From: Caldisericia bacterium | GTDB lineage: Bacteria > Caldisericota > Caldisericia > JAAYUI01 | Direction of reading: 5' to 3' | NCBI GenBank assembly: GCA_963674785.1 | Contig: OY771555.1 | Location: 1,536,001-1,600,000 of the forward strand | DNA length: 64,000 nt | Notes under the pieces: generated by a model | Told to the model about the DNA's origin: nothing | What the model saw: the letters and a program-made list of their open reading frames with translations, nothing else | Databases searched by the model: none | In this document: positions 1 through 64,000 of the stretch, in pieces | Position numbering within the stretch: the first letter of the stretch is position 1 | How the letters are laid out: the number at the start of each line of letters is the position of its first letter | Position numbers and translations under genes: made by a program

Positions 1-787
1 GTTCAACATACGGGGTTATTGATGAAACTGCTTCAATCCATGCAATGCTTGCGATATCTTCTGCTTCGCATTCAATATTTATGCTTCCGTATTCTTTTTC
101 AATGCTTCCGTCAAAACATTCGCCTGGAATAAGGTTTCTTACATCTGAAATTTTCTCATCAGAGTACAGATTGACAGTAATTTTTACAAGATTTTCTTCG
201 TCAGCCTGAATTGTGTTTGCTATTTTTAAACCTGGATGCAGAGGTGTTCCACCAATTACTCTTCCCCAGCTATGTAGTTTTGAAACTTCATTTGCTGATG
301 CCTTGATGATGATGCCGCCATCGGGAAGGTAACCCTGGATTTTTGCACCATTTGCTCTTATATTTTCTGTCCATTCGTTTTTAATTGGGAGGTCAAACTG
401 GACGATGTAGTGGGTATCACCCATTGGCATGATATTTGGAATTGTCAAATCGTTTGGGAGTTCAGGGGAGACTCTTAAAATCCTGTCCCCATCAGCAATC
501 AGCTTATAATCATTAATACTGACTTCTGTAAATGGGATAAATGGATTAACTACAAAGCCGTCACTTTCCAAAGAAGGAACAATGTTTGGTGCAATATTGC
601 AGATTGCAAAATTATCGTACTCTTCAACAATCGATACGCCTGAAACGTGTAAAGAGTCAAAGTTTGTAGCCTTATTCCCAAGCTGAACCTTAAATAATTG
701 TCCATCAGCGTTGGTTGGGATAATTGTGAGCAGGCTGAAAACCATTATAAAAGCCACAACAATAGCGATTGTCTTAAATCGGTGCAT
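1..787 (-). CDS. Secreted protein (partial, runs off window start); probable S8 subtilase, signal peptide and propeptide region only
   Basis: Not in the ORF track. Hand translation from ATG at 787 (GGAGGTG SD at 791-797) gives MHRFKTIAIVVAFIMVFSLLTIIPTNA (signal peptide), then YIVQFDLPIKNEWTENIRANGAKIQGYLP, which resembles KP-43/TagABC-type subtilase propeptides. The catalytic domain would lie outside the window. Confidence 0.6.
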   Translation of the reverse strand, partial: MHRFKTIAIVVAFIMVFSLLTIIPTNADGQLFKVQLGNKATNFDSLHVSGVSIVEEYDNFAICNIAPNIVPSLESDGFVVNPFIPFTEVSINDYKLIADGDRILRVSPELPNDLTIPNIMPMGDTHYIVQFDLPIKNEWTENIRANGAKIQGYLPDGGIIIKASANEVSKLHSWGRVIGGTPLHPGLKIANTIQADEENLVKITVNLYSDEKISDVRNLIPGECFDGSIEKEYGSINIECEAEDIASIAWIEAVSSITPYVE

Positions 788-928
788 GTCCACCTCCATT
801 TGATTCTGCCAATAAATCCTGAAATAAAAAGACATTCGTACTATATATTAATAAACTGTTACTTTCAAGTATTATGAGATTTTTTCAATAATGAGAAGAT
901 TTTGCACATTTGTATTTTTAAATCGATA

Positions 929-958
929 TTGACGTTTTACCTTCCTTTTCTGTATACT
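929..958 (+). promoter_or_regulatory. sigma70-type promoter of rel operon
   Basis: TTGACG (929-934), 18 nt spacer, TATACT (953-958); the ATG follows 7 nt later. Confidence 0.65.
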
Positions 959-965
959 ACTCTCC

Positions 966-2942
966 ATGTCTGTAGAAAGCAAAACGCCTCTTGAGTTATT
1001 TGAAGAACTTGTTGATAAAGCCAAGTACCTTGTTGATGTAAGGGATGACCTCTACAAGGCTTTCGATATTGCAGAGCGTTATCACGATGGGCAAAAAAGA
1101 GAAAGTGGCGATCCCTATGTTACGCATCCTCTTAATGTCGCGATACTTTTGACTGAGCTTGAGGCAGACCTACCTACTCTTCAAGCGGCAATTTTACACG
1201 ATACCATAGAAGATACGTCCATGAAGGAAAGCACTATTTCCGATCATTTTGGAAAAGAAGTTTTGGAATTAGTGTTGGGGATGACAAAGTTATCAAAAGT
1301 TAAATTTAAATCCAGCAAAGACAAACAGCTCGAAAATATTCGAAAAATGCTTCTTGCGATGGCAAGTGATATTAGAGTAGTTTTGATAAAACTTGCAGAT
1401 CGACTTCATAATATGAGTTCAATTGGTATTTTCCCTAGAAAAAAACAGACTAGAATTGCCCAAGAGACAATGGATATTTTTGTTCCTCTTGCTGGAAGGT
1501 TAGGGATATACAAATTTAAGTGGCAGCTCGAGGATTTGTGTTTTAGGTACCTTGATCCAGATACGTACAAAGAACTTGGGAAGAAGGTAGAATTAAAAAG
1601 GTCTGAACGCGACCTTTTTGTTGGCGAGTTATCTCTAGAATTGAAAGCGCTTCTTGAGGATGCCAAGGTAAAAGGCGAGATTTCAGGAAGAGTAAAAAAT
1701 CTATATAGCATTTATAAAAAAATGAGAAAAGAAAACAAGAATCTTGATGAAGTTTTTGACCTTCATGCAGTTAGAGTTCTTGTGGATGATATACCAACAT
1801 GTTATAAGATTTTAGGACTTGTACATGCAACTTGGAAACCTCTTCCTGGCCGAATAAAAGACTATATTGCGATCCCAAAATCAAATGGTTATCAATCATT
1901 ACACACAACAGTAATTGGATCAAATGGTAGCCCAGTAGAGATCCAAATTAGAACATTTCAAATGCACGAGGATGCTGAGTATGGGATATCAGCACATTGG
2001 AAATACAAAGAAGGAAAAAAGACTTTCAGTGCCAATTACGAGCAAAAGCTCAATTGGCTGAGACAGTTACTCGAATGGCAGGGAGAGCTTGAGCCATCAG
2101 AGGATTTTGTAGAACGTGTTAAGACCGATTTGTTCTCTGATGAAGTTTTAGTTTTTACTCCCAAAGGAGACATTATCAATCTTCCCGCTGGTGCAACCCC
2201 TATTGATTTTGCCTACAGGATTCATACTGAGGTTGGGCATAGTTGCAATGGTGCGAAAGTAAACGATAAAATCGTCCCGCTGACATACAAACTCAAAACG
2301 GGTGACCGTGTGCGCGTAATGACCAGCAAAAAAATCAGAGGTCCGTCAAGGGATTGGTTGAGTATTGTTGCGGCACACTCTACAAAATCAAAAATCAGAC
2401 AGTGGTTTAAGAAAGCCTTGGAGTCAACAGAGGTAGCCCATGTACCTGATAAACCAAAGGCTGCCCCGCAGAAGAGAAAGCCAATCAAGGTTGGTAAAGA
2501 AGGTGCACTTGTTGAGTTGGAAGGAATTGATAATTCACCAGTTGTGCTTGCGCATTGTTGCAATCCAATCTTTGGTGATGAGATAGTTGGATTTATAACT
2601 AGAGGGCGTGGGGTTAGTGTACACAGGACAACTTGTCCTAACCTCAAACATCTATCACACGAGAATGATCGATTTGTGAAAGCAAGATGGGTTGATGAAT
2701 CAAAGCAATCATTCATTGTCAGAATTTCTCTTGTTGTTGAAAACAGAACTGGAGTCCTCGCGATGCTTTCTGGGATAATTTCTGAGATGGACATAAATAT
2801 CCAGATGGCAAAAGCATCTAAGATAGACTCAAAAAGAACCAGATTGATTTTTGCCCTTGAAGTGACATCAAATAGGGAGTTGAACGACACGATTGCCAGG
2901 CTTGAGCAGGTTATTGAAGTAAAGAAAGTCACAAGACAATGA
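966..2942 (+). CDS. relA: Bifunctional (p)ppGpp synthetase/hydrolase (long RSH, Rel/SpoT)
   Basis: HD hydrolase (ILHDTIED, KLADRLHNM), synthetase (RIKDYIA, YQSLHT, EIQIRT), TGS (FTPKG...TPIDFAY), CC zinc domain and ACT domain. Confidence 0.97.
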   Translation: MSVESKTPLELFEELVDKAKYLVDVRDDLYKAFDIAERYHDGQKRESGDPYVTHPLNVAILLTELEADLPTLQAAILHDTIEDTSMKESTISDHFGKEVLELVLGMTKLSKVKFKSSKDKQLENIRKMLLAMASDIRVVLIKLADRLHNMSSIGIFPRKKQTRIAQETMDIFVPLAGRLGIYKFKWQLEDLCFRYLDPDTYKELGKKVELKRSERDLFVGELSLELKALLEDAKVKGEISGRVKNLYSIYKKMRKENKNLDEVFDLHAVRVLVDDIPTCYKILGLVHATWKPLPGRIKDYIAIPKSNGYQSLHTTVIGSNGSPVEIQIRTFQMHEDAEYGISAHWKYKEGKKTFSANYEQKLNWLRQLLEWQGELEPSEDFVERVKTDLFSDEVLVFTPKGDIINLPAGATPIDFAYRIHTEVGHSCNGAKVNDKIVPLTYKLKTGDRVRVMTSKKIRGPSRDWLSIVAAHSTKSKIRQWFKKALESTEVAHVPDKPKAAPQKRKPIKVGKEGALVELEGIDNSPVVLAHCCNPIFGDEIVGFITRGRGVSVHRTTCPNLKHLSHENDRFVKARWVDESKQSFIVRISLVVENRTGVLAMLSGIISEMDINIQMAKASKIDSKRTRLIFALEVTSNRELNDTIARLEQVIEVKKVTRQ

Positions 2943-3388
2943 GGGCAGTTGTTCAAAGAGTAACAGACGCTTCTGTTGTTGTTGATTCGTCTGTGGTTTC
3001 TTCGATTGGAAATGGATTACTTGTTTTACTATGTGCTGTTTCAGGCGATGATGAAAAAGATGTTGAATACATAACAAGAAAAATCTCCAGTCTTAGGGTT
3101 TTCCCAGACTCAGATGGAAAAATGAACTTGAATATAAATCAGGTTGGTGGGTCAATTCTTCTTGTATCTCAGTTTACCTTGGCTGGAGATGTCAGAAGGG
3201 GAAATCGACCGGAATTTACAACTGCAATGCGTCCAGAATCTGCGACGGTAATGATTAACCAGATCGTGGATATTTTTAAAGGTAACAATATCAAAGTTGA
3301 ACAAGGAGTGTTTGGTGCTCACATGGAGGTTAAGCTGACCAATGATGGTCCAGTGACCATACTTCTTGATTCGAAGAAGGTGTTTTAA
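2939..3388 (+). CDS. dtd: D-aminoacyl-tRNA deacylase
   Basis: MRAVVQRV, SQFTL and NDGPVT motifs; usual position after rel. Confidence 0.97.
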   Translation: MRAVVQRVTDASVVVDSSVVSSIGNGLLVLLCAVSGDDEKDVEYITRKISSLRVFPDSDGKMNLNINQVGGSILLVSQFTLAGDVRRGNRPEFTTAMRPESATVMINQIVDIFKGNNIKVEQGVFGAHMEVKLTNDGPVTILLDSKKVF

Positions 3389-3391
3389 AAA

Positions 3392-4042
3392 ATGACTATT
3401 GAAAGATTTCCAAATGGAATGCTCGATGTAAACACTTACCTTGTTTACTCTGACAAAAAAAATGCTGTGGTGATTGACCCATCATATGAAGTTCAACCAG
3501 TCCTTGATAGAATTGAAGAACTTGGTTTGAATTGTGTTTATATCATCAATACACATGGACATGCGGATCATATATCTGGTAACTCTGTAATAAAGAATGC
3601 AACAAGTGCAGATATCTTAATTCACGAAAATGCAAAAGATGCATTGGTGAATCCAAAATCAAATCTTTCAATCTCTCTTCCTCCAATTGTAGAATCACCG
3701 CCAGCAGATAGAGTTCTTTGCGATAATGACGAGATTTTAGTTGATGATGGTTTGAAATTGAAAGTTTTGTTTACTCCTGGTCATTGCCCTGGTCACGTCT
3801 GTCTCCTTTGCGAAAATAATGCGTTTACAGGCGATTTGCTTTTTGCTGGGTCAATCGGAAGAACCGATTTTCCAAACTGTGATATTTATCAGATGAGAGA
3901 TTCTCTAAGAAGGATAAGCAAAGAGATCCCAGATGATTTTAACATCCTCCCGGGACATAATGAAACAAGCACCCATATAAAAGAAAAAAGCTCTAATTAT
4001 CTATACAAAAGTATGATAAGAGGAGATATATCCGATCTATAA
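3392..4042 (+). CDS. MBL-fold metallo-hydrolase (glyoxalase II-like)
   Basis: THGHADH, TPGH, GDLLF, GRTDFP and PGH motifs; common rel-dtd-MBL synteny. Confidence 0.92.
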   Translation: MTIERFPNGMLDVNTYLVYSDKKNAVVIDPSYEVQPVLDRIEELGLNCVYIINTHGHADHISGNSVIKNATSADILIHENAKDALVNPKSNLSISLPPIVESPPADRVLCDNDEILVDDGLKLKVLFTPGHCPGHVCLLCENNAFTGDLLFAGSIGRTDFPNCDIYQMRDSLRRISKEIPDDFNILPGHNETSTHIKEKSSNYLYKSMIRGDISDL

Positions 4043-4045
4043 TCC

Positions 4046-4636
4046 TTAGAATTTCCTGAATACTCCTTTTACTCTACCAACGATAACGACCGATTCTGGA
4101 TTTATTACAGCTGAGTCTTTTTTTGAGTCAGACGGTTTTATAACAATTTTTGTACCAAAATGAAATAATTTTCCCAGTATCGGCTTGTATCCGTCGATTA
4201 GGCCTATAATTGTGTCACCGTCCATAATTCCGTTTCCAGGTATAGCAATTACAAAATCACCATCTCGTACCCCCTCTTCTTCTAGTGATTTTCCCTGGAT
4301 GGCAACAGCAACACAATCAGAGTTTCTCCCAAAGATTTTATTCATCTTCAATGAACCAAGGTCGCGACTTGTTTTGTTAATTATATCTTGAAGAGTTGTA
4401 ATTTTAAGATTCGGTGCACTGAAATCTTTAAGTTGCATTGATCTTGCTTTATTTGGGTGTTTTTCTAAAAAACCTTTACATATCAGCCTTGAAACATGTT
4501 CATGGACTGTAGAAATTGACGATAACCCCATAGCCTCCCTTATCTCATCGAGACTGGGTGCAAATCCGTGATCAATCGAAAAATCACTGATAAAACCGAG
4601 AATATCCTTCTCCCTTTTTGTAAGATATTTTTCCAT
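4046..4636 (-). CDS. lexA: LexA-family repressor with degenerate S24 peptidase domain
   Basis: N-terminal LexA winged HTH (LTKREKDIL...GFAPSLDEI...GLSSISTVHEHVSRL...KGFL...ARSM). The C-terminal domain is S24-like (GKSL..EGVRDGD, IVGRVKGVFR), but the cleavage site and catalytic Lys are not evident. Confidence 0.85.
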   Translation of the reverse strand: MEKYLTKREKDILGFISDFSIDHGFAPSLDEIREAMGLSSISTVHEHVSRLICKGFLEKHPNKARSMQLKDFSAPNLKITTLQDIINKTSRDLGSLKMNKIFGRNSDCVAVAIQGKSLEEEGVRDGDFVIAIPGNGIMDGDTIIGLIDGYKPILGKLFHFGTKIVIKPSDSKKDSAVINPESVVIVGRVKGVFRKF

Positions 4637-4978
4637 TATCGGTCACCTCTCTATCATTCATACGATATTTTCGGCGAATCAGTTCATAAATTTCTCTTAA
4701 CCTTGTGTGTAATAATTTTACGAAAAAAAACCGAAAATGCAAATCGCCAATAGATTTGCTCAAAATACGTCACCCGATGTCTGTAGTTGAGTTTACATGC
4801 ACTTGCTACAAAAACACCTCATATCACTAAATATTGCTCCAGACAGTGATTCTATTCTGTATAAATACACTAAACAGCTGATTAATATATATAAATTATT
4901 TTTATGCAAATATATATTAGTAAAGATATGATAACACTCAAATCAATATATCTACAATAGCAAAAAGCATAAAACCTA

Positions 4979-5007
4979 TTGACAAGTCGCTATATAGCAC
5001 ATAGACT
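4979..5007 (+). promoter_or_regulatory. sigma70-type promoter for HTH gene / giant-protein operon, with palindrome in the spacer
   Basis: TTGACA (4979-4984), 17 nt spacer, TAGACT (5002-5007); perfect palindrome GCTATATAGC at 4989-4998. Confidence 0.7.
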
Positions 5008-5036
5008 ACGTGACTGAAGTAGATTGGAGGCGGTTT

Positions 5037-5249
5037 ATGGAAGATAAAAAATTGCTGAGCCTTAAGGAGGCTGCTGAATTACTGGGTATCCATTACACTA
5101 CGATGCGTCAGTATGTGCGTAAAGGGAAATTCCCAGTCGTTCGAATTGGTCGACTTCTCAAGATAGAAGCTTCTGATCTGGAGTCATACATCAAAAGCAA
5201 CAAAGTGATCCTTAGAGAAGATGACTTACAGAAAGAAGATGAGGAATAA
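5037..5249 (+). CDS. Small excisionase-family (HTH_17/MerR-like) DNA-binding protein
   Basis: LLSLKEAAELLGIHYTTMRQYVRKGKFPVVRIGRLLKI pattern. GGAGG SD before the ATG at 5037 favours this start over 5010. Confidence 0.88.
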   Translation: MEDKKLLSLKEAAELLGIHYTTMRQYVRKGKFPVVRIGRLLKIEASDLESYIKSNKVILREDDLQKEDEE

Positions 5250-5380
5250 CCATAATACCAACCGTTGGATAAACCAAATTCAGAAACCAAAGGTATTCTT
5301 GGTATGTTCGAGGAGTTCAGAATCATAAAGATTATTCAAAAAGGCACACTAATTTGTGTGAAAACTGAAAGGAGTGCCAA

Positions 5381-8300
5381 ATGAAGAAGCTGATAAATAT
5401 CGTGTTGTCATTACTTATGATGGCAAGTTTAATAACTGTTTTGCCTATGGCATCAGCAAGTGCTGCAGTTGCGGGAACACTGAATATCACAGTTGATCCA
5501 GCAGTCTGTGGAGAGGGGGCGGAGATTGTTCTTGAGTTTGAACAGGCTCCGGGAACTTTTAGCGGGTTCAACGTAACCTTTCTTGGAGGAGAGCTTCTTC
5601 CACCGACCTCAACCACTTCCTACAATTACTATGTGACTATGACAGTACAGGATAATGATTTGTTCACACCTTATCCTGTTTCTCAGTATATCGAATCGAT
5701 CACCACAAGTGGAAATACGCTTGAGATGAGGTTGATGAATGATTACACAGTCACAGGCACAAATGATGAGGTAAAGATTACCATCAATGAAAGCTTTGGC
5801 ATCAAATTACCACCTTGTCCTAATTGTGGACCACAAAACATTCAGGTTGAGGATGTCGATGCGGCTGGTACTCCATCTGGAGCAATTGCCATTAGCTCGT
5901 ATGAATTGATGGGAAAAGTTACTGAGATCAAGGTTTTGAGCGATCCCAACACTGCATCTTCATCAACATCAAGTTATTACTATGGTTATGGTTCAACTTC
6001 TTCAAATACCAAGTTCGGTGTCCTTTTTAGAAGAGATAGTTGTGGAGCACTCGATACAAATGAGTATATCCAGATAAAGTTTCCATCAAGTTTTGGTGGA
6101 TATACAACTTTCCCTGATGGTTTGCTGGATAGTTCAAAAGTAAGAGTTTGGCATGATCCTGTTGCCCCAATTTTCCAAGATACAGTAAGCCATCTTGATG
6201 GCGCACCATATTGGGTTCCATCAACTTCAGTTCCAGTTCTTGCTGTTGAGGCTGACTCAACACAAAGAACGATCACTGTGTATCTTGATGCTGGTGCATC
6301 AATTGCAGCAGATGACTATGTTAGTGTGATTTTTGATAAAGATATTGGCGTATCTCTTCCAACCACTGCGGGTTACCAGACGATTGAGGTTTCAACAACC
6401 GAAGAGTCATATTATGCAACTTCACCAGATTTTATGGTTGCAAATCAGGCTACCGTTGTTGCAAGATCAAATGCCGCAGGAGCTCAGGATGTTGAATACA
6501 ATATCGAGTGGAGTTTGCCAACTGGAATCACGCTCTCGGGAGATGCAGGGGACTGGATTGAGATTCAATTCCAGGATCTAGAAAATCTGAATTGGCCACT
6601 TTCCTCAAACACCCCGTTTGCACCCGGAATTGGCAATTATCCACCAACAGTCGCATTCACAAATTCTTCATACAGTTATTATTATAGTGATGTTGAATAC
6701 GGATCTGTTGTAGAGCCAACAGCACCAACTGCAACATTAAGAATCTATCTTCCACTTGGATATACTATCACTTCGGGCTCAAAATTTACCATGACTATCG
6801 ATCATCCAACACTCGACAACAATGTTAACCCTGGAAGATATAGGGTTATGCTCAAGCATAATAAAGATACTTCAAATACCTGGTCGTACTCAAATTATTT
6901 TGCTTTAATTGATGGAGTAATCTTCAATAGTGGATATGTCATTGTTGAGCCACCAACAGTAAGTAAAGAAGCTCAGTACACAATCCTCTTCGAAGTTGGA
7001 CAGGAACTTAGACCAGGTCAACAGATATTCATTGAATTCCCACAGGAAACTTCATTCACAAATTATACATCAATTCCAGCAGGTGGAGTCTGGTTGGTTT
7101 GGGATACGGTTACACCAACGTTTGGGGCAGATGATTGTGATATTAATTACAATACTGGAACGTGGGTTGAAGGCTTGCCGAGACCTCTTGAATTGAATCC
7201 GTCGATTTCAACAACAGGAACCAATAGAAAGGTAACCCTCACGCTTCCAGGTTCACCAGGTGATTATGTTATTAATGACACCGGTGATAATTTTGTTGCG
7301 ATCAGATTCTGTCTGAATGCTGGCATAAAAAATCCAATGACTGCAGGAATCTATAATCTTGAGGTTTCCACAACAACTCAGCCTGAAAGCTCTCTTTCTG
7401 CCCCATACACAATATCAACCTCGATTACAAATGTTGAGGTAACACCAACACCAAATGCAACATGCTCAAATGGAGTCCAGTATGAGGTCTCATTCAATAC
7501 AGGCGCAAACGGTGGGCTTGATGGTTCAGCCGGTGACTATATTGATATTGATTTCAGAGATCTAAACAAAAATCCTGCCCCTGATTATGCTTCAATCCTA
7601 AATACCTTTGAGTCAACCCAGGCTGTAACTGAAGTATCAGGATATAGTTCACCACCATTTGCAAGTTCAATGGCTTATTGGACAATCGGATTTAGAACCG
7701 GTGCTGCATTGGTTGCAGGCGATACAATTGATCTTCAATTCCCTCCGAATGTCACAGTTCCTGGAAGCATAAATGCAACAGATGTATTTATTTTTGATGC
7801 AACAGTTGCAGCACCAAGCATCTTTGATAACGATGTTCTTGGTGCAGGAGTTACCAATCCATCTGCAGTTGTTGTGGATGGAAACAGAATTACTCTTACA
7901 ACTTCCGCGGGATATGTGATTGACCAGATGATCTATATTAGATTCAGAAGGGCAGCAGGAATCATCAATCCATCTGCTCCAGGTTCAGCATACACAGTTA
8001 AGGTTGCAACATTGCAGCAGCCATATTTTACGCCAGGATTCTTTGCAATCACCGAAGACTTTATTCCGGATTACGGTGCACAGGTACCAACAGCTGATCC
8101 TGAGTGGAGAACAAATACAGCCCCAAGCCCTCTTACCGATGTATTCTGCCCAACTCCAATCCCAAATTCTGCAAGCTCTCCAGCACAGTATATCTTCTCA
8201 GTAAGAACACACGAAACTTGTCAGTTTTCTGGGTCAACTCTTACCGTCCAGTTCCCACAGGGGACATATATTCCAAGTTCAATTGACCCAAGTTTTATTC

Positions 8301-11300
8301 AACTTCGAACACAGGCAGATACTGCATTTTTGTTTGCACCAGATTCTGCATGTTCAACAGGAACATCAACGCCTGCATCGGTTACAATCGATCAAACAGC
8401 AAGAACAATTTCATTCCCTCTTCCTGCAGCATTCAATGCAACTCAATTTGCTCATGTTCTTATCTGTAGAGACGCTGGAATCAGAAACCCTCCAACAGTT
8501 GGTGTCAATTATCAGCTTGGAATTACTATTCAAGGAACAGCAGGTTGTTCTGGTGGTGAGGTTGAAGTAAAGGCCACTTCAGAATATTTTGCAATTACAC
8601 CTGCACCAATTGGTGGAATTATCCCACCACTCCACACAATAAACATTGGCGGTGGTTATTATTATTATGGTTATTCATCAAACCACCCAAGCAGTGTTGT
8701 CGCAATTGGACCACAGGCACTTAGAATTTATTTACCAGCAGGTCTCAAGATTCAGCAGACCCAGTCAGTTACAGTTACCTTCACAAGTGCATCAGGTCTT
8801 GTAAACACTTGTACAGAAGGTGGATATATTGCAAAAGTCAGGACATCAAAAGAAACATCATGGGTTGATAGTACTCAATATTCAATTGTTGATACCGTGC
8901 AGTTTAGTTGCGGAACATATCCTGATGTAAATCCACCATCCACATCAACTGAGGCACAGTATGATTTGAGTTTCACAGTTGGACAAACTGGTGGACTTGA
9001 AGCTGGTGTTGATACAATCACTGTTGCATTCCCAAGTTCAACAACCATGAATAGTTTTAACATGCCGGCAGGATCAATCTATGTTTCAACTCTCCCAATT
9101 ACTGGAGGGTGCCCTGCTGATTCTCCAGCAAAAGTTGTCACACTTCCTCCAACTGCCTCAGGAACGGCGGTAACATTTACTACACCAATCCATATTGGAA
9201 ACAGTCAAACGGTTTATGTCAGATTCTGCAAATCTGCAGGAATCAAAAACCCATATCAGGCTGGAAGTTATACGCTTCAAGTGAAAACATCGAAACAACC
9301 TAACTATGGTATCTCCTGTAGATATGCAATTGGAACAGCAATTTCTGACGTACAGGTTGAACCGATCCCAGCATCAGCTTGCAACGAAAATACTCAGTAT
9401 AAGCTCACATTTAAACAGGGAAGTTCGGGAGGACTTAAGGGTTCGAACGGTGACTATATAGATATTGATTTCTATCATCCAGATAACCCTGGAACTGATA
9501 TGGCTTCTATAAGCAATATCTTCACAGCTATAAATACTCCATCACCATCATCGGTCACAGTTAGTCCATACGGATATTCGTACAGTTATGGCAATAGCTA
9601 TGCTAGTGCTGTTGAATGGGTGGATACGCCACAAGGGAAGAAACTGAGGGTGTATGTACCCGCAGACTTCACCTCATCATCCTCTGGACAGATTACCGTG
9701 ATATTTGAATCAGGTGCTGGACTTGATAATACCTGCTTCCCAGCACAGTACAAAGTTAGAGTCAGCACAAGTCTTGAACAGGAAGAGGTTGATTCCTCTC
9801 CGTATTCCATTGAAGATGCTCCAAGACAGATTACAGTTGATGTCAATCCATCAACGATCTCAGAGGAAGCTGAATACACAATCAGATTCCAGGTTGGTGC
9901 AAATGGTGGCTTGACTGCAAACTCTGACACAATCACAATCGCATTCCCATCGGGTACAACTGTTCCTTATAACTCGATTTCAGCAGGCTCAATATGGATT
10001 GCGGAAGCATCAGACTTTACAAGCACTGGTTGTCCACCAACTCCTGTTGGTGGTGGGTCAGCTGTGCAGGTACAACTCCCACCAGATATTTCAGGTCAAA
10101 GTGTTACTTTCACAACACCAATGAATATTTCAAACAATGCACAGGTTGTTGTGAGATTCTGTCTTAATGCGGGAATCAAGAATCCATATACTGCTGATGC
10201 CTACAGACTTCAATTGAAGACATCCAAACAATCTGCATATGGAATATCTGAGCCATACGCAATTACATCAGCAATCTCTGATGTTAAAGTCTCGCATACA
10301 CCAAACATTATTAATGAGTGTGATGTTGAAGTAGAAGTGGAATTCAAAAATGCAAACACAAGCTTGTCGGGTGACCTTGGAGACTATGTTGATATTCAGT
10401 TCCAGGATTTTGTAAAGAATCCAGGCCCAGATTATGCATCAATCTCAAATAACTTCTCATCAAGCACCTCAATTGCAAATCTTACCGTTCATCCATTGAC
10501 ACAGCCATTTGATGCCACTGCAGTTCCATGGAATACATCAAGATGGGATATTGATTTCATGACGGGAACTGGTGGAGCGTTAACTACTGGTGACACAATT
10601 GTTCTTGATTTCCCCGCCAACTGTTCAATGACAGTTGCATCGCTTACAAACAGACTTTTCCTTTCTGATGAACAGTGGGATGAGTATTCATTCTATGCTG
10701 GTGATAACTATATCAATGCCGGTGGAGTAGCAAAACTTGCCGTTCCAGCTGCAATGATAACCGTTGTTGGAACAAGGGTAACAATTACAAACCCACCAGT
10801 TGCAGCAGGAGGAATTGATGTTGGAGATGGTGAGACTGTTTATATCAGAGTTCTCCAACAGGGAATCACAAATCCATCAACTGCCGGAGACTCATATGTT
10901 CTTCAAGGATACACAAGTACTCAGCCAACATCTGCAAACTCAAATTACTTTGGAATTTCCTCACTCAGACCAACAAGAGCTCCAGTCCCAATTATTGATA
11001 TGAACTGGGTTGGCCCTAACCCAATTCATAAACTTCCACCAAGCATACACACAAGCACTGCAGGACAGTCAGCTCAGGTGGACTTGATGCTTGAACTCAG
11101 ATCTAACTTTGATTCAACACTTCTCCCAACACCACAGCTTTCTGTTACCTTCCCAACTGGATTTGTAGTTCCATCATCTATTTCTGCAAATGACATTTGG
11201 TTATCTGTTGCAACAGCACCTGCTGGAGTCGGATATCCATTCCTCAATTGCTCAAATTATATGGGGACTCCATTTGTTGACTCAACAGCTCCAGCGGGAA

Positions 11301-14300
11301 CATTCGGTCCACTTGACAATACTCCAACTGTTTCTGGTAACACTGTAACATTTGATGTCCCAGCATTTTTTACGGCAGCAAATGCTATACCAGGTGCAAT
11401 TGTTTACATTCAGTTTAGACAATCAGCGGGAATCAGAAATCCAACAACAAATGCAACAAACACATATGCAATCGATGTCTCAGGAACTGATAACGCTGGA
11501 GTATCCGGTTCTTGTGGATCGGAGTATGTACCAGTAACACCACTTGAAAATCCAGCCTCAGCTACCTCAATAAATCCATCATCAATTACTCTCGGAACAA
11601 GCTATTCAGGAAGCTATACAACTGGATCAGTTCATCCTTCAAAGGTTGTTGCTCTTGGTGACAAATATCTGAGAATTTACTTGCCACTTGGATTTACATT
11701 CAGTGCAAACACAACTGCAAAAATCAAATTCGAAAAATCCGCAGGTCTTTGTAATACCGGAACCGCTGGAAGTTATATTGCAAAAGTTAGCACCTCAAAA
11801 GAATCAACGATGATCGAGTCGGCACCTTATTCGATTATTGCTGCTGTCACCGGTGTCAATGTTATGGTAGTTCCACCAGTCATCAATATGTATGCAAATT
11901 ATACAATCGACTTTGTTGACTCTTCATCAGGTGGATTATCAAAAGGAACTGGTACCATAACAATTGCCTTCCCAACTGAGACAGGTGTTCTGACCTCAAT
12001 TGCAGCAGGAACTGTCTATGTTGCAAAGAATGTTAACTTTGACAACAGTATCTGTCCACCGACTCACAGTGGAGTCTTTGGAACAGACTATGCACCACTT
12101 GAAGCACCACCAGTTGTTTCTGGAAAACAGGTCACACTCACAGTGCCAATCAATATCGACCCTGGTGATCATATCTACATCAGATTCTGTGAAAGCGCAA
12201 AAATCAAAAACCCTGCAACTGCGGCATACTATACGCTTCAGGTCATGACATCTGCACAACCCGACTTTGTTGTTTCAAACCCATATGCAATCAAGAGTGG
12301 ATTGAATCTACCAGAAGTTGAAGTTATTCCAAATTCAATCAGTAGATCAGGAAGCACAGCCAGACTTGCTGCAAACGCAACAGGAACAAATGTCATTGAA
12401 CTTGATACAGTCTCTGGTTGGATTGCAGGAGACCTCATTCTTGTTGGTGATGTGAGTCATCCATTTGGTGCAGGAGCCGTATTTACCAGTGTCACTTCAG
12501 TTGATACCATAAACAACACATTAACACTTTGCGACAATGTACCTGCGACATTTACAACTGGAACTGAAGTATACAGGTCAAGAACTGGAATCTTTACAGG
12601 CGCAACAAACGACCCAGCTCCTGGTAATAACTTTGTTGATGTAACCGCAGCAACAAGAGATTTGTTCCCAATCAGTTCATACGTTGCACTGATTGATTTG
12701 ACCGGTACAAATTGTCCTGAGTTGTTCCTTGTCTCATCACATATGTCCGCTACAAGACTTGGTCTCTCTAGAAATATCGTTGCTGACTTCCCTGCACCTG
12801 GAAACACAAGAGTTGAACTTGTACAGTTCCATCAACCAAATGATGGATGTTCAGGTGACACATTTGCCGAGACAAAAATCACATTCAAAACTGGTTCATC
12901 GGGAGCTCTTCTTGCAAACAGAGACAAGATATATGTTGCTCTTGAATATGCTCCATCAGTAAATGACAGGGGTTATCATATAACCGGATCATCAATTTCA
13001 TCCGGAAGTGTAATGGTTAATGATACAGTGTGTTCAGTTGCACCAACAATTGGAATTACACCAGTTGGTGGAGTGTATACACCATCACCAACTCCAACAT
13101 TTGGAAGTGATTATGTAACACTTGAAATCACCGTGCCAGAGGATATCTCGGGTGGACAAGAAGTTGTTTTAAGAATCCTTCCAAATTCTGGAATTCCAAA
13201 CCCATATGTTGCTGGAAGCTATACTCTTGCAGTTTGGACAAGTATTGAACAGTCAGCAAACGAATCTCGAACCTATGAAATAGTTGATGGTGTAGCATTC
13301 GATGTTAATGCTGTGACAGTTACTCCGCCAAGCACATCTGAGAACGCAAGCTATGTTGTTGACTTCTATACCTGTGTTTCACTTACTGAGAATTATGACA
13401 CCATCACAATCACATTCCCAGATGATACTGTTGTACCAGCGTCAATAATGCCAAATCATATCTTTATAGACGATGATCCAGTATTTGATGGAACAGTATC
13501 AGATGCGACTCCTCATCTTCAGGCACTTGCTCCGATTATTGTAGATAGCGGTGAACGTTCTATTACATTTACAACTCCTATGAGTTTCAGTGGAAACGAT
13601 AATCACGTGTATGTTAAATTTACGTATGAGGCTGGCCTGGTTAACCCGTCAGTTGCTGACTCATATAGGTTAAAAGTAAAAACAAGCAAGCAGCCAAAGG
13701 ATGTTGAAAGTCCGTATTATGAGATCAGAGATACATCTTCAAAGGCTATTGTTTTTCCAAATCCACCAACAGCAAATAGAGAAAATGTTGAATACACAAT
13801 TACATTCACACTTTCAACAGCTGGAAATCTCACAAAAGACATCAGTTGGGTAAAACTTCAGTTCCCTGATAACGATATCTACGGACTTGGTGGTGGATAC
13901 TCAACAGTTGAAGCATTACTTCCAACTTCCATTTCACCAGACAACATTACCGTCAACGGAACAAGGCTTACTGTCATCCCAACTGTTGATACAGTTGATA
14001 GAACTTTGAAGCTCATCGTTCCAGAAACGATTGAAGCCGGCGAAGAGATTGTGATTGTGATCCAGTCTGGTGCAGGTATTACAAACCCAGTTGTTGGATC
14101 ATACAGAATGGGTATTCAGACCTCAGTTGAACCCGTTTACATCGATACTGAGATTTACACCATCAAATCAGCCCTGGGTGGAACTGCCGGTTCACTTAGT
14201 CCAGAAATTTGCCTTTCCTATGACTATTCGGTTCTGACTGCAAATGAGGCTGCTGCAGCAACACCAGTTTTGAATGTTGATTCAGTTAGAAACTGGAGTG

Positions 14301-17300
14301 TCGGGGATATCGCTGTTATTGGTGATATGACAAGCACAAATATGTCAAATATTTTTGCAGCAAGAGTTGACACAATTGGTGCTGCTACAAATGTGCTCAG
14401 ATTCACAGTTCCACTTGATTTCAGTGTTCCTCTTGGTACCCCAGTATTTAGAATGAAAGAGATTCCAACAAGCGCAACACTTACTGGTCCTGGTGCCCCA
14501 GTACCAGCGGGAAGTGCTTTCATTCGAGTAACTGACCCCAGCCCATTTACTGCAGGAGACGTGATTGTATTCGGTGCTGGCTCAGGAGCAGAAGTCGTAA
14601 GAATCACAAGTATCAACGGAACAAGATTGGATGTTACCCCACCGCTTAGAAGTGCTCATGCCGTTGGTGCCGAGGTATCGATTGTTGCTTGCAATGTCGG
14701 TCTTGTAAATGCCGAAGGCTACTACATGATTCATTTTATAACTGGAGCAACAGGTAATCTAAACCAGGCCGTTTCGACAATAACTATGATATTCCCGTTT
14801 GACATGTATGTTCCTGAATCAATAGTTGCATCATCAATATCGCTCTCAATTGATGGAATCAATTTCACACAGTGTCATGATATCGATATTGATAGCGAAA
14901 ATCGAAAAATAACTCTTACGGTTCCGACATCAGTTCCATCAAACCATGATGCCTATATCAGGATAACAAATAAATCCGGAATCAGGAATCCATCTGTTCC
15001 GGGTAGTGTTTATAGGATGCAGCTTGCAACTTCCTCAGAACCGGATTTTGTTGATACAAGATCGTTTGTGATTGAAGGAGCAGGTGCTCCAACCGTTACT
15101 GTTAATCCATGTACCGCTGGTGAGGTTGGTGCGATCCATATTATTGAATTCTATATTACAAATTCGATACCACAGGGTGAGACCATCACAATTACATTCC
15201 CTGCTGACTACATGATGCCATCTGTTGTCAGACAAGAGAATGTCAAAGTTAATGGTACACAGGTCAGAGCTCCTCTTATTGGACCAACCGCAGACAATGA
15301 AATTGTAATTACCGCACCAAAAGATCTTCCATCATCTGGTAAGGTGACAGTTGAATTCCTTGAAGAATTCAAGCTTAAAAATCCTCCAACACCTGGTCAT
15401 TATAGACTTAAGATTAGAACAAGCATTGAACCAGATAACCTTGATGTTGATTCGAACAACTATTACATCTGTCCTGAGGTGCAGCTTTCTAGTCTGGTTC
15501 TTATTCCCTCATCTTTATCTCTAGGGATAAATCAAACAGGTCAGGTTCAGGCACAAGCTAAAGATGAGAATGGTGACAATATCTCTTACAATGTCGACTA
15601 CTCATGGCAGACCGACATTGGTGTTTTGTCTGGAATCACTGGAGACAGTGTTTCACTTACAGCTCCCGGTTCAGCAGGTTCAGGTATTTTGAAATGTGAA
15701 GCAAAGTACAATGGTCAAACTTTGTCTGCTCAGTGTGCAGTAACCATAACACCTCCCCTTGGGAGCGTTGTAATTACTCCCTCTACACCAAAATCTCTTG
15801 GGTTTGGTGTAACGCAAACTTATGTTGCAACAGCAAAAGATACCTCAGGTAACACAATGACTGGTGCAGCATTTGCGTGGTCTGTTACTGGTGGTATCGG
15901 CTCGCTTAGTCCAATATCTGGTAATACAACGACTTTGACAACTGGATCAACTGCTACATCTGGAACAGTTGTTTGTACTGCATCTTATGGTGGTGACACA
16001 AAATCAACCTCTGCAACTGTAAGCGTTCAGTCCAGTGGTGGGGGTGGCACTGACCCAGGTACCGATCCTGGCACAGATCCTACCTATATTGTCTCTGCTA
16101 CTGTAACACCAACTACTCATACGATAACCAGTAACCTCAGTGCTTTAACATTCCAAATAACAGCTTTGGATGACCTATCTGGTGGTCAGATAAGACTTTC
16201 AGTTCCATCTGGTTGGAGTTTCCCAAACTCTAACAACATGAGTGTGAGTGCTCCAGCGGGTGTTGTTGTTGGTACACCACAGTATTCCTCTTCAATCCTT
16301 ATTCTTCCAATTACAACTATGCCTAAAGGCAAAGCAATAAGTGTACAGTACCTTGCTCCAAATTATCCAACATCAGCCGGTGTACACACATTTAGTGTTT
16401 ATGCAAACAAAAACGGTGAAGCAACACAGGCTGCCGTCAGACAGCCAACGGTTACACTTATCGATTCGGGTGGCGGGACAACTACCAATGCCTCTGGAAC
16501 TGGTAAGTGCACAGTTGCTCCAACAATTGCATCATCAGGTGCACTCGGTGCAAAGTTTACTTTCACATTTGTTGCCGAAGTGGACATGTCTGATGGTGAG
16601 GTTCAGATTTATATACCAACAGATTGGACAGCACCAACTATGTCTCCAGGTGCAAAAGGATTTATCCAAATAAAGAATGCGACAGGAGAGGTAACCTTGT
16701 TGCAGGTTCTTCCTGGTGGAATCATTTCGCTTAATCTCGGAACCTTCCTTAAACACAACCAGGTTTCTGTAGAATACACAAATGTTGATGTTCCAGCAGA
16801 AGAGAAAACATATACATTTAATGTGAAAACTGCAGGTGTTAGTGGGGAGCTTAAAAACATCGCTGTTCCACCATCTGTTACCCTTGAAAGAACTAGGGTT
16901 ACTGCTGTCACATGCACACCAAAACCAAACTCTGCTGGTGGTGTAGCAAGCTATCAAATCACGTTCAGAACATCGGATGCTGGAACGCTTACAAAGGATC
17001 AATCGTTGGTTGTAATCAACTTCCCATCAGACACTGAGCTTCCAGGAAGTATAGCTCCATCATCAATAACTGTTCAGAAAGTCCCACTTATTGCACCACC
17101 ATCTATCAATCCTACAACACGTGATATTGAATTTACAGTTCCGACAGATGTTCCACCAAATACAACCGTTGCTGTAACATTTGAAACAACTGCTGGAATC
17201 ATCAACCCAACGAGTCCAAAAAACACTTACAAGATTACTGTTAAAACCTCATCTGATGCGACACCAGTTCCATCAAGTAACTATGCAATTGAAGCATCTA

Positions 17301-19435
17301 CAATCAGTACTCCTGATGTGACTCCTGACCCAGTTGTAACAAGTGCTGAGGCGAAATACACAATCAAGTTCAAGGTTGGTGGTTCTGGTGCACTAAAGCT
17401 TGGAACAGGCCAGATCGTGCTTAAATTCCCGAATGATACCTATATCCCAGCAAGCATTCAGTCTGGACATATCACTGTAAACGGAAAGGTACTCACAAAG
17501 AGACCAAATGTTGATACAGTAGCGAGAAAAGTTGCAGTTTATGTGCCAACTCCAGTTCAAGCAGGGGAAGAGGTAACCGTTGAGTTCTCAAAAGATGCTG
17601 GACTCAAAAATCCAACTAAGTCCGGAAATTACACAGTTTGGGCAAGCACAACCTCTGAGTCAATTGAGGTTGAATCCAACTCATACGGAATCGGAGAGTC
17701 GACGGTCTCAAACGTTAGAGTCGAAAGCAGTTCACTTGATTCTGGTGATACTTGTGTTGATTATGAGATAACATTTAGAACCGGAAGTTTTGGTTCGTTG
17801 ACATCTGCATCCACAATCACTGTTTGGTTCCATCCAAACTATAAGATCGGATCAATCAGCAAAGAGAGAATCACTGTAAATGGGGCAACAATCAAAAATA
17901 CTCCAAAGATTCAAAATAGTCAGTACATCACTTTCGATGTTCCACAGTCTCTCAATGCGGGAACAGATGTGACAGTCAAAATCAAATGTTTGAATAATCC
18001 AACAACACCAGGTCAGTATGAATGCAAAGTCAAAACCTCATCTGAACCAACATTGATTCAATCTAACACATACAAAATCGGTGAATCGATGAGTACAAAC
18101 ATGACAATCTCACCTGCCTCACCAAATGGCGACAATGGTTGGTACAATACAAATCCATCCATCATGTTTGATTGCAATGTCAACTCTGCAACTACTTACT
18201 ACACACTTGATGGAGGAAATAGAAAGTCATGGGCTAGTGTTCCAATCAGACTCGAAGATGGTGTTCACACAGTCCAGTATTGGTCAGAAGCTGACGGATA
18301 TAACGAAGAACAGAAACAGACAGTTTCGAATATCAAAGTTGATACCACAAAACCAATCCTCACAATCAATGAACCACAAAATGGTATCACCGTTGGTTCT
18401 GCAAAACTTGATCTTTCAGGAACATTTGATGAAGAAAATATTCTTGAGATAACAGTCAGCAATAACGGATCAAGCTCAGTAACAAGAATGACCTTTGACA
18501 AAAACGCAAAAACTTGGCAGGGTTCAGTCATGCTTGTTAAGGGTACAAATGTTCTTGATGTAAAAGCATATGATGAAGCTGGAAATGTCAGCTTCACACC
18601 AATTCTGACAATCAAGTATGAACCGGGTTCAGGTGATGGCGAATGTGCTATGATAGTTGTCAGTCCAAAGGATAATCAGGAACCTGTCGGTGGTGTACTT
18701 TTGGTCAATGAAGATCAGGCCGGTTATCATCATCTCGAAATGGATCTCCTTGTTCAAGCAACGACAACTGCAACAAATCCAACGGTTGAGGTAAGTTCTG
18801 AGCATGACCCAGATAATTGGATTGAAGTTCCATATGATTCTGTCAAGAAGGAAGCAAAAGGAAACGTTCAACTCAAGGCTGTTGCTGGAAACAATAAGGT
18901 TACAATCAGGCTTAAGGATTCATCAGGCAATATTTGTGGAACACCTGTAAACAAGATTGTTCTTTGTAAGGTTCTCGTTCATTTTGTTAACCCAAAGGGA
19001 TTTGATTCAACTATTAATGGACAACCTAATCCAAATATGCCTCCAGAATGTGACCAACTATTGTTCAATGGTAAGCCAATTACAAATCTTGATTCATCTC
19101 CATACATTGATAACGCAGAGGGAAGAACTTATGCACCTCTAAGACTTGTTGCAAATCTGTTTGGCGGAGTTGTCGGATGGGATGACACAACAAAAATGGT
19201 AACTGTTGATTTCGAAGGTAAACAATTAGCTTATAAGTTGGGTGCATCTTCTGCGACATTAACAGATGCCGATGGAAATAAATCAACCATTCAAATGGAT
19301 TCTAGTGACCCTAATGTTTCAGCAAAAACTGTCGCTAACAGATCGTATGTCCCATTAAGGATGTTTGATACTGCATTTGGATGGAGAGTTGGATGGGATG
19401 GCGATACTAGAACCGTTTCATTTGAATACCCATGA
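5381..19435 (+). CDS. Giant exported repeat protein (4684 aa) with C-terminal copper-amine-oxidase-N-like (stalk) domain; probable surface/envelope structural protein
   Basis: Signal peptide MKKLINIVLSLLMMASLITVLPMASASA and AGGAG SD. About 20 copies of a ~130-aa module (YxIxFxTG..GxL...ITIxFP...AGIxNP..AGxYxLxVxTS.EP...S..YxI), Ig-like domains, and C-terminal PYID..GRTYAPLR...VGWD / NRSYVPLR...VGWD repeats. Confidence 0.85.
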   Translation: MKKLINIVLSLLMMASLITVLPMASASAAVAGTLNITVDPAVCGEGAEIVLEFEQAPGTFSGFNVTFLGGELLPPTSTTSYNYYVTMTVQDNDLFTPYPVSQYIESITTSGNTLEMRLMNDYTVTGTNDEVKITINESFGIKLPPCPNCGPQNIQVEDVDAAGTPSGAIAISSYELMGKVTEIKVLSDPNTASSSTSSYYYGYGSTSSNTKFGVLFRRDSCGALDTNEYIQIKFPSSFGGYTTFPDGLLDSSKVRVWHDPVAPIFQDTVSHLDGAPYWVPSTSVPVLAVEADSTQRTITVYLDAGASIAADDYVSVIFDKDIGVSLPTTAGYQTIEVSTTEESYYATSPDFMVANQATVVARSNAAGAQDVEYNIEWSLPTGITLSGDAGDWIEIQFQDLENLNWPLSSNTPFAPGIGNYPPTVAFTNSSYSYYYSDVEYGSVVEPTAPTATLRIYLPLGYTITSGSKFTMTIDHPTLDNNVNPGRYRVMLKHNKDTSNTWSYSNYFALIDGVIFNSGYVIVEPPTVSKEAQYTILFEVGQELRPGQQIFIEFPQETSFTNYTSIPAGGVWLVWDTVTPTFGADDCDINYNTGTWVEGLPRPLELNPSISTTGTNRKVTLTLPGSPGDYVINDTGDNFVAIRFCLNAGIKNPMTAGIYNLEVSTTTQPESSLSAPYTISTSITNVEVTPTPNATCSNGVQYEVSFNTGANGGLDGSAGDYIDIDFRDLNKNPAPDYASILNTFESTQAVTEVSGYSSPPFASSMAYWTIGFRTGAALVAGDTIDLQFPPNVTVPGSINATDVFIFDATVAAPSIFDNDVLGAGVTNPSAVVVDGNRITLTTSAGYVIDQMIYIRFRRAAGIINPSAPGSAYTVKVATLQQPYFTPGFFAITEDFIPDYGAQVPTADPEWRTNTAPSPLTDVFCPTPIPNSASSPAQYIFSVRTHETCQFSGSTLTVQFPQGTYIPSSIDPSFIQLRTQADTAFLFAPDSACSTGTSTPASVTIDQTARTISFPLPAAFNATQFAHVLICRDAGIRNPPTVGVNYQLGITIQGTAGCSGGEVEVKATSEYFAITPAPIGGIIPPLHTINIGGGYYYYGYSSNHPSSVVAIGPQALRIYLPAGLKIQQTQSVTVTFTSASGLVNTCTEGGYIAKVRTSKETSWVDSTQYSIVDTVQFSCGTYPDVNPPSTSTEAQYDLSFTVGQTGGLEAGVDTITVAFPSSTTMNSFNMPAGSIYVSTLPITGGCPADSPAKVVTLPPTASGTAVTFTTPIHIGNSQTVYVRFCKSAGIKNPYQAGSYTLQVKTSKQPNYGISCRYAIGTAISDVQVEPIPASACNENTQYKLTFKQGSSGGLKGSNGDYIDIDFYHPDNPGTDMASISNIFTAINTPSPSSVTVSPYGYSYSYGNSYASAVEWVDTPQGKKLRVYVPADFTSSSSGQITVIFESGAGLDNTCFPAQYKVRVSTSLEQEEVDSSPYSIEDAPRQITVDVNPSTISEEAEYTIRFQVGANGGLTANSDTITIAFPSGTTVPYNSISAGSIWIAEASDFTSTGCPPTPVGGGSAVQVQLPPDISGQSVTFTTPMNISNNAQVVVRFCLNAGIKNPYTADAYRLQLKTSKQSAYGISEPYAITSAISDVKVSHTPNIINECDVEVEVEFKNANTSLSGDLGDYVDIQFQDFVKNPGPDYASISNNFSSSTSIANLTVHPLTQPFDATAVPWNTSRWDIDFMTGTGGALTTGDTIVLDFPANCSMTVASLTNRLFLSDEQWDEYSFYAGDNYINAGGVAKLAVPAAMITVVGTRVTITNPPVAAGGIDVGDGETVYIRVLQQGITNPSTAGDSYVLQGYTSTQPTSANSNYFGISSLRPTRAPVPIIDMNWVGPNPIHKLPPSIHTSTAGQSAQVDLMLELRSNFDSTLLPTPQLSVTFPTGFVVPSSISANDIWLSVATAPAGVGYPFLNCSNYMGTPFVDSTAPAGTFGPLDNTPTVSGNTVTFDVPAFFTAANAIPGAIVYIQFRQSAGIRNPTTNATNTYAIDVSGTDNAGVSGSCGSEYVPVTPLENPASATSINPSSITLGTSYSGSYTTGSVHPSKVVALGDKYLRIYLPLGFTFSANTTAKIKFEKSAGLCNTGTAGSYIAKVSTSKESTMIESAPYSIIAAVTGVNVMVVPPVINMYANYTIDFVDSSSGGLSKGTGTITIAFPTETGVLTSIAAGTVYVAKNVNFDNSICPPTHSGVFGTDYAPLEAPPVVSGKQVTLTVPINIDPGDHIYIRFCESAKIKNPATAAYYTLQVMTSAQPDFVVSNPYAIKSGLNLPEVEVIPNSISRSGSTARLAANATGTNVIELDTVSGWIAGDLILVGDVSHPFGAGAVFTSVTSVDTINNTLTLCDNVPATFTTGTEVYRSRTGIFTGATNDPAPGNNFVDVTAATRDLFPISSYVALIDLTGTNCPELFLVSSHMSATRLGLSRNIVADFPAPGNTRVELVQFHQPNDGCSGDTFAETKITFKTGSSGALLANRDKIYVALEYAPSVNDRGYHITGSSISSGSVMVNDTVCSVAPTIGITPVGGVYTPSPTPTFGSDYVTLEITVPEDISGGQEVVLRILPNSGIPNPYVAGSYTLAVWTSIEQSANESRTYEIVDGVAFDVNAVTVTPPSTSENASYVVDFYTCVSLTENYDTITITFPDDTVVPASIMPNHIFIDDDPVFDGTVSDATPHLQALAPIIVDSGERSITFTTPMSFSGNDNHVYVKFTYEAGLVNPSVADSYRLKVKTSKQPKDVESPYYEIRDTSSKAIVFPNPPTANRENVEYTITFTLSTAGNLTKDISWVKLQFPDNDIYGLGGGYSTVEALLPTSISPDNITVNGTRLTVIPTVDTVDRTLKLIVPETIEAGEEIVIVIQSGAGITNPVVGSYRMGIQTSVEPVYIDTEIYTIKSALGGTAGSLSPEICLSYDYSVLTANEAAAATPVLNVDSVRNWSVGDIAVIGDMTSTNMSNIFAARVDTIGAATNVLRFTVPLDFSVPLGTPVFRMKEIPTSATLTGPGAPVPAGSAFIRVTDPSPFTAGDVIVFGAGSGAEVVRITSINGTRLDVTPPLRSAHAVGAEVSIVACNVGLVNAEGYYMIHFITGATGNLNQAVSTITMIFPFDMYVPESIVASSISLSIDGINFTQCHDIDIDSENRKITLTVPTSVPSNHDAYIRITNKSGIRNPSVPGSVYRMQLATSSEPDFVDTRSFVIEGAGAPTVTVNPCTAGEVGAIHIIEFYITNSIPQGETITITFPADYMMPSVVRQENVKVNGTQVRAPLIGPTADNEIVITAPKDLPSSGKVTVEFLEEFKLKNPPTPGHYRLKIRTSIEPDNLDVDSNNYYICPEVQLSSLVLIPSSLSLGINQTGQVQAQAKDENGDNISYNVDYSWQTDIGVLSGITGDSVSLTAPGSAGSGILKCEAKYNGQTLSAQCAVTITPPLGSVVITPSTPKSLGFGVTQTYVATAKDTSGNTMTGAAFAWSVTGGIGSLSPISGNTTTLTTGSTATSGTVVCTASYGGDTKSTSATVSVQSSGGGGTDPGTDPGTDPTYIVSATVTPTTHTITSNLSALTFQITALDDLSGGQIRLSVPSGWSFPNSNNMSVSAPAGVVVGTPQYSSSILILPITTMPKGKAISVQYLAPNYPTSAGVHTFSVYANKNGEATQAAVRQPTVTLIDSGGGTTTNASGTGKCTVAPTIASSGALGAKFTFTFVAEVDMSDGEVQIYIPTDWTAPTMSPGAKGFIQIKNATGEVTLLQVLPGGIISLNLGTFLKHNQVSVEYTNVDVPAEEKTYTFNVKTAGVSGELKNIAVPPSVTLERTRVTAVTCTPKPNSAGGVASYQITFRTSDAGTLTKDQSLVVINFPSDTELPGSIAPSSITVQKVPLIAPPSINPTTRDIEFTVPTDVPPNTTVAVTFETTAGIINPTSPKNTYKITVKTSSDATPVPSSNYAIEASTISTPDVTPDPVVTSAEAKYTIKFKVGGSGALKLGTGQIVLKFPNDTYIPASIQSGHITVNGKVLTKRPNVDTVARKVAVYVPTPVQAGEEVTVEFSKDAGLKNPTKSGNYTVWASTTSESIEVESNSYGIGESTVSNVRVESSSLDSGDTCVDYEITFRTGSFGSLTSASTITVWFHPNYKIGSISKERITVNGATIKNTPKIQNSQYITFDVPQSLNAGTDVTVKIKCLNNPTTPGQYECKVKTSSEPTLIQSNTYKIGESMSTNMTISPASPNGDNGWYNTNPSIMFDCNVNSATTYYTLDGGNRKSWASVPIRLEDGVHTVQYWSEADGYNEEQKQTVSNIKVDTTKPILTINEPQNGITVGSAKLDLSGTFDEENILEITVSNNGSSSVTRMTFDKNAKTWQGSVMLVKGTNVLDVKAYDEAGNVSFTPILTIKYEPGSGDGECAMIVVSPKDNQEPVGGVLLVNEDQAGYHHLEMDLLVQATTTATNPTVEVSSEHDPDNWIEVPYDSVKKEAKGNVQLKAVAGNNKVTIRLKDSSGNICGTPVNKIVLCKVLVHFVNPKGFDSTINGQPNPNMPPECDQLLFNGKPITNLDSSPYIDNAEGRTYAPLRLVANLFGGVVGWDDTTKMVTVDFEGKQLAYKLGASSATLTDADGNKSTIQMDSSDPNVSAKTVANRSYVPLRMFDTAFGWRVGWDGDTRTVSFEYP
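16046..16081 (+). repeat. GTDP x3 linker repeat inside the giant protein
   Basis: SSGGGG-TDPGTDPGTDP; degenerate 12-nt tandem repeat. Confidence 0.7.
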
Positions 19436-19481
19436 GAAAAATAGGCAAAATGATGAATAGATTTGAGCCACAGAATAATAG

Positions 19482-19720
19482 TGACAAAAGGGAGAAAACC
19501 TCCCTTTTGTCAGGTAGATTTCAAATCAGAACAGAAGAAAGAGAAGACAGAGACTCCTGGGGAGAAATCCCCGGGGGTTACGAGCGAGAAATCTCATTTG
19601 TTATGGTAGCTGGTGATTCCAGCTACCCGAAGAATAAAGATTTATAGGATGATAGATTTATTTTGTGATTCAAACCTGTTATGTTTGAATAGGAAGACTG
19701 AAAAAAATCCTCAGTTTTCA
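19482..19720 (+). other. Array of five intergenic stem-loops between the two giant genes
   Basis: TGACAAAAGGGAG/CTCCCTTTTGTCA (19482-19512); ACTCCTGGGGA-GAAA-TCCCCGGGGGT (19553-19578); GGTAGCTGG/CCAGCTACC (19605-19627); ATTCAAAC/GTTTGAAT (19668-19690); GAAGACTGA/TCAGTTTTC (~19693-19719). Confidence 0.75.
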
Positions 19721-19743
19721 TTTTTCCTCACAAGGAGGCAGAT

Positions 19744-22700
19744 ATGAAGAAGGTATTATCCGTACTTATTGTCTTTTTGATGATTATAATTATGGTTCCG
19801 TTTCAACCGGTTGAAAATGTCCAGGCTTCAGGAAATGTTATTTCGTACGTATATCTGGCTGGAACTACAACCGAGGCGATAGCAATTGCCAGAACAGGCG
19901 GTAACCAGATTCAGTTTGTATATACGCTTGCTCAGGAAGCTATAGCACAGCAGCACGATGATACAGCAACTCTCAGTTGTATTGCACCGGAGGCAGATCG
20001 TCTGCATGGTGTAAAAATCGTTATTCCAAATTATTTCCCACTACCATCACTTGATGCAACTGCTGAGGGTTATATTGATTTTACAGGTGGTTCAATTACA
20101 CCAAGTCCTGTCAGAATCGATAACAGAACGGTCTACGCATATTTCCCGACTGGAAGTATTGGTGATACAATAGTTGTTACATATGGTAATGCTACCACTG
20201 GTATTGTGATGCCTGACCGACCAAATAGATACAGTTTTTCATTTGGTGCAAGGATTTCAACCACTGAATGTACATATTGTCCTGGAAACATGAAAGACTA
20301 TTCCTCCGCAACGACTGGATTTCAGACAGTTTCACCTACCCCTCAAGTATATGTTATGACAAACATGACTCCTGCAACCCTCACATTTGATCCAAACACA
20401 GAGCTTACTAATTCAGAACTTACCGTAAACTTTGTGCTTGGAGCAGGTGAAGATCGTTCACTTTTTGCCGGTGACATCATCAGAATGCAACTTGACTATG
20501 ATGCTGCAACTGCTGCCTTTGTTGTTGATGCTGGTGCGGGTCTTCTTCCGAGAACCACGCAGGTTCCACTTTCAATCAATAAGGATTATGTGAAAGTAAA
20601 TGGTTCAAAATGCTCGGTTAGTCCGACGGTAACCATGATGGGTTCAGGCAACTACCAGATTGATGTATTTATTCCGAGAGACATCAGATGTACAAACACA
20701 ACAGGACGAGCTGTCTCGATTGTCTTTGATAAATCAGCTGGGATCATCAATGGTGCCGGTGCACCATTTGAGAGAAATGCACTGATTCAAACTCTCAGGG
20801 GAAGCTTAGTTCATGTTGAACCAAATCCTGATGTGACAGACGGTGTTGTTGATGGATTCCTGACATCTACTGCTTACAGGATTGGGTCTCAGGTTACCTC
20901 TCCCGCAGTAACTGTCATTTCAAATCAGGTTGAAGAAAATGCAGTTTACTATATTGGTGCAATCTCAAACCCTGGTGCATCCCCTCCATATATTATTCCT
21001 GCCTGCGGAACCCAGGGGTCGCTTCAGATTGGTGGAAATGGAACTCTGCTTGCAAATGACGGAACAATTACTGTTCAGTTCCCAGCAGGAACTGAAGTTC
21101 CAAGTTCAATGTCTCCAGGTTCAATAACAGTTGAAAACATCACAACAGGCTCTGGTCCAAATGTTGTCAGTTCAGTCCCTCAGGTTTCAAGTAACAAAGT
21201 AACCATGAAAACACCTATAGATATTAATCCAGGTGATTGTATCATGATTACTTTCCTGAAAAGTGCGCATATTGTGAACCCATCTGTTGGAAAAGATGAT
21301 TATTATCTGAATGTCTGGACAAGTGCAGAACCAACAGTTATCTCATCCATGCTTTATTCAATTGTTAACCCTGGATGGGCTGTTGTAAACGTTTTACCTA
21401 ACATATCGTTTACAGATGGTGCTGGATTCCCACCAGGACAGTCAGGACTCGGTATCAATGAATGTTCAGAACATTACCAGCTCAATGACCCTGCTGGTAA
21501 CCCAACACAGGGAGCAAGATACACAATTCAATTCTCACTTACAGAGGACTCAACAGTTCCAGTTGGCGGTTTTATTGATTTGATTTTTGATCCTGCTTAT
21601 TCAGCACTTATTGGTCTTGTAAACCTTGCAAGCCCACAGTTTATAACTGTTAATGGTGTCTCTTGTACAGTTGCTGCGGTTACCTCTGTACCAAACAGAG
21701 CAATCAGAATAACAACTCCAGTTGTACTTAATCCAAGTACACAGGTTACAATCACACTTCAAGAAGGCTTCCAGCTTTATAACCCAGACCTCTATGATGA
21801 AACAGAATCGTTCAACATCAATATTGATTATCTACCACTTGGTGCTGTTGGTGCAGGTGGGTTTGATGTTATTTCTGAACCTTACATGCTCAAGTGTGAG
21901 GTAAGCAATGTCAATTACACTGTTGGTCAACAGGCTGTTCAGACAATAACAGACTGGTGGATTGATTTCTGTCTTGGTGATGTTGGCGATAACACATTCC
22001 TCGGAACATCAAATCTTCTTCCTGGTGATACCATTTCCATCATGTTCCCTGAAGGTTCATATGTTCCATCTGGAATAATTCCATCTGGTTCGATTCAGAT
22101 TATGGATATGTCTATCCCACCTGGCCCTCCATGGCCAACATATTCTGTAACAAGTGCATATTTTGATGAAAATGTTTTAATTTTAACAGTTCCATCTGGT
22201 GCAGCATTTACCGAAAACTCAACACTTCAGATATTTGTTCCTCAGAGTGTTGGAGTTAAAACCCCAGAGGATCCAACATGCATGTCAGTTGGTGTTCGAA
22301 CATCAAAAGAAACAACATGGGTACAGAGTAATCCAGTTTGTGTCGGAACAACTGTAAAAGATGTTGGTGTGATTGCCTCTCCAAACACATCTGAATCGAT
22401 CAATGAAAATTGTGCCCCTGCATCGTCAGAATACACAATTAGATTCAGAAATGGAAGCTATGGTGCGCTTTCTCCTGGTAACTTTATTTCACTTGCAATA
22501 CCTGCAAATCCTGTAAATGCTGGTACAAACTCAGTTGGGTTTGACATTGATATTGACGATGACTCAGCAATTGGTGCAGGTGATGATATTGCGATGGGCA
22601 ATATCCTTCTAAATGGTATTCCAAATACCACTGCTTTAACGTGGTATGACCGATTTGATGGATACTACTACATCAACATTCCTGTTCAGACTTATATTGC

Positions 22701-25700
22701 TGCTGGCTCACTCATTCAAATTATTATTCTCAATACTCAGGGAATAAGAAACCCAAGAATTGATAAAACCCCTTCACAGTATATGTTTGAGATGAGAACA
22801 ACAACTGAACCAGCTTGGGTAAAATCACTTCCATTTGATATTATCACAAAGATATGTATGGATTGCGAAGATTTTGAACACACTGTATCTTTTGCAGGAT
22901 ATTCAATAATCAATATGGATTCAGCAGAGGTTTGGGATATTGGTTTTAGTATTCCAAGTATTATTGCGGGTGTTCTTGGAGGACTTGTTGCTGGAACTGA
23001 TACTATCACAATAGAGTTCCCTGCTGATGTAAGTCTTCCATCATATATTGATCCAGTATCAGTTTTTGTTGGTCCTCCTGGAGGGTTATTACCATGTAGC
23101 AAGGTTGTAGTCAGTGGACAGAAACTCATCATTACGACGCCATATACATTTACAACTGGTGATAACGAGGTCAGGATACAAATTGCTGAAAATTCGGGAA
23201 TTCTAACCCCATCAACACCTGGAGACCACACTCTCAATATTTGGACATCTCAATTGACAACATCGGTTATTTCTTGTCCGTTTACTGTTCGCGCACGAGG
23301 AATGACACCAGCAATAGTTACTCCGTTAACATCGATTGCAGGTGCGCCAAATACTGAGTACACAATCAAATTCAATGTTGGTCAATATGGTGCCTTATCG
23401 ATTGGTGATACAATCACTCTAGCTTTCTTTGAAGACAACCTAGGAGCACCAATTGCAACTGACATCAACATTGATTTTGGTGGCTACTCAATTCCAGCAG
23501 ATTTTGTAAAGATTAATGGTGTGTCTTGTTCGCTTCCTATCGAGTATACCGAGGATATTGCAGACCCATATAATCTCACAATGATTATTAGGACTCCTAT
23601 TGCGATTCCACCAGGTGGTGAGGTTGAAATCGTTCTTTCGACAGACTGTAGAATAACAAACCCACCATATCCATCTTCACCAAGTACAAACGATGCTCCT
23701 CCTATTGTGGGTGAACCGGGTGAATATCTTGAAAGAGAAGACAGAGACTACTTTGTCGATATTTTCACAAACAAGGAAATTACACCGGTCAGGTCCCTTG
23801 AGTATGAAATAACTCCTGCAAATATCTGTACCAGACCTGTAACTATAAACGATCCTTGTATGACAAGTGCAACAGCTGATTATACAATTTCATTCTATAC
23901 ACATAGAGAGCTGACTCAGTCTGTTGATAGCATTTTCTTGAGATTCCCCGAGGGATTCTATTTGCCAAATAGAATAGCTCCAAATCTTATAAGGGTTAAC
24001 GGCTACCTTTGTACTGATCCACCAACAATTGATGACTATTACCTAACAATTCTCGTTCCCGAGACTATTCTTCAGTATGATAAGGTTACAATTGAATTTG
24101 ACTCATCGCTAGGTTTACAAAACCTTGATCGAGAGGGTCAACACTTGATGAGGGTTTCAACTAGACAGGGAGGGACACCTCCGCCAAATGCTTGGATAAG
24201 CGATTACTTTACGGTCTGTGAGAGAAGAGAAATCTGTCATCTTACGATTTCAACATCTGTTGGAAGGGTTCAGGAAGTAACCGTTCCACAGGGTGGAACA
24301 ATGGATTTCACAGCAAGTGCCTTTGATTGCACAAATGTCGCGATTAGTAAAGATGTCAAGTATTCATGGATGTTTGTCCCAGATTCAAGCTCATATTCAA
24401 TAATTGGTCACATTAGCCCACTTGAAGGAACCTATACTACATTCACAGCCGGAGAAATGGGAGATGGCACATTGTACTGTTATGCGACATACGGTAATAA
24501 AACCATCTCAAATTCCGTTAAGATAAAAATCTCAGGAGAAGCTTCGAGTTTGATTATATCTCCTGGTGGACCAATGACTCTCATAAAGGGTGATTGCTAT
24601 ACGTATTCAGCTCAACTTTATGATAACAATGTACCTCCTCATGCAATTACATCTGGTGTTACATACTCTTGGGAAGTTACAAATCCAAATGTTGCAACTG
24701 CCGCTCCTGAAAGCTCTCAAACGACACAACTATGCCCAACAGCATCTGGTGCCGGAGCAATTGTTTGTAAAGCTTACTATAATGGTAATGAGGTTGTTGC
24801 AAGATCAGACTTTACTGTTAAGGCCGGAATATATGCCCTTAGACCAATTCCGACAGATGATCTTGGTCAACTACGTGTTGGTCAGGTTTCAAACGAACTA
24901 ATGTTCGAACTTATGGATGAGTATGGTGCAGCAGCACTTGCGAAGGAAAGTTTCAAAGTAGTTGTTGAATCTACTTCGCCAACTTCAAGGTTTACAACCA
25001 ACAAAATTGATTGGACAACAACCAACAAGATTGAACTTGAAATTGTTCAAGGCTTTTCAAGAACTCAACCTTTCTATTTCTCAGATTCAGCGTTAGGTAA
25101 CGTATCCATCACCGCTTCCGCAACAGATATAGTTTCTGCGAATATGAGGGTTAGAATGATGGGGCCTACGTCCACAATCACGTTTACAAATCCATATCGT
25201 GTGACTTCTGCGAGTTCGCCGACTGATAAGATGACACTATCTCTTGTTGATGAATATGGAATGATTTCTCCTCCAAATTCTGATATTACTGTTCAAATGA
25301 CAGCACACTTGATTGTTAATGGTTCAATTTCATCTCAGGCTTCATCAACAGGCGAATTCTCATTGTCAGATGTAAGCTGGTCACCACTTCCAAGTGGTAT
25401 GTTAACCATGAAGTCTGGTCAACAGAGTATTGATTTTTACTACAAAGATAGCATGAAGGGTACATATGTTGTAAAGGCTACAACAATCTTTAATGGAACT
25501 GCCACCCAGACACTCGAAGTTACTGATGAAACCGGAGTCGAGGGAAATTTGATTGTTGAAGTGCAAAGACCAATTGCTGGGGTTGATTCAGATTATCTCA
25601 TCGAGTTTAGAACCGGGGGTGGTGGATCAATGAGTGCTGGCGTTGGACACATCTATTTACAATTCCCAGTCGGGACAACAATTCCCGGTTTTGCAAAATC

Positions 25701-27942
25701 TGACATTACAATCAATGGAACACCGTGCCAGCAAACTCCAATAGTTGATACCACTACAAACTCTGTTGATATTGTTACTCCGGTTACTATTGGTCCAAAT
25801 ACCGATGTCAGAGTGATGGTACCAAGGATAATAAATCCACCTGAGGGAACGTATTCCATGCAGATTTGGACATCATCTCAGCCAAGAGTGGTACCATCAA
25901 AAGTCTACGAAATTGGAGTTTCAACGGTTTCTGATTTGAAGGTTTCTGTTGTCCCGAATTCGGTTGGGCTTGCCGGTGAATACACAATAACATTTAAAAC
26001 TGGGCCATCAGGTCAGCTTGCAACTGGTGCAACAATAACAATTCAGTTCCCTGTTGGTACAGTTATTCCTGCTGCAATCAGTGCTGATAAAATCGCTGTC
26101 AACGGTGTCTTGTGTACACAGATGCCATTTGTCCAGGGACTTCAATTACAGATATACAATCCAATGCCAATTCAAGCATCTCAGGATGTTGGAATAACAA
26201 TTGATGATACCGCAGGCATCAAAAATCCAGTTATTGCAAAAGCGGACTACACACTTAAGCTTGCCACAGCCTCAGACTCGAAATTTGTTGACTCAACTCC
26301 ATTTGAGATAACACAGGTTTCAACTCTACAGAATGTAAAAGTGAAGGTTACTCCACCAACAATAAACAAAGCTGCAAGATATGAAATTACATTCCAGACA
26401 GGGCAGAACGGTGCTCTTCTTGCTGGTGATGTTATCAGTATTCAGATGAATGACCAGACATTACCAACTGCAATTCCAAAACTCTATGTCTCTGTTAATG
26501 GTGTAAACCCATCATCAGATGTAATTGTTAATGGTAAGCGCCTTGAGATAAAGCTTGCTCAGGGAATTGCTGCAGGTCAGAATGTTGTCCTTATTATTGA
26601 ATCACAAGCTGGTGTCAGGAATCCAGTGACTCCAGGAAGTGACTATAGAATCTCACTGTTTACAAACAAAGAACCATATGCTGTAACATCAGAACCTTAC
26701 TCAATTGAGAGTGAGCTTGTTGTTTCCTATAGCGTGTCTCCATCTGAACCAAATGGTTCAAGAGGTTGGTATACAGTTCCACCAACAATCACACTCAAGT
26801 GTAATGTTTCCGCAAACATCCAGTATCGATACGAGGGTGACAGTCAGTATCAGACATACAATGGGCCTTTCACAATCACAAAAACTGGTCAGGTTGTAAT
26901 CTATTATAAGGCTACGAGTCTCACATCAGGCACTGAATCGCTCGAGAAGGATATTGTGATTAAGTACGATCCAGGCAAACCTGAGGTCACTTTGCCAGAA
27001 TTCACAACAGATGACAAAATACAGGTCAAGGACAGTTCTTACCGAATCTGTGGTTCAATTTCTGATGCCTCTGATGTTGAACTCACAATGAACGGTTCTC
27101 CTGTTTCACTCAATAGTGATGGAACTTTCTGTGTGAATGTTGCGCTTGTATCTGGTGATAACAAGTTTGAGTTCTGTGCAACAGATTTTGCTGGTAATGT
27201 TATCTGTAAAACAATTACGGTTGAGAAAAAAGATAAACCTCCAGTATTGATCTTTGATGAACCCGCCTTCATGGCAAGAATCTCAGAGACCGAATTCCCA
27301 TATGATAGTGCGACAAACCATTATCAGTTGAAGGTGACTCTTCATATCAAGGGCTCAACTGAAGAAGGTGTCGGTGAAATAATAATCACACCAAAAACAG
27401 TTGCAGGCGAATCACAGAAATTGACGGTTGGAGCTGACGGAAAATTCGAAGGAGACTTGACCTTTGATGCTGTCGGTGGTCTCAACAACTTTGAAGCTGT
27501 TGCAACAGATGCACTTGGAAATGTTGCTGTTTCAAGTCTTAAGCCTGTTGTATCTATAGATTTCAGGTTACCGATTGACTCAACAACATCGACTCTGAAC
27601 GGTGATAGTGTTACGCTTCTTTCGGCACCATACATCAACAGCGGAAGAACTATGGTTCCATTCCGAGTTATGGGTGAGGCGATTGGTGCAACAATTGGAT
27701 GGGATGGCAATACAAGAACCGCAAGCTTTACTCTCGGAACGACAACGATCAAGCTTACAATCGGCAGTAAAACTGCAACAGTTGTAACTGATGGACAATC
27801 AAAGACCGTTACGATGGACGTTGCGGCCGAAATTAAGAACGGTTCGACAATGGTTCCATTCAGATTTGTTGCAGAAAACTTCGGTGCATCAGTTACCTGG
27901 GATTCCGCAACAAGGACAGCAAGGATGGTTTATCCGAAATAG
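19744..27942 (+). CDS. Giant exported repeat protein (2732 aa), paralogue of the upstream gene, with C-terminal stalk domain
   Basis: AGGAGG SD and signal peptide MKKVLSVLIVFLMIIIMVPF...VQA. About 11 copies of the same module, then Ig-like domains, an SPSEPNGSRGWY domain, and C-terminal APYINSGRTMVPFR...IGWD / NGSTMVPFR...VTWD. Confidence 0.85.
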   Translation: MKKVLSVLIVFLMIIIMVPFQPVENVQASGNVISYVYLAGTTTEAIAIARTGGNQIQFVYTLAQEAIAQQHDDTATLSCIAPEADRLHGVKIVIPNYFPLPSLDATAEGYIDFTGGSITPSPVRIDNRTVYAYFPTGSIGDTIVVTYGNATTGIVMPDRPNRYSFSFGARISTTECTYCPGNMKDYSSATTGFQTVSPTPQVYVMTNMTPATLTFDPNTELTNSELTVNFVLGAGEDRSLFAGDIIRMQLDYDAATAAFVVDAGAGLLPRTTQVPLSINKDYVKVNGSKCSVSPTVTMMGSGNYQIDVFIPRDIRCTNTTGRAVSIVFDKSAGIINGAGAPFERNALIQTLRGSLVHVEPNPDVTDGVVDGFLTSTAYRIGSQVTSPAVTVISNQVEENAVYYIGAISNPGASPPYIIPACGTQGSLQIGGNGTLLANDGTITVQFPAGTEVPSSMSPGSITVENITTGSGPNVVSSVPQVSSNKVTMKTPIDINPGDCIMITFLKSAHIVNPSVGKDDYYLNVWTSAEPTVISSMLYSIVNPGWAVVNVLPNISFTDGAGFPPGQSGLGINECSEHYQLNDPAGNPTQGARYTIQFSLTEDSTVPVGGFIDLIFDPAYSALIGLVNLASPQFITVNGVSCTVAAVTSVPNRAIRITTPVVLNPSTQVTITLQEGFQLYNPDLYDETESFNINIDYLPLGAVGAGGFDVISEPYMLKCEVSNVNYTVGQQAVQTITDWWIDFCLGDVGDNTFLGTSNLLPGDTISIMFPEGSYVPSGIIPSGSIQIMDMSIPPGPPWPTYSVTSAYFDENVLILTVPSGAAFTENSTLQIFVPQSVGVKTPEDPTCMSVGVRTSKETTWVQSNPVCVGTTVKDVGVIASPNTSESINENCAPASSEYTIRFRNGSYGALSPGNFISLAIPANPVNAGTNSVGFDIDIDDDSAIGAGDDIAMGNILLNGIPNTTALTWYDRFDGYYYINIPVQTYIAAGSLIQIIILNTQGIRNPRIDKTPSQYMFEMRTTTEPAWVKSLPFDIITKICMDCEDFEHTVSFAGYSIINMDSAEVWDIGFSIPSIIAGVLGGLVAGTDTITIEFPADVSLPSYIDPVSVFVGPPGGLLPCSKVVVSGQKLIITTPYTFTTGDNEVRIQIAENSGILTPSTPGDHTLNIWTSQLTTSVISCPFTVRARGMTPAIVTPLTSIAGAPNTEYTIKFNVGQYGALSIGDTITLAFFEDNLGAPIATDINIDFGGYSIPADFVKINGVSCSLPIEYTEDIADPYNLTMIIRTPIAIPPGGEVEIVLSTDCRITNPPYPSSPSTNDAPPIVGEPGEYLEREDRDYFVDIFTNKEITPVRSLEYEITPANICTRPVTINDPCMTSATADYTISFYTHRELTQSVDSIFLRFPEGFYLPNRIAPNLIRVNGYLCTDPPTIDDYYLTILVPETILQYDKVTIEFDSSLGLQNLDREGQHLMRVSTRQGGTPPPNAWISDYFTVCERREICHLTISTSVGRVQEVTVPQGGTMDFTASAFDCTNVAISKDVKYSWMFVPDSSSYSIIGHISPLEGTYTTFTAGEMGDGTLYCYATYGNKTISNSVKIKISGEASSLIISPGGPMTLIKGDCYTYSAQLYDNNVPPHAITSGVTYSWEVTNPNVATAAPESSQTTQLCPTASGAGAIVCKAYYNGNEVVARSDFTVKAGIYALRPIPTDDLGQLRVGQVSNELMFELMDEYGAAALAKESFKVVVESTSPTSRFTTNKIDWTTTNKIELEIVQGFSRTQPFYFSDSALGNVSITASATDIVSANMRVRMMGPTSTITFTNPYRVTSASSPTDKMTLSLVDEYGMISPPNSDITVQMTAHLIVNGSISSQASSTGEFSLSDVSWSPLPSGMLTMKSGQQSIDFYYKDSMKGTYVVKATTIFNGTATQTLEVTDETGVEGNLIVEVQRPIAGVDSDYLIEFRTGGGGSMSAGVGHIYLQFPVGTTIPGFAKSDITINGTPCQQTPIVDTTTNSVDIVTPVTIGPNTDVRVMVPRIINPPEGTYSMQIWTSSQPRVVPSKVYEIGVSTVSDLKVSVVPNSVGLAGEYTITFKTGPSGQLATGATITIQFPVGTVIPAAISADKIAVNGVLCTQMPFVQGLQLQIYNPMPIQASQDVGITIDDTAGIKNPVIAKADYTLKLATASDSKFVDSTPFEITQVSTLQNVKVKVTPPTINKAARYEITFQTGQNGALLAGDVISIQMNDQTLPTAIPKLYVSVNGVNPSSDVIVNGKRLEIKLAQGIAAGQNVVLIIESQAGVRNPVTPGSDYRISLFTNKEPYAVTSEPYSIESELVVSYSVSPSEPNGSRGWYTVPPTITLKCNVSANIQYRYEGDSQYQTYNGPFTITKTGQVVIYYKATSLTSGTESLEKDIVIKYDPGKPEVTLPEFTTDDKIQVKDSSYRICGSISDASDVELTMNGSPVSLNSDGTFCVNVALVSGDNKFEFCATDFAGNVICKTITVEKKDKPPVLIFDEPAFMARISETEFPYDSATNHYQLKVTLHIKGSTEEGVGEIIITPKTVAGESQKLTVGADGKFEGDLTFDAVGGLNNFEAVATDALGNVAVSSLKPVVSIDFRLPIDSTTSTLNGDSVTLLSAPYINSGRTMVPFRVMGEAIGATIGWDGNTRTASFTLGTTTIKLTIGSKTATVVTDGQSKTVTMDVAAEIKNGSTMVPFRFVAENFGASVTWDSATRTARMVYPK

Positions 27943-27968
27943 ATTGTCCACACAGAATGAATACTTTC

Positions 27969-27997
27969 AAAAAGGGGATCATTTGATCCCCTTTTTT
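27969..27997 (+). terminator. Rho-independent terminator after second giant gene
   Basis: AAAAAGGGGATC-ATTT-GATCCCCTTTTTT. Confidence 0.9.
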
Positions 27998-28050
27998 GTT
28001 ATATAAATTATTTTATTTTTATTTACTTTTCACAATTAAAATCAAACTTA

Positions 28051-28079
28051 TTGCTTTTGTGTCAAAAAACTTGTAGGAT
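28051..28079 (+). promoter_or_regulatory. Putative sigma70 promoter of tldD-pmbA
   Basis: TTGCTT, 17 nt spacer, TAGGAT; AGGAGG SD downstream. Confidence 0.45.
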
Positions 28080-28106
28080 ATAAGAGGATTAAATAAGGAG
28101 GCTAAC

Positions 28107-29546
28107 TTGAAAAAGCATATTGAAAGAGCTCTACAAAAGGCAAAAGTTGCTGGAGCAACCTATGTTGATGCAAGGATACTCAAAACCCAAGATGAAAGGA
28201 TTGCAACTAAGAACGGTGTTCTTGACAATCTTTCATCAAATGAATCAAAGGGATTTGGTATCAGGGTAATTGCCGATGGTGCCTGGGGATTTTCATCTTC
28301 ATCGGTAATTAATGATTCTGAAATTGACAAAGTAGCGCAGGAAGCCGTCGCAATTGCGAAGGCATCTGCAAAAGTAAAACATGAACCTGTAAAACTCTCA
28401 CCAGTCGAGGCATATGTTGACGATGTAAAATCACCTGTAAAAGATGATCCGAAGGATATCCCAATCTCAGATAGAGTTAAATTCGCTCTTGATTGTGATA
28501 AAACCATGAATAAAGATGGTATTGTCAGTAGATCAACAAGGCTTTTTAATAGACATGAAGACAAGTGGTTCGGTTCATCTGAAGGTTCAATGATCTATCA
28601 GGAGGATGTTAAGGTTGGAGCAGGATATACTGCCATTGCATCGAATGGGAAAGAAGTTGCGCAACGCTCATATCCGGCATCTTTTGGTGGTGTTTATTCC
28701 AGAGATGGCTGGAATTACATTGAAAAATACAAATTGATGGAAAATGGCGGACGAATTGCTGATGAGGCAGTTCAGATTCTTTCTGCTAAACCATGTCCAC
28801 AGGGCAAAAAAGATATTGTTATTGAAGGTTCTCAGCTTGCGCTCCAACTTCATGAGTCAATTGGACATCCGGTTGAACTTGATAGAGTTTTTGGAACAGA
28901 GGCTGCTTTTGCTGGAAAATCTTTTGTAAAACCCGAAATGATGAAAGATTTCAGATATGGCTCAGATATTGTAAACATTACAGCTGATGCCACAATCCCT
29001 CACGCTTTTGGTGGTTTTGCATATGACGATGATGGTGTTAAGGCTCAAAGGGTATTCATCATCAAAGACGGAATCTTCCAGAGGTTTCTCGATTCAAGAG
29101 AAGATGCTGCAAAACTAAATATGGCTTCAATGGGTGCAAACAGGGCATCATCATGGAGTAGAATCCCAATTGTCAGAATGGTTTCAGTTAATCTTGAACC
29201 TGGTAACTCAACATTCGATGATTTGATTAAAGATGTTGAAGATGGCATCTATCTTTCAACTGTTCTTACGTGGTCAATTGATGATATGAGACTCAACTTC
29301 CAGTTTACAACAGAACTTGGTTGGGAAATCAAAAATGGGAAACTTGGTGAGATGGTCAAGAGACCTACCTATACAGGAATCAGCTACGATTTCTGGAGAT
29401 CATGTGATGCAATTGGTAACAAAGACCTGTGGGATGTCTGGGGTGTGCCAAACTGTGGTAAAGGTGAACCAATGCAGCTTATGCATGTCTCACATGGTGT
29501 TTCGCCAGCACGATTCAGACAAATCCAGGTGGGGGTGGGATCATGA
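28107..29546 (+). CDS. tldD: TldD family metalloprotease subunit
   Basis: GFGIRVIADGAWGF, HESIGH metal site, CGKGEP and VSHG motifs; TTG start after AGGAGG. Confidence 0.93.
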   Translation: MKKHIERALQKAKVAGATYVDARILKTQDERIATKNGVLDNLSSNESKGFGIRVIADGAWGFSSSSVINDSEIDKVAQEAVAIAKASAKVKHEPVKLSPVEAYVDDVKSPVKDDPKDIPISDRVKFALDCDKTMNKDGIVSRSTRLFNRHEDKWFGSSEGSMIYQEDVKVGAGYTAIASNGKEVAQRSYPASFGGVYSRDGWNYIEKYKLMENGGRIADEAVQILSAKPCPQGKKDIVIEGSQLALQLHESIGHPVELDRVFGTEAAFAGKSFVKPEMMKDFRYGSDIVNITADATIPHAFGGFAYDDDGVKAQRVFIIKDGIFQRFLDSREDAAKLNMASMGANRASSWSRIPIVRMVSVNLEPGNSTFDDLIKDVEDGIYLSTVLTWSIDDMRLNFQFTTELGWEIKNGKLGEMVKRPTYTGISYDFWRSCDAIGNKDLWDVWGVPNCGKGEPMQLMHVSHGVSPARFRQIQVGVGS

Positions 29547-30847
29547 AATTGACAGATGTAGCAAAAAAAGCTCTTAGTGTCGCAAATGGTGATAAAGTTG
29601 ATGTCATTGTGACAAAATCTGAAGAAGCTCTCACAAGGTTTGCAAATTCTTACATCCATCAGAATGTCAAGCAGACCAATGGAATGGTGAGAGTCCGAGT
29701 TATCAAAGATGGTAAAACTGGGATAGCTCTTACAAATTCTTTTGATGAAGAATCAGTTATTGATTGTGCAAAAAAAGCAAACGAACTTGCAGACCTTGCA
29801 GTCAAAGATCCTCAGGAATTTGAGCTTCCTGGGAAATCTGAATACAAGTCTATACCTGTACCCGATGAAGCAACAAAAAAGCTTTCTCCAGACCAGAGAG
29901 CTGATATTGTTGCAAAAATGGTGAGTATTGCAGATAAGGATAATCTTAAGATTGCGGGACAGGTTTCAAATAGCTGTGATAATTTCTGTGTTGTCAACAA
30001 CAATGGTGTTGAAATTGAACATGAAGAGGTGTCTTCAAAAGTGAGTATCACCGCAATGTCAGAAGACTCTTCTGGTCAAGCTGATATGACTGCACCTAGA
30101 ATTGGTGATATCAACGCTGAAAAATTAGCCACTGAAGCTTGTGGAAGAGCTGTGCAAGGAAGAAATCCTATTTCAATAGACCCTGGTGATTATGAAGTTG
30201 TTATGCTTCCATATGCAACAGCCGAGTTTTTAAGATACATGATCTATACTGGTTTTTCAGCAGAGAGTGCTGACTCAAAAAGGAGCTGGGTAGACCAAAA
30301 TATGGGTAAGAAAGTCCTTTCGGATAAGTTGACGCTTATTGATGATCCTTTCCATCCCATGGGAACTCAAAGCTTTGCTGATGCCGAAGGGTACCCAAAA
30401 GATAGTCTGATGCTTGTTGAAAATGGTATTCCAAAAAACATCGCCTTCAATAGCTATTTTGCAGCAAAAATGGGCAAAAAAAATACTGGACACGCAACAG
30501 GCGGTTGGGGACCAATGCCTATAAATGTCACAATGAGTCCTGGTAAAACATCCGTTTTTGATATGATAAAATCTGTAAAAAAGGGAATTCTTATTTCAAG
30601 ATTCTGGTACACAAACATAATGGATCCTATGACAGTTCAGCTCACAACCATGACAAGAGACGGACTTTTCCTGATTGAAGATGGAAAAGTAACCAAGGGT
30701 CTTAAGAATATGAGAATCACTGATAAGGTTCTCAGGGTTTATGATGGAATAATTGATGTTGGTGATGAACTTATTAACACTGATGGAATTATCGCCCCAG
30801 CAGTCCATCTTAAGAGTTTGAACTTTTCTGGTAGTACGAAGTATTAG
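29543..30847 (+). CDS. pmbA: TldE/PmbA family subunit
   Basis: LTRFANSYIHQN, DDP...DAEG and TRDGLFLIEDG motifs; no HExxxH; ATGA-coupled to tldD. Confidence 0.9.
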   Translation: MKLTDVAKKALSVANGDKVDVIVTKSEEALTRFANSYIHQNVKQTNGMVRVRVIKDGKTGIALTNSFDEESVIDCAKKANELADLAVKDPQEFELPGKSEYKSIPVPDEATKKLSPDQRADIVAKMVSIADKDNLKIAGQVSNSCDNFCVVNNNGVEIEHEEVSSKVSITAMSEDSSGQADMTAPRIGDINAEKLATEACGRAVQGRNPISIDPGDYEVVMLPYATAEFLRYMIYTGFSAESADSKRSWVDQNMGKKVLSDKLTLIDDPFHPMGTQSFADAEGYPKDSLMLVENGIPKNIAFNSYFAAKMGKKNTGHATGGWGPMPINVTMSPGKTSVFDMIKSVKKGILISRFWYTNIMDPMTVQLTTMTRDGLFLIEDGKVTKGLKNMRITDKVLRVYDGIIDVGDELINTDGIIAPAVHLKSLNFSGSTKY

Positions 30848-30877
30848 GTATAGAGCTAGTTATTACAACAGAAAGGG

Positions 30878-30903
30878 AGGGGGGCTGATAGCCCCCCTTT
30901 TTT
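30878..30903 (+). terminator. Terminator between convergent pmbA and murF
   Basis: AGGGGGGCT-GAT-AGCCCCCCT followed by a T run. Confidence 0.85.
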
Positions 30904-32215
30904 ATTTGATGTTTTCAACAACTTTTATCATGTTCATTGAATTTGAACCCTTCACTAAAACCCAATCATCTTTTTTCAGCTTTTGATTCAATACGTTTAT
31001 GAGTTCTTCTATATCATTAAAATGTGTTGCCATTGGACATTCAGCCGTGATATTTTCTGAGAGTTCTCCGTAACAAAAAACTCCATCAAGCCTTAAGTCT
31101 GATATAAAAGAACCAAGATTTTTATGTATCTCTTCTGTGTTTTTGCCAAGTTCTAGCATGTCTGCAAGAATTGCGAATTTGCGACCGTCTTTCTGTTCAA
31201 GTGCTTTGAGGGTTTCTCTCATAGAAACAGGATTTGCGTTATAGGTTTCATCAACAATATTTATTCCTTTTGATGAAACCACAATCCTACCTCTTCCTTT
31301 TACGGGCTCAAAAGATTCAATAACCTCAATTGAGTCAATCAGTTTTACTCCATATTCGATACCAATTGCAGCCGCAATCAATGAATCGTATAAGAAATGA
31401 ACGGTTGGAGTTTTTGGTTTTATCGAGTATATCTCATCTTTGTGGGTGAAGATAAATCTTCCATCAAGAATTTTCCCTGTTATATCGGCTTTGTTTTTTA
31501 TACCAATGGTTGTGATCTTGCAACGAGTTTTTTCTTTCATTGCGACTACATTTGGATCGTCAACATTTAGGATTGCAATCCCCCCAACAGGTAGAGCTTC
31601 GATAATATGACCTTTTGCTTTTGCAACCCCACTTATGTCGCCAAGTCTCTCAAGATGTGTTTCACCAACGTTTGTTACGGTTGCAATCCTTGGAGTCAGA
31701 ATTTGTAAAAGTCTTGGAATCTCATCAAAATGAGCCCCAGACATCTCTGCAACAAATATTTCAGTATCACTTTTGATATGCTTCAAAGAAATTGGTATTC
31801 CAACTGGAGTGTTCTGGTTCCCAAAGTTTTTCGCGACCCTGTATTTCCTGTCAAGGATTTGTGCTGTTAATTCTTTTGTTGTTGTTTTACCAGCAGAACC
31901 CGTAATACCCACAACATCAAGGTCAAATTTATTGATGTAGTAATGAGCAATTTGTATTAAAGCTTTTGGTGTTGATTCAACAATTATTTCAGGAATCCCG
32001 GAGTCTGTTTTCTTCTCGGCAATTATCAATATTGCCCCTTTTGAGGCAGCAGACTTTGTGTAATCGTGTCCATCCGACTTGTCACCTCTGATACAAAAGA
32101 AAACCTCTCCTGGGGCAACGATTCGGCTATCAACAGCAAAACCTGTTACCTCAGTGTCTGATAATCTTTGGTTTGAGCCTATTGTGTTTGCAATTTCTTG
32201 AATAGTTAGATTCAT
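30902..32215 (-). CDS. murF: UDP-MurNAc-tripeptide--D-Ala-D-Ala ligase
   Basis: DSR, DGHDY, ITGSAGKTTTKE, YNANP and VKGS motifs; follows murE. Confidence 0.9.
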   Translation of the reverse strand: MNLTIQEIANTIGSNQRLSDTEVTGFAVDSRIVAPGEVFFCIRGDKSDGHDYTKSAASKGAILIIAEKKTDSGIPEIIVESTPKALIQIAHYYINKFDLDVVGITGSAGKTTTKELTAQILDRKYRVAKNFGNQNTPVGIPISLKHIKSDTEIFVAEMSGAHFDEIPRLLQILTPRIATVTNVGETHLERLGDISGVAKAKGHIIEALPVGGIAILNVDDPNVVAMKEKTRCKITTIGIKNKADITGKILDGRFIFTHKDEIYSIKPKTPTVHFLYDSLIAAAIGIEYGVKLIDSIEVIESFEPVKGRGRIVVSSKGINIVDETYNANPVSMRETLKALEQKDGRKFAILADMLELGKNTEEIHKNLGSFISDLRLDGVFCYGELSENITAECPMATHFNDIEELINVLNQKLKKDDWVLVKGSNSMNMIKVVENIK

Positions 32216-33675
32216 TCGAAACCCCTCTTTTTGAGTGACTCAACTGCGACAATCCTGTCATCCTTGATGAGTTCACCTTTGACATACATTCTCTCTTGGT
32301 CGCCCCTTGCAAGGATTGCCAAACAGTCGTCATCTTTTGCATGTTCAACTGCGTAGGCAACAGCTTCTTCTCGGTTTTTTATTATCATGTGGTTTGCGCT
32401 GATATTTCCAAGCATGTCTGCAAATTGAGAAACAGTTTCATCGATGTCTTCTCCTTGAGAAAGCCCGTATGTAACTATTGTTTCATCAGAATAATCCTTC
32501 AGAACTCTTGCAATGTTTTCTCTTGCCATGATGTCACCATCACCAACCATATAGATTATTGTTGTGATTTTTCCTTTGCAGAATTTTTTCAGATGAGAAA
32601 GCACAAACAGAACTGAGCTTTCAGTGTTTGCCTTATCAACCAAAATTGGAAAAGGTTGACGTTTTTCAATCCAGTTCCATCTACCAGAAATCGGTCGAAA
32701 TGTCTTGAAGCAGTTGACAAAATCATTGATCTCATAACCAAGACCATGAATCATTCCAAAAACTGTAAGCATATTGATTGTGTTGAGTTCTCCAGCAATC
32801 GGGACAAAGATATCATAGTCTTTGCCAAATGCAGAGATTTTTGCTTTCGAGCTTGTCAATCCTAGGTCGAGTTCTTTTATATAAAGATCACCTGAAGTTT
32901 TTCCAAATGTGATTACGTTCAGACCTTTTGCTCTTTTTTTTGCCTTTTCAAAGAATCCGTCGTCTTTGTTTAGGATGATCGATCCATCTTTTTTTACCAA
33001 ATCAATTGCCATCATTTTCGATTCAACATATGCATCAAATGTTTTTGCAAGCTTCACGTGATGGTTATAGGTGATATTTGAAATGGCAACCGAATCGAAT
33101 TCAAACCCAATCAGTCGTCCTCTTTCGAGTCCAAAGTTTGACATCTCAAGGACTGCATGTTTACTACCCTCATCACTCATCACTTTGAAATAATCATCAA
33201 GAATGGTGACCGGAGGAGTTGTTCCTGGATTTGATTTGTCAAACTGGACATCCCCAGTTGGGAGGATATGACCAGCAGTTCCTATTAAACCAAGTTTTGG
33301 ATCAACTTTTTTTAATGCGTGCGCAAGAAGGTGTGTGGTTGTTGTTTTGCCATTTGTTCCCGTTACACCACAGAGCCTTAGTTTTTTTGAGGGAAATCCA
33401 TTAAGGGCATGTGATAGTTTTGCAAGTACGGTTTTCGTGTCGGAGACCACAATGACAGAATCAGAATCAAATGGTTCTTCAGAAAAAACAACTGGGCATC
33501 CTGCTTCTAGAGCTGTTTTAATATATTTGTGTCCATCGGTATTATCTCCACGAAGAGCAACAAAAATCTTTCCAGGAGCTGACTTTCTTGAGTCAAAAAT
33601 AATTTCATCAATATCTGGATTTTCTTTGTAACTATTATCAAATCCAGCTTTTTTGAGTAATTCATTGAGTTTCAT
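32212..33675 (-). CDS. murE: MurE-family Mur ligase with divergent substrate-binding motifs
   Basis: FDSRK, DGHKY and VTGTNGKTTT motifs; lies between PBP and murF. ATG at 33675 (MKLNELL) preferred; ORF track extends to 33687. Confidence 0.8.
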   Translation of the reverse strand: MKLNELLKKAGFDNSYKENPDIDEIIFDSRKSAPGKIFVALRGDNTDGHKYIKTALEAGCPVVFSEEPFDSDSVIVVSDTKTVLAKLSHALNGFPSKKLRLCGVTGTNGKTTTTHLLAHALKKVDPKLGLIGTAGHILPTGDVQFDKSNPGTTPPVTILDDYFKVMSDEGSKHAVLEMSNFGLERGRLIGFEFDSVAISNITYNHHVKLAKTFDAYVESKMMAIDLVKKDGSIILNKDDGFFEKAKKRAKGLNVITFGKTSGDLYIKELDLGLTSSKAKISAFGKDYDIFVPIAGELNTINMLTVFGMIHGLGYEINDFVNCFKTFRPISGRWNWIEKRQPFPILVDKANTESSVLFVLSHLKKFCKGKITTIIYMVGDGDIMARENIARVLKDYSDETIVTYGLSQGEDIDETVSQFADMLGNISANHMIIKNREEAVAYAVEHAKDDDCLAILARGDQERMYVKGELIKDDRIVAVESLKKRGFE

Positions 33676-33676
33676 A

Positions 33677-35488
33677 TTATTTGTCACCTTTGATGTAGAG
33701 CATGCTTAAAACCTTTGGAGCAATCTCAGAAAAACACGGGATTGCGACAGTTGAACCCCACGGAGTTGTTCCACCGGCGGATGCTTTTGGATACTCAATG
33801 GTCGTAAAGATCACGACCTTTCTTTCGGCAGATGGGTCTGCGGGCACGATTCCAACGAAGCTACAGTTTCTTTTGCTGGTATTGTATCCACCAATCTCTT
33901 TGTCCCAAATGTGTGCAGTTCCGGTTTTTCCGGCAACTGTGTACTTTTCTTTTAGTTTAGAAACTCCACCATATGCATTGGTGTTTTCAGTCAAAAGATT
34001 CATTGTTCTTAAGGCCGTTTCTTCAGATATTGCACGGTGACTCTCCTCTGGTTTATAAATTTTCGATTCACCGTTATTTGGATTGTAATCTTGTCTTACG
34101 ATTATTGGATCAAGCATTATCCCTTTGTTCGCGATTGCTGAATAAGCCATTGTGAGCTGTAGTGGGGTTGCTGTCATTGAGGTTCCAAAAGACATTGCGG
34201 GAAGATCGGTTGCATATTTTGGTTTATTGAAAACACCAGTACTCCCGCCTAAAAAAGAATTTGGTGTTCCACCAAGCCCGAATTTTTTCATTCCATTATA
34301 GAATTTGTCTTTTCCAAGTTTTTGTCCGACCTGAATAAACCCCATATTGCATGAATTTTGTAGGATTTCTAGCAAGTTTTGAGTTCCATGTGCCTTTAAA
34401 GGACATGTGAATCTTTTGTCAGCGATAACCGTCCAGCCCTTACAATAAAACTCTGTTTCTTCGTTAATGACGTCTTCTTCAAGAGCGACTGCGGTCACAA
34501 GACCCTTGATGACTGAGCCAGGGTCATAGGTGAAATTTGTCGCCCTGTTCATGTTTCTTATGGATTCTTCTGTCTCTTTCCACTTGTTCAGATTGAAATT
34601 TGGATATGTTGCCATCGCAAGAATTTCGCCTGTAAAAGGATCACACACAATTGAACAGCCACCCTCTGCATCCCATTTTTCACAGTGTTTTTCAAGAGTT
34701 TTTTCTGTTTCCATCTGGATCATGCTATCAATTGAAAGATATACATCGATTCCATCTGTTGCCGGTTTTATGGTTATATCGTAATTGTTTGAGCTAAGAT
34801 TTTGGCTATGAATTCTTTCACCGACTTCTCCTGACAACATATTATTTAACGCATACTCAATCCCTGATAATCCTTGATTATCTATACCTGTCCATCCAAT
34901 AAGGTTCGAGGCTAGGAAACCTTCGGGATATAAGCGTTTTGTTGCTCCATTAATGACAATGCCTTCAAGATTAAATTTTCTGAGTTTCTCTGCATCCTTT
35001 GCGCTTACCTCTCTTGCGAGAGGCTTATAGGTGGTTTTCCCTTGAATTGTCTTGTGAACTGTATCTTCATCCAGATTGAGGATGTTGGCTATGACAGTTG
35101 CCATACCCTTATCGTTTTCAATGTCCTCAGGTCTTACTTCAAAAAGAGAAGATATTGCAAGTTTGTTTGAGTCTATAATAGGTTGCATTTCCTCGGATAT
35201 TGTTCCGGCAAACCACCCCTTGTTACTGATTCTTTTTGGTTCTACACCAACATCGTATTTGAGGATGTTTGTCGCAAGTGGGTAACCATGTCTATCAAAG
35301 ATTTCCCCTCTCGTTGGGAGTATAGTTTTGCTGGATGTCTTGCCGATACTCCCAGCTTTTTTCACAAAAGCGTTGGCATCAATAAACTGAACTTTGAACA
35401 GTTTTAATACAAGCAAAGAAAAAAGGATAAGAATGAAAACCAGGATTAAGCCAAGCCTTGGTAGGTTTGGTTTGAAGTCATTTCCCAT
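33677..35488 (-). CDS. ftsI: Class B penicillin-binding protein (FtsI/SpoVD-like)
   Basis: N-terminal TM, RGEIFDRHG, R.YP, GLSGIE, SVIK (SxxK), SCN and KTGT motifs. Confidence 0.9.
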   Translation of the reverse strand: MGNDFKPNLPRLGLILVFILILFSLLVLKLFKVQFIDANAFVKKAGSIGKTSSKTILPTRGEIFDRHGYPLATNILKYDVGVEPKRISNKGWFAGTISEEMQPIIDSNKLAISSLFEVRPEDIENDKGMATVIANILNLDEDTVHKTIQGKTTYKPLAREVSAKDAEKLRKFNLEGIVINGATKRLYPEGFLASNLIGWTGIDNQGLSGIEYALNNMLSGEVGERIHSQNLSSNNYDITIKPATDGIDVYLSIDSMIQMETEKTLEKHCEKWDAEGGCSIVCDPFTGEILAMATYPNFNLNKWKETEESIRNMNRATNFTYDPGSVIKGLVTAVALEEDVINEETEFYCKGWTVIADKRFTCPLKAHGTQNLLEILQNSCNMGFIQVGQKLGKDKFYNGMKKFGLGGTPNSFLGGSTGVFNKPKYATDLPAMSFGTSMTATPLQLTMAYSAIANKGIMLDPIIVRQDYNPNNGESKIYKPEESHRAISEETALRTMNLLTENTNAYGGVSKLKEKYTVAGKTGTAHIWDKEIGGYNTSKRNCSFVGIVPADPSAERKVVIFTTIEYPKASAGGTTPWGSTVAIPCFSEIAPKVLSMLYIKGDK

Positions 35489-35783
35489 GAGCCTCGATCC
35501 ACTCCTTTGGATTAGGCAAATATTTTGGTTGCTCGTCTGTTCTCATGCCAAAAAGCTCTTCAGCTTTTTTCTTTAACTCTGCAAGTGATGCTTGTTGGCT
35601 CTGCTCTTCAAGACTTGCTTTTTCTTGTCTCAGATTGCTAATCAGATTCCTTTTTTCTTTGTTGATATTGTCTTGTGTGAGAACTCTTTGAGTCTGAATT
35701 GTATAAAAAACCAGATACATAATTGCTGATAGGATGATTAGTGACCAAATGAAAACTCGATTGAATCGTCTTCTTTTTGCCAT
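35478..35783 (-). CDS. ftsL: Cell division protein FtsL-like
   Basis: Basic N-terminus, one TM and a coiled coil ending AEELFGM; lies between rsmH and PBP. Confidence 0.7.
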   Translation of the reverse strand: MAKRRRFNRVFIWSLIILSAIMYLVFYTIQTQRVLTQDNINKEKRNLISNLRQEKASLEEQSQQASLAELKKKAEELFGMRTDEQPKYLPNPKEWIEAHGK

Positions 35784-36694
35784 TAATCAATTCTCCTTAT
35801 TGCTCTTAGTTTTGCAGACCTTGCAGCCGGGTTGTTTTTTATTTCATCATCAGATGGAACAACTGGCTTTTTCGTGAGTATCTGAAACTCTTCCTTGTCT
35901 GAATTCTTAAAAATATTCTTGACTATTCTATCCTCAAGAGAGTGATACGCAATCACAACAAGTGTCCCGCCAGGAAAGAGAACATCTAAGCATTTGGGGA
36001 TAGCGGTTTCAAGGTGTTCAAGCTCCCGATTGATGAAAATCCTCAGAGCCTGAAATGTTCTTGTTGCAGGGTGAATCTTGCCATGTCTGCCTACTGATTT
36101 TTGGATAATATCTGCAAGTCTTCCAGTTGTTAGAATCTTTTCTTTTCTACGTTCAGTTATGATACTTTTTGCAATGTATCTTGATTTTCTCTCATCCCCA
36201 TATTTCCAGATTATGTCTGCCAATTCATCTTCGGGCAGTGAGTTAACATAGTAGCTGACCGGATCTCCGTCAGTTGCGTCAAGTCTCATGTCAAGTGGTT
36301 GATCATCTGAAAATGTGATTCCACGCTTGAAGTTTTTTATGTGAGCCATTGAGATACCAAGATCAAGAAGGATTCCATCGACACCATTTATTCCATGTTC
36401 TTTGAGCTGTTCTTTTATCTGGCTGTAGTTTGAGTGGATTTGAGTAACTCTATCCTTGTATTCAGTTAGATTCTTTTTTGCAAGTATCATCATTTCAGAA
36501 TCTGCATCAAAGCAATATAGATTTGCATTTGAGTTTTTTAAGAATAGAAGTGTGTGTCCACCCTCACCTGTTGTTCCGTCAACAATTGCGGAACACTGTG
36601 ATGGATTTATGAATTCCATCACTTCGTCGGGCATCACTGGAGTGTGATACCGTCCCAGGTGAACTGTAAGCCGGGTTCTGTCTTGTGCTGTCAT
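35783..36694 (-). CDS. rsmH: 16S rRNA m4C1402 methyltransferase (start uncertain; overlaps rnpB)
   Basis: HTPVM, DGTTGEGGH, DLGIS, PLDMR, HPATRTFQALRI, HSLEDR and ARSAKLR motifs. Confidence 0.93.
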   Translation of the reverse strand: MTAQDRTRLTVHLGRYHTPVMPDEVMEFINPSQCSAIVDGTTGEGGHTLLFLKNSNANLYCFDADSEMMILAKKNLTEYKDRVTQIHSNYSQIKEQLKEHGINGVDGILLDLGISMAHIKNFKRGITFSDDQPLDMRLDATDGDPVSYYVNSLPEDELADIIWKYGDERKSRYIAKSIITERRKEKILTTGRLADIIQKSVGRHGKIHPATRTFQALRIFINRELEHLETAIPKCLDVLFPGGTLVVIAYHSLEDRIVKNIFKNSDKEEFQILTKKPVVPSDDEIKNNPAARSAKLRAIRRID

Positions 36695-36984
36695 TTATCT
36701 ATCGCGGTCTACCCGAGAAGCTGAGCGAGCAACCCTTAACCTTCTCCTATTTGACCTTGCACCAGATGGGGTTTACCAAGCCGACATGTCACCATGACGC
36801 TGGTGAGCTCTTACCTCACCTTTTCAACCTTACCGATTCCGACTACTCGGAATTTAGGCGGTGTGTTTTCTGTGGCACTTTCCCTAGGGTCACCCCCGCT
36901 GGGTATCAGTCCAGCATCCTGCTCTATGGTGCCCGGACTTTCCTCCCCTGAAAATATTTCAGGAGCGACCGCACATTCACCTGG
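36655..36984 (-). ncRNA. rnpB: RNase P RNA, bacterial type A, lacking P18
   Basis: Minus strand has GAGGAAAGUCCGGGC, AGUGCCACAGAAA, GGUAAACCCC, GCAAG and AGAUAAAUGA...ACAGAACCCGGCUUA; P1 helix CCAGGUGAAU/GUUCACCUGG. Confidence 0.97.
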
Positions 36985-36994
36985 AACACTGTGA

Positions 36995-37023
36995 ATTATA
37001 TTGAATATCTATACAACAATCAA
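36995..37023 (-). promoter_or_regulatory. sigma70 promoter of rnpB (and probably the dcw genes)
   Basis: Minus strand TTGATT, 17 nt spacer, TATAAT, about 10 nt upstream of P1. Confidence 0.75.
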
Positions 37024-37030
37024 TGATTTT

Positions 37031-37621
37031 TTATCTGAGTTCTTTTATTGCGGAATCAAAGTTGGAATAAAAACCGTTTACACCACTTTGGTCGGTATAC
37101 AATGTTCCATCGGGTCTCAAAAGCACTATGTAAGGATATCCCGTTACCCCATATTTATAGACAGCTTCCTTATTTTCATCCACAAGGAATGTCCACGGAA
37201 TTTCATCCTGTTCCTTGTTCATTTTCGCAGTTTTTGTATCTTCTCCACAATTGATTGAGAGGAAATGGACTTCATCTTTGTAGATGTTGTAAAGATTTTT
37301 AATTTCTGGGGCAAGAACATGACACCAATGACACCAGGATGCCGTGAAATCAAGAAGAATTGGTTTTCCAGCGTAGTCACTCAAACTATGAATATTTCCC
37401 TCTGTGTCGGGCAGAGTGAAGTTCTTTGCGTTTGGTGAAAGCTTCATTGTTGCGCTTGGGGAAGAGTCCCCAGAAGGCAGGAAAACAACGATCAAGATTA
37501 TAACTAAAACAACTATGATTGCTGATAGAAGCCCAATAAAAAGATTATTTCTTTTGTGTACCTTTTTTTCAGCAACCTTCTTTTTCATCATTTTGGCTTT
37601 TCGGCTAAGCTTATTGCTCAT
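37031..37621 (-). CDS. Membrane-anchored TlpA/ResA-family thiol-disulfide oxidoreductase
   Basis: N-terminal TM, FTLPDTEG...LSDYAGKPILLDF, WCHWC active site, YGVTGYP cis-Pro loop. Confidence 0.9.
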   Translation of the reverse strand: MSNKLSRKAKMMKKKVAEKKVHKRNNLFIGLLSAIIVVLVIILIVVFLPSGDSSPSATMKLSPNAKNFTLPDTEGNIHSLSDYAGKPILLDFTASWCHWCHVLAPEIKNLYNIYKDEVHFLSINCGEDTKTAKMNKEQDEIPWTFLVDENKEAVYKYGVTGYPYIVLLRPDGTLYTDQSGVNGFYSNFDSAIKELR

Positions 37622-37625
37622 GATC

Positions 37626-38903
37626 TTACTCCGATCTGATCAAATTTATATCTCCTGATACTGTTCTAATCATCATACCAGAATCACCATTGCCAATTGT
37701 GAAGTTTCTATTTTTTATGTCAAGACCCTCGGAAGAAATATCCCCGCTTGTTGTTGCAATTCCTCCTCTTATCGAGTTTTCTATATTATCTGAAAAGATG
37801 ATTTCAACATCTCCTGAGGTTGTATTGATTGTGGTATTTCCGGATGTTGCAAAGTAATTATCAATTTCAATTTCACCGGAAATTGTTTTGATTCTCGCGT
37901 TCCCTGGATCTATTATGTCGCCTAAAAAAATATCTCCTGAGGTCGTATTGATTTCAAAGTTACCAGAGTTTGATTTGCACTTAACTCGTCCAGAGATTGA
38001 TGACATGTTTGTATTATCTGCCATTCCGATATTTATATCACCAGAGGTTGTTTTAAATGTTGAATTGCTTGCTTTTTCACAAGAAATATCTCCAGAGACT
38101 GTTGAAATCATGCTTGAACCTTCAAGATTTCCTGCGGAAAAGTGACCACTTTTCAGATTTGTTATGTCAAGGCTTCCTGTCCAATCACCGATAATTTCAA
38201 AATCGTACAACTTATCTTGTGTGGTGATTGATGCTGTTGGGTCATAATAGACAGAGATTTTCAGGTCATAATAGAAATCAGCTTTGGATAAGCCTTTGAC
38301 GTTTAACATGTAATCATCCAAAAGCTCAATATCAAGTTCCAGGCTCTTGTTGATATCGCTTCCTGTTTTTTTGGCTCCCACTTCATAATCAATTCTCTGA
38401 TTTTCGCTTGTGGGGATTATTGTCACTTCGACTTTTTCAGCATGATTATCATCAACACTGATCCTGAATTCATTGATTGGGAAGCTATATAATCCAAGAG
38501 GGTATGAGTTTTCAAATGTCTGTTTTACTTCCCCATGCCAGCCAAAACTGTCAAAATTGAAGAGCTCACCCAAGTTTGAAAGAGTGATTTGTTTTGGTTC
38601 TTCAGGTATTCGCAAAAATGCTCTGGTTGATGTTCCACTTGAACCCGGTGAGGATGCAACCATTAGGATCACCAGCAAAACTGTGAAAGCCAGAGAGCCA
38701 ATGTAGTTAATATCATCCCTGCTAAAAATAACGTTTAACCCAATAATGATGAAGATGATTGGCCAGAGCTTCCAGAAATATGGGAAGTAACCGAAGTCTA
38801 CCCACCCAAAATTACAAAACAGGATATAAAGACCCACCAGCAAAACATTTATTCCACCAATCAACCGACCTACATTAACAGCACTTGGGTTCCTATCTTC
38901 CAT
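37626..38903 (-). CDS. Membrane protein with LiaF/DUF5668-like TM region and DUF4097 beta-strand repeats
   Basis: WKLWPIIFIIIG membrane motif; many (T/S)(T/V/I)SG(D/E)I repeats in the C-terminal half. Confidence 0.8.
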   Translation of the reverse strand: MEDRNPSAVNVGRLIGGINVLLVGLYILFCNFGWVDFGYFPYFWKLWPIIFIIIGLNVIFSRDDINYIGSLAFTVLLVILMVASSPGSSGTSTRAFLRIPEEPKQITLSNLGELFNFDSFGWHGEVKQTFENSYPLGLYSFPINEFRISVDDNHAEKVEVTIIPTSENQRIDYEVGAKKTGSDINKSLELDIELLDDYMLNVKGLSKADFYYDLKISVYYDPTASITTQDKLYDFEIIGDWTGSLDITNLKSGHFSAGNLEGSSMISTVSGDISCEKASNSTFKTTSGDINIGMADNTNMSSISGRVKCKSNSGNFEINTTSGDIFLGDIIDPGNARIKTISGEIEIDNYFATSGNTTINTTSGDVEIIFSDNIENSIRGGIATTSGDISSEGLDIKNRNFTIGNGDSGMMIRTVSGDINLIRSE

Positions 38904-38977
38904 AATCTACCCACTCTCCTTGAAAATATTGCAATATTTCTCTTAAGTATTTCGACACAGAGAAAGCGAAAACGTTT

Positions 38978-40804
38978 TTAGTCTTGTGGTAATCGAATTG
39001 TAAAAACCGTTCCAGTGCTATCTGATGAGAATGAAATTCTTCCACCATGTGCCTTTATTATCTCATCACAGATTGACAATCCAAGGCCTGTACCTTCTGC
39101 TTTTGTTGTAAAGAATGGTGTAAAAATCATCACTGCATCATCTTCTGAGATTCCACTTCCAGTGTCTGTTATGTCTATGATGTGCCAGTTGCCTTCAGAG
39201 TAAGATTTGATGGTTAATGTTCCGCCAGTTTCCTTCATAGAGTCTCTGGCGTTGATTATGAGATTAAGGATAACCTGGTAAATTCTCTTTTCATCAACAT
39301 TTACCCACATATTGGGCTCTGTTTGTGTTATCACTTCGATGTTTGATGACTTAAGATTTACCTCTTCGTTGGTTACAGCCTCGTTCAGGATATTTGATAG
39401 GTCAATCCTTTGTCTTGAGAGTGGTTTTTGCTTAACAGATGAGAGAAGATCAGTGATAAGAGACTCCAGTCTGCTTACTTCTTTATCTATTCTTCCAAGA
39501 TATTTTTGTTGGTTTGGTTCAGTTACTTTCGAATTGAGAAGTTGGACAAACCCCTTTATTGATGTCAGGGGATTTCGCACTTCATGCGCAATTCCGCTTG
39601 TGAAAAGCCCAAGTCTCGCAAGAGATGCAGAACGCTCGGATTCAAGAGTATTGATAACAGATTCTGTCACATCTGATACAGCAAGAATTGCCTCTTTTTT
39701 ATTTCCAAGGTCAACTGGGATTGCCCTCATGTTGTAATATCTGTAACCTTTGTAAATCTTGATTCTTGTTGCACCACTACTCCAGATTGATCTTGAGACA
39801 ATCACGTCTCCAATGTTTTCTTTGGCGATTCTGCCAATTTCGCCCATTGTTTCAATGTCTTTATCAATTGTATCATCTCTTGATAAACCTGTGATTTTTA
39901 ACATTGAAGGATTTACTTCAAGTATTGTTAGGTTTGAATCAAGTACGGCAATTCCAGTTCCGACAGCATCAAGAACGCGTTCCGATCTACTCTTTGATTG
40001 AAGAAGGTCAAGAGCGAGCCTGTTTGCGGTGTCTGCAATCTCACCAAGTTCACCCGAAATTCTTGGGATAGGTTTGTGTAGGTTTTTTGATAGACTTGCG
40101 ATTCCAGTTTTTACTTTAAGGATTCCTGATGAAAGGTTGAAACCAAGAAGAAGAGCAAGAAGGACGCCGATTATGATTGTTATCCATACAGATAACCAGA
40201 TAGAGTTCTCGATGTTTTCAAGGTCTTCATCGAGTTGCTTGTATGATTGAGAGGCATATGAGACGACAAGTGGGGGTTTCCAGTCAGAATCCCCGAGAAG
40301 ATCGTTGACCAGCAATTCAGGGTTTTCGGGATATATGAGCTTAAGCTTCAATTGTCTTGGATACCATGCTGTTTCAAAACTGTCAGAATGGCTAATCAGA
40401 TTGTTGGGTCTTCCATTTTCGCCACCAACACTTATAAAACCAACTGAGGAAGACTCATATGAGTTGACAATTTTTTCTGCAATATCTTCAGATGTCCCCT
40501 CCCATCTTGAGTCTATATATGAGTCAATGAATTCTGAATCTGCCTCAATTCCAAGATCGGGTCTTGTTGAGACGATGCTTTGTATCTTTGACACAAAGCT
40601 ATCAGGAAGTTGTGAGGTTATGTATTCAAGTTTCTCGGTTCTCTCGGTAAGGAGTGTTTGCCTTGCCTGCTTGGATGCAACAAATCTGAACATGAAAGCT
40701 CCAAGCAAAACAAACAAAACCAGGAAGAAGACAATTTGAATCCTGATCGATGTTAAAAAGTACGGTAGCCTTTTTATTCGACCACCTCCAGGAGTTCTAA
40801 CCAA
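38978..40804 (-). CDS. Membrane sensor histidine kinase with PAS domain (AtoS/NtrB-like); no adjacent response regulator
   Basis: Two TMs, PAS-like region, H-box IAHEVRNPL, N-box NLIINARD, DTGSGI, PFFTTK and GTGLGL. True start may be ATA at 40777. Confidence 0.92.
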   Translation of the reverse strand: MVRTPGGGRIKRLPYFLTSIRIQIVFFLVLFVLLGAFMFRFVASKQARQTLLTERTEKLEYITSQLPDSFVSKIQSIVSTRPDLGIEADSEFIDSYIDSRWEGTSEDIAEKIVNSYESSSVGFISVGGENGRPNNLISHSDSFETAWYPRQLKLKLIYPENPELLVNDLLGDSDWKPPLVVSYASQSYKQLDEDLENIENSIWLSVWITIIIGVLLALLLGFNLSSGILKVKTGIASLSKNLHKPIPRISGELGEIADTANRLALDLLQSKSRSERVLDAVGTGIAVLDSNLTILEVNPSMLKITGLSRDDTIDKDIETMGEIGRIAKENIGDVIVSRSIWSSGATRIKIYKGYRYYNMRAIPVDLGNKKEAILAVSDVTESVINTLESERSASLARLGLFTSGIAHEVRNPLTSIKGFVQLLNSKVTEPNQQKYLGRIDKEVSRLESLITDLLSSVKQKPLSRQRIDLSNILNEAVTNEEVNLKSSNIEVITQTEPNMWVNVDEKRIYQVILNLIINARDSMKETGGTLTIKSYSEGNWHIIDITDTGSGISEDDAVMIFTPFFTTKAEGTGLGLSICDEIIKAHGGRISFSSDSTGTVFTIRLPQD

Positions 40805-41790
40805 TCTTCTGATACATTTCTGTTATCTCCGGCAACAATTGAAAGTGGAACCTCAACGATCTCATTCCGTTGCATTGCTGCCATTACACCTGATTTTCCC
40901 TGCATGAGCCATTTCATTGCGGTAATTCCAGACCTTAGTCCTAGAATCCTATCGAAAAGCGTTGGTGATCCTCCACGTTCAATATGTCCAAGTTTTGCAG
41001 AACGGGTAACAATCCCCGTTCTTTTGGAGATGATGTTTGCGACTTTTTCACCGACGTCTTTTTTTGCAAGGTTTTCATGACCAAATTCATCAATCTCTTC
41101 GCCGGTTGATTTGCCTATTTCAACTCCTTCAGATACTACGACTATGCCATATTTCTTTTCTTTATATGCCTCTTCAACTTTTTGAACTAAGGCATCCTCT
41201 GTCCAGTCTCTTTCGGGAATGAGTGTGTAGTCTGCGTATCCTCCAAGACCAGCGTAGAGTCCAACCCATCCAGCGTGGCGACCCATTACCTCAAGCACCA
41301 TTACTCTTCGGTGAGATTTTGCTGTATCTCTGAGCCTCATGATTGCGTCAATTGCAACGGTTGCTGCTGAATCAAAGCCGAAAGTAAAGTCAGTTCCTAC
41401 AAGGTCATTGTCCATTGTTTTAGGTATTCCGACAATTGGTAAACCTATTTCACAAAGCTTGGCAGATACTCCAAGTGTATCATCCCCACCAGCTGTCAGA
41501 AGACCGTCTAGTTTCAGGTTCTCAAATGTTTCTTTGACCCTGATTGCTCCACCTTCATGTTTGTATGGGTTTGTCCTTGATGTCCCAAGGATTGTCCCAC
41601 CCTGGCTCATGATGTCAGCAACTTCTTTTTTTGTGAGCTCAATGTAATCGGCATTCATCATACCATGCCAACCTTCGATCATCCCAAGTACTCTTGCTCC
41701 ATTCTTGAGTGCATAAAGGGTGGCACCATATATTGCGGGGTTTAATCCAGGGCAGTCCCCTCCGCCAGTTAGAATTGCGTAAGTTTTCAT
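40774..41790 (-). CDS. pfkA: 6-phosphofructokinase, PPi-type signature
   Basis: TGGGDCPGLN, GGDDT, PKTMDND and MGR motifs; GGDD plus PKT is the pyrophosphate-type signature. Confidence 0.93.
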   Translation of the reverse strand: MKTYAILTGGGDCPGLNPAIYGATLYALKNGARVLGMIEGWHGMMNADYIELTKKEVADIMSQGGTILGTSRTNPYKHEGGAIRVKETFENLKLDGLLTAGGDDTLGVSAKLCEIGLPIVGIPKTMDNDLVGTDFTFGFDSAATVAIDAIMRLRDTAKSHRRVMVLEVMGRHAGWVGLYAGLGGYADYTLIPERDWTEDALVQKVEEAYKEKKYGIVVVSEGVEIGKSTGEEIDEFGHENLAKKDVGEKVANIISKRTGIVTRSAKLGHIERGGSPTLFDRILGLRSGITAMKWLMQGKSGVMAAMQRNEIVEVPLSIVAGDNRNVSEDWLELLEVVE

Positions 41791-41806
41791 CTAGCCTCCG
41801 GTCAGA

Positions 41807-44800
41807 TTACCAATCGGTTTTCTGTTTTATTTCTATTTGAAATTCACCAACGAGGTTTCGTAATTTGGTCAAAACATCGTTGCAACAATTGATTTTAATT
41901 GGCTCATCGGTTTCAAGTATCACCTTTTTTCCGCTTTTGGATAACATAAGCTCAACTTCAGAATTCCCTTTGTTTTGGTCAAGTATTTCTTTAAGTTCGG
42001 GGATGAGGTGTGATTGTGTTTCAAGCTCAACAAGTATGCATACAAGAGGCGGGGCTTTTGATTTTTCAATTTGAAGTTCTTCTACAGTGATTCTTCTTAC
42101 AATTGAATTTGCAATAATCTTCGGTGTACCCTCTTGTTTTTCAAGTCTTCCTTCAAGAACAACTATGTTTTCACCGTCAAGGTATTTGTCGACCGAATCA
42201 TAGAATCTGCCAAATGCAATAACTGGGCATGAACCTGTGAGATCCTCAATTGTGAATCTTGCAACCATCGAACCCTTTTTTGATTTTTTTCGTTTTGCGT
42301 TTGTTATGAGTCCAATGACTCGAACACTAGAATCCTCTTCCATATCTTTCAGATCGGATAAATCAGTGTGGGCTTCTCTATTTATAATTGTTTCATATGG
42401 TCTTAAGGGGTGGTCTGACATGTAAAAGCCGAGAATCTCTTTTTCCATCTCAAGGATCTCTTCTTTTGTTGTTTTGGAAGCTTGGGACTGTTCAACGGCA
42501 GCAAAAAGTCCCGGGCCTTCTGATGAAGAGTTGCCCATATCATCAATGAGTTTTCCTCGGTCTTCCCCTAGCGAATCGAATGCACCAGCTTTTATAAGAC
42601 TTTCTGTCACTTTTTTATTGATGTTTGTTCCCTGGATTTGGAACTTATAATCTTGAAAGTCCTTGAATTTCCCACATTTTTCTCTTACCTGGATTATCGA
42701 ATCAACAGCAGCTGTGCCGACATTTTTAAGTGCACCGAGACCAAATCTGATTGCATCTCCTTCGATTGAGAATTCGATTTCTGACTTATTAATATCTGGA
42801 GGGAGAACCTCAATCCCAGCTCTTCTGCACTCCCTGTACATCTCACTGACTTTGTCCTCATTTCCAAGCTGTGAAGTGAGGATTGATGTGTAGAATTCAA
42901 TTTTATAGTGAGTTTTAAGATATGCCGTTCGATATGCAAGCACACCATAACAACTGGCGTGTGCCTTGTTGAAGCCATATCCTGCGAAAGGCTCGATAAA
43001 TTTAAAGACTTCTTCTGCAACTTCCTTTGTTTTCCCATTCTCAACTGCTTTTTTTAGGAAGTTTATCTTTTGTTGGTTGAGAAGCTCTGGAATCTTTTTT
43101 CCAACAGCTTTCCTGAGCAGGTCTGCCTGTCCAACCGTAAAACCCGCAAATTCGTTTGCAATTTGGAGGATTTGTTCCTGGTATACGGCAACACCATAGG
43201 TTGGCTCAAGAATAGGTTTGAGGCTTTCATCGAGGTATGTCGGAACAATTGTTCCGTGTTTTCCGCCGATGAATTTTGGAATCCACTCCATTGGACCTGG
43301 TCTAAAAAGAGCAACCATGGCGATAATATCTGAGAGTACTGTTGGTTTCAAATCGCGAAGATATCTTCTCATGCCTGATGATTCGAGTTGGAAGACCCCT
43401 GTAGTGTCGGCTTCCTGAAGTGTTTTATATGTCTGCTCATCATCAAGGGGAAGGTTTTCAGGATCAATCTTTTCACCACGATTGGACTCAATTATGTGAC
43501 ATGTCCTATCGATGACTGAAAGGTTTCTGAGTCCAAGGAAATCAACCTTCAAAATTCCAAGTTCTTCAACAGCGTTTTTTTCAAATTGGGTTACTCGTTT
43601 TCCCTCTTTATCAAGCTGAACGGGAACATAACAAGACAAGGGTTTGTCTGCCATAACAACACCAGCAGCATGGGTTGAGAAGTTTCTCACAATCCCCTGA
43701 AGTCTCTTTGCTGTTCTGAAGAGCTGTTCGTGTTCCTTCTGGCTGGACATTTCCTTAAGGAACGGAACGGTTGATAAAGCTTCATCAAGGTCGGTTCCGA
43801 AAGGGACAGCCTTTGCGATTTTGTCCATATCCCCGTAGCTGTAGTTTAATGCTCTTCCGACATCTCTAAGAACGGCACGGGCTTCCATTCGACCGAAGGT
43901 TGCAACTTGAGCAACAGAATCCTCACCATATTTTTGTGTGACGTATTTGATGACTTCATCTCGTCTGGTATCGTCAAAATCAATATCAAAATCAGGCGGT
44001 GATACACGGTCTGGATTCAAGAATCTTTCAAAGAAAAGACCATATTCGAGTGGATTGAGGTCTGTAATATCAAGACAGTAGGAGACAAGTGATGCTGCTC
44101 CTGAGCCTCTTCCTGGGCCCACTGGAATGTGCTGGTCTTTTGCATATTTTATGAAATCCCAGACAACCAAGAAATAGTCAATAAATCCAGTTTCTTCGAT
44201 GATGCCCATCTCATATTTGATTCTGTCAACTATTTCATGGGTAATCTTATCACCAAAACGTCTCTTTGTACCTTCGTGGATTCGATCTTCAAGGAATTGC
44301 TTATGGGCAGCAGGGTCGTCAGATTCAATGTCTTTGAATTTTGGAGGGTGAGGGACTCCAAGCTCAATTTCGACGTTGCAGCGTTCGGCAATTTCAAGCG
44401 TGCCACTTATTGCCTCAGGTATCCAATCAAACTGTTGTTTCATCTCCTCGGCTGTTTTGATGTAAAACCCCGACCCTGAAAAACGCATTCTGTCAGGATC
44501 ATCCTTTTTTGAGAGGGTCTGAACACAAAGTAAAGTGTCGTGAGCGTCTGCATCTTCGCCATCAAGATAATGAGCATCCTGGGCAGCAATGACTGGGAGA
44601 TTATATTTTTTGGAAAGCTCAACAAGTTTTGGTAGAGCCCTAATTTCTTCTTGTATGCCGTGGTCTTGAAGCTCTATCCACAGTCTTCCAGGAAAGATAT
44701 CCATATAGGTTTTGAGAGCTTTTTCTGCACCTTCAACATCACCACTGACAAGTTTGCTTGGCACTTCACCAGCAATACATGCGGTTGTTGCGAGGATTCC

Positions 44801-45178
44801 ATCTGAATATTTTGCTAAGGTTTCGTAGTCTAATCTCGGTTTATAATAGAACCCTCTAGTGTGTGATTCTGAAACAAGATGCATGAGATTTTCATACCCC
44901 TTGTTATTTTCTGCAAGAAGGATCAGATGATAATAGCTTGAGCCTGCGGTTTTTCTGTCCATCCCTTCGGGGGCAATATATGCCTCCACTCCCATGATGG
45001 GTTTTACTTCATATTTTTTACAGGCTTTGTAAAAGTCGATTGCACCGTACATGACACCATGGTCAGTCAGTGCAATCGCTGGCATGTTTAGCTGTTTAGC
45101 TTTGGCTGCCATCTCATAAACCTTGATGGCGCCGTCTAAAATTGAATATTCCGAATGATTATGTAGGTGTACAAACAT
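41807..45178 (-). CDS. dnaE: DNA polymerase III alpha subunit
   Basis: PHP domain (HLHNHSEYSILDG), GRGSGA, PDFDIDF, KVDFLGL, YGFNKAH and OB fold. Confidence 0.98.
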   Translation of the reverse strand: MFVHLHNHSEYSILDGAIKVYEMAAKAKQLNMPAIALTDHGVMYGAIDFYKACKKYEVKPIMGVEAYIAPEGMDRKTAGSSYYHLILLAENNKGYENLMHLVSESHTRGFYYKPRLDYETLAKYSDGILATTACIAGEVPSKLVSGDVEGAEKALKTYMDIFPGRLWIELQDHGIQEEIRALPKLVELSKKYNLPVIAAQDAHYLDGEDADAHDTLLCVQTLSKKDDPDRMRFSGSGFYIKTAEEMKQQFDWIPEAISGTLEIAERCNVEIELGVPHPPKFKDIESDDPAAHKQFLEDRIHEGTKRRFGDKITHEIVDRIKYEMGIIEETGFIDYFLVVWDFIKYAKDQHIPVGPGRGSGAASLVSYCLDITDLNPLEYGLFFERFLNPDRVSPPDFDIDFDDTRRDEVIKYVTQKYGEDSVAQVATFGRMEARAVLRDVGRALNYSYGDMDKIAKAVPFGTDLDEALSTVPFLKEMSSQKEHEQLFRTAKRLQGIVRNFSTHAAGVVMADKPLSCYVPVQLDKEGKRVTQFEKNAVEELGILKVDFLGLRNLSVIDRTCHIIESNRGEKIDPENLPLDDEQTYKTLQEADTTGVFQLESSGMRRYLRDLKPTVLSDIIAMVALFRPGPMEWIPKFIGGKHGTIVPTYLDESLKPILEPTYGVAVYQEQILQIANEFAGFTVGQADLLRKAVGKKIPELLNQQKINFLKKAVENGKTKEVAEEVFKFIEPFAGYGFNKAHASCYGVLAYRTAYLKTHYKIEFYTSILTSQLGNEDKVSEMYRECRRAGIEVLPPDINKSEIEFSIEGDAIRFGLGALKNVGTAAVDSIIQVREKCGKFKDFQDYKFQIQGTNINKKVTESLIKAGAFDSLGEDRGKLIDDMGNSSSEGPGLFAAVEQSQASKTTKEEILEMEKEILGFYMSDHPLRPYETIINREAHTDLSDLKDMEEDSSVRVIGLITNAKRKKSKKGSMVARFTIEDLTGSCPVIAFGRFYDSVDKYLDGENIVVLEGRLEKQEGTPKIIANSIVRRITVEELQIEKSKAPPLVCILVELETQSHLIPELKEILDQNKGNSEVELMLSKSGKKVILETDEPIKINCCNDVLTKLRNLVGEFQIEIKQKTDW

Positions 45179-45187
45179 CGTTTGGTA

Positions 45188-46507
45188 TTATATACCAAAT
45201 TCTTTTTCAATTCGATTGGCGGTTTCGTTAACAACTCTCTGACACTCATCTTTTGATGGAGATTCGGCCATTACTCTAATTTTTGGTTCAGTTCCAGATG
45301 GTCTTATTAAAACTCTCCCGCTTCCTGAAAACTGTTTTGTTCCCCACTCATTGAGTTCAGGGATGATTCCAGAATCAAGAACCGCTTGTTTGTCTTTCAC
45401 TATCACGTTGATCAGAAATTGAGGGTAGGTTGGAATTTTTCCTGCGAGAGTTGAAAGGTTTCCGCTAAGGTTTTCTATTGCCTCAAGGAGAGAAATTGCT
45501 GTTACAAGTCCATCCCCAGTTGTTCCGCGGTCAGCAACGATGACATGTCCGGATTGTTCACCACCAAGGTTTGAACCAGTTTCCTTCATCTCTTTCCAAA
45601 CGTATCTGTCGCCGACTTGTGTTCTTTTCATTGAAATATTCAGTGATTTCAGGTAATCGGCAAGGCCACCATTGCTCATGACGGTAGCTATCATCAAATC
45701 GTTTGGAAGTCGGTTTTGCTTTTGAAGAGAGGTTGCGATAATCCCCATGATCTTGTCACCGTCAACAATATCACCATTTTCATCGACTGCAATACATCTA
45801 TCACCATCGCCATCGAAGGAAAAACCAGCAACCACATCATCATTTTCTTTCACGAGCTTGGAGGCGGTCTCCGGGTGCGTTGCGCCACAGTTTGTATTTA
45901 TTCTGTCTCCATCATTGCTTGCTGCAAACTCGATAACCTCTGCCCCTAATGATTTAAAAAGTTTTGGAGCAATACTGTATGTTGCACCAAAGGCACAATC
46001 GATTGCTATCTTTTTCCCTGAAAGATTCAATGATGTAGTCTTTAACAGATGACCGAGATAATCATCTTGTAGTGACTCTTCATATCTGCATTCAAAGCCT
46101 TGGTATTCAGAATCAAAACCATTGAGTTTTGCCTCAATCGCGTTTTCCTGCTCGTCTGTGAGTTTTTCTCCGGATGAACTGAAGAATTTAATTCCGTTGT
46201 ATTCAGCGGGATTGTGTGATGCTGAAATCACAACACCCATTGATTTTCTGGTTTTGCATATATGAGCAATACCGGGTGTTGGAATGACACCAACAGAAAC
46301 AACATCCCAACCTTCGGATTTGAATCCATGACAGACTGCATTTTCGATGTCTGGCCCAGAGAGTCTTGTGTCTCTACCTATAAAAAGAGTCGAGTTCTCA
46401 GATGAAAACTCGACTGCCGTTGCTTTTGAGACTTGAGCGACCAGTTTCTCGGTCAACTCTTTGTAGGCGATTCCTCTGATACCGTCGGTACCAAAAAACT
46501 TGCCCAT
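45188..46507 (-). CDS. glmM: Phosphoglucosamine mutase
   Basis: FGTDGIRG, SASHNP, DGDGDR, GGEQSGH and RPSGTEP motifs. Confidence 0.96.
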   Translation of the reverse strand: MGKFFGTDGIRGIAYKELTEKLVAQVSKATAVEFSSENSTLFIGRDTRLSGPDIENAVCHGFKSEGWDVVSVGVIPTPGIAHICKTRKSMGVVISASHNPAEYNGIKFFSSSGEKLTDEQENAIEAKLNGFDSEYQGFECRYEESLQDDYLGHLLKTTSLNLSGKKIAIDCAFGATYSIAPKLFKSLGAEVIEFAASNDGDRINTNCGATHPETASKLVKENDDVVAGFSFDGDGDRCIAVDENGDIVDGDKIMGIIATSLQKQNRLPNDLMIATVMSNGGLADYLKSLNISMKRTQVGDRYVWKEMKETGSNLGGEQSGHVIVADRGTTGDGLVTAISLLEAIENLSGNLSTLAGKIPTYPQFLINVIVKDKQAVLDSGIIPELNEWGTKQFSGSGRVLIRPSGTEPKIRVMAESPSKDECQRVVNETANRIEKEFGI

Positions 46508-46860
46508 TAATTGAGTTTTGACTTTGCAAGCTCAACGAGTTTGGTGAATGCGTTTGGATCTTCGATTGCAAGTCTTGCAAGGATTTTTCTGTCTGTTTCA
46601 TATTCAGCAAGTTTGAGACCATTGATGAATCTTGAATATGAGATTCCATTCTCTCTTGTTGCTGCATTGATTCTTGTGATCCAGAGTCTTCTGAAGTCTC
46701 TCTTTTTGTTTCTTCTGTGGATGAATGCAGATCTTTCAGCGTGTAAGACAGCTTCGTTTGCAACTCTAAATCTTTTGTGTGCGGCACCAAAAAAACCTTT
46801 GGCTCGCTTGAGTACCTTTTTATGTCTCTTTCTTGCTGTGACTCCTGTTTTGATTCTCAT
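46507..46860 (-). CDS. rplT: 50S ribosomal protein L20
   Basis: [14 protein letters not shown] and [15 protein letters not shown] motifs. Confidence 0.98.
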
Positions 46861-46861
46861 G

Positions 46862-47104
46862 TTACATACCTCTTACTGTCTTATTGATTCTTCTACCTTT
46901 AACTCCATTTGGTAAAAGGGCTTTTGTCATTTTTAAAATTGCATCATTTGATGTTTTTTTACACATCTTGAATTTTAAGGTTTTACCTGATTTTTTTCTT
47001 CTGATGTGAGATGCTCCAGCACTCTGATTAACAAGCTTTCCTGAGCCTGTAAGTCTGTACCTTTTCTTTGCTGAACTCTTGGTCTTTGCCTTCAACTTAG
47101 CCAT
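46862..47104 (-). CDS. rpmI: 50S ribosomal protein L35
   Basis: [17 protein letters not shown]; lies between infC and rplT. Confidence 0.92.
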
Positions 47105-47666
47105 TTTCAGTAGTCTCCTTCTTTTTGTGAGGTGCGATAATCATGTGCATTCTTCTGCCATCCATCCTTGGCTGATGCTCAACGAACCCCAAACTTTCAA
47201 CTTCGTCTGCAATCTCTTGAAGCATGTCAAATCCACGCTGTTTGTGGATCATTTCTCTTCCACGGAAACGAATGACAACTTTTGCTTTGTTTCCGTTTAG
47301 AAGGAACCTTCTGACATGTCCAAGCTTTGTCTTGAAATCGCCAACATCAACAGAAAGCCTGAACTGCATTTCTTTGATATCTGCGTGAACTTGCTTACGT
47401 CTGTTCTCTTTTGCTTTTTTTTCAAGTTCGTAGCGATATTTCCCGTAGTCTAAAATCTTACATACTGGGGGATCACTATTTGGTGAAATCTCAACCAGAT
47501 CTAGACCTGCAAGCGTTGCTCTTTCTATGGCGTCATAAACACTTACAACCCCAACCTGGTTTCCGACTTCGTCAATAAGTCTCACATTTGGAACTCGAAT
47601 CTCTTTGTTGACTCGAAGAGTATTACGTTTCTTGTTCCTTCTATCATCGAATCTTCTATTGTCTAT
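47097..47666 (-). CDS. infC: Translation initiation factor IF-3 (probable ATA start)
   Basis: VRLIDEVG, LDLVEISP, PPVCKILDYGKY and FRGRE motifs. GGAGG lies 5 nt before an in-frame ATA at 47666, typical of infC autoregulation. Confidence 0.96.
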   Translation of the reverse strand: MDNRRFDDRRNKKRNTLRVNKEIRVPNVRLIDEVGNQVGVVSVYDAIERATLAGLDLVEISPNSDPPVCKILDYGKYRYELEKKAKENRRKQVHADIKEMQFRLSVDVGDFKTKLGHVRRFLLNGNKAKVVIRFRGREMIHKQRGFDMLQEIADEVESLGFVEHQPRMDGRRMHMIIAPHKKKETTENG

Positions 47667-47674
47667 TTTATCCT

Positions 47675-47800
47675 CCATTATCGCATGCAAAAATGCGACA
47701 AAACAAATAAAAAGTCATTTCTCAGACTGTGCGTACCGCGTTTCGTCAAGACCTGAGGATTATATACCGCCAGGTGGGTGCCAACACCACTTGACCACGT
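47675..47800 (-). promoter_or_regulatory. Putative L20 ribosomal-protein leader
   Basis: Upstream of infC-rpmI-rplT; minus strand GCACCCACCUGGCGG...CCUCAGGUC stem plus a UCGCAU/AUGCGA hairpin next to the SD. Confidence 0.45.
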
Positions 47801-47912
47801 ATTTTTCATGACTATGAAAAAAAGTCAAGAAAATTGAACACATATAATCGTATTTATATCTAGCAGTGCTAGAATCCGTGAAGATTATGTAAATCCTTCA
47901 GGAGAAAAATAA

Positions 47913-50912
<3,000 letters not shown>

Positions 50913-50964
50913 CTTCACAAATTCCTGAATATCTGTATACTTCAGTCATGAATTGGAGGATATG

Positions 50965-52872
50965 ATGGAAATTAAAGTTAATGACAAAGTGATTGAAATC
51001 GAATCTGGGTCGAATATTTTCCAGATTTTGAAAGCAGCAGATGCCCCTGTAAACACTATCCTTGCTGCTAAAATAGGAGATAAACTTGTTGATCTTTCAA
51101 CAGAAGTATGTACAGATTGCCAAATTGAAACTATAACCCACGAAGATGAAGCAGGAAGAGAGATTTTTCTTCATTCATCAGCTCATTTGCTTGCATATGC
51201 AATATTGAAACTTTTCCCTGATACAAAGTTTGCAATTGGTCCTGCAATCAAAGATGGATTTTATTATGACCTTGAACTTAAAAATCCCATAATCGAGGAA
51301 GACCTTTCAAAAATCGAAAAACAGATGAAAAAGATTGTGAAGGAGAGGGTCAAATTTGAGCGTGAGGAAATCAGTAGACTTGATGCAATCAAGCTCTTTG
51401 AAGGTCGCGGGGACAGATTCAAAGTTGAGCTTCTTGAAGGCATGGAAGATGAAACGGTTACTCTTTACAAGCTTGGAGACTTCCTTGACCTTTGCAGAGG
51501 TCCACACGTACCAAACAGCGGTTATCTGAAACACTTCAAACTTACAAGTATTGCTGGCGCTTATTGGCGTGGTGATGAAAAGCGTGAGATGCTCACCAGA
51601 ATCTATGGAACGAGTTATCCAACCGCAGAAGAGCTTGAAGCACACATTAAAAAACTTGAAGAGATTGCAAAACGTGATCACAGAATTCTTGGAAAGAGTC
51701 TCGAGCTTTTCGCAATTGATGAATCGGTTGGTGGAGGACTTGTTGTATGGCTTCCAAACGGTGCAATCTTAAGATCAACCGTCGAAGATCTTTGGAGAGA
51801 GCAGCATAGAAAACGTGGTTATCAATTGGTTTACACACCACACATTGGAAAAGCTGACCTTTGGAAGACTTCTGGGCATCTGGATTTCTACAAAGAGGGT
51901 ATGTATCCATCAATGGATTTGGAAAATGTTGACTACTATGTAAAACCAATGAATTGCCCATTCCATATGGTTGCATATCTTTCTAAAAAAAGAAGTTACA
52001 GAGAGCTTCCGTACAGGATTGCAGAGCTTGGAACTGTTTACAGGTTCGAGCGTTCTGGCACTCTTCATGGTTTACTGAGAGTTCGTGGGTTCTCCGTTGA
52101 TGATGGTCATATCTTTTGTACTCCAGAACAGCTTGAGGAAGAGGTCAAAGAAGTAGTCAGATTTGCAATTGAGCTTCTAGAGACCTTTGGTTTCAAGGAA
52201 TATCAGGTTTATCTTTCAACTCGCCCTGAAGAAAAATTTGTTGGTGAAATTGAAAGATGGGATAGAGCCGAAGAGGTATTAAAGATTGCTCTTGAATCCA
52301 TGAATTTGAAATATGAGTATGACCACGGTGGCGGTGCATTCTATGGTCCAAAGATTGACATTAAGATTATTGATGCACTTGGAAGACCATGGCAGACCTC
52401 AACTTGTCAGTTTGATTTCAACCTTCCTGAGAGGTTTGACTTGAACTATATTGGTGAAGATGGAGCTGAACACCGACCATATATTGTTCACCGTGCACTC
52501 CTTGGTTCACTTGAAAGATTCATCGGTTGTTTGATTGAGCATTATGCTGGTGCATTCCCACTTTGGCTTGCCCCACAACAGGCTGTAGTAATTCCAATTA
52601 CTGATGATGTAAATGATTATGGAACAAAGCTTGTAGATGAACTTAAAGAAGCTGGAATCAGAGCAGAGATTGATCTTGGTTCAGACCGAATGCAGGCAAA
52701 AATCAGAAAAGCAGAACTAGCAAAGATTCCTTATGTCTTGGTTATTGGAAGACGTGAGGCGGAGGCCGGACAGGTTTCTGTTAGAAGACATGGAAAGGGT
52801 GACTTGGGTGTCAAATCTGTATCAGAACTGAAAGAGATGTTGACACAGGAGATTTGTGAAAAAACCGAGTAG
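50965..52872 (+). CDS. thrS: Threonine--tRNA ligase
   Basis: HSSAHLL, GFYYD, DLCRGPH, RDHR, KPMNCP and AFYGPKID motifs. GGAGG SD favours the ATG at 50965. Confidence 0.98.
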   Translation: MEIKVNDKVIEIESGSNIFQILKAADAPVNTILAAKIGDKLVDLSTEVCTDCQIETITHEDEAGREIFLHSSAHLLAYAILKLFPDTKFAIGPAIKDGFYYDLELKNPIIEEDLSKIEKQMKKIVKERVKFEREEISRLDAIKLFEGRGDRFKVELLEGMEDETVTLYKLGDFLDLCRGPHVPNSGYLKHFKLTSIAGAYWRGDEKREMLTRIYGTSYPTAEELEAHIKKLEEIAKRDHRILGKSLELFAIDESVGGGLVVWLPNGAILRSTVEDLWREQHRKRGYQLVYTPHIGKADLWKTSGHLDFYKEGMYPSMDLENVDYYVKPMNCPFHMVAYLSKKRSYRELPYRIAELGTVYRFERSGTLHGLLRVRGFSVDDGHIFCTPEQLEEEVKEVVRFAIELLETFGFKEYQVYLSTRPEEKFVGEIERWDRAEEVLKIALESMNLKYEYDHGGGAFYGPKIDIKIIDALGRPWQTSTCQFDFNLPERFDLNYIGEDGAEHRPYIVHRALLGSLERFIGCLIEHYAGAFPLWLAPQQAVVIPITDDVNDYGTKLVDELKEAGIRAEIDLGSDRMQAKIRKAELAKIPYVLVIGRREAEAGQVSVRRHGKGDLGVKSVSELKEMLTQEICEKTE

Positions 52873-53278
52873 TCCAATTTTTGCCTGGTTGATACTGGGT
52901 TTAATATCAACCATTCTTTGCTGGTTTGTGATTTGGTTGGTTGAGTTGTTTTTTGTGGTTCCGTTACCAAACGTAGTACTAATAATCTTCATAGTGCTGG
53001 GTTTCTTCCCAGCACTATGTGCAATTTTTGGACTAAGACTTCTTGGTATTATTGGTTTTTTTGGGATTGTAGTTGGGATTTTGTGGGGATTAATCCATGC
53101 AACAATATACGGAAGTATGTGGCAATATGTATTTATTTTCGATTTCATAAGAGTTTATTCTGTATTTATTATTCTTGGTTGCCTTGTACAATTATTCCTT
53201 GGAGGGTTGACTGGCAAGAAGAAAAAAAGACCAATGAAAAATGAACCACTTGACACATATCGGGTTTATGAGATTTAA
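52856..53278 (+). CDS. Hypothetical membrane protein (~4 TM)
   Basis: Hydrophobic segments with a basic tail; fills the gap between thrS and clp. Confidence 0.65.
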   Translation: MKKPSSPIFAWLILGLISTILCWFVIWLVELFFVVPLPNVVLIIFIVLGFFPALCAIFGLRLLGIIGFFGIVVGILWGLIHATIYGSMWQYVFIFDFIRVYSVFIILGCLVQLFLGGLTGKKKKRPMKNEPLDTYRVYEI

Positions 53279-53309
53279 TTGGTATAAATAGAAAAAAAGG
53301 AGGTTTTCT

Positions 53310-55688
53310 ATGAAGTTTGAAAGATACACTGATGAATCAAGGGAGATTCTGAGTGATTCCCATCAAGTATTGAATAGGTATGGTAATCGAGAGCTAGACT
53401 CCGAGCATGTTATGGTTGCGATGCTCGAACGAGATGGAGTTGTAAGAGACATCATCTCGGAGCTTGGTGCTGGTTGGAAACAGATTTTAAATTCGATCGA
53501 AAAAATACTCGCAAAAACCTCAAAATCATACGGATCATCATCTGATCAGGTATATATAACCCCTCGAGCAAAATCTATGTTTGATTCTGCAGAAAAAGAA
53601 GCGGATTCTCTTGGGGATGAGTATGTTGCACCAGAACATATTCTGATTGCTATGACACAAGATACAAGAGACATTGGTAGAATTCTTGAATCAAATGGAA
53701 TTGATAAAGAAAAAATTCTCCAAGTAATTGCAACTATCAGGGGAGGGGATTCGAAAGCTCCAGGCGGAAAGGATTCTGCTCTTGGAAAATATGCGATAAA
53801 TCTCACAGAGAAAGCAAAGAAGGGTAAACTTGACCCTGTAATTGGCAGGAAAAATGAGATTGAAAGATGTCTTGAGGTTTTATCGAGGAGAACAAAGAAT
53901 AATCCTGTTTTGATTGGTGAAGCAGGTGTTGGAAAAACAGCGATTGTTGAAGGTATCGCCCAAAGGATTATTGATGGGAAAGTTCCCGTTTCCATGCGTA
54001 ACATTCAGATCTACTCACTTGATATGGGTGCTCTTGTTGCGGGGACAAAGTTTAGAGGAGAGTTTGAGGAACGTCTCAAGGCTGTTATTGACGAGGTGAA
54101 AGCCTCCTCAGGGAAAATAATCCTTTTCATTGATGAGCTTCATCTTGTGATGGGAGCAGGTGCAGGCGAAGGTGCTATGGATGCCTCAAATCTTCTTAAA
54201 CCCGCTCTTGCAAGAGGAGAACTCCATTGCATCGGTGCAACAACAACTGATGAGTACACCAAGTATATTGAAAAAGATTCCGCCCTTGAGAGAAGATTTC
54301 AACCCGTGATGACTCCAGAGCCAACAGTTTCCGAAACAATTGAAATTCTTAAGGGTCTTCGTGACAAATATGAGTCTCATCATGAAGTAAAAATTACAGA
54401 TTCAGCACTTGAAGCAGCCGCAAAGCTTTCTGCGAGATATATAACGAATAGGTTTTTGCCTGACAAAGCGATTGACTTGATTGATGAGTCGTCAGCAAAA
54501 ATAAGGGTAGCAAAGGAGTCTCAACCGTCACTCGAGCTTGACTCTCTCAAAAAGGAGATGGATAGACTTGAGCGTGAGGCAAAAGCTTCCGCATCCTCTG
54601 GCGATAATGAAAAATCAGCAAAGTGTATTGCTCAGTATGAGGAAAAAAGAAAAGAGTATCTTGAGCTTGACTCTCATATTCAAAGGGAGGTAAGTGTTTC
54701 AGAGGTTGTTGATGCTGATGTGATTGCAAAAACCGTTTCAAGATGGACGGGAATTCCAGTTTCATCAATGACAGAAAGTCAGCAGGAAAAACTTCTGAAA
54801 CTTGAGAGGAGACTTCATCAGAGAGTCATAGGGCAGGATGAGGCGGTTATTGCTGTTTCTCAATCAATCAGGAGATCGCGAGCAGGACTTTCTGATCCCA
54901 ACAAACCAATTGGCTCATTCCTTTTTCTTGGCCCAACAGGTGTCGGAAAAACTGAACTTGCAAAGAGTTTAGCAGAACTTCTTTTTGATGATGAATCGGC
55001 GATGACTCGAATCGACATGTCTGAATATCAAGAAAAACATACTGTTTCAAGATTGATTGGTGCGCCTCCTGGATATGTTGGTTATGAACAGGGAGGGCAA
55101 CTTACAGAAGTTGTGAGGAAAAAACCTTACCAGGTGATCCTTTTTGATGAGGTAGAAAAAGCTCATGCCGAGATTTTTAATGTGTTCCTTCAGCTTCTTG
55201 ATGACGGTAGGTTGACAGATGGGCAAGGAAGGACAATTGATTTTAGAAATACAATAATCATCTTAACAAGTAATCTTGGTTCAAATCTAGTTTCTTCAGA
55301 TGATGATTATGAAACAATGAAATCAACCTATATGGATTCAGTTAAATCTCATTTCAGACCCGAATTTGTCAATAGACTTGATGAGATCATTGTTTTTACA
55401 CATCTTTCAAAAAATGAGCTGAAAGAAATTGTTTCATTGCAAATTGATCAACTTAGTAAGAAACTACATGAAAGAAAAATACAGCTAGAAATAACCGATG
55501 ATGCAAAGCTTTTGCTTGCTGAACTTGGGTATTCTGTTGTGTATGGTGCAAGACCATTAAAACGAGTCATTCAAAACAGAATTGAGAATCCTCTCTCTGA
55601 GATGATTTTAAGAAACGAAGTTAGAGAAGGAGACACGGTTTCTGTTTCTGAAGAAGATGGAAACTTTCAGTTTGACTGTGGAGGTTAG
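53310..55688 (+). CDS. Clp/Hsp100 AAA+ ATPase (ClpB/ClpC family)
   Basis: Clp N repeats, [42 protein letters not shown] and GARPLKR motifs; AGGAGG SD. Confidence 0.95.
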
Positions 55689-55691
55689 GAT

Positions 55692-56228
55692 ATGGTGTTT
55701 ATCGACAAAAAAGGAAGATTGTTTGGAAAGCTGAACATTATCGACCTGGTTGTAATTCTTGTGATTATTTTTGGGCTCTATTGGGCAGGTTCGAAGGTTT
55801 ATTCAAGATACTTTGGTCCTGAAGAAGCTGGAGATAGATACCGAGTTGTTTTGAGAGCCGAAAATGTTCATCCTGAAATGGTTGACTCAATAAAGGCCGG
55901 TTACAAGCTTGTTGAACGTTCTGGAAAAATTATTGGCAATGTTGACTCAGAACCAGTATTAAAAGATGCAATGGTTTATGTCCGAACTCCACAGGGAACA
56001 ATTGAAGGCTCAACCGCACAGATAGTTGTTGAAGACAGTGTTCAACCAAAGCTTAAAGATATGGATATTGAACTTATTGTGAACTCTCCGAAAGGTGCAA
56101 GGCTGAAGTACAATACCCAAAATGTTCTTGTTGGATCAAGAATAGAATACGATTTTGTCCAAGAAGGAAGTATGCTTGGGGCACACCTTAGGTGTCTGTG
56201 TGTTTCAATGACCCAATTGGAGAGATAA
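55692..56228 (+). CDS. DUF4330-family membrane-anchored protein
   Basis: Characteristic N-terminus FIDKKGRLFGKLNIIDLVVIL. Confidence 0.8.
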   Translation: MVFIDKKGRLFGKLNIIDLVVILVIIFGLYWAGSKVYSRYFGPEEAGDRYRVVLRAENVHPEMVDSIKAGYKLVERSGKIIGNVDSEPVLKDAMVYVRTPQGTIEGSTAQIVVEDSVQPKLKDMDIELIVNSPKGARLKYNTQNVLVGSRIEYDFVQEGSMLGAHLRCLCVSMTQLER

Positions 56229-56229
56229 T

Positions 56230-57780
56230 ATGAATACCAGAAAACTCCTCCAGGATATTGGAGTTGTTTCGATAGTTCTTGCAGGAGCAAGAATTCTGGG
56301 ATTTGTAAGAGTTACGCTTATTGTACCTCATTTTGGATTCAAGAATGCTTTGGATGCTTGGAATATTGCTTCTTCAGTTCCAATGACCCTTACAATCCTT
56401 CTAACGGCGGGAATTCTTTCGATAGTTTTTATTCCAATCTTTACGAAATACGTAATTAAGTCTGAATATAAAGCTCTATCCAGGCTAATTGGGGTTTTGA
56501 TAAATATTGTTTCAATTGGTTTCTCAATAATAGTGTTGCTTGGTATAATTTTTGCGAAACCGATTATTTTGCTTCTGACAAGACCAGATACTCCACCTGA
56601 GACGATAACCATTGCAGTTAGGTTATTCAGGATTATGATGCCGACATTTTTACTTTCTGCTTGGTCGGGATTACTTACTGCAATTCATCATTCATTTCAA
56701 AGATTTGTCCTTCCCGCGATTGGCGGACTTTTTGTCAATGTGGCTATTGTGGCTTCATTTTTCCTTTTTAAGGGATCATTAGGTATTGATTCATTGGCAT
56801 GGGGTTTTTTAGTTGGATCGATCTTCCAGCTGATTGTTCAATTCCCAGGAATACTTGGAAAAAACCTTAAGCTAGATCTCAATTTTGATATGCGACATCC
56901 TGCTTTGATTGGAATTGGGTCTCTCATTATCCCAGTCATTTTAACATCTAGCATTAATCATATTCGATTTTTCTTTGAAAAATACTTGTTGAGTACAACC
57001 ATTGGCGCAGTATCTGCGTATAGTACTGCATGGAGGGTCAGCCAACTTCCACTTTCTATATTTGTTATGACTATCTCCGCAATTATCTTTCCACAGTTTG
57101 CTGAGTCTGTTGCAAAGAATCAACCAGATGCTTTGAAACAGAATATCTTGTGGGGATTAAAGATGATCTCCTATATTATCATCCCTGCAGGAATAGGAAT
57201 ACTTGTTCTTGCTGAGCCTATTTCTATTACCTTGTTTATGAGAGGAGCAGCAAACTATGAGTCTATAATGAAAATGGTGCCTCCACTTGCAATTTTTGCT
57301 GTCGGACTCTTACCTTGGTCTTTTACTCAGGTATTTTTGAAGGTTTTTTATTCGCTTGGAGATGTGAAAACTCCTGTTTGGATAGCAAGTATTGTTCTAC
57401 CATGCTTTATTGGGCTTGAGTATTTCTTTATTAGATGGGGTATCATAGGTGTAGCAATTGGAACGGTTCTAGCTGCATTTTTGAGTGTTTTGCTTCAAGG
57501 TGTTATGGTTCGGAAAAAGATCGGAAACTTTGGACTTACGTCGCTTTTAATATCGATGATAAAGATAACAATTTCATCGTTAGCTATGGGTGGTGTGGTT
57601 TTCTTCCTTCACCAAAGAGCATATTTATTGGTTAACATGGACTCAAATACTGGTCGTATTGTTGCTCTAACATTCGTGATTGTTATTGGTGTTTTGGTTT
57701 ATATTGGTTCGATGTATTTGATTAACAGAAAAGAATTCACAGAGATGCTTGGAAGTTTTAGAAGAAGAAATTCGGCATGA
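56230..57780 (+). CDS. murJ: MurJ/MviN lipid II (MOP) flippase
   Basis: RILGFVR, DA.NIA..VP and QLPL.IF motifs; about 14 TM segments. Confidence 0.88.
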   Translation: MNTRKLLQDIGVVSIVLAGARILGFVRVTLIVPHFGFKNALDAWNIASSVPMTLTILLTAGILSIVFIPIFTKYVIKSEYKALSRLIGVLINIVSIGFSIIVLLGIIFAKPIILLLTRPDTPPETITIAVRLFRIMMPTFLLSAWSGLLTAIHHSFQRFVLPAIGGLFVNVAIVASFFLFKGSLGIDSLAWGFLVGSIFQLIVQFPGILGKNLKLDLNFDMRHPALIGIGSLIIPVILTSSINHIRFFFEKYLLSTTIGAVSAYSTAWRVSQLPLSIFVMTISAIIFPQFAESVAKNQPDALKQNILWGLKMISYIIIPAGIGILVLAEPISITLFMRGAANYESIMKMVPPLAIFAVGLLPWSFTQVFLKVFYSLGDVKTPVWIASIVLPCFIGLEYFFIRWGIIGVAIGTVLAAFLSVLLQGVMVRKKIGNFGLTSLLISMIKITISSLAMGGVVFFLHQRAYLLVNMDSNTGRIVALTFVIVIGVLVYIGSMYLINRKEFTEMLGSFRRRNSA

Positions 57781-58781
57781 CAAGAACAAAGCTAAAAAAA
57801 AGAAAGAGAAAATCGATAATTCCAATTGTTATTATCTTTCTTATCATGTTTCTTTTTGTTGGAGTTGTTTATGCCACAAACATAATCTGGAATACATTGC
57901 TTGCCACGAAGGTGACAGAATATATCAGCAGGTCAGAACCATTCAACATTAATGAAAGGATGAACCTGGTATTGTTGGCAATCGATGCCCCAACACTTCA
58001 AGAGCCGGCAAGAGCTGACAGCATCAAGATTGTTTCACTTGACCCAAAAGAATACACCATGAATATGATGACGATTCCAAGGGATTCCTATGTTGCTCCT
58101 GCTGGTTTTAGACCTGATGACAGAATAAAGATTAACGCAATAAACAATCCTGCAGTCAATTCAAAATATGGAACAGATATGTTGCTTGAGACCATTGAAG
58201 AGCTACTTGGTATAAAAGTACATGGCTTTGTGAAAATCAATTTCAATGGATTTATTGATGTTATTGACTCGATTGGTGGGATTGATTTCTATATCGAAAA
58301 TGAGATGCACTACAAGGATAGTGTAGACGGGTATCTAATTGATCTTCCCAGTGGTTTTCACCATCTGAATGGGTCAATGGCACTCCAATATGTTCGTTTT
58401 AGAAGTGACAAATACGCTGATTGGGCTGCCTGGGAAGGCGAAGTTAAAGGAAGAAGTGCGAGACAAACAAAGTTTGTAAAAGCAATAATCAAAGAGATGA
58501 CAAAACCATCAAACTGGGGAAAGATACCAACTGCAGTTGGTGTTGTTATGGAAAATATCCAGACAGATATTCCTATGGAAGAGATATATACTTTTGCTGA
58601 GATTCTCAGACATGTTGATACTGAATCTATAAAAGATGTTGCATTTTCTGGAAAACCAGGATATGTCCCATCGTTCTACTATAAAAATGGTCAAAAAGTT
58701 GATTTCAATATGAGCGTTATTCTTCCGAATCTGAATGAATTAAAAAACCTTGGACAGGAGTATTTTTCTGATGAGCAATAA
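57777..58781 (+). CDS. LCP family cell-wall glycopolymer transferase
   Basis: N-terminal TM, RADSI, TIPRDSYV, KINA, DSIGGI, ALQYVRFR and R..RQ motifs. Confidence 0.93.
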   Translation: MTRTKLKKRKRKSIIPIVIIFLIMFLFVGVVYATNIIWNTLLATKVTEYISRSEPFNINERMNLVLLAIDAPTLQEPARADSIKIVSLDPKEYTMNMMTIPRDSYVAPAGFRPDDRIKINAINNPAVNSKYGTDMLLETIEELLGIKVHGFVKINFNGFIDVIDSIGGIDFYIENEMHYKDSVDGYLIDLPSGFHHLNGSMALQYVRFRSDKYADWAAWEGEVKGRSARQTKFVKAIIKEMTKPSNWGKIPTAVGVVMENIQTDIPMEEIYTFAEILRHVDTESIKDVAFSGKPGYVPSFYYKNGQKVDFNMSVILPNLNELKNLGQEYFSDEQ

Positions 58782-59316
58782 TTGGTGGAAGGGAAGCGTT
58801 TTATATAGACTTCTTAAAGCTTTTTGGGATTATGTAAATGATTCTGTTTCTGCAAAAATCCTTAACAAGATAATGAAGGTTTGGGATGGAATTGTATCTG
58901 GAAGTGTTGCTGTTTCCTGGATTACTGGAGAAGAGCTCGGTTGGAAACCAGTTGCCGCAAGAAAGGGTTTTTTGGGCGGAATTGTTTATTCTCTTTGGTG
59001 TAAGTTTCTTGGATTCCTAAGAATTCTCTTTGGACGTGATTCTTCATTCCAAAAATCTTTTTTTGTAACTGCAATAAAGAAAGTGTCAGAGTTTGCTCAC
59101 GAATCTCCATTTTCAGCTGTTGGAATTTTTTGCGCCGGATTTTTTGGGACATATGGTGTTTTAAAGATGACCATTATTGGTGGGTCGAAACAAGAAATAC
59201 TCTTCCTTGTGGTTTGTTTCATTGTTTCTGTATTGATAATGTTTATCAGAGCTCCATACAAAGAATTGGTCGAAGGAAGCTGGTTTCTTAAACGCCTTCA
59301 GGAGATTGATGACTGA
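58771..59316 (+). CDS. Hypothetical membrane protein
   Basis: Amphipathic Trp-rich N-terminal half and two C-terminal TMs; overlaps both neighbours. ATG at 58771 preferred. Confidence 0.65.
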   Translation: MSNNWWKGSVLYRLLKAFWDYVNDSVSAKILNKIMKVWDGIVSGSVAVSWITGEELGWKPVAARKGFLGGIVYSLWCKFLGFLRILFGRDSSFQKSFFVTAIKKVSEFAHESPFSAVGIFCAGFFGTYGVLKMTIIGGSKQEILFLVVCFIVSVLIMFIRAPYKELVEGSWFLKRLQEIDD

Positions 59317-60665
59317 TGTTTAAGAAAGAATGGATTGGATTGGTGCTTGTTGCTGCAGGAATTTTGCTTGCAGTGCTTCTTGCTTTTTTTGATACCTTCA
59401 TTGTTGTTGGTCTTGTAGGAGCAACAACGGTTTTTGCAGTTGTCATGTGGAAACTTGAAATCGGAATCTCGGTTCTTACTTTTGCTGTCATTGCTGACAG
59501 TTTTTTCAGGTCAATGGGTGGACTTGGCGGATTATGGGATGAGCTGTTTTTCATTCTTGCCATCGTTTCACTTATCTGGAGATTTGCAAAAGAAGAAAGA
59601 ATTGACTTTAATCCTACAGGACTCTGGTGGGGTGTTGCAGGATTTTTTGTTGTTGCGTTGATTTCAGGATTCACATCAACTCTACCCTATGGTCATATCG
59701 TAACTGCTATTAGGTCTGTGATTCAGGGAGCAATTATCTATTTTGTGATTGTGAATGCTAATTTTGATAGAAAAACAATTCTCCATTTGATTTCGACACT
59801 TATTCTTTGTGGAGTAATAGCAGCTCTCTATGCTGTTTACCAGAAGATGACGGGAATGTTTACACCTCAAGAATGGCTTGATGTTGAAGAGATTGTAAAT
59901 GTCACAAGGGCAACTAGTTTCACGGGAAGCCCGAATGCAACAGCTGGTTTTTTAGCATTACTTGTTCCACCTGCTGTTGCCATGACCCTTAAGGTTAAAA
60001 GATTCTGGGCTAAAATCATTTGGGCTGGGATGTTCTTCGCACTTATTCTTGGACTCTATGCTACGCTCAATAGGGCTGCGTGGATCGGTCTTGCCGTTGG
60101 TCTTGTAGTACTTGCGATTGCTGCAGGCAAAAGATGGTGGATTTGGGTTATGTCCATTATGGTCGTTGGGTTAATTATTTTACTTCCTGGGTTAAAAGAA
60201 AGATTCATTAGCATGTTTTCTGAGGATTTTGCCTGGAGAAATGTCACATATGGACGAGGATTCAGATGGAGTACTGCAATGGAGATATTCAAGAAACATC
60301 CGTTTTTTGGTATAGGTCCAGGTGGTTTTGGTGGAGCAGTTGCATATGGAATACAGGCATTTGGCGGATTATACGTTGACAACTACTATTTGCTGACTCT
60401 TTCTAGTTATGGTTTAGCAGGTTTTGGAATGTTCCTGTTTATGCTGGTTTCTAACATCAGAGAAGCATTCAAAGGTCTAAAAAATGCAATATCTTCCGAT
60501 CGTTTACTTGTAGCTGGGCTTATCGGTGGTATGGTTGCGTTTATGATTCACCTGGTTGCAGAGAATTTATGGCAGATAACGCCGCTAGTGATTAGCTTTT
60601 GGCTGATTTCTGCGTTCGCTTTTGCTCTGGGTAAAACAAAAAGAGAGGAACATGAAAGTTTCTAA
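59316..60665 (+). CDS. O-antigen ligase / Wzy_C-like membrane protein
   Basis: About 12 TMs; RATSFTGSPN, T.NRAAW, R..RW..A..IFKKHPFFGIGPGGF and DNYYL motifs. Confidence 0.88.
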   Translation: MFKKEWIGLVLVAAGILLAVLLAFFDTFIVVGLVGATTVFAVVMWKLEIGISVLTFAVIADSFFRSMGGLGGLWDELFFILAIVSLIWRFAKEERIDFNPTGLWWGVAGFFVVALISGFTSTLPYGHIVTAIRSVIQGAIIYFVIVNANFDRKTILHLISTLILCGVIAALYAVYQKMTGMFTPQEWLDVEEIVNVTRATSFTGSPNATAGFLALLVPPAVAMTLKVKRFWAKIIWAGMFFALILGLYATLNRAAWIGLAVGLVVLAIAAGKRWWIWVMSIMVVGLIILLPGLKERFISMFSEDFAWRNVTYGRGFRWSTAMEIFKKHPFFGIGPGGFGGAVAYGIQAFGGLYVDNYYLLTLSSYGLAGFGMFLFMLVSNIREAFKGLKNAISSDRLLVAGLIGGMVAFMIHLVAENLWQITPLVISFWLISAFAFALGKTKREEHESF

Positions 60666-60761
60666 AGAAGACCATGATAAACCCCCACTTAGGGGTTCCT
60701 CATTAAAAGTTATCGGTTTTATTAAAAGTTTTATCATCATCTCTCCTGTGAGGTACCAGGC

Positions 60762-61613
60762 ATGAATATTGAAAAAACTATTCTTGCTCTAAAACAATAT
60801 TGGAGCAACCAGGGTTGTCTCATCTCAGAACCATTTGATATTGAAGTTGGTGCAGGAACAATGGTTCCCAAAAGTTTTTTTGGAGCTCTTCATCCCACAA
60901 CTTGGAAGGTTGGGTATGTTCAACCATCAAGAAGACCAGCGGATGGTAGATATGGTGACAACCCTTACAGATTCTATATCCACCATCAATTCCAAGTGAT
61001 TTTGAAACCTCCGCCAGAAAACATTCAGGATTTATATCTTGAATCTCTCAAGGTTTTTGGAATCAACTATGAAGAACATGATATGCGATTCATTGAAGAC
61101 AACTGGGAATCTCCAACCCTTGGTGCAGGTGGTGTTGGTTGGGAAGTTTGGATGGATGGTCAAGAGGTAACCCAGTTTACATATTTCCAACAGGTTGGTG
61201 GAATCCAACTTGAAATACCGGCTGTAGAGATTACATACGGTATCGAAAGATTGACAATGTATTCTGAGGGAATCGAAAATGGGTTTGATCTCAAGTGGAA
61301 TGATAATGTCACATATGGAGATTTGAGGAAAAAAGAAGAGTATGAGCTCTGCAGATATGCCTTTGATGTTGCAGATATCCCATCTCTTCGAACCCTTTTT
61401 GACATCTGTGAAAAAGAAGCTGGAAGATGTGCTGATGAGGGATTGATTATTCCGTCATATGAGTTTGCTTTGAAGTGTTCACATTTTTTCAACATGCTTG
61501 ATGCAAGAGGAGCTGTCTCTGTTTCTGAAAGAGCCATCATGATTAAACGTGTGAGAGATATGACAAGCAGATGTGCAAGGCTTTATGTTGAGAGGGAGGC
61601 GAAAGATGAGTAA
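60762..61613 (+). CDS. glyQ: Glycine--tRNA ligase alpha subunit
   Basis: EVGAGT, QPSRRPADGRYG, EDNWESPTLGA, TQFTYFQQ and EITYGIERL motifs. Confidence 0.98.
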   Translation: MNIEKTILALKQYWSNQGCLISEPFDIEVGAGTMVPKSFFGALHPTTWKVGYVQPSRRPADGRYGDNPYRFYIHHQFQVILKPPPENIQDLYLESLKVFGINYEEHDMRFIEDNWESPTLGAGGVGWEVWMDGQEVTQFTYFQQVGGIQLEIPAVEITYGIERLTMYSEGIENGFDLKWNDNVTYGDLRKKEEYELCRYAFDVADIPSLRTLFDICEKEAGRCADEGLIIPSYEFALKCSHFFNMLDARGAVSVSERAIMIKRVRDMTSRCARLYVEREAKDE

Positions 61614-63648
61614 TCTCCTTATCGAAATCGGGACAGAAGAACTTCCAGCAAACCAGATTAAAAAAGCAATATCCCATATCAGGGGCAGTTTTGAAAAAAT
61701 ATTGAATGAATCGGGTTTGACTTTTTCAAGTATCAAAGAATATGCAACTCCAAGAAGACTTGGTCTATTTATCACAGATGTTTCTGACCAAGGACCAGAT
61801 ACCGAGAAAGAACTTAAGGGGCCACCAAAAAAGATTTGTTTTGATAAAGATGGAAACCCAAGCAAAGCCCTGGAAGGTTTTTTGAATAAATCAGGAATCA
61901 CAATTGATGATGTTTCCTACAAGATGTTTGGAAAAAACGAAAATGCCGTTGCAAACATCATTGTACCAGGTGTAAAGCTTGCTGATGTTGTCTCCGAGGA
62001 ACTTCCAAAAATAATTCTTTCTTTCCCTCATCCACACTCAATGAAGTGGGATGAAACTGGTGTTTCATGGGTTAGACCAATAAGGTGGATTGTTGCCCTC
62101 AAAGACTCGGAAGTCCTTCCAGTAAAACTCGGTAAAGTTGTATCAGGTAGATTTACAAAATCACCAAGACCAGAAAAAACTTGCGAAATTGAAATCAAAT
62201 CTGCGAATGATTACGAAAAAACCCTTGAATCAATGGGTGTTATTCCCGGGTATCAAGAGAGAAAAGATTTCATATTCAACAAAGCCAATGGTCAGGCAAA
62301 AGAACTTGGACTTGTAATCAAAAGAAATGAAAAGCTCTTGAATGAGCTGGTTGGAATTGTCGAAAGACCATTTGTTGTTACGGGCGAGTTTCCAGTGGAA
62401 TATATCGAGTCAACACCAGACTTGGTTTTAAGGTCAGTGCTTGTTTCAGATCTTAGATTTATTCCGTTTGAAAAACCTGATGGAACTCTTTCAAATAGGT
62501 TTGCTCTCACCATAAATGGTGGCGAGAATCTTGTAAAGACTACCATGGCTGGTGAGATGAAAGTTTTACTTGGAAAACTTTCTGATGCAAAATTCTTCTT
62601 TGAAAAAGACAGACAGAAAAAACTTGAAGATTACAGGGATTCTCTCTCTGGGATTGCTTTTATCAAAGGTCTTGGAACAATTCAAGACAAAACGGAAAGA
62701 CTCGTTAAGATAGCCTCAGACCTTTCCAAATTTTCAGATGAGAATATTGTTGACCTTGTGAAATCCGCGAGCCTTTCAAAACTCGATCTTGCAACATCAC
62801 TTGTCCGAGAACACGATGAGCTTCAAGGCGAAATCGGCGGACTCTATGCCTCGCTTGATGGTGAGAATGGAGAGATTTCAAAGGCGATATCTCAGCACTA
62901 CTTGCCTGCAACAGAAGTTGATATTTTGCCAGAAACAAAAACTGGTTTGATGCTCTCACTTATTGACAAAACTGATTCTCTTGTAAATCTTATTTCTGCT
63001 GGTTCAATTCCAAAAGGTTCTGCTGACCCTCTGGGTGTCAGGAGATTTGCAACAAACATAATCAGAATTCTTGTTGATGGTGAAATAGATGAGAATTTTG
63101 AAGAATTGATTAATGTTTGTCTTGGTTATTCAATCAAAAAATCAGAGACCGCATTTGAAGATATTGTCGCATTTATAAAACCAAGACTCGAGAAACTCCT
63201 TAAAGATAAAGGTCATAGGTATGATGTTGTCAGAGCATCAATCTCTGACAATATTTCAAACATAAAAGATGCCGAAAGAAAATGTATTGCAATTACCGCA
63301 ATATATCAAAAGGATGAATTCGTAAGGATTGTTGAGACTGCAAAACGACTCAAGAATATCCTGAAAGATTGGGATAAAATTGAGTTTGATAATGAGCTAT
63401 TTGAAAATGGCACCGAAAAAGAATTTGCAGCTTCTGCAAAATCAATCTTTGAAAGAATAGATGTTGCTGATTCTTTTGAAAACAAGTTTGATATATTGTT
63501 TGAGCTTGTTGCACCTGCAGATAAGTATTTTGAAGAAATTCTTGTAAACGCAGAAGATGAAAAAATCCGTAATAATAGGAAAAATTTCCTGTCCTGGGTT
63601 TTACTCGGGATGTTCAAAATATCTGATTTCACAGCTATTGCGATATAG
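61606..63648 (+). CDS. glyS: Glycine--tRNA ligase beta subunit
   Basis: LLIEIGTEELP, TPRRL, RPIRW, ELQG and GSADPLGVRR motifs; ATG at 61606 after GGAGG. Confidence 0.96.
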   Translation: MSNLLIEIGTEELPANQIKKAISHIRGSFEKILNESGLTFSSIKEYATPRRLGLFITDVSDQGPDTEKELKGPPKKICFDKDGNPSKALEGFLNKSGITIDDVSYKMFGKNENAVANIIVPGVKLADVVSEELPKIILSFPHPHSMKWDETGVSWVRPIRWIVALKDSEVLPVKLGKVVSGRFTKSPRPEKTCEIEIKSANDYEKTLESMGVIPGYQERKDFIFNKANGQAKELGLVIKRNEKLLNELVGIVERPFVVTGEFPVEYIESTPDLVLRSVLVSDLRFIPFEKPDGTLSNRFALTINGGENLVKTTMAGEMKVLLGKLSDAKFFFEKDRQKKLEDYRDSLSGIAFIKGLGTIQDKTERLVKIASDLSKFSDENIVDLVKSASLSKLDLATSLVREHDELQGEIGGLYASLDGENGEISKAISQHYLPATEVDILPETKTGLMLSLIDKTDSLVNLISAGSIPKGSADPLGVRRFATNIIRILVDGEIDENFEELINVCLGYSIKKSETAFEDIVAFIKPRLEKLLKDKGHRYDVVRASISDNISNIKDAERKCIAITAIYQKDEFVRIVETAKRLKNILKDWDKIEFDNELFENGTEKEFAASAKSIFERIDVADSFENKFDILFELVAPADKYFEEILVNAEDEKIRNNRKNFLSWVLLGMFKISDFTAIAI

Positions 63649-63656
63649 AGGAGATC

Positions 63657-63857
63657 ATGGGTAAGTTTACCGTAGAATTGTTTAGAAGGTTTTGTAAAAA
63701 CTGCATGCTTTGTTTGCATATTTGTCCAAAATCTGTGTTTACCACAAATGAAAGAGCACAGGTTGTTGTAGAGGATAGCAGCAAATGTATTGGATGCAAA
63801 AGATGCACAGAAATCTGTCCTGATTTTGCATTGGAGGTGTCGAAAAATGGCGACTAA
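63657..63857 (+). CDS. 2x[4Fe-4S] ferredoxin (2-oxoacid oxidoreductase delta subunit)
   Basis: CKNCMLC...CP and CIGCKRC...CP motifs. Confidence 0.9.
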   Translation: MGKFTVELFRRFCKNCMLCLHICPKSVFTTNERAQVVVEDSSKCIGCKRCTEICPDFALEVSKNGD

Positions 63858-64000
63858 ATCTTATCTTTGGCAGGGTGCTCATGCTATTAGCATGGGTGCG
63901 TGTAAAGCCGGTGTAAATTTTTTCGCTGGTTACCCAATCACACCTTCAACCGAAGTAGCCGAGTCGATGTCTTGGGAACTTCCACAGAGAGGTGGGGTTT
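63847..64000 (+). CDS. 2-oxoacid:ferredoxin oxidoreductase alpha subunit (partial)
   Basis: Hand translation MATKSYLWQGAHAISMGA..AG..FFAGYPITPSTE; runs off the window end. Confidence 0.9.
   Translation, partial: MATKSYLWQGAHAISMGACKAGVNFFAGYPITPSTEVAESMSWELPQRGGV

Follow-up and report, generated by a model that had tools for sequence, protein, structure and literature searches.

Two A modules of P0001 are each interrupted by two complete modules in what we regard, with a probability of roughly 0.8, as a genuine nested (discontinuous) domain architecture, and structure predictions indicate that the rod of the protein probably carries two side arms. P0001 is encoded in the window (the whole 64,000-nucleotide stretch of DNA analysed here) and is judged, from its N-terminus and a Cu_amine_oxidN1 domain, to be a giant that an uncultured Caldisericales bacterium secretes to its cell surface. 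It is a chain of about 24 Ig-like β-sandwich modules belonging to one uncharacterised family that is faintly DUF2808-like.

Module order and family assignments of P0001

An iterated generic module profile of 144 positions matched P0001 in 24 pieces, of which 20 are full modules. The remaining four are partial: two N pieces, at residues 694-748 (profile 3-58) and 1641-1701 (profile 1-64), and two C pieces, at residues 1083-1174 (profile 45-138) and 2061-2163 (profile 40-144). Exactly two full modules lie inside each N/C pair (758-885 and 928-1049; 1719-1861 and 1897-2042), and the inserts as wholes span nt 7652-8605 in unit 1 and nt 10520-11509 in unit 2. The module order is two rounds of A, B, split A, B (Table 1), and a single colinear HSP joins residues 365-1329 with residues 1332-2316 (E 1e-110, 32.8% identity, 1032 columns). 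The claim of a first-pass annotation of this DNA that every second A module is split is correct. The boundaries which that annotation gave for the intact A modules (approximately 6490-6905 and 9395-9815) and for the halves and inserts of both split units are only tens of bases away from ours.

Table 1. Coordinates of P0001 and its modules in the window; residue number = (nt-5381)/3+1.
Feature	Residues	Window position (nt)	Strand	Basis or remark
ORF of predicted secreted surface protein P0001		5381-19435	+	4684 aa; holds the whole finding
Intact A module 1	364-515	6470..6925	+	Generic profile 6-137; best match is the other intact A, 29% identity, E 4e-10
B module 1	524-689	6950..7447	+	Generic profile, module-versus-module comparison
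Split A unit 1, N half (first two to three strands)	691-757	7451..7651	+	Generic profile 3-58; A profile 2-62, E 3e-17; 57% identity to intact A; models
Inserted full module I1a	758-895	7652..8065	+	Generic profile 1-127
Pro-rich linker I1a/I2a	896-927	8066..8161	+	Model 207-233 pLDDT <50; least conserved part, 0 invariant columns
Inserted full module I2a	928-1075	8162..8605	+	Generic profile 1-118
Split A unit 1, C half (remaining strands)	1076-1176	8606..8908	+	Generic profile 45-138; A profile 57-154, E 3e-28; BLASTP; models
B module 2	1185-1328	8933..9364	+	Generic profile, module-versus-module comparison
Intact A module 2	1331-1488	9371..9844	+	Generic profile; AF2 pLDDT 72.6, pTM 0.77
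B module 3	1490-1639	9848..10297	+	Generic profile, module-versus-module comparison
Split A unit 2, N half	1641-1713	10301..10519	+	Generic profile 1-64; A profile 2-55, E 6e-12
Inserted full module I1b	1714-1869	10520..10987	+	Generic profile 7-135; pairs with I1a, 35% identity
Linker I1b/I2b, unit 2	1870-1893	10988..11059	+	Gap between module matches
Inserted full module I2b	1894-2043	11060..11509	+	Generic profile 5-128; pairs with I2a, 31% identity
Split A unit 2, C half	2044-2163	11510..11869	+	Generic profile 40-144; A profile 52-149, E 6.5e-26
B module 4	2165-2315	11873..12325	+	Generic profile, module-versus-module comparison
C-terminal Cu_amine_oxidN1 domain	4562-4680	19064..19420	+	76.9 bits, cut-off 24.2

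The N-terminus of P0001 (MKKLINIVLSLLMMASLITVLPMASASA) resembles a Sec signal peptide, as judged by eye. Cu_amine_oxidN1 (PF07833) scores over its cut-off and occurs here without the amine oxidase catalytic domain. The family has 148 matches in the organism's own 2.23-Mb genome and is attached to more than 100 of its proteins; presumably it is an envelope-association module that holds proteins at the envelope. The product of a neighbouring gene also ends in Cu_amine_oxidN1. Searches at E <=1 (Pfam, NCBIfam) detected no RTX repeats, T1SS features, CnaA/CnaB or LPXTG families in P0001, Pfam gave no PA14, lectin or vWA domain, and NCBIfam returned 0 families for the whole protein, while inspection of the C-terminus (...RTVSFEYP) by eye revealed no LPXTG or membrane anchor. 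The sole Pfam family touched by the modules is DUF2808 (PF10989), which on the whole protein reaches 34.2 bits (E 3e-8, cut-off 25.3), with its best stretch at residues 4034-4092 (profile 72-129 of 146). Single modules match it weakly (3/20 at E <=0.01, best E 8.5e-5), and the first module, at 17.1 bits, falls below the 25.3 cut-off. The module profile found one match among PDB sequences, which was not significant (E 0.34).

Evidence for two halves of one domain

When an intact A module (residues 1335-1480) was compared by BLASTP with residues 690-1180, two separate matches were obtained: its residues 5-47 corresponded to P0001 700-743 (57% identity, E 3e-12) and its residues 86-145 to P0001 1112-1171 (43% identity, E 2e-12), with approximately 370 residues separating the two. 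Against residues 1640-2160, its N part matched 1648-1717 (36%, E 2e-7) and the remainder 2024-2155 (33%, E 2e-14), so that BLAST E values for halves against intact A run from 2e-7 to 2e-14 overall. An A-specific profile of 157 positions, built only from 12 intact A modules, matched each of the 13 nested units in seven proteins as two pieces, and the break was nearly constant on this profile, the N piece ending at 53-71 and the C piece starting at 39-61 in 13/13 units. Reciprocal best matches linked A2N to A4N and intact A, and A2C to A4C and intact A, while those of the inserts were generic B-like modules and each other. The chain leaves the split A at a conserved motif, NPxPD[YF]ASIxNxF. Hence the two A copies described earlier as split at one point, with two complete modules between the halves, are recovered by BLASTP, the generic profile and the A profile, and each half aligns with the corresponding end of the intact module, N-terminal or C-terminal.

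The layout is rare within the module family and well kept where it occurs. It was found in 8 of the 159 module-bearing proteins examined and is absent from the other 151, and all seven relatives found retain it, from 77% down to 31% identity where measured. The pattern N-F-F-C (N piece, two full modules, C piece) appears twice each in P0003-P0007 and P0011, and once in P0008 alongside one truncated copy; every complete unit found holds exactly two inserted modules. Pairs of orthologous units are on average 59-68% identical in the N half and 63% in the C half, compared with 39-50% in I1/I2 and 30-38% in the linker, and invariant columns make up 28% (N half) and 13% (C half) versus 3-4% in the inserts. 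In these alignments, the halves evolve together and more slowly than the insert.

Structure models (AF2 or ESMFold2) were made for unit 1 and for an intact A module, from shallow alignments of 12-13 rows, half of them paralogous units; unit 2 is placed by sequence evidence together with its rows in alignment A1. The AF2 model of residues 690-1187 (13-row alignment) has a mean pLDDT of 76.3 and a pTM of 0.70, with ten-residue block means of 70-92 in the N half and 63 to 92 in the C half, and is consistent with the anticipated single sandwich built by the halves around the insert. Strand order matches between the AF2 models of intact A and of the nested unit: both contain strands 12-17 and 31-35, a helical turn and the strand after it occupy 61-67 of intact A and 395-401 of the split unit, and later strands correspond in the same way (82-86 with 416-421, 93-97 with 424-428, 109-114 with 440-445, and 132-135 with 463-466). 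Because the strand orders of intact and split A correspond, the insertion point is placed in a loop. Moreover, when the halves were given as separate chains of 58 and 99 residues, ipSAE was 0.72, 0.73 and 0.72 in three runs versus 0.00 in each of three controls, against a mark which is reached by 116/157 solved complexes and 2/215 mismatched pairs and is approximate here, our own alignment having been used. These predictions contain 258-270 contacts, at least 94% of which agree between runs, and interleave the strands of the two halves, with C strands 424-428 and 463-466 flanking N strand 31-35 and C strand 441-444 lying beside N strand 13-16. Together the halves reach a pLDDT of 76-78; if an unrelated protein takes the place of the partner, the C half is left with 41-42 and the N half with 35, which argues against their folding as independent domains. 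The predictor would be able to pass two halves of one domain from general Ig-fold knowledge alone.

Both inserted modules and intact A are predicted Ig-like sandwiches that share their nearest solved folds: YcnI, YweA, pilins, MSCRAMMs and cohesins. For I1a (model 58-204) the match is YweA (5mkd_A, Z 10.1, rmsd 3.2, 115 aligned), and for I2a (model 232-386) YcnI (7me6_A, Z 10.0, rmsd 2.8, 117 aligned). With the whole nested model, the 50 matches listed by VIA-align all lie within model residues 55-389, on the inserted modules (58-386) and not on the split host; this is understandable, as intact A alone reaches Z 6.4 and the last match listed has Z 6.6. Mfa5 (6to1) and PitA (7w6b) are among the structural matches listed, with discontinuous chain ranges. 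Foldseek with the same model against the PDB returned generic multi-Ig adhesins only (UafA 3irz, E 1.6e-8; CNA; SdrG), at TM-scores of 0.14-0.33 and rmsd of approximately 13-38 Å, which are uninformative on the split.

Proposed architecture and alternatives

In the proposed architecture, the chain would exit the A sandwich at the motif given above, after the first two to three strands, build two complete modules joined by a proline-rich linker of about 25-30 residues, and return so that the remaining strands interleave with the first ones and close a single sandwich. A rod-like trunk would pass through the split host module, with the two inserted modules hanging at its side. In the linear parts of P0001, linkers between successive modules are only 2-10 residues long, and module ends therefore probably lie at opposite poles. 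If so, one module alone would be unable to come back into the loop it had left, whereas a pair folded back as a hairpin could, which would explain why the insert always consists of two modules. The arm would have roughly the length of one module and carry the variable linker at its end, though a linker of about 30 residues exceeds the need of a tight hairpin, and the arm may be otherwise arranged. Closure within one chain and arm geometry are deduced from pLDDT, pTM, DSSP and the two-chain prediction; thus the branched scaffold with two-domain side arms that the first-pass annotation proposed is favoured by prediction, with the shape of the arms read from topology. The conserved host halves would form the structural trunk and the faster-evolving arms the exposed part, possibly ligand-binding or lattice-contacting, and P0001 itself possibly serves in adhesion, a lattice or a sheath. 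Before the sampled Caldisericales lineages diverged, a single insertion event would have been followed by tandem duplication of a super-repeat of about 970 residues (A, B, split A(I1, I2), B).

An alternative is that the N half of one unit finds its complementary C half in another unit or molecule, through strand exchange of the kind known as 3D domain swapping, such that split modules polymerise or cross-link the giants into a surface lattice or sheath rather than closing on themselves. Complementation in trans is physically plausible given that association is predicted even for halves supplied as separate chains, the halves of units 1 and 2 are alike (mean identity 48% for N and 40% for C halves), and the long flexible linker within the insert could permit opening. 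We nonetheless consider exchange quite improbable: the AF2 monomer gives both halves fairly high confidence with no second chain, proximity favours intramolecular closure, there is no sign of oligomers here, and the known split Ig-like domains in the available text of PMC7835359 close intramolecularly. Slimmer still are the prospects of a more elaborate form, in which the split A modules would be assembly devices (donor-strand or domain-swap) that knit the giants of this BamA-less, little-studied phylum into a branched lattice or sheath with the fast-evolving arms exposed.

It is very unlikely that the pieces are decayed remnants of unequal recombination, serving as linkers or independent folds in a protein that is still beads on a string. 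Truncated repeats are often found in repeat proteins, and the match of intact A to 2024-2155 spans the whole A module and at first resembles a complete one. On the other hand, the pieces are complementary at about one profile position in every unit, they are the most rather than the least conserved part of the unit, the layout persists at the lowest identity measured, and an N piece of about 57 residues (two to three strands) recovers its confidence only with its partner. This reading was rejected, being contradicted by the two-chain prediction, the A profile split and the conservation. Finally, there is virtually no chance that repeats were mis-joined or the gene miscalled in a metagenome-assembled genome, for although the gene is long and repetitive and its relatives come from metagenome bins, a single ORF, uninterrupted over 14 kb, contains every coordinate annotated earlier, its repeats (approximately 25-50% identical at the protein level) are too diverged for mis-assembly, and an assembly artefact is excluded because the order of pieces recurs in seven other proteins from independent assemblies and at six genome loci.

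With the nested architecture preferred, a repeat giant can be branched even though its sequence suggests beads on a string, and a linear repeat map would then give both the wrong number of domains and the wrong length. Host and guest come from one module family, and intact and split hosts stand side by side as a natural matched pair; the insertion history can be read from the sequence, and the construct boundaries in Table 1 are usable for structural work. P0001 is the largest surface protein of Caldisericales, a lineage for which literature searches turned up no account of surface proteins, work on pseudomurein being irrelevant. A specialist would be interested rather than surprised.

Comparison with known systems

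Nested modules had been called unusual for repeat surface proteins. The layout is rare within this module family, but the general claim is overstated, since split Ig-like domains are known in RTX adhesins and in Mfa5, RrgA and GBS104. In the RTX adhesins FrhA of Vibrio cholerae and MpIBP of Marinomonas primoryensis, the available text describes a split Ig-like domain that projects an inserted domain off axis, both ends of the insert lying on one side (PMC10865825). P0001 resembles them in having a split Ig-like domain in a very long rod-like repeat protein. However, what they carry as insert is one ligand-binding domain with a fold unlike that of the host (sugar-binding, peptide-binding or PA14), whereas that of P0001 is two modules of the host's family, and P0001 also differs in phylum and presumed anchoring (Cu_amine_oxidN1). 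In Mfa5 of Porphyromonas gingivalis, D2 is described in the excerpt available as an IgG-like sandwich with its first two strands before the insert and the rest after it, sharing the domain structure of D2 in the tip pilins RrgA and GBS104 (PMC7835359). The predicted break in P0001, after strands 12-17 and 31-35 and a short third element, is comparable. The insert of Mfa5, RrgA and GBS104 is a vWF/MIDAS domain, in contrast to two Ig-like modules in P0001, and the Mfa5 host domain is locked by an isopeptide bond; sequence similarity of P0001 to these three is not detectable. For RrgB, the accessible portions of PMC10619420 and PMC3132780 report side-by-side packing of D2 and D3 and nothing further on nested domains, and a literature search for nested or inserted domains in RrgA gave no match.

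Among solved folds, YweA and YcnI come closest to the inserted modules, with scores of the kind that Ig-like sandwiches commonly give, and no DUF2808, YweA/BslA or YcnI protein is a nested multi-module giant. Split Ig-like hosts form an architectural class rather than a homology family, and P0001 shares with that class a single sandwich made from two non-contiguous segments, by prediction, and an autonomously folded insert (two full-length modules, Z ~10 to solved Ig-like domains), while the ligand-binding insert of a different fold and sequence homology to those adhesin families are not shared. RTX adhesins and tip pilins already provide established cases of a split Ig-like domain projecting an insert, and the new part is an insert made of a pair of modules from the host's own family, in a little-studied phylum.

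Splitting of the A module and predicted folding of its halves

The first-pass annotation had proposed that A modules of the 4684-residue surface protein are interrupted by pairs of whole modules, and this was confirmed with an intact A module, a generic module profile and an A profile, all of which return separated N and C pieces. When intact A (residues 1335-1480) was compared by BLASTP with residues 690-1180, it gave two matches lying far apart, with its residues 5-47 aligning to 700-743 (57% identity, E 3e-12) and its residues 86-145 aligning to 1112-1171 (43% identity, E 2e-12). The other split copy gave the same picture. The generic module profile (iterated, 144 positions) was seeded with a B module and not with an A module, which makes it an unbiased test. 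It found 24 pieces in the protein, 20 of them full length, and each N/C pair of partial pieces (see table) encloses precisely two full modules. The A profile (157 positions), built solely from intact A modules (12, taken from this protein and the loci of six relatives), matched all 13 nested units (an A module split around two inserted modules), always as two pieces. Its N piece ends at position 53-71 and its C piece starts at 39-61, with neither loss nor duplication at the junction. The coordinates originally assigned to the split were correct to within tens of bases.

Coordinates of the genes, module pieces and other segments discussed in the text
Feature	Location	Profile positions	Source
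Gene of the 4684-residue protein	window 5381-19435, + strand
Adjoining gene, 2732 aa	window 19744-27942, + strand
Partial module piece	residues 694-748	3-58	generic module profile
Partial module piece	residues 1083-1174	45-138	generic module profile
Partial module piece	residues 1641-1701	1-64	generic module profile
Partial module piece	residues 2061-2163	40-144	generic module profile
Inter-module segment, first	window 12326-12856 (residues 2316-2492)
Inter-module segment, second	window 14186-14704 (residues 2936-3108)
Non-module stretch between modules 21 and 22	window 15494-16924 (residues 3372-3848)
Cu_amine_oxidN1 in the window	19064-19420 and about 27595-27921		Pfam
Shorter module-bearing proteins	about 835500-838200, 1859200-1861400, 1959400-1963000, 1129700		own genome

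An AlphaFold2 model of the first nested unit (residues 690-1187, 13-row alignment; model positions count from residue 690) had a mean pLDDT of 76.3 and a pTM of 0.70. Ten-residue block means were 70-92 in the N half and 63 to 92 in the C half, and the sole long low-confidence stretch was the linker between the inserted modules (207-233). Packing was tested by supplying the two halves (C, 385-483; N, 1-58) as two chains, each with its alignment, which yielded ipSAE values of 0.72, 0.73 and 0.72 in three runs, compared with 0.00 in three of three controls; the benchmark mark for this score, which 116 of 157 solved complexes attained, as did 2 of 215 mismatched pairs, is a rough guide here because a custom alignment was used. 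The two chains made 258-270 contacts, with agreement between runs of at least 94% and partner pLDDT of at least 76, while pairing with an unrelated partner lowered pLDDT to 41-42 for the C half and 35 for the N half. In the lowest-error contacts, N strand 31-35 is flanked by two strands of the C half (424-428 and 463-466), and 441-444 lies next to N strand 13-16; these predicted contacts are those of strands interleaved in one sandwich rather than of two touching domains. The two-chain result supports, without proving, the reading of the halves as one domain; what the predictor knows of Ig folds in general could also yield such a score. For intact A, an AlphaFold2 model (residues 1329-1490, 12-row alignment; pLDDT 72.6, pTM 0.77) has its structural elements in an order identical to that of the split copy, and the models place the insertion point in the loop that follows the conserved ...ASIxNxF motif, immediately ahead of a helical turn and another strand. 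At the level of prediction, the nested reading is supported by the two-chain score, the interleaved strands and the element order of intact A.

A structure search with the AlphaFold2 model indicated that the inserted modules resemble small Ig-like sandwiches, with matches to YweA (5mkd_A; Z 10.1, rmsd 3.2, 115 aligned) and YcnI (7me6_A; Z 10.0, rmsd 2.8, 117 aligned), followed by cohesins, Gram-positive pilins and MSCRAMM domains. Intact A retrieved the same list at lower scores (YcnI: Z 6.4, rmsd 3.5, 105 aligned), and its search returned no chain at Z >= 8. Such matches reflect a shared fold and say nothing about function.

Kinship, distribution and conservation of the nested unit

In all-against-all BLAST, the nearest matches of each N half were the other N half and the corresponding part of intact A; the C halves behaved likewise with each other and with the C part of that module. 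Inserted modules came nearest to their equivalents in the other unit and to generic B-like modules. A single colinear HSP joins residues 365-1329 to 1332-2316 (32.8% identity, 1032 columns, E 1e-110). Together with the consistent module kinship, this indicates that a super-repeat of ~970 residues (A, B, split A containing I1 and I2, B) was duplicated whole, and hence that the insertion occurred once.

Six loci in a set of 185,579 species genomes held relatives of the nested unit; five are titled as Caldisericales or Caldisericia bins and one as an unclassified uncultured bacterium. A search with residues 690-1180 gave eight proteins at E <= 0.001 among 1349 scored candidates. Six of these, the relatives P0003-P0008, cover 98-100% of this query at 77, 73, 70, 43, 35 and 31% identity; both nested units are present in each of P0003-P0007, and P0008 has one whole unit plus the apparent end of another at the protein start. 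A profile of the 13 nested units matched 493 of 1.84 billion representatives at E <= 0.001, and among the best 150 of these 493 only P0004 and P0011, another relative, matched the profile from end to end without a break; P0014, a further match of 650 residues, covers positions 76-505. Run across 159 proteins, the generic module profile gave 1235 module matches, and the pattern N, full, full, C occurred in only eight proteins, namely the subject protein and seven relatives. Unit 1 of P0007 and unit 2 of P0003 went unflagged in that run but were detected in a separate analysis; for the P0003 unit the reason was a C piece (profile 26-144) beyond the cut-offs used. Every complete nested unit found holds exactly two inserted modules, and in its own genome the unit is confined to this one gene.

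The halves are the best conserved parts among orthologous units. Mean pairwise identity is 59-68% in the N half and 63% in the C half, 39-50% in the inserted modules and 30-38% in the linker, and invariant columns make up 28% and 13% of the halves, 3-4% of the inserts and 0% of the linker. On these alignments the halves share one rate, unlike the intervening insert, a pattern that fits a conserved trunk with faster-evolving exposed arms.

Gene and genome surroundings

The nested architecture lies entirely within a single ORF, whose product has an N-terminus resembling, by eye, a Sec signal peptide and carries Cu_amine_oxidN1 at its C-terminus (residues 4562-4680; 76.9 bits against a Pfam cut-off of 24.2). 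Pfam also gave a weak match to DUF2808 (34.2 bits, strongest at residues 4034-4092) and a Glucodextran_B-like stretch below threshold, and an NCBIfam scan of the protein matched no family. The adjoining gene encodes 11 members of this module family, each of full length by the generic module profile, and no nested unit; its product has a tail that is also Glucodextran_B-like with Cu_amine_oxidN1. The other neighbours are ordinary chromosomal genes (RelA/SpoT, LexA, PmbA/TldD, Mur ligases, PBP, MraW, DnaE, PFK).

Two related segments of ~175 residues lie between modules (28% identity, E 1e-6); neither matched a Pfam family at E <= 1, and each has, by eye, two GD-x-I/V-x-x-G-rich sub-repeats. Between modules 21 and 22, inspection by eye found a pair of Big_2-like repeats, a GTDPGTDPGTDP spacer and another pair of repeats of ~120 residues, none of them matched in Pfam at E <= 1.

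In the genome, a single contig of 2.23 Mb, Cu_amine_oxidN1 has 148 six-frame Pfam matches, spread over open frames that number well above 100 and range from about 220 to 4700 aa. It looks like the organism's general surface-protein module, presumably keeping proteins at the envelope. No Omp85/BamA match was found in this genome, at 92% completeness. The module type also occurs in shorter proteins elsewhere in the genome (open frames of 679-1106 aa), at least two of which carry Cu_amine_oxidN1; their coordinates in the table follow the contig, on which the window spans 1536001-1600000.

Proposed arm geometry and split domains of known adhesins

In the proposed arrangement, the trunk would run through the split host module, and the two inserted modules would exit and re-enter it at one loop. 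In the linear parts of the protein, inter-module linkers are a few residues long by the generic module profile, so module termini are probably at opposite poles. A lone module could then not come back to the exit point; a pair folded on itself could, and this need for a folded-back pair would explain the constant insert number of two. Such a pair would put the variable proline-rich linker at the arm tip. The high pTM (0.70 over 498 residues) fits freely jointed beads less well than it does a compact body of three domains.

The literature searched held no description of surface proteins of the Caldisericales, this organism's lineage. Split Ig-like domains with inserts are already established in other bacterial adhesins, so the earlier view of the architecture as unusual among repeat surface proteins is overstated in general; it does hold within the module family (eight of the 159 proteins). 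In the portions of the two papers drawn on here, split Ig-like domains of the RTX adhesins FrhA and MpIBP point ligand-binding domains off axis (PMC10865825), and D2 of Mfa5 is an IgG-like sandwich with its first two strands before an inserted vWF domain and the rest after it, which its authors compared to the same domain of RrgA and GBS104 (PMC7835359). The Caldisericales protein shares with the RTX adhesins and Mfa5 the split-Ig principle, and the approximate break point is similar. Its guest consists of two modules from the same family as the host, unlike those of FrhA, MpIBP and Mfa5. The Caldisericales protein has no sequence relationship to the RTX adhesins or to Mfa5, RrgA and GBS104, and differs from the known adhesins in that intact and split hosts alternate within one chain.
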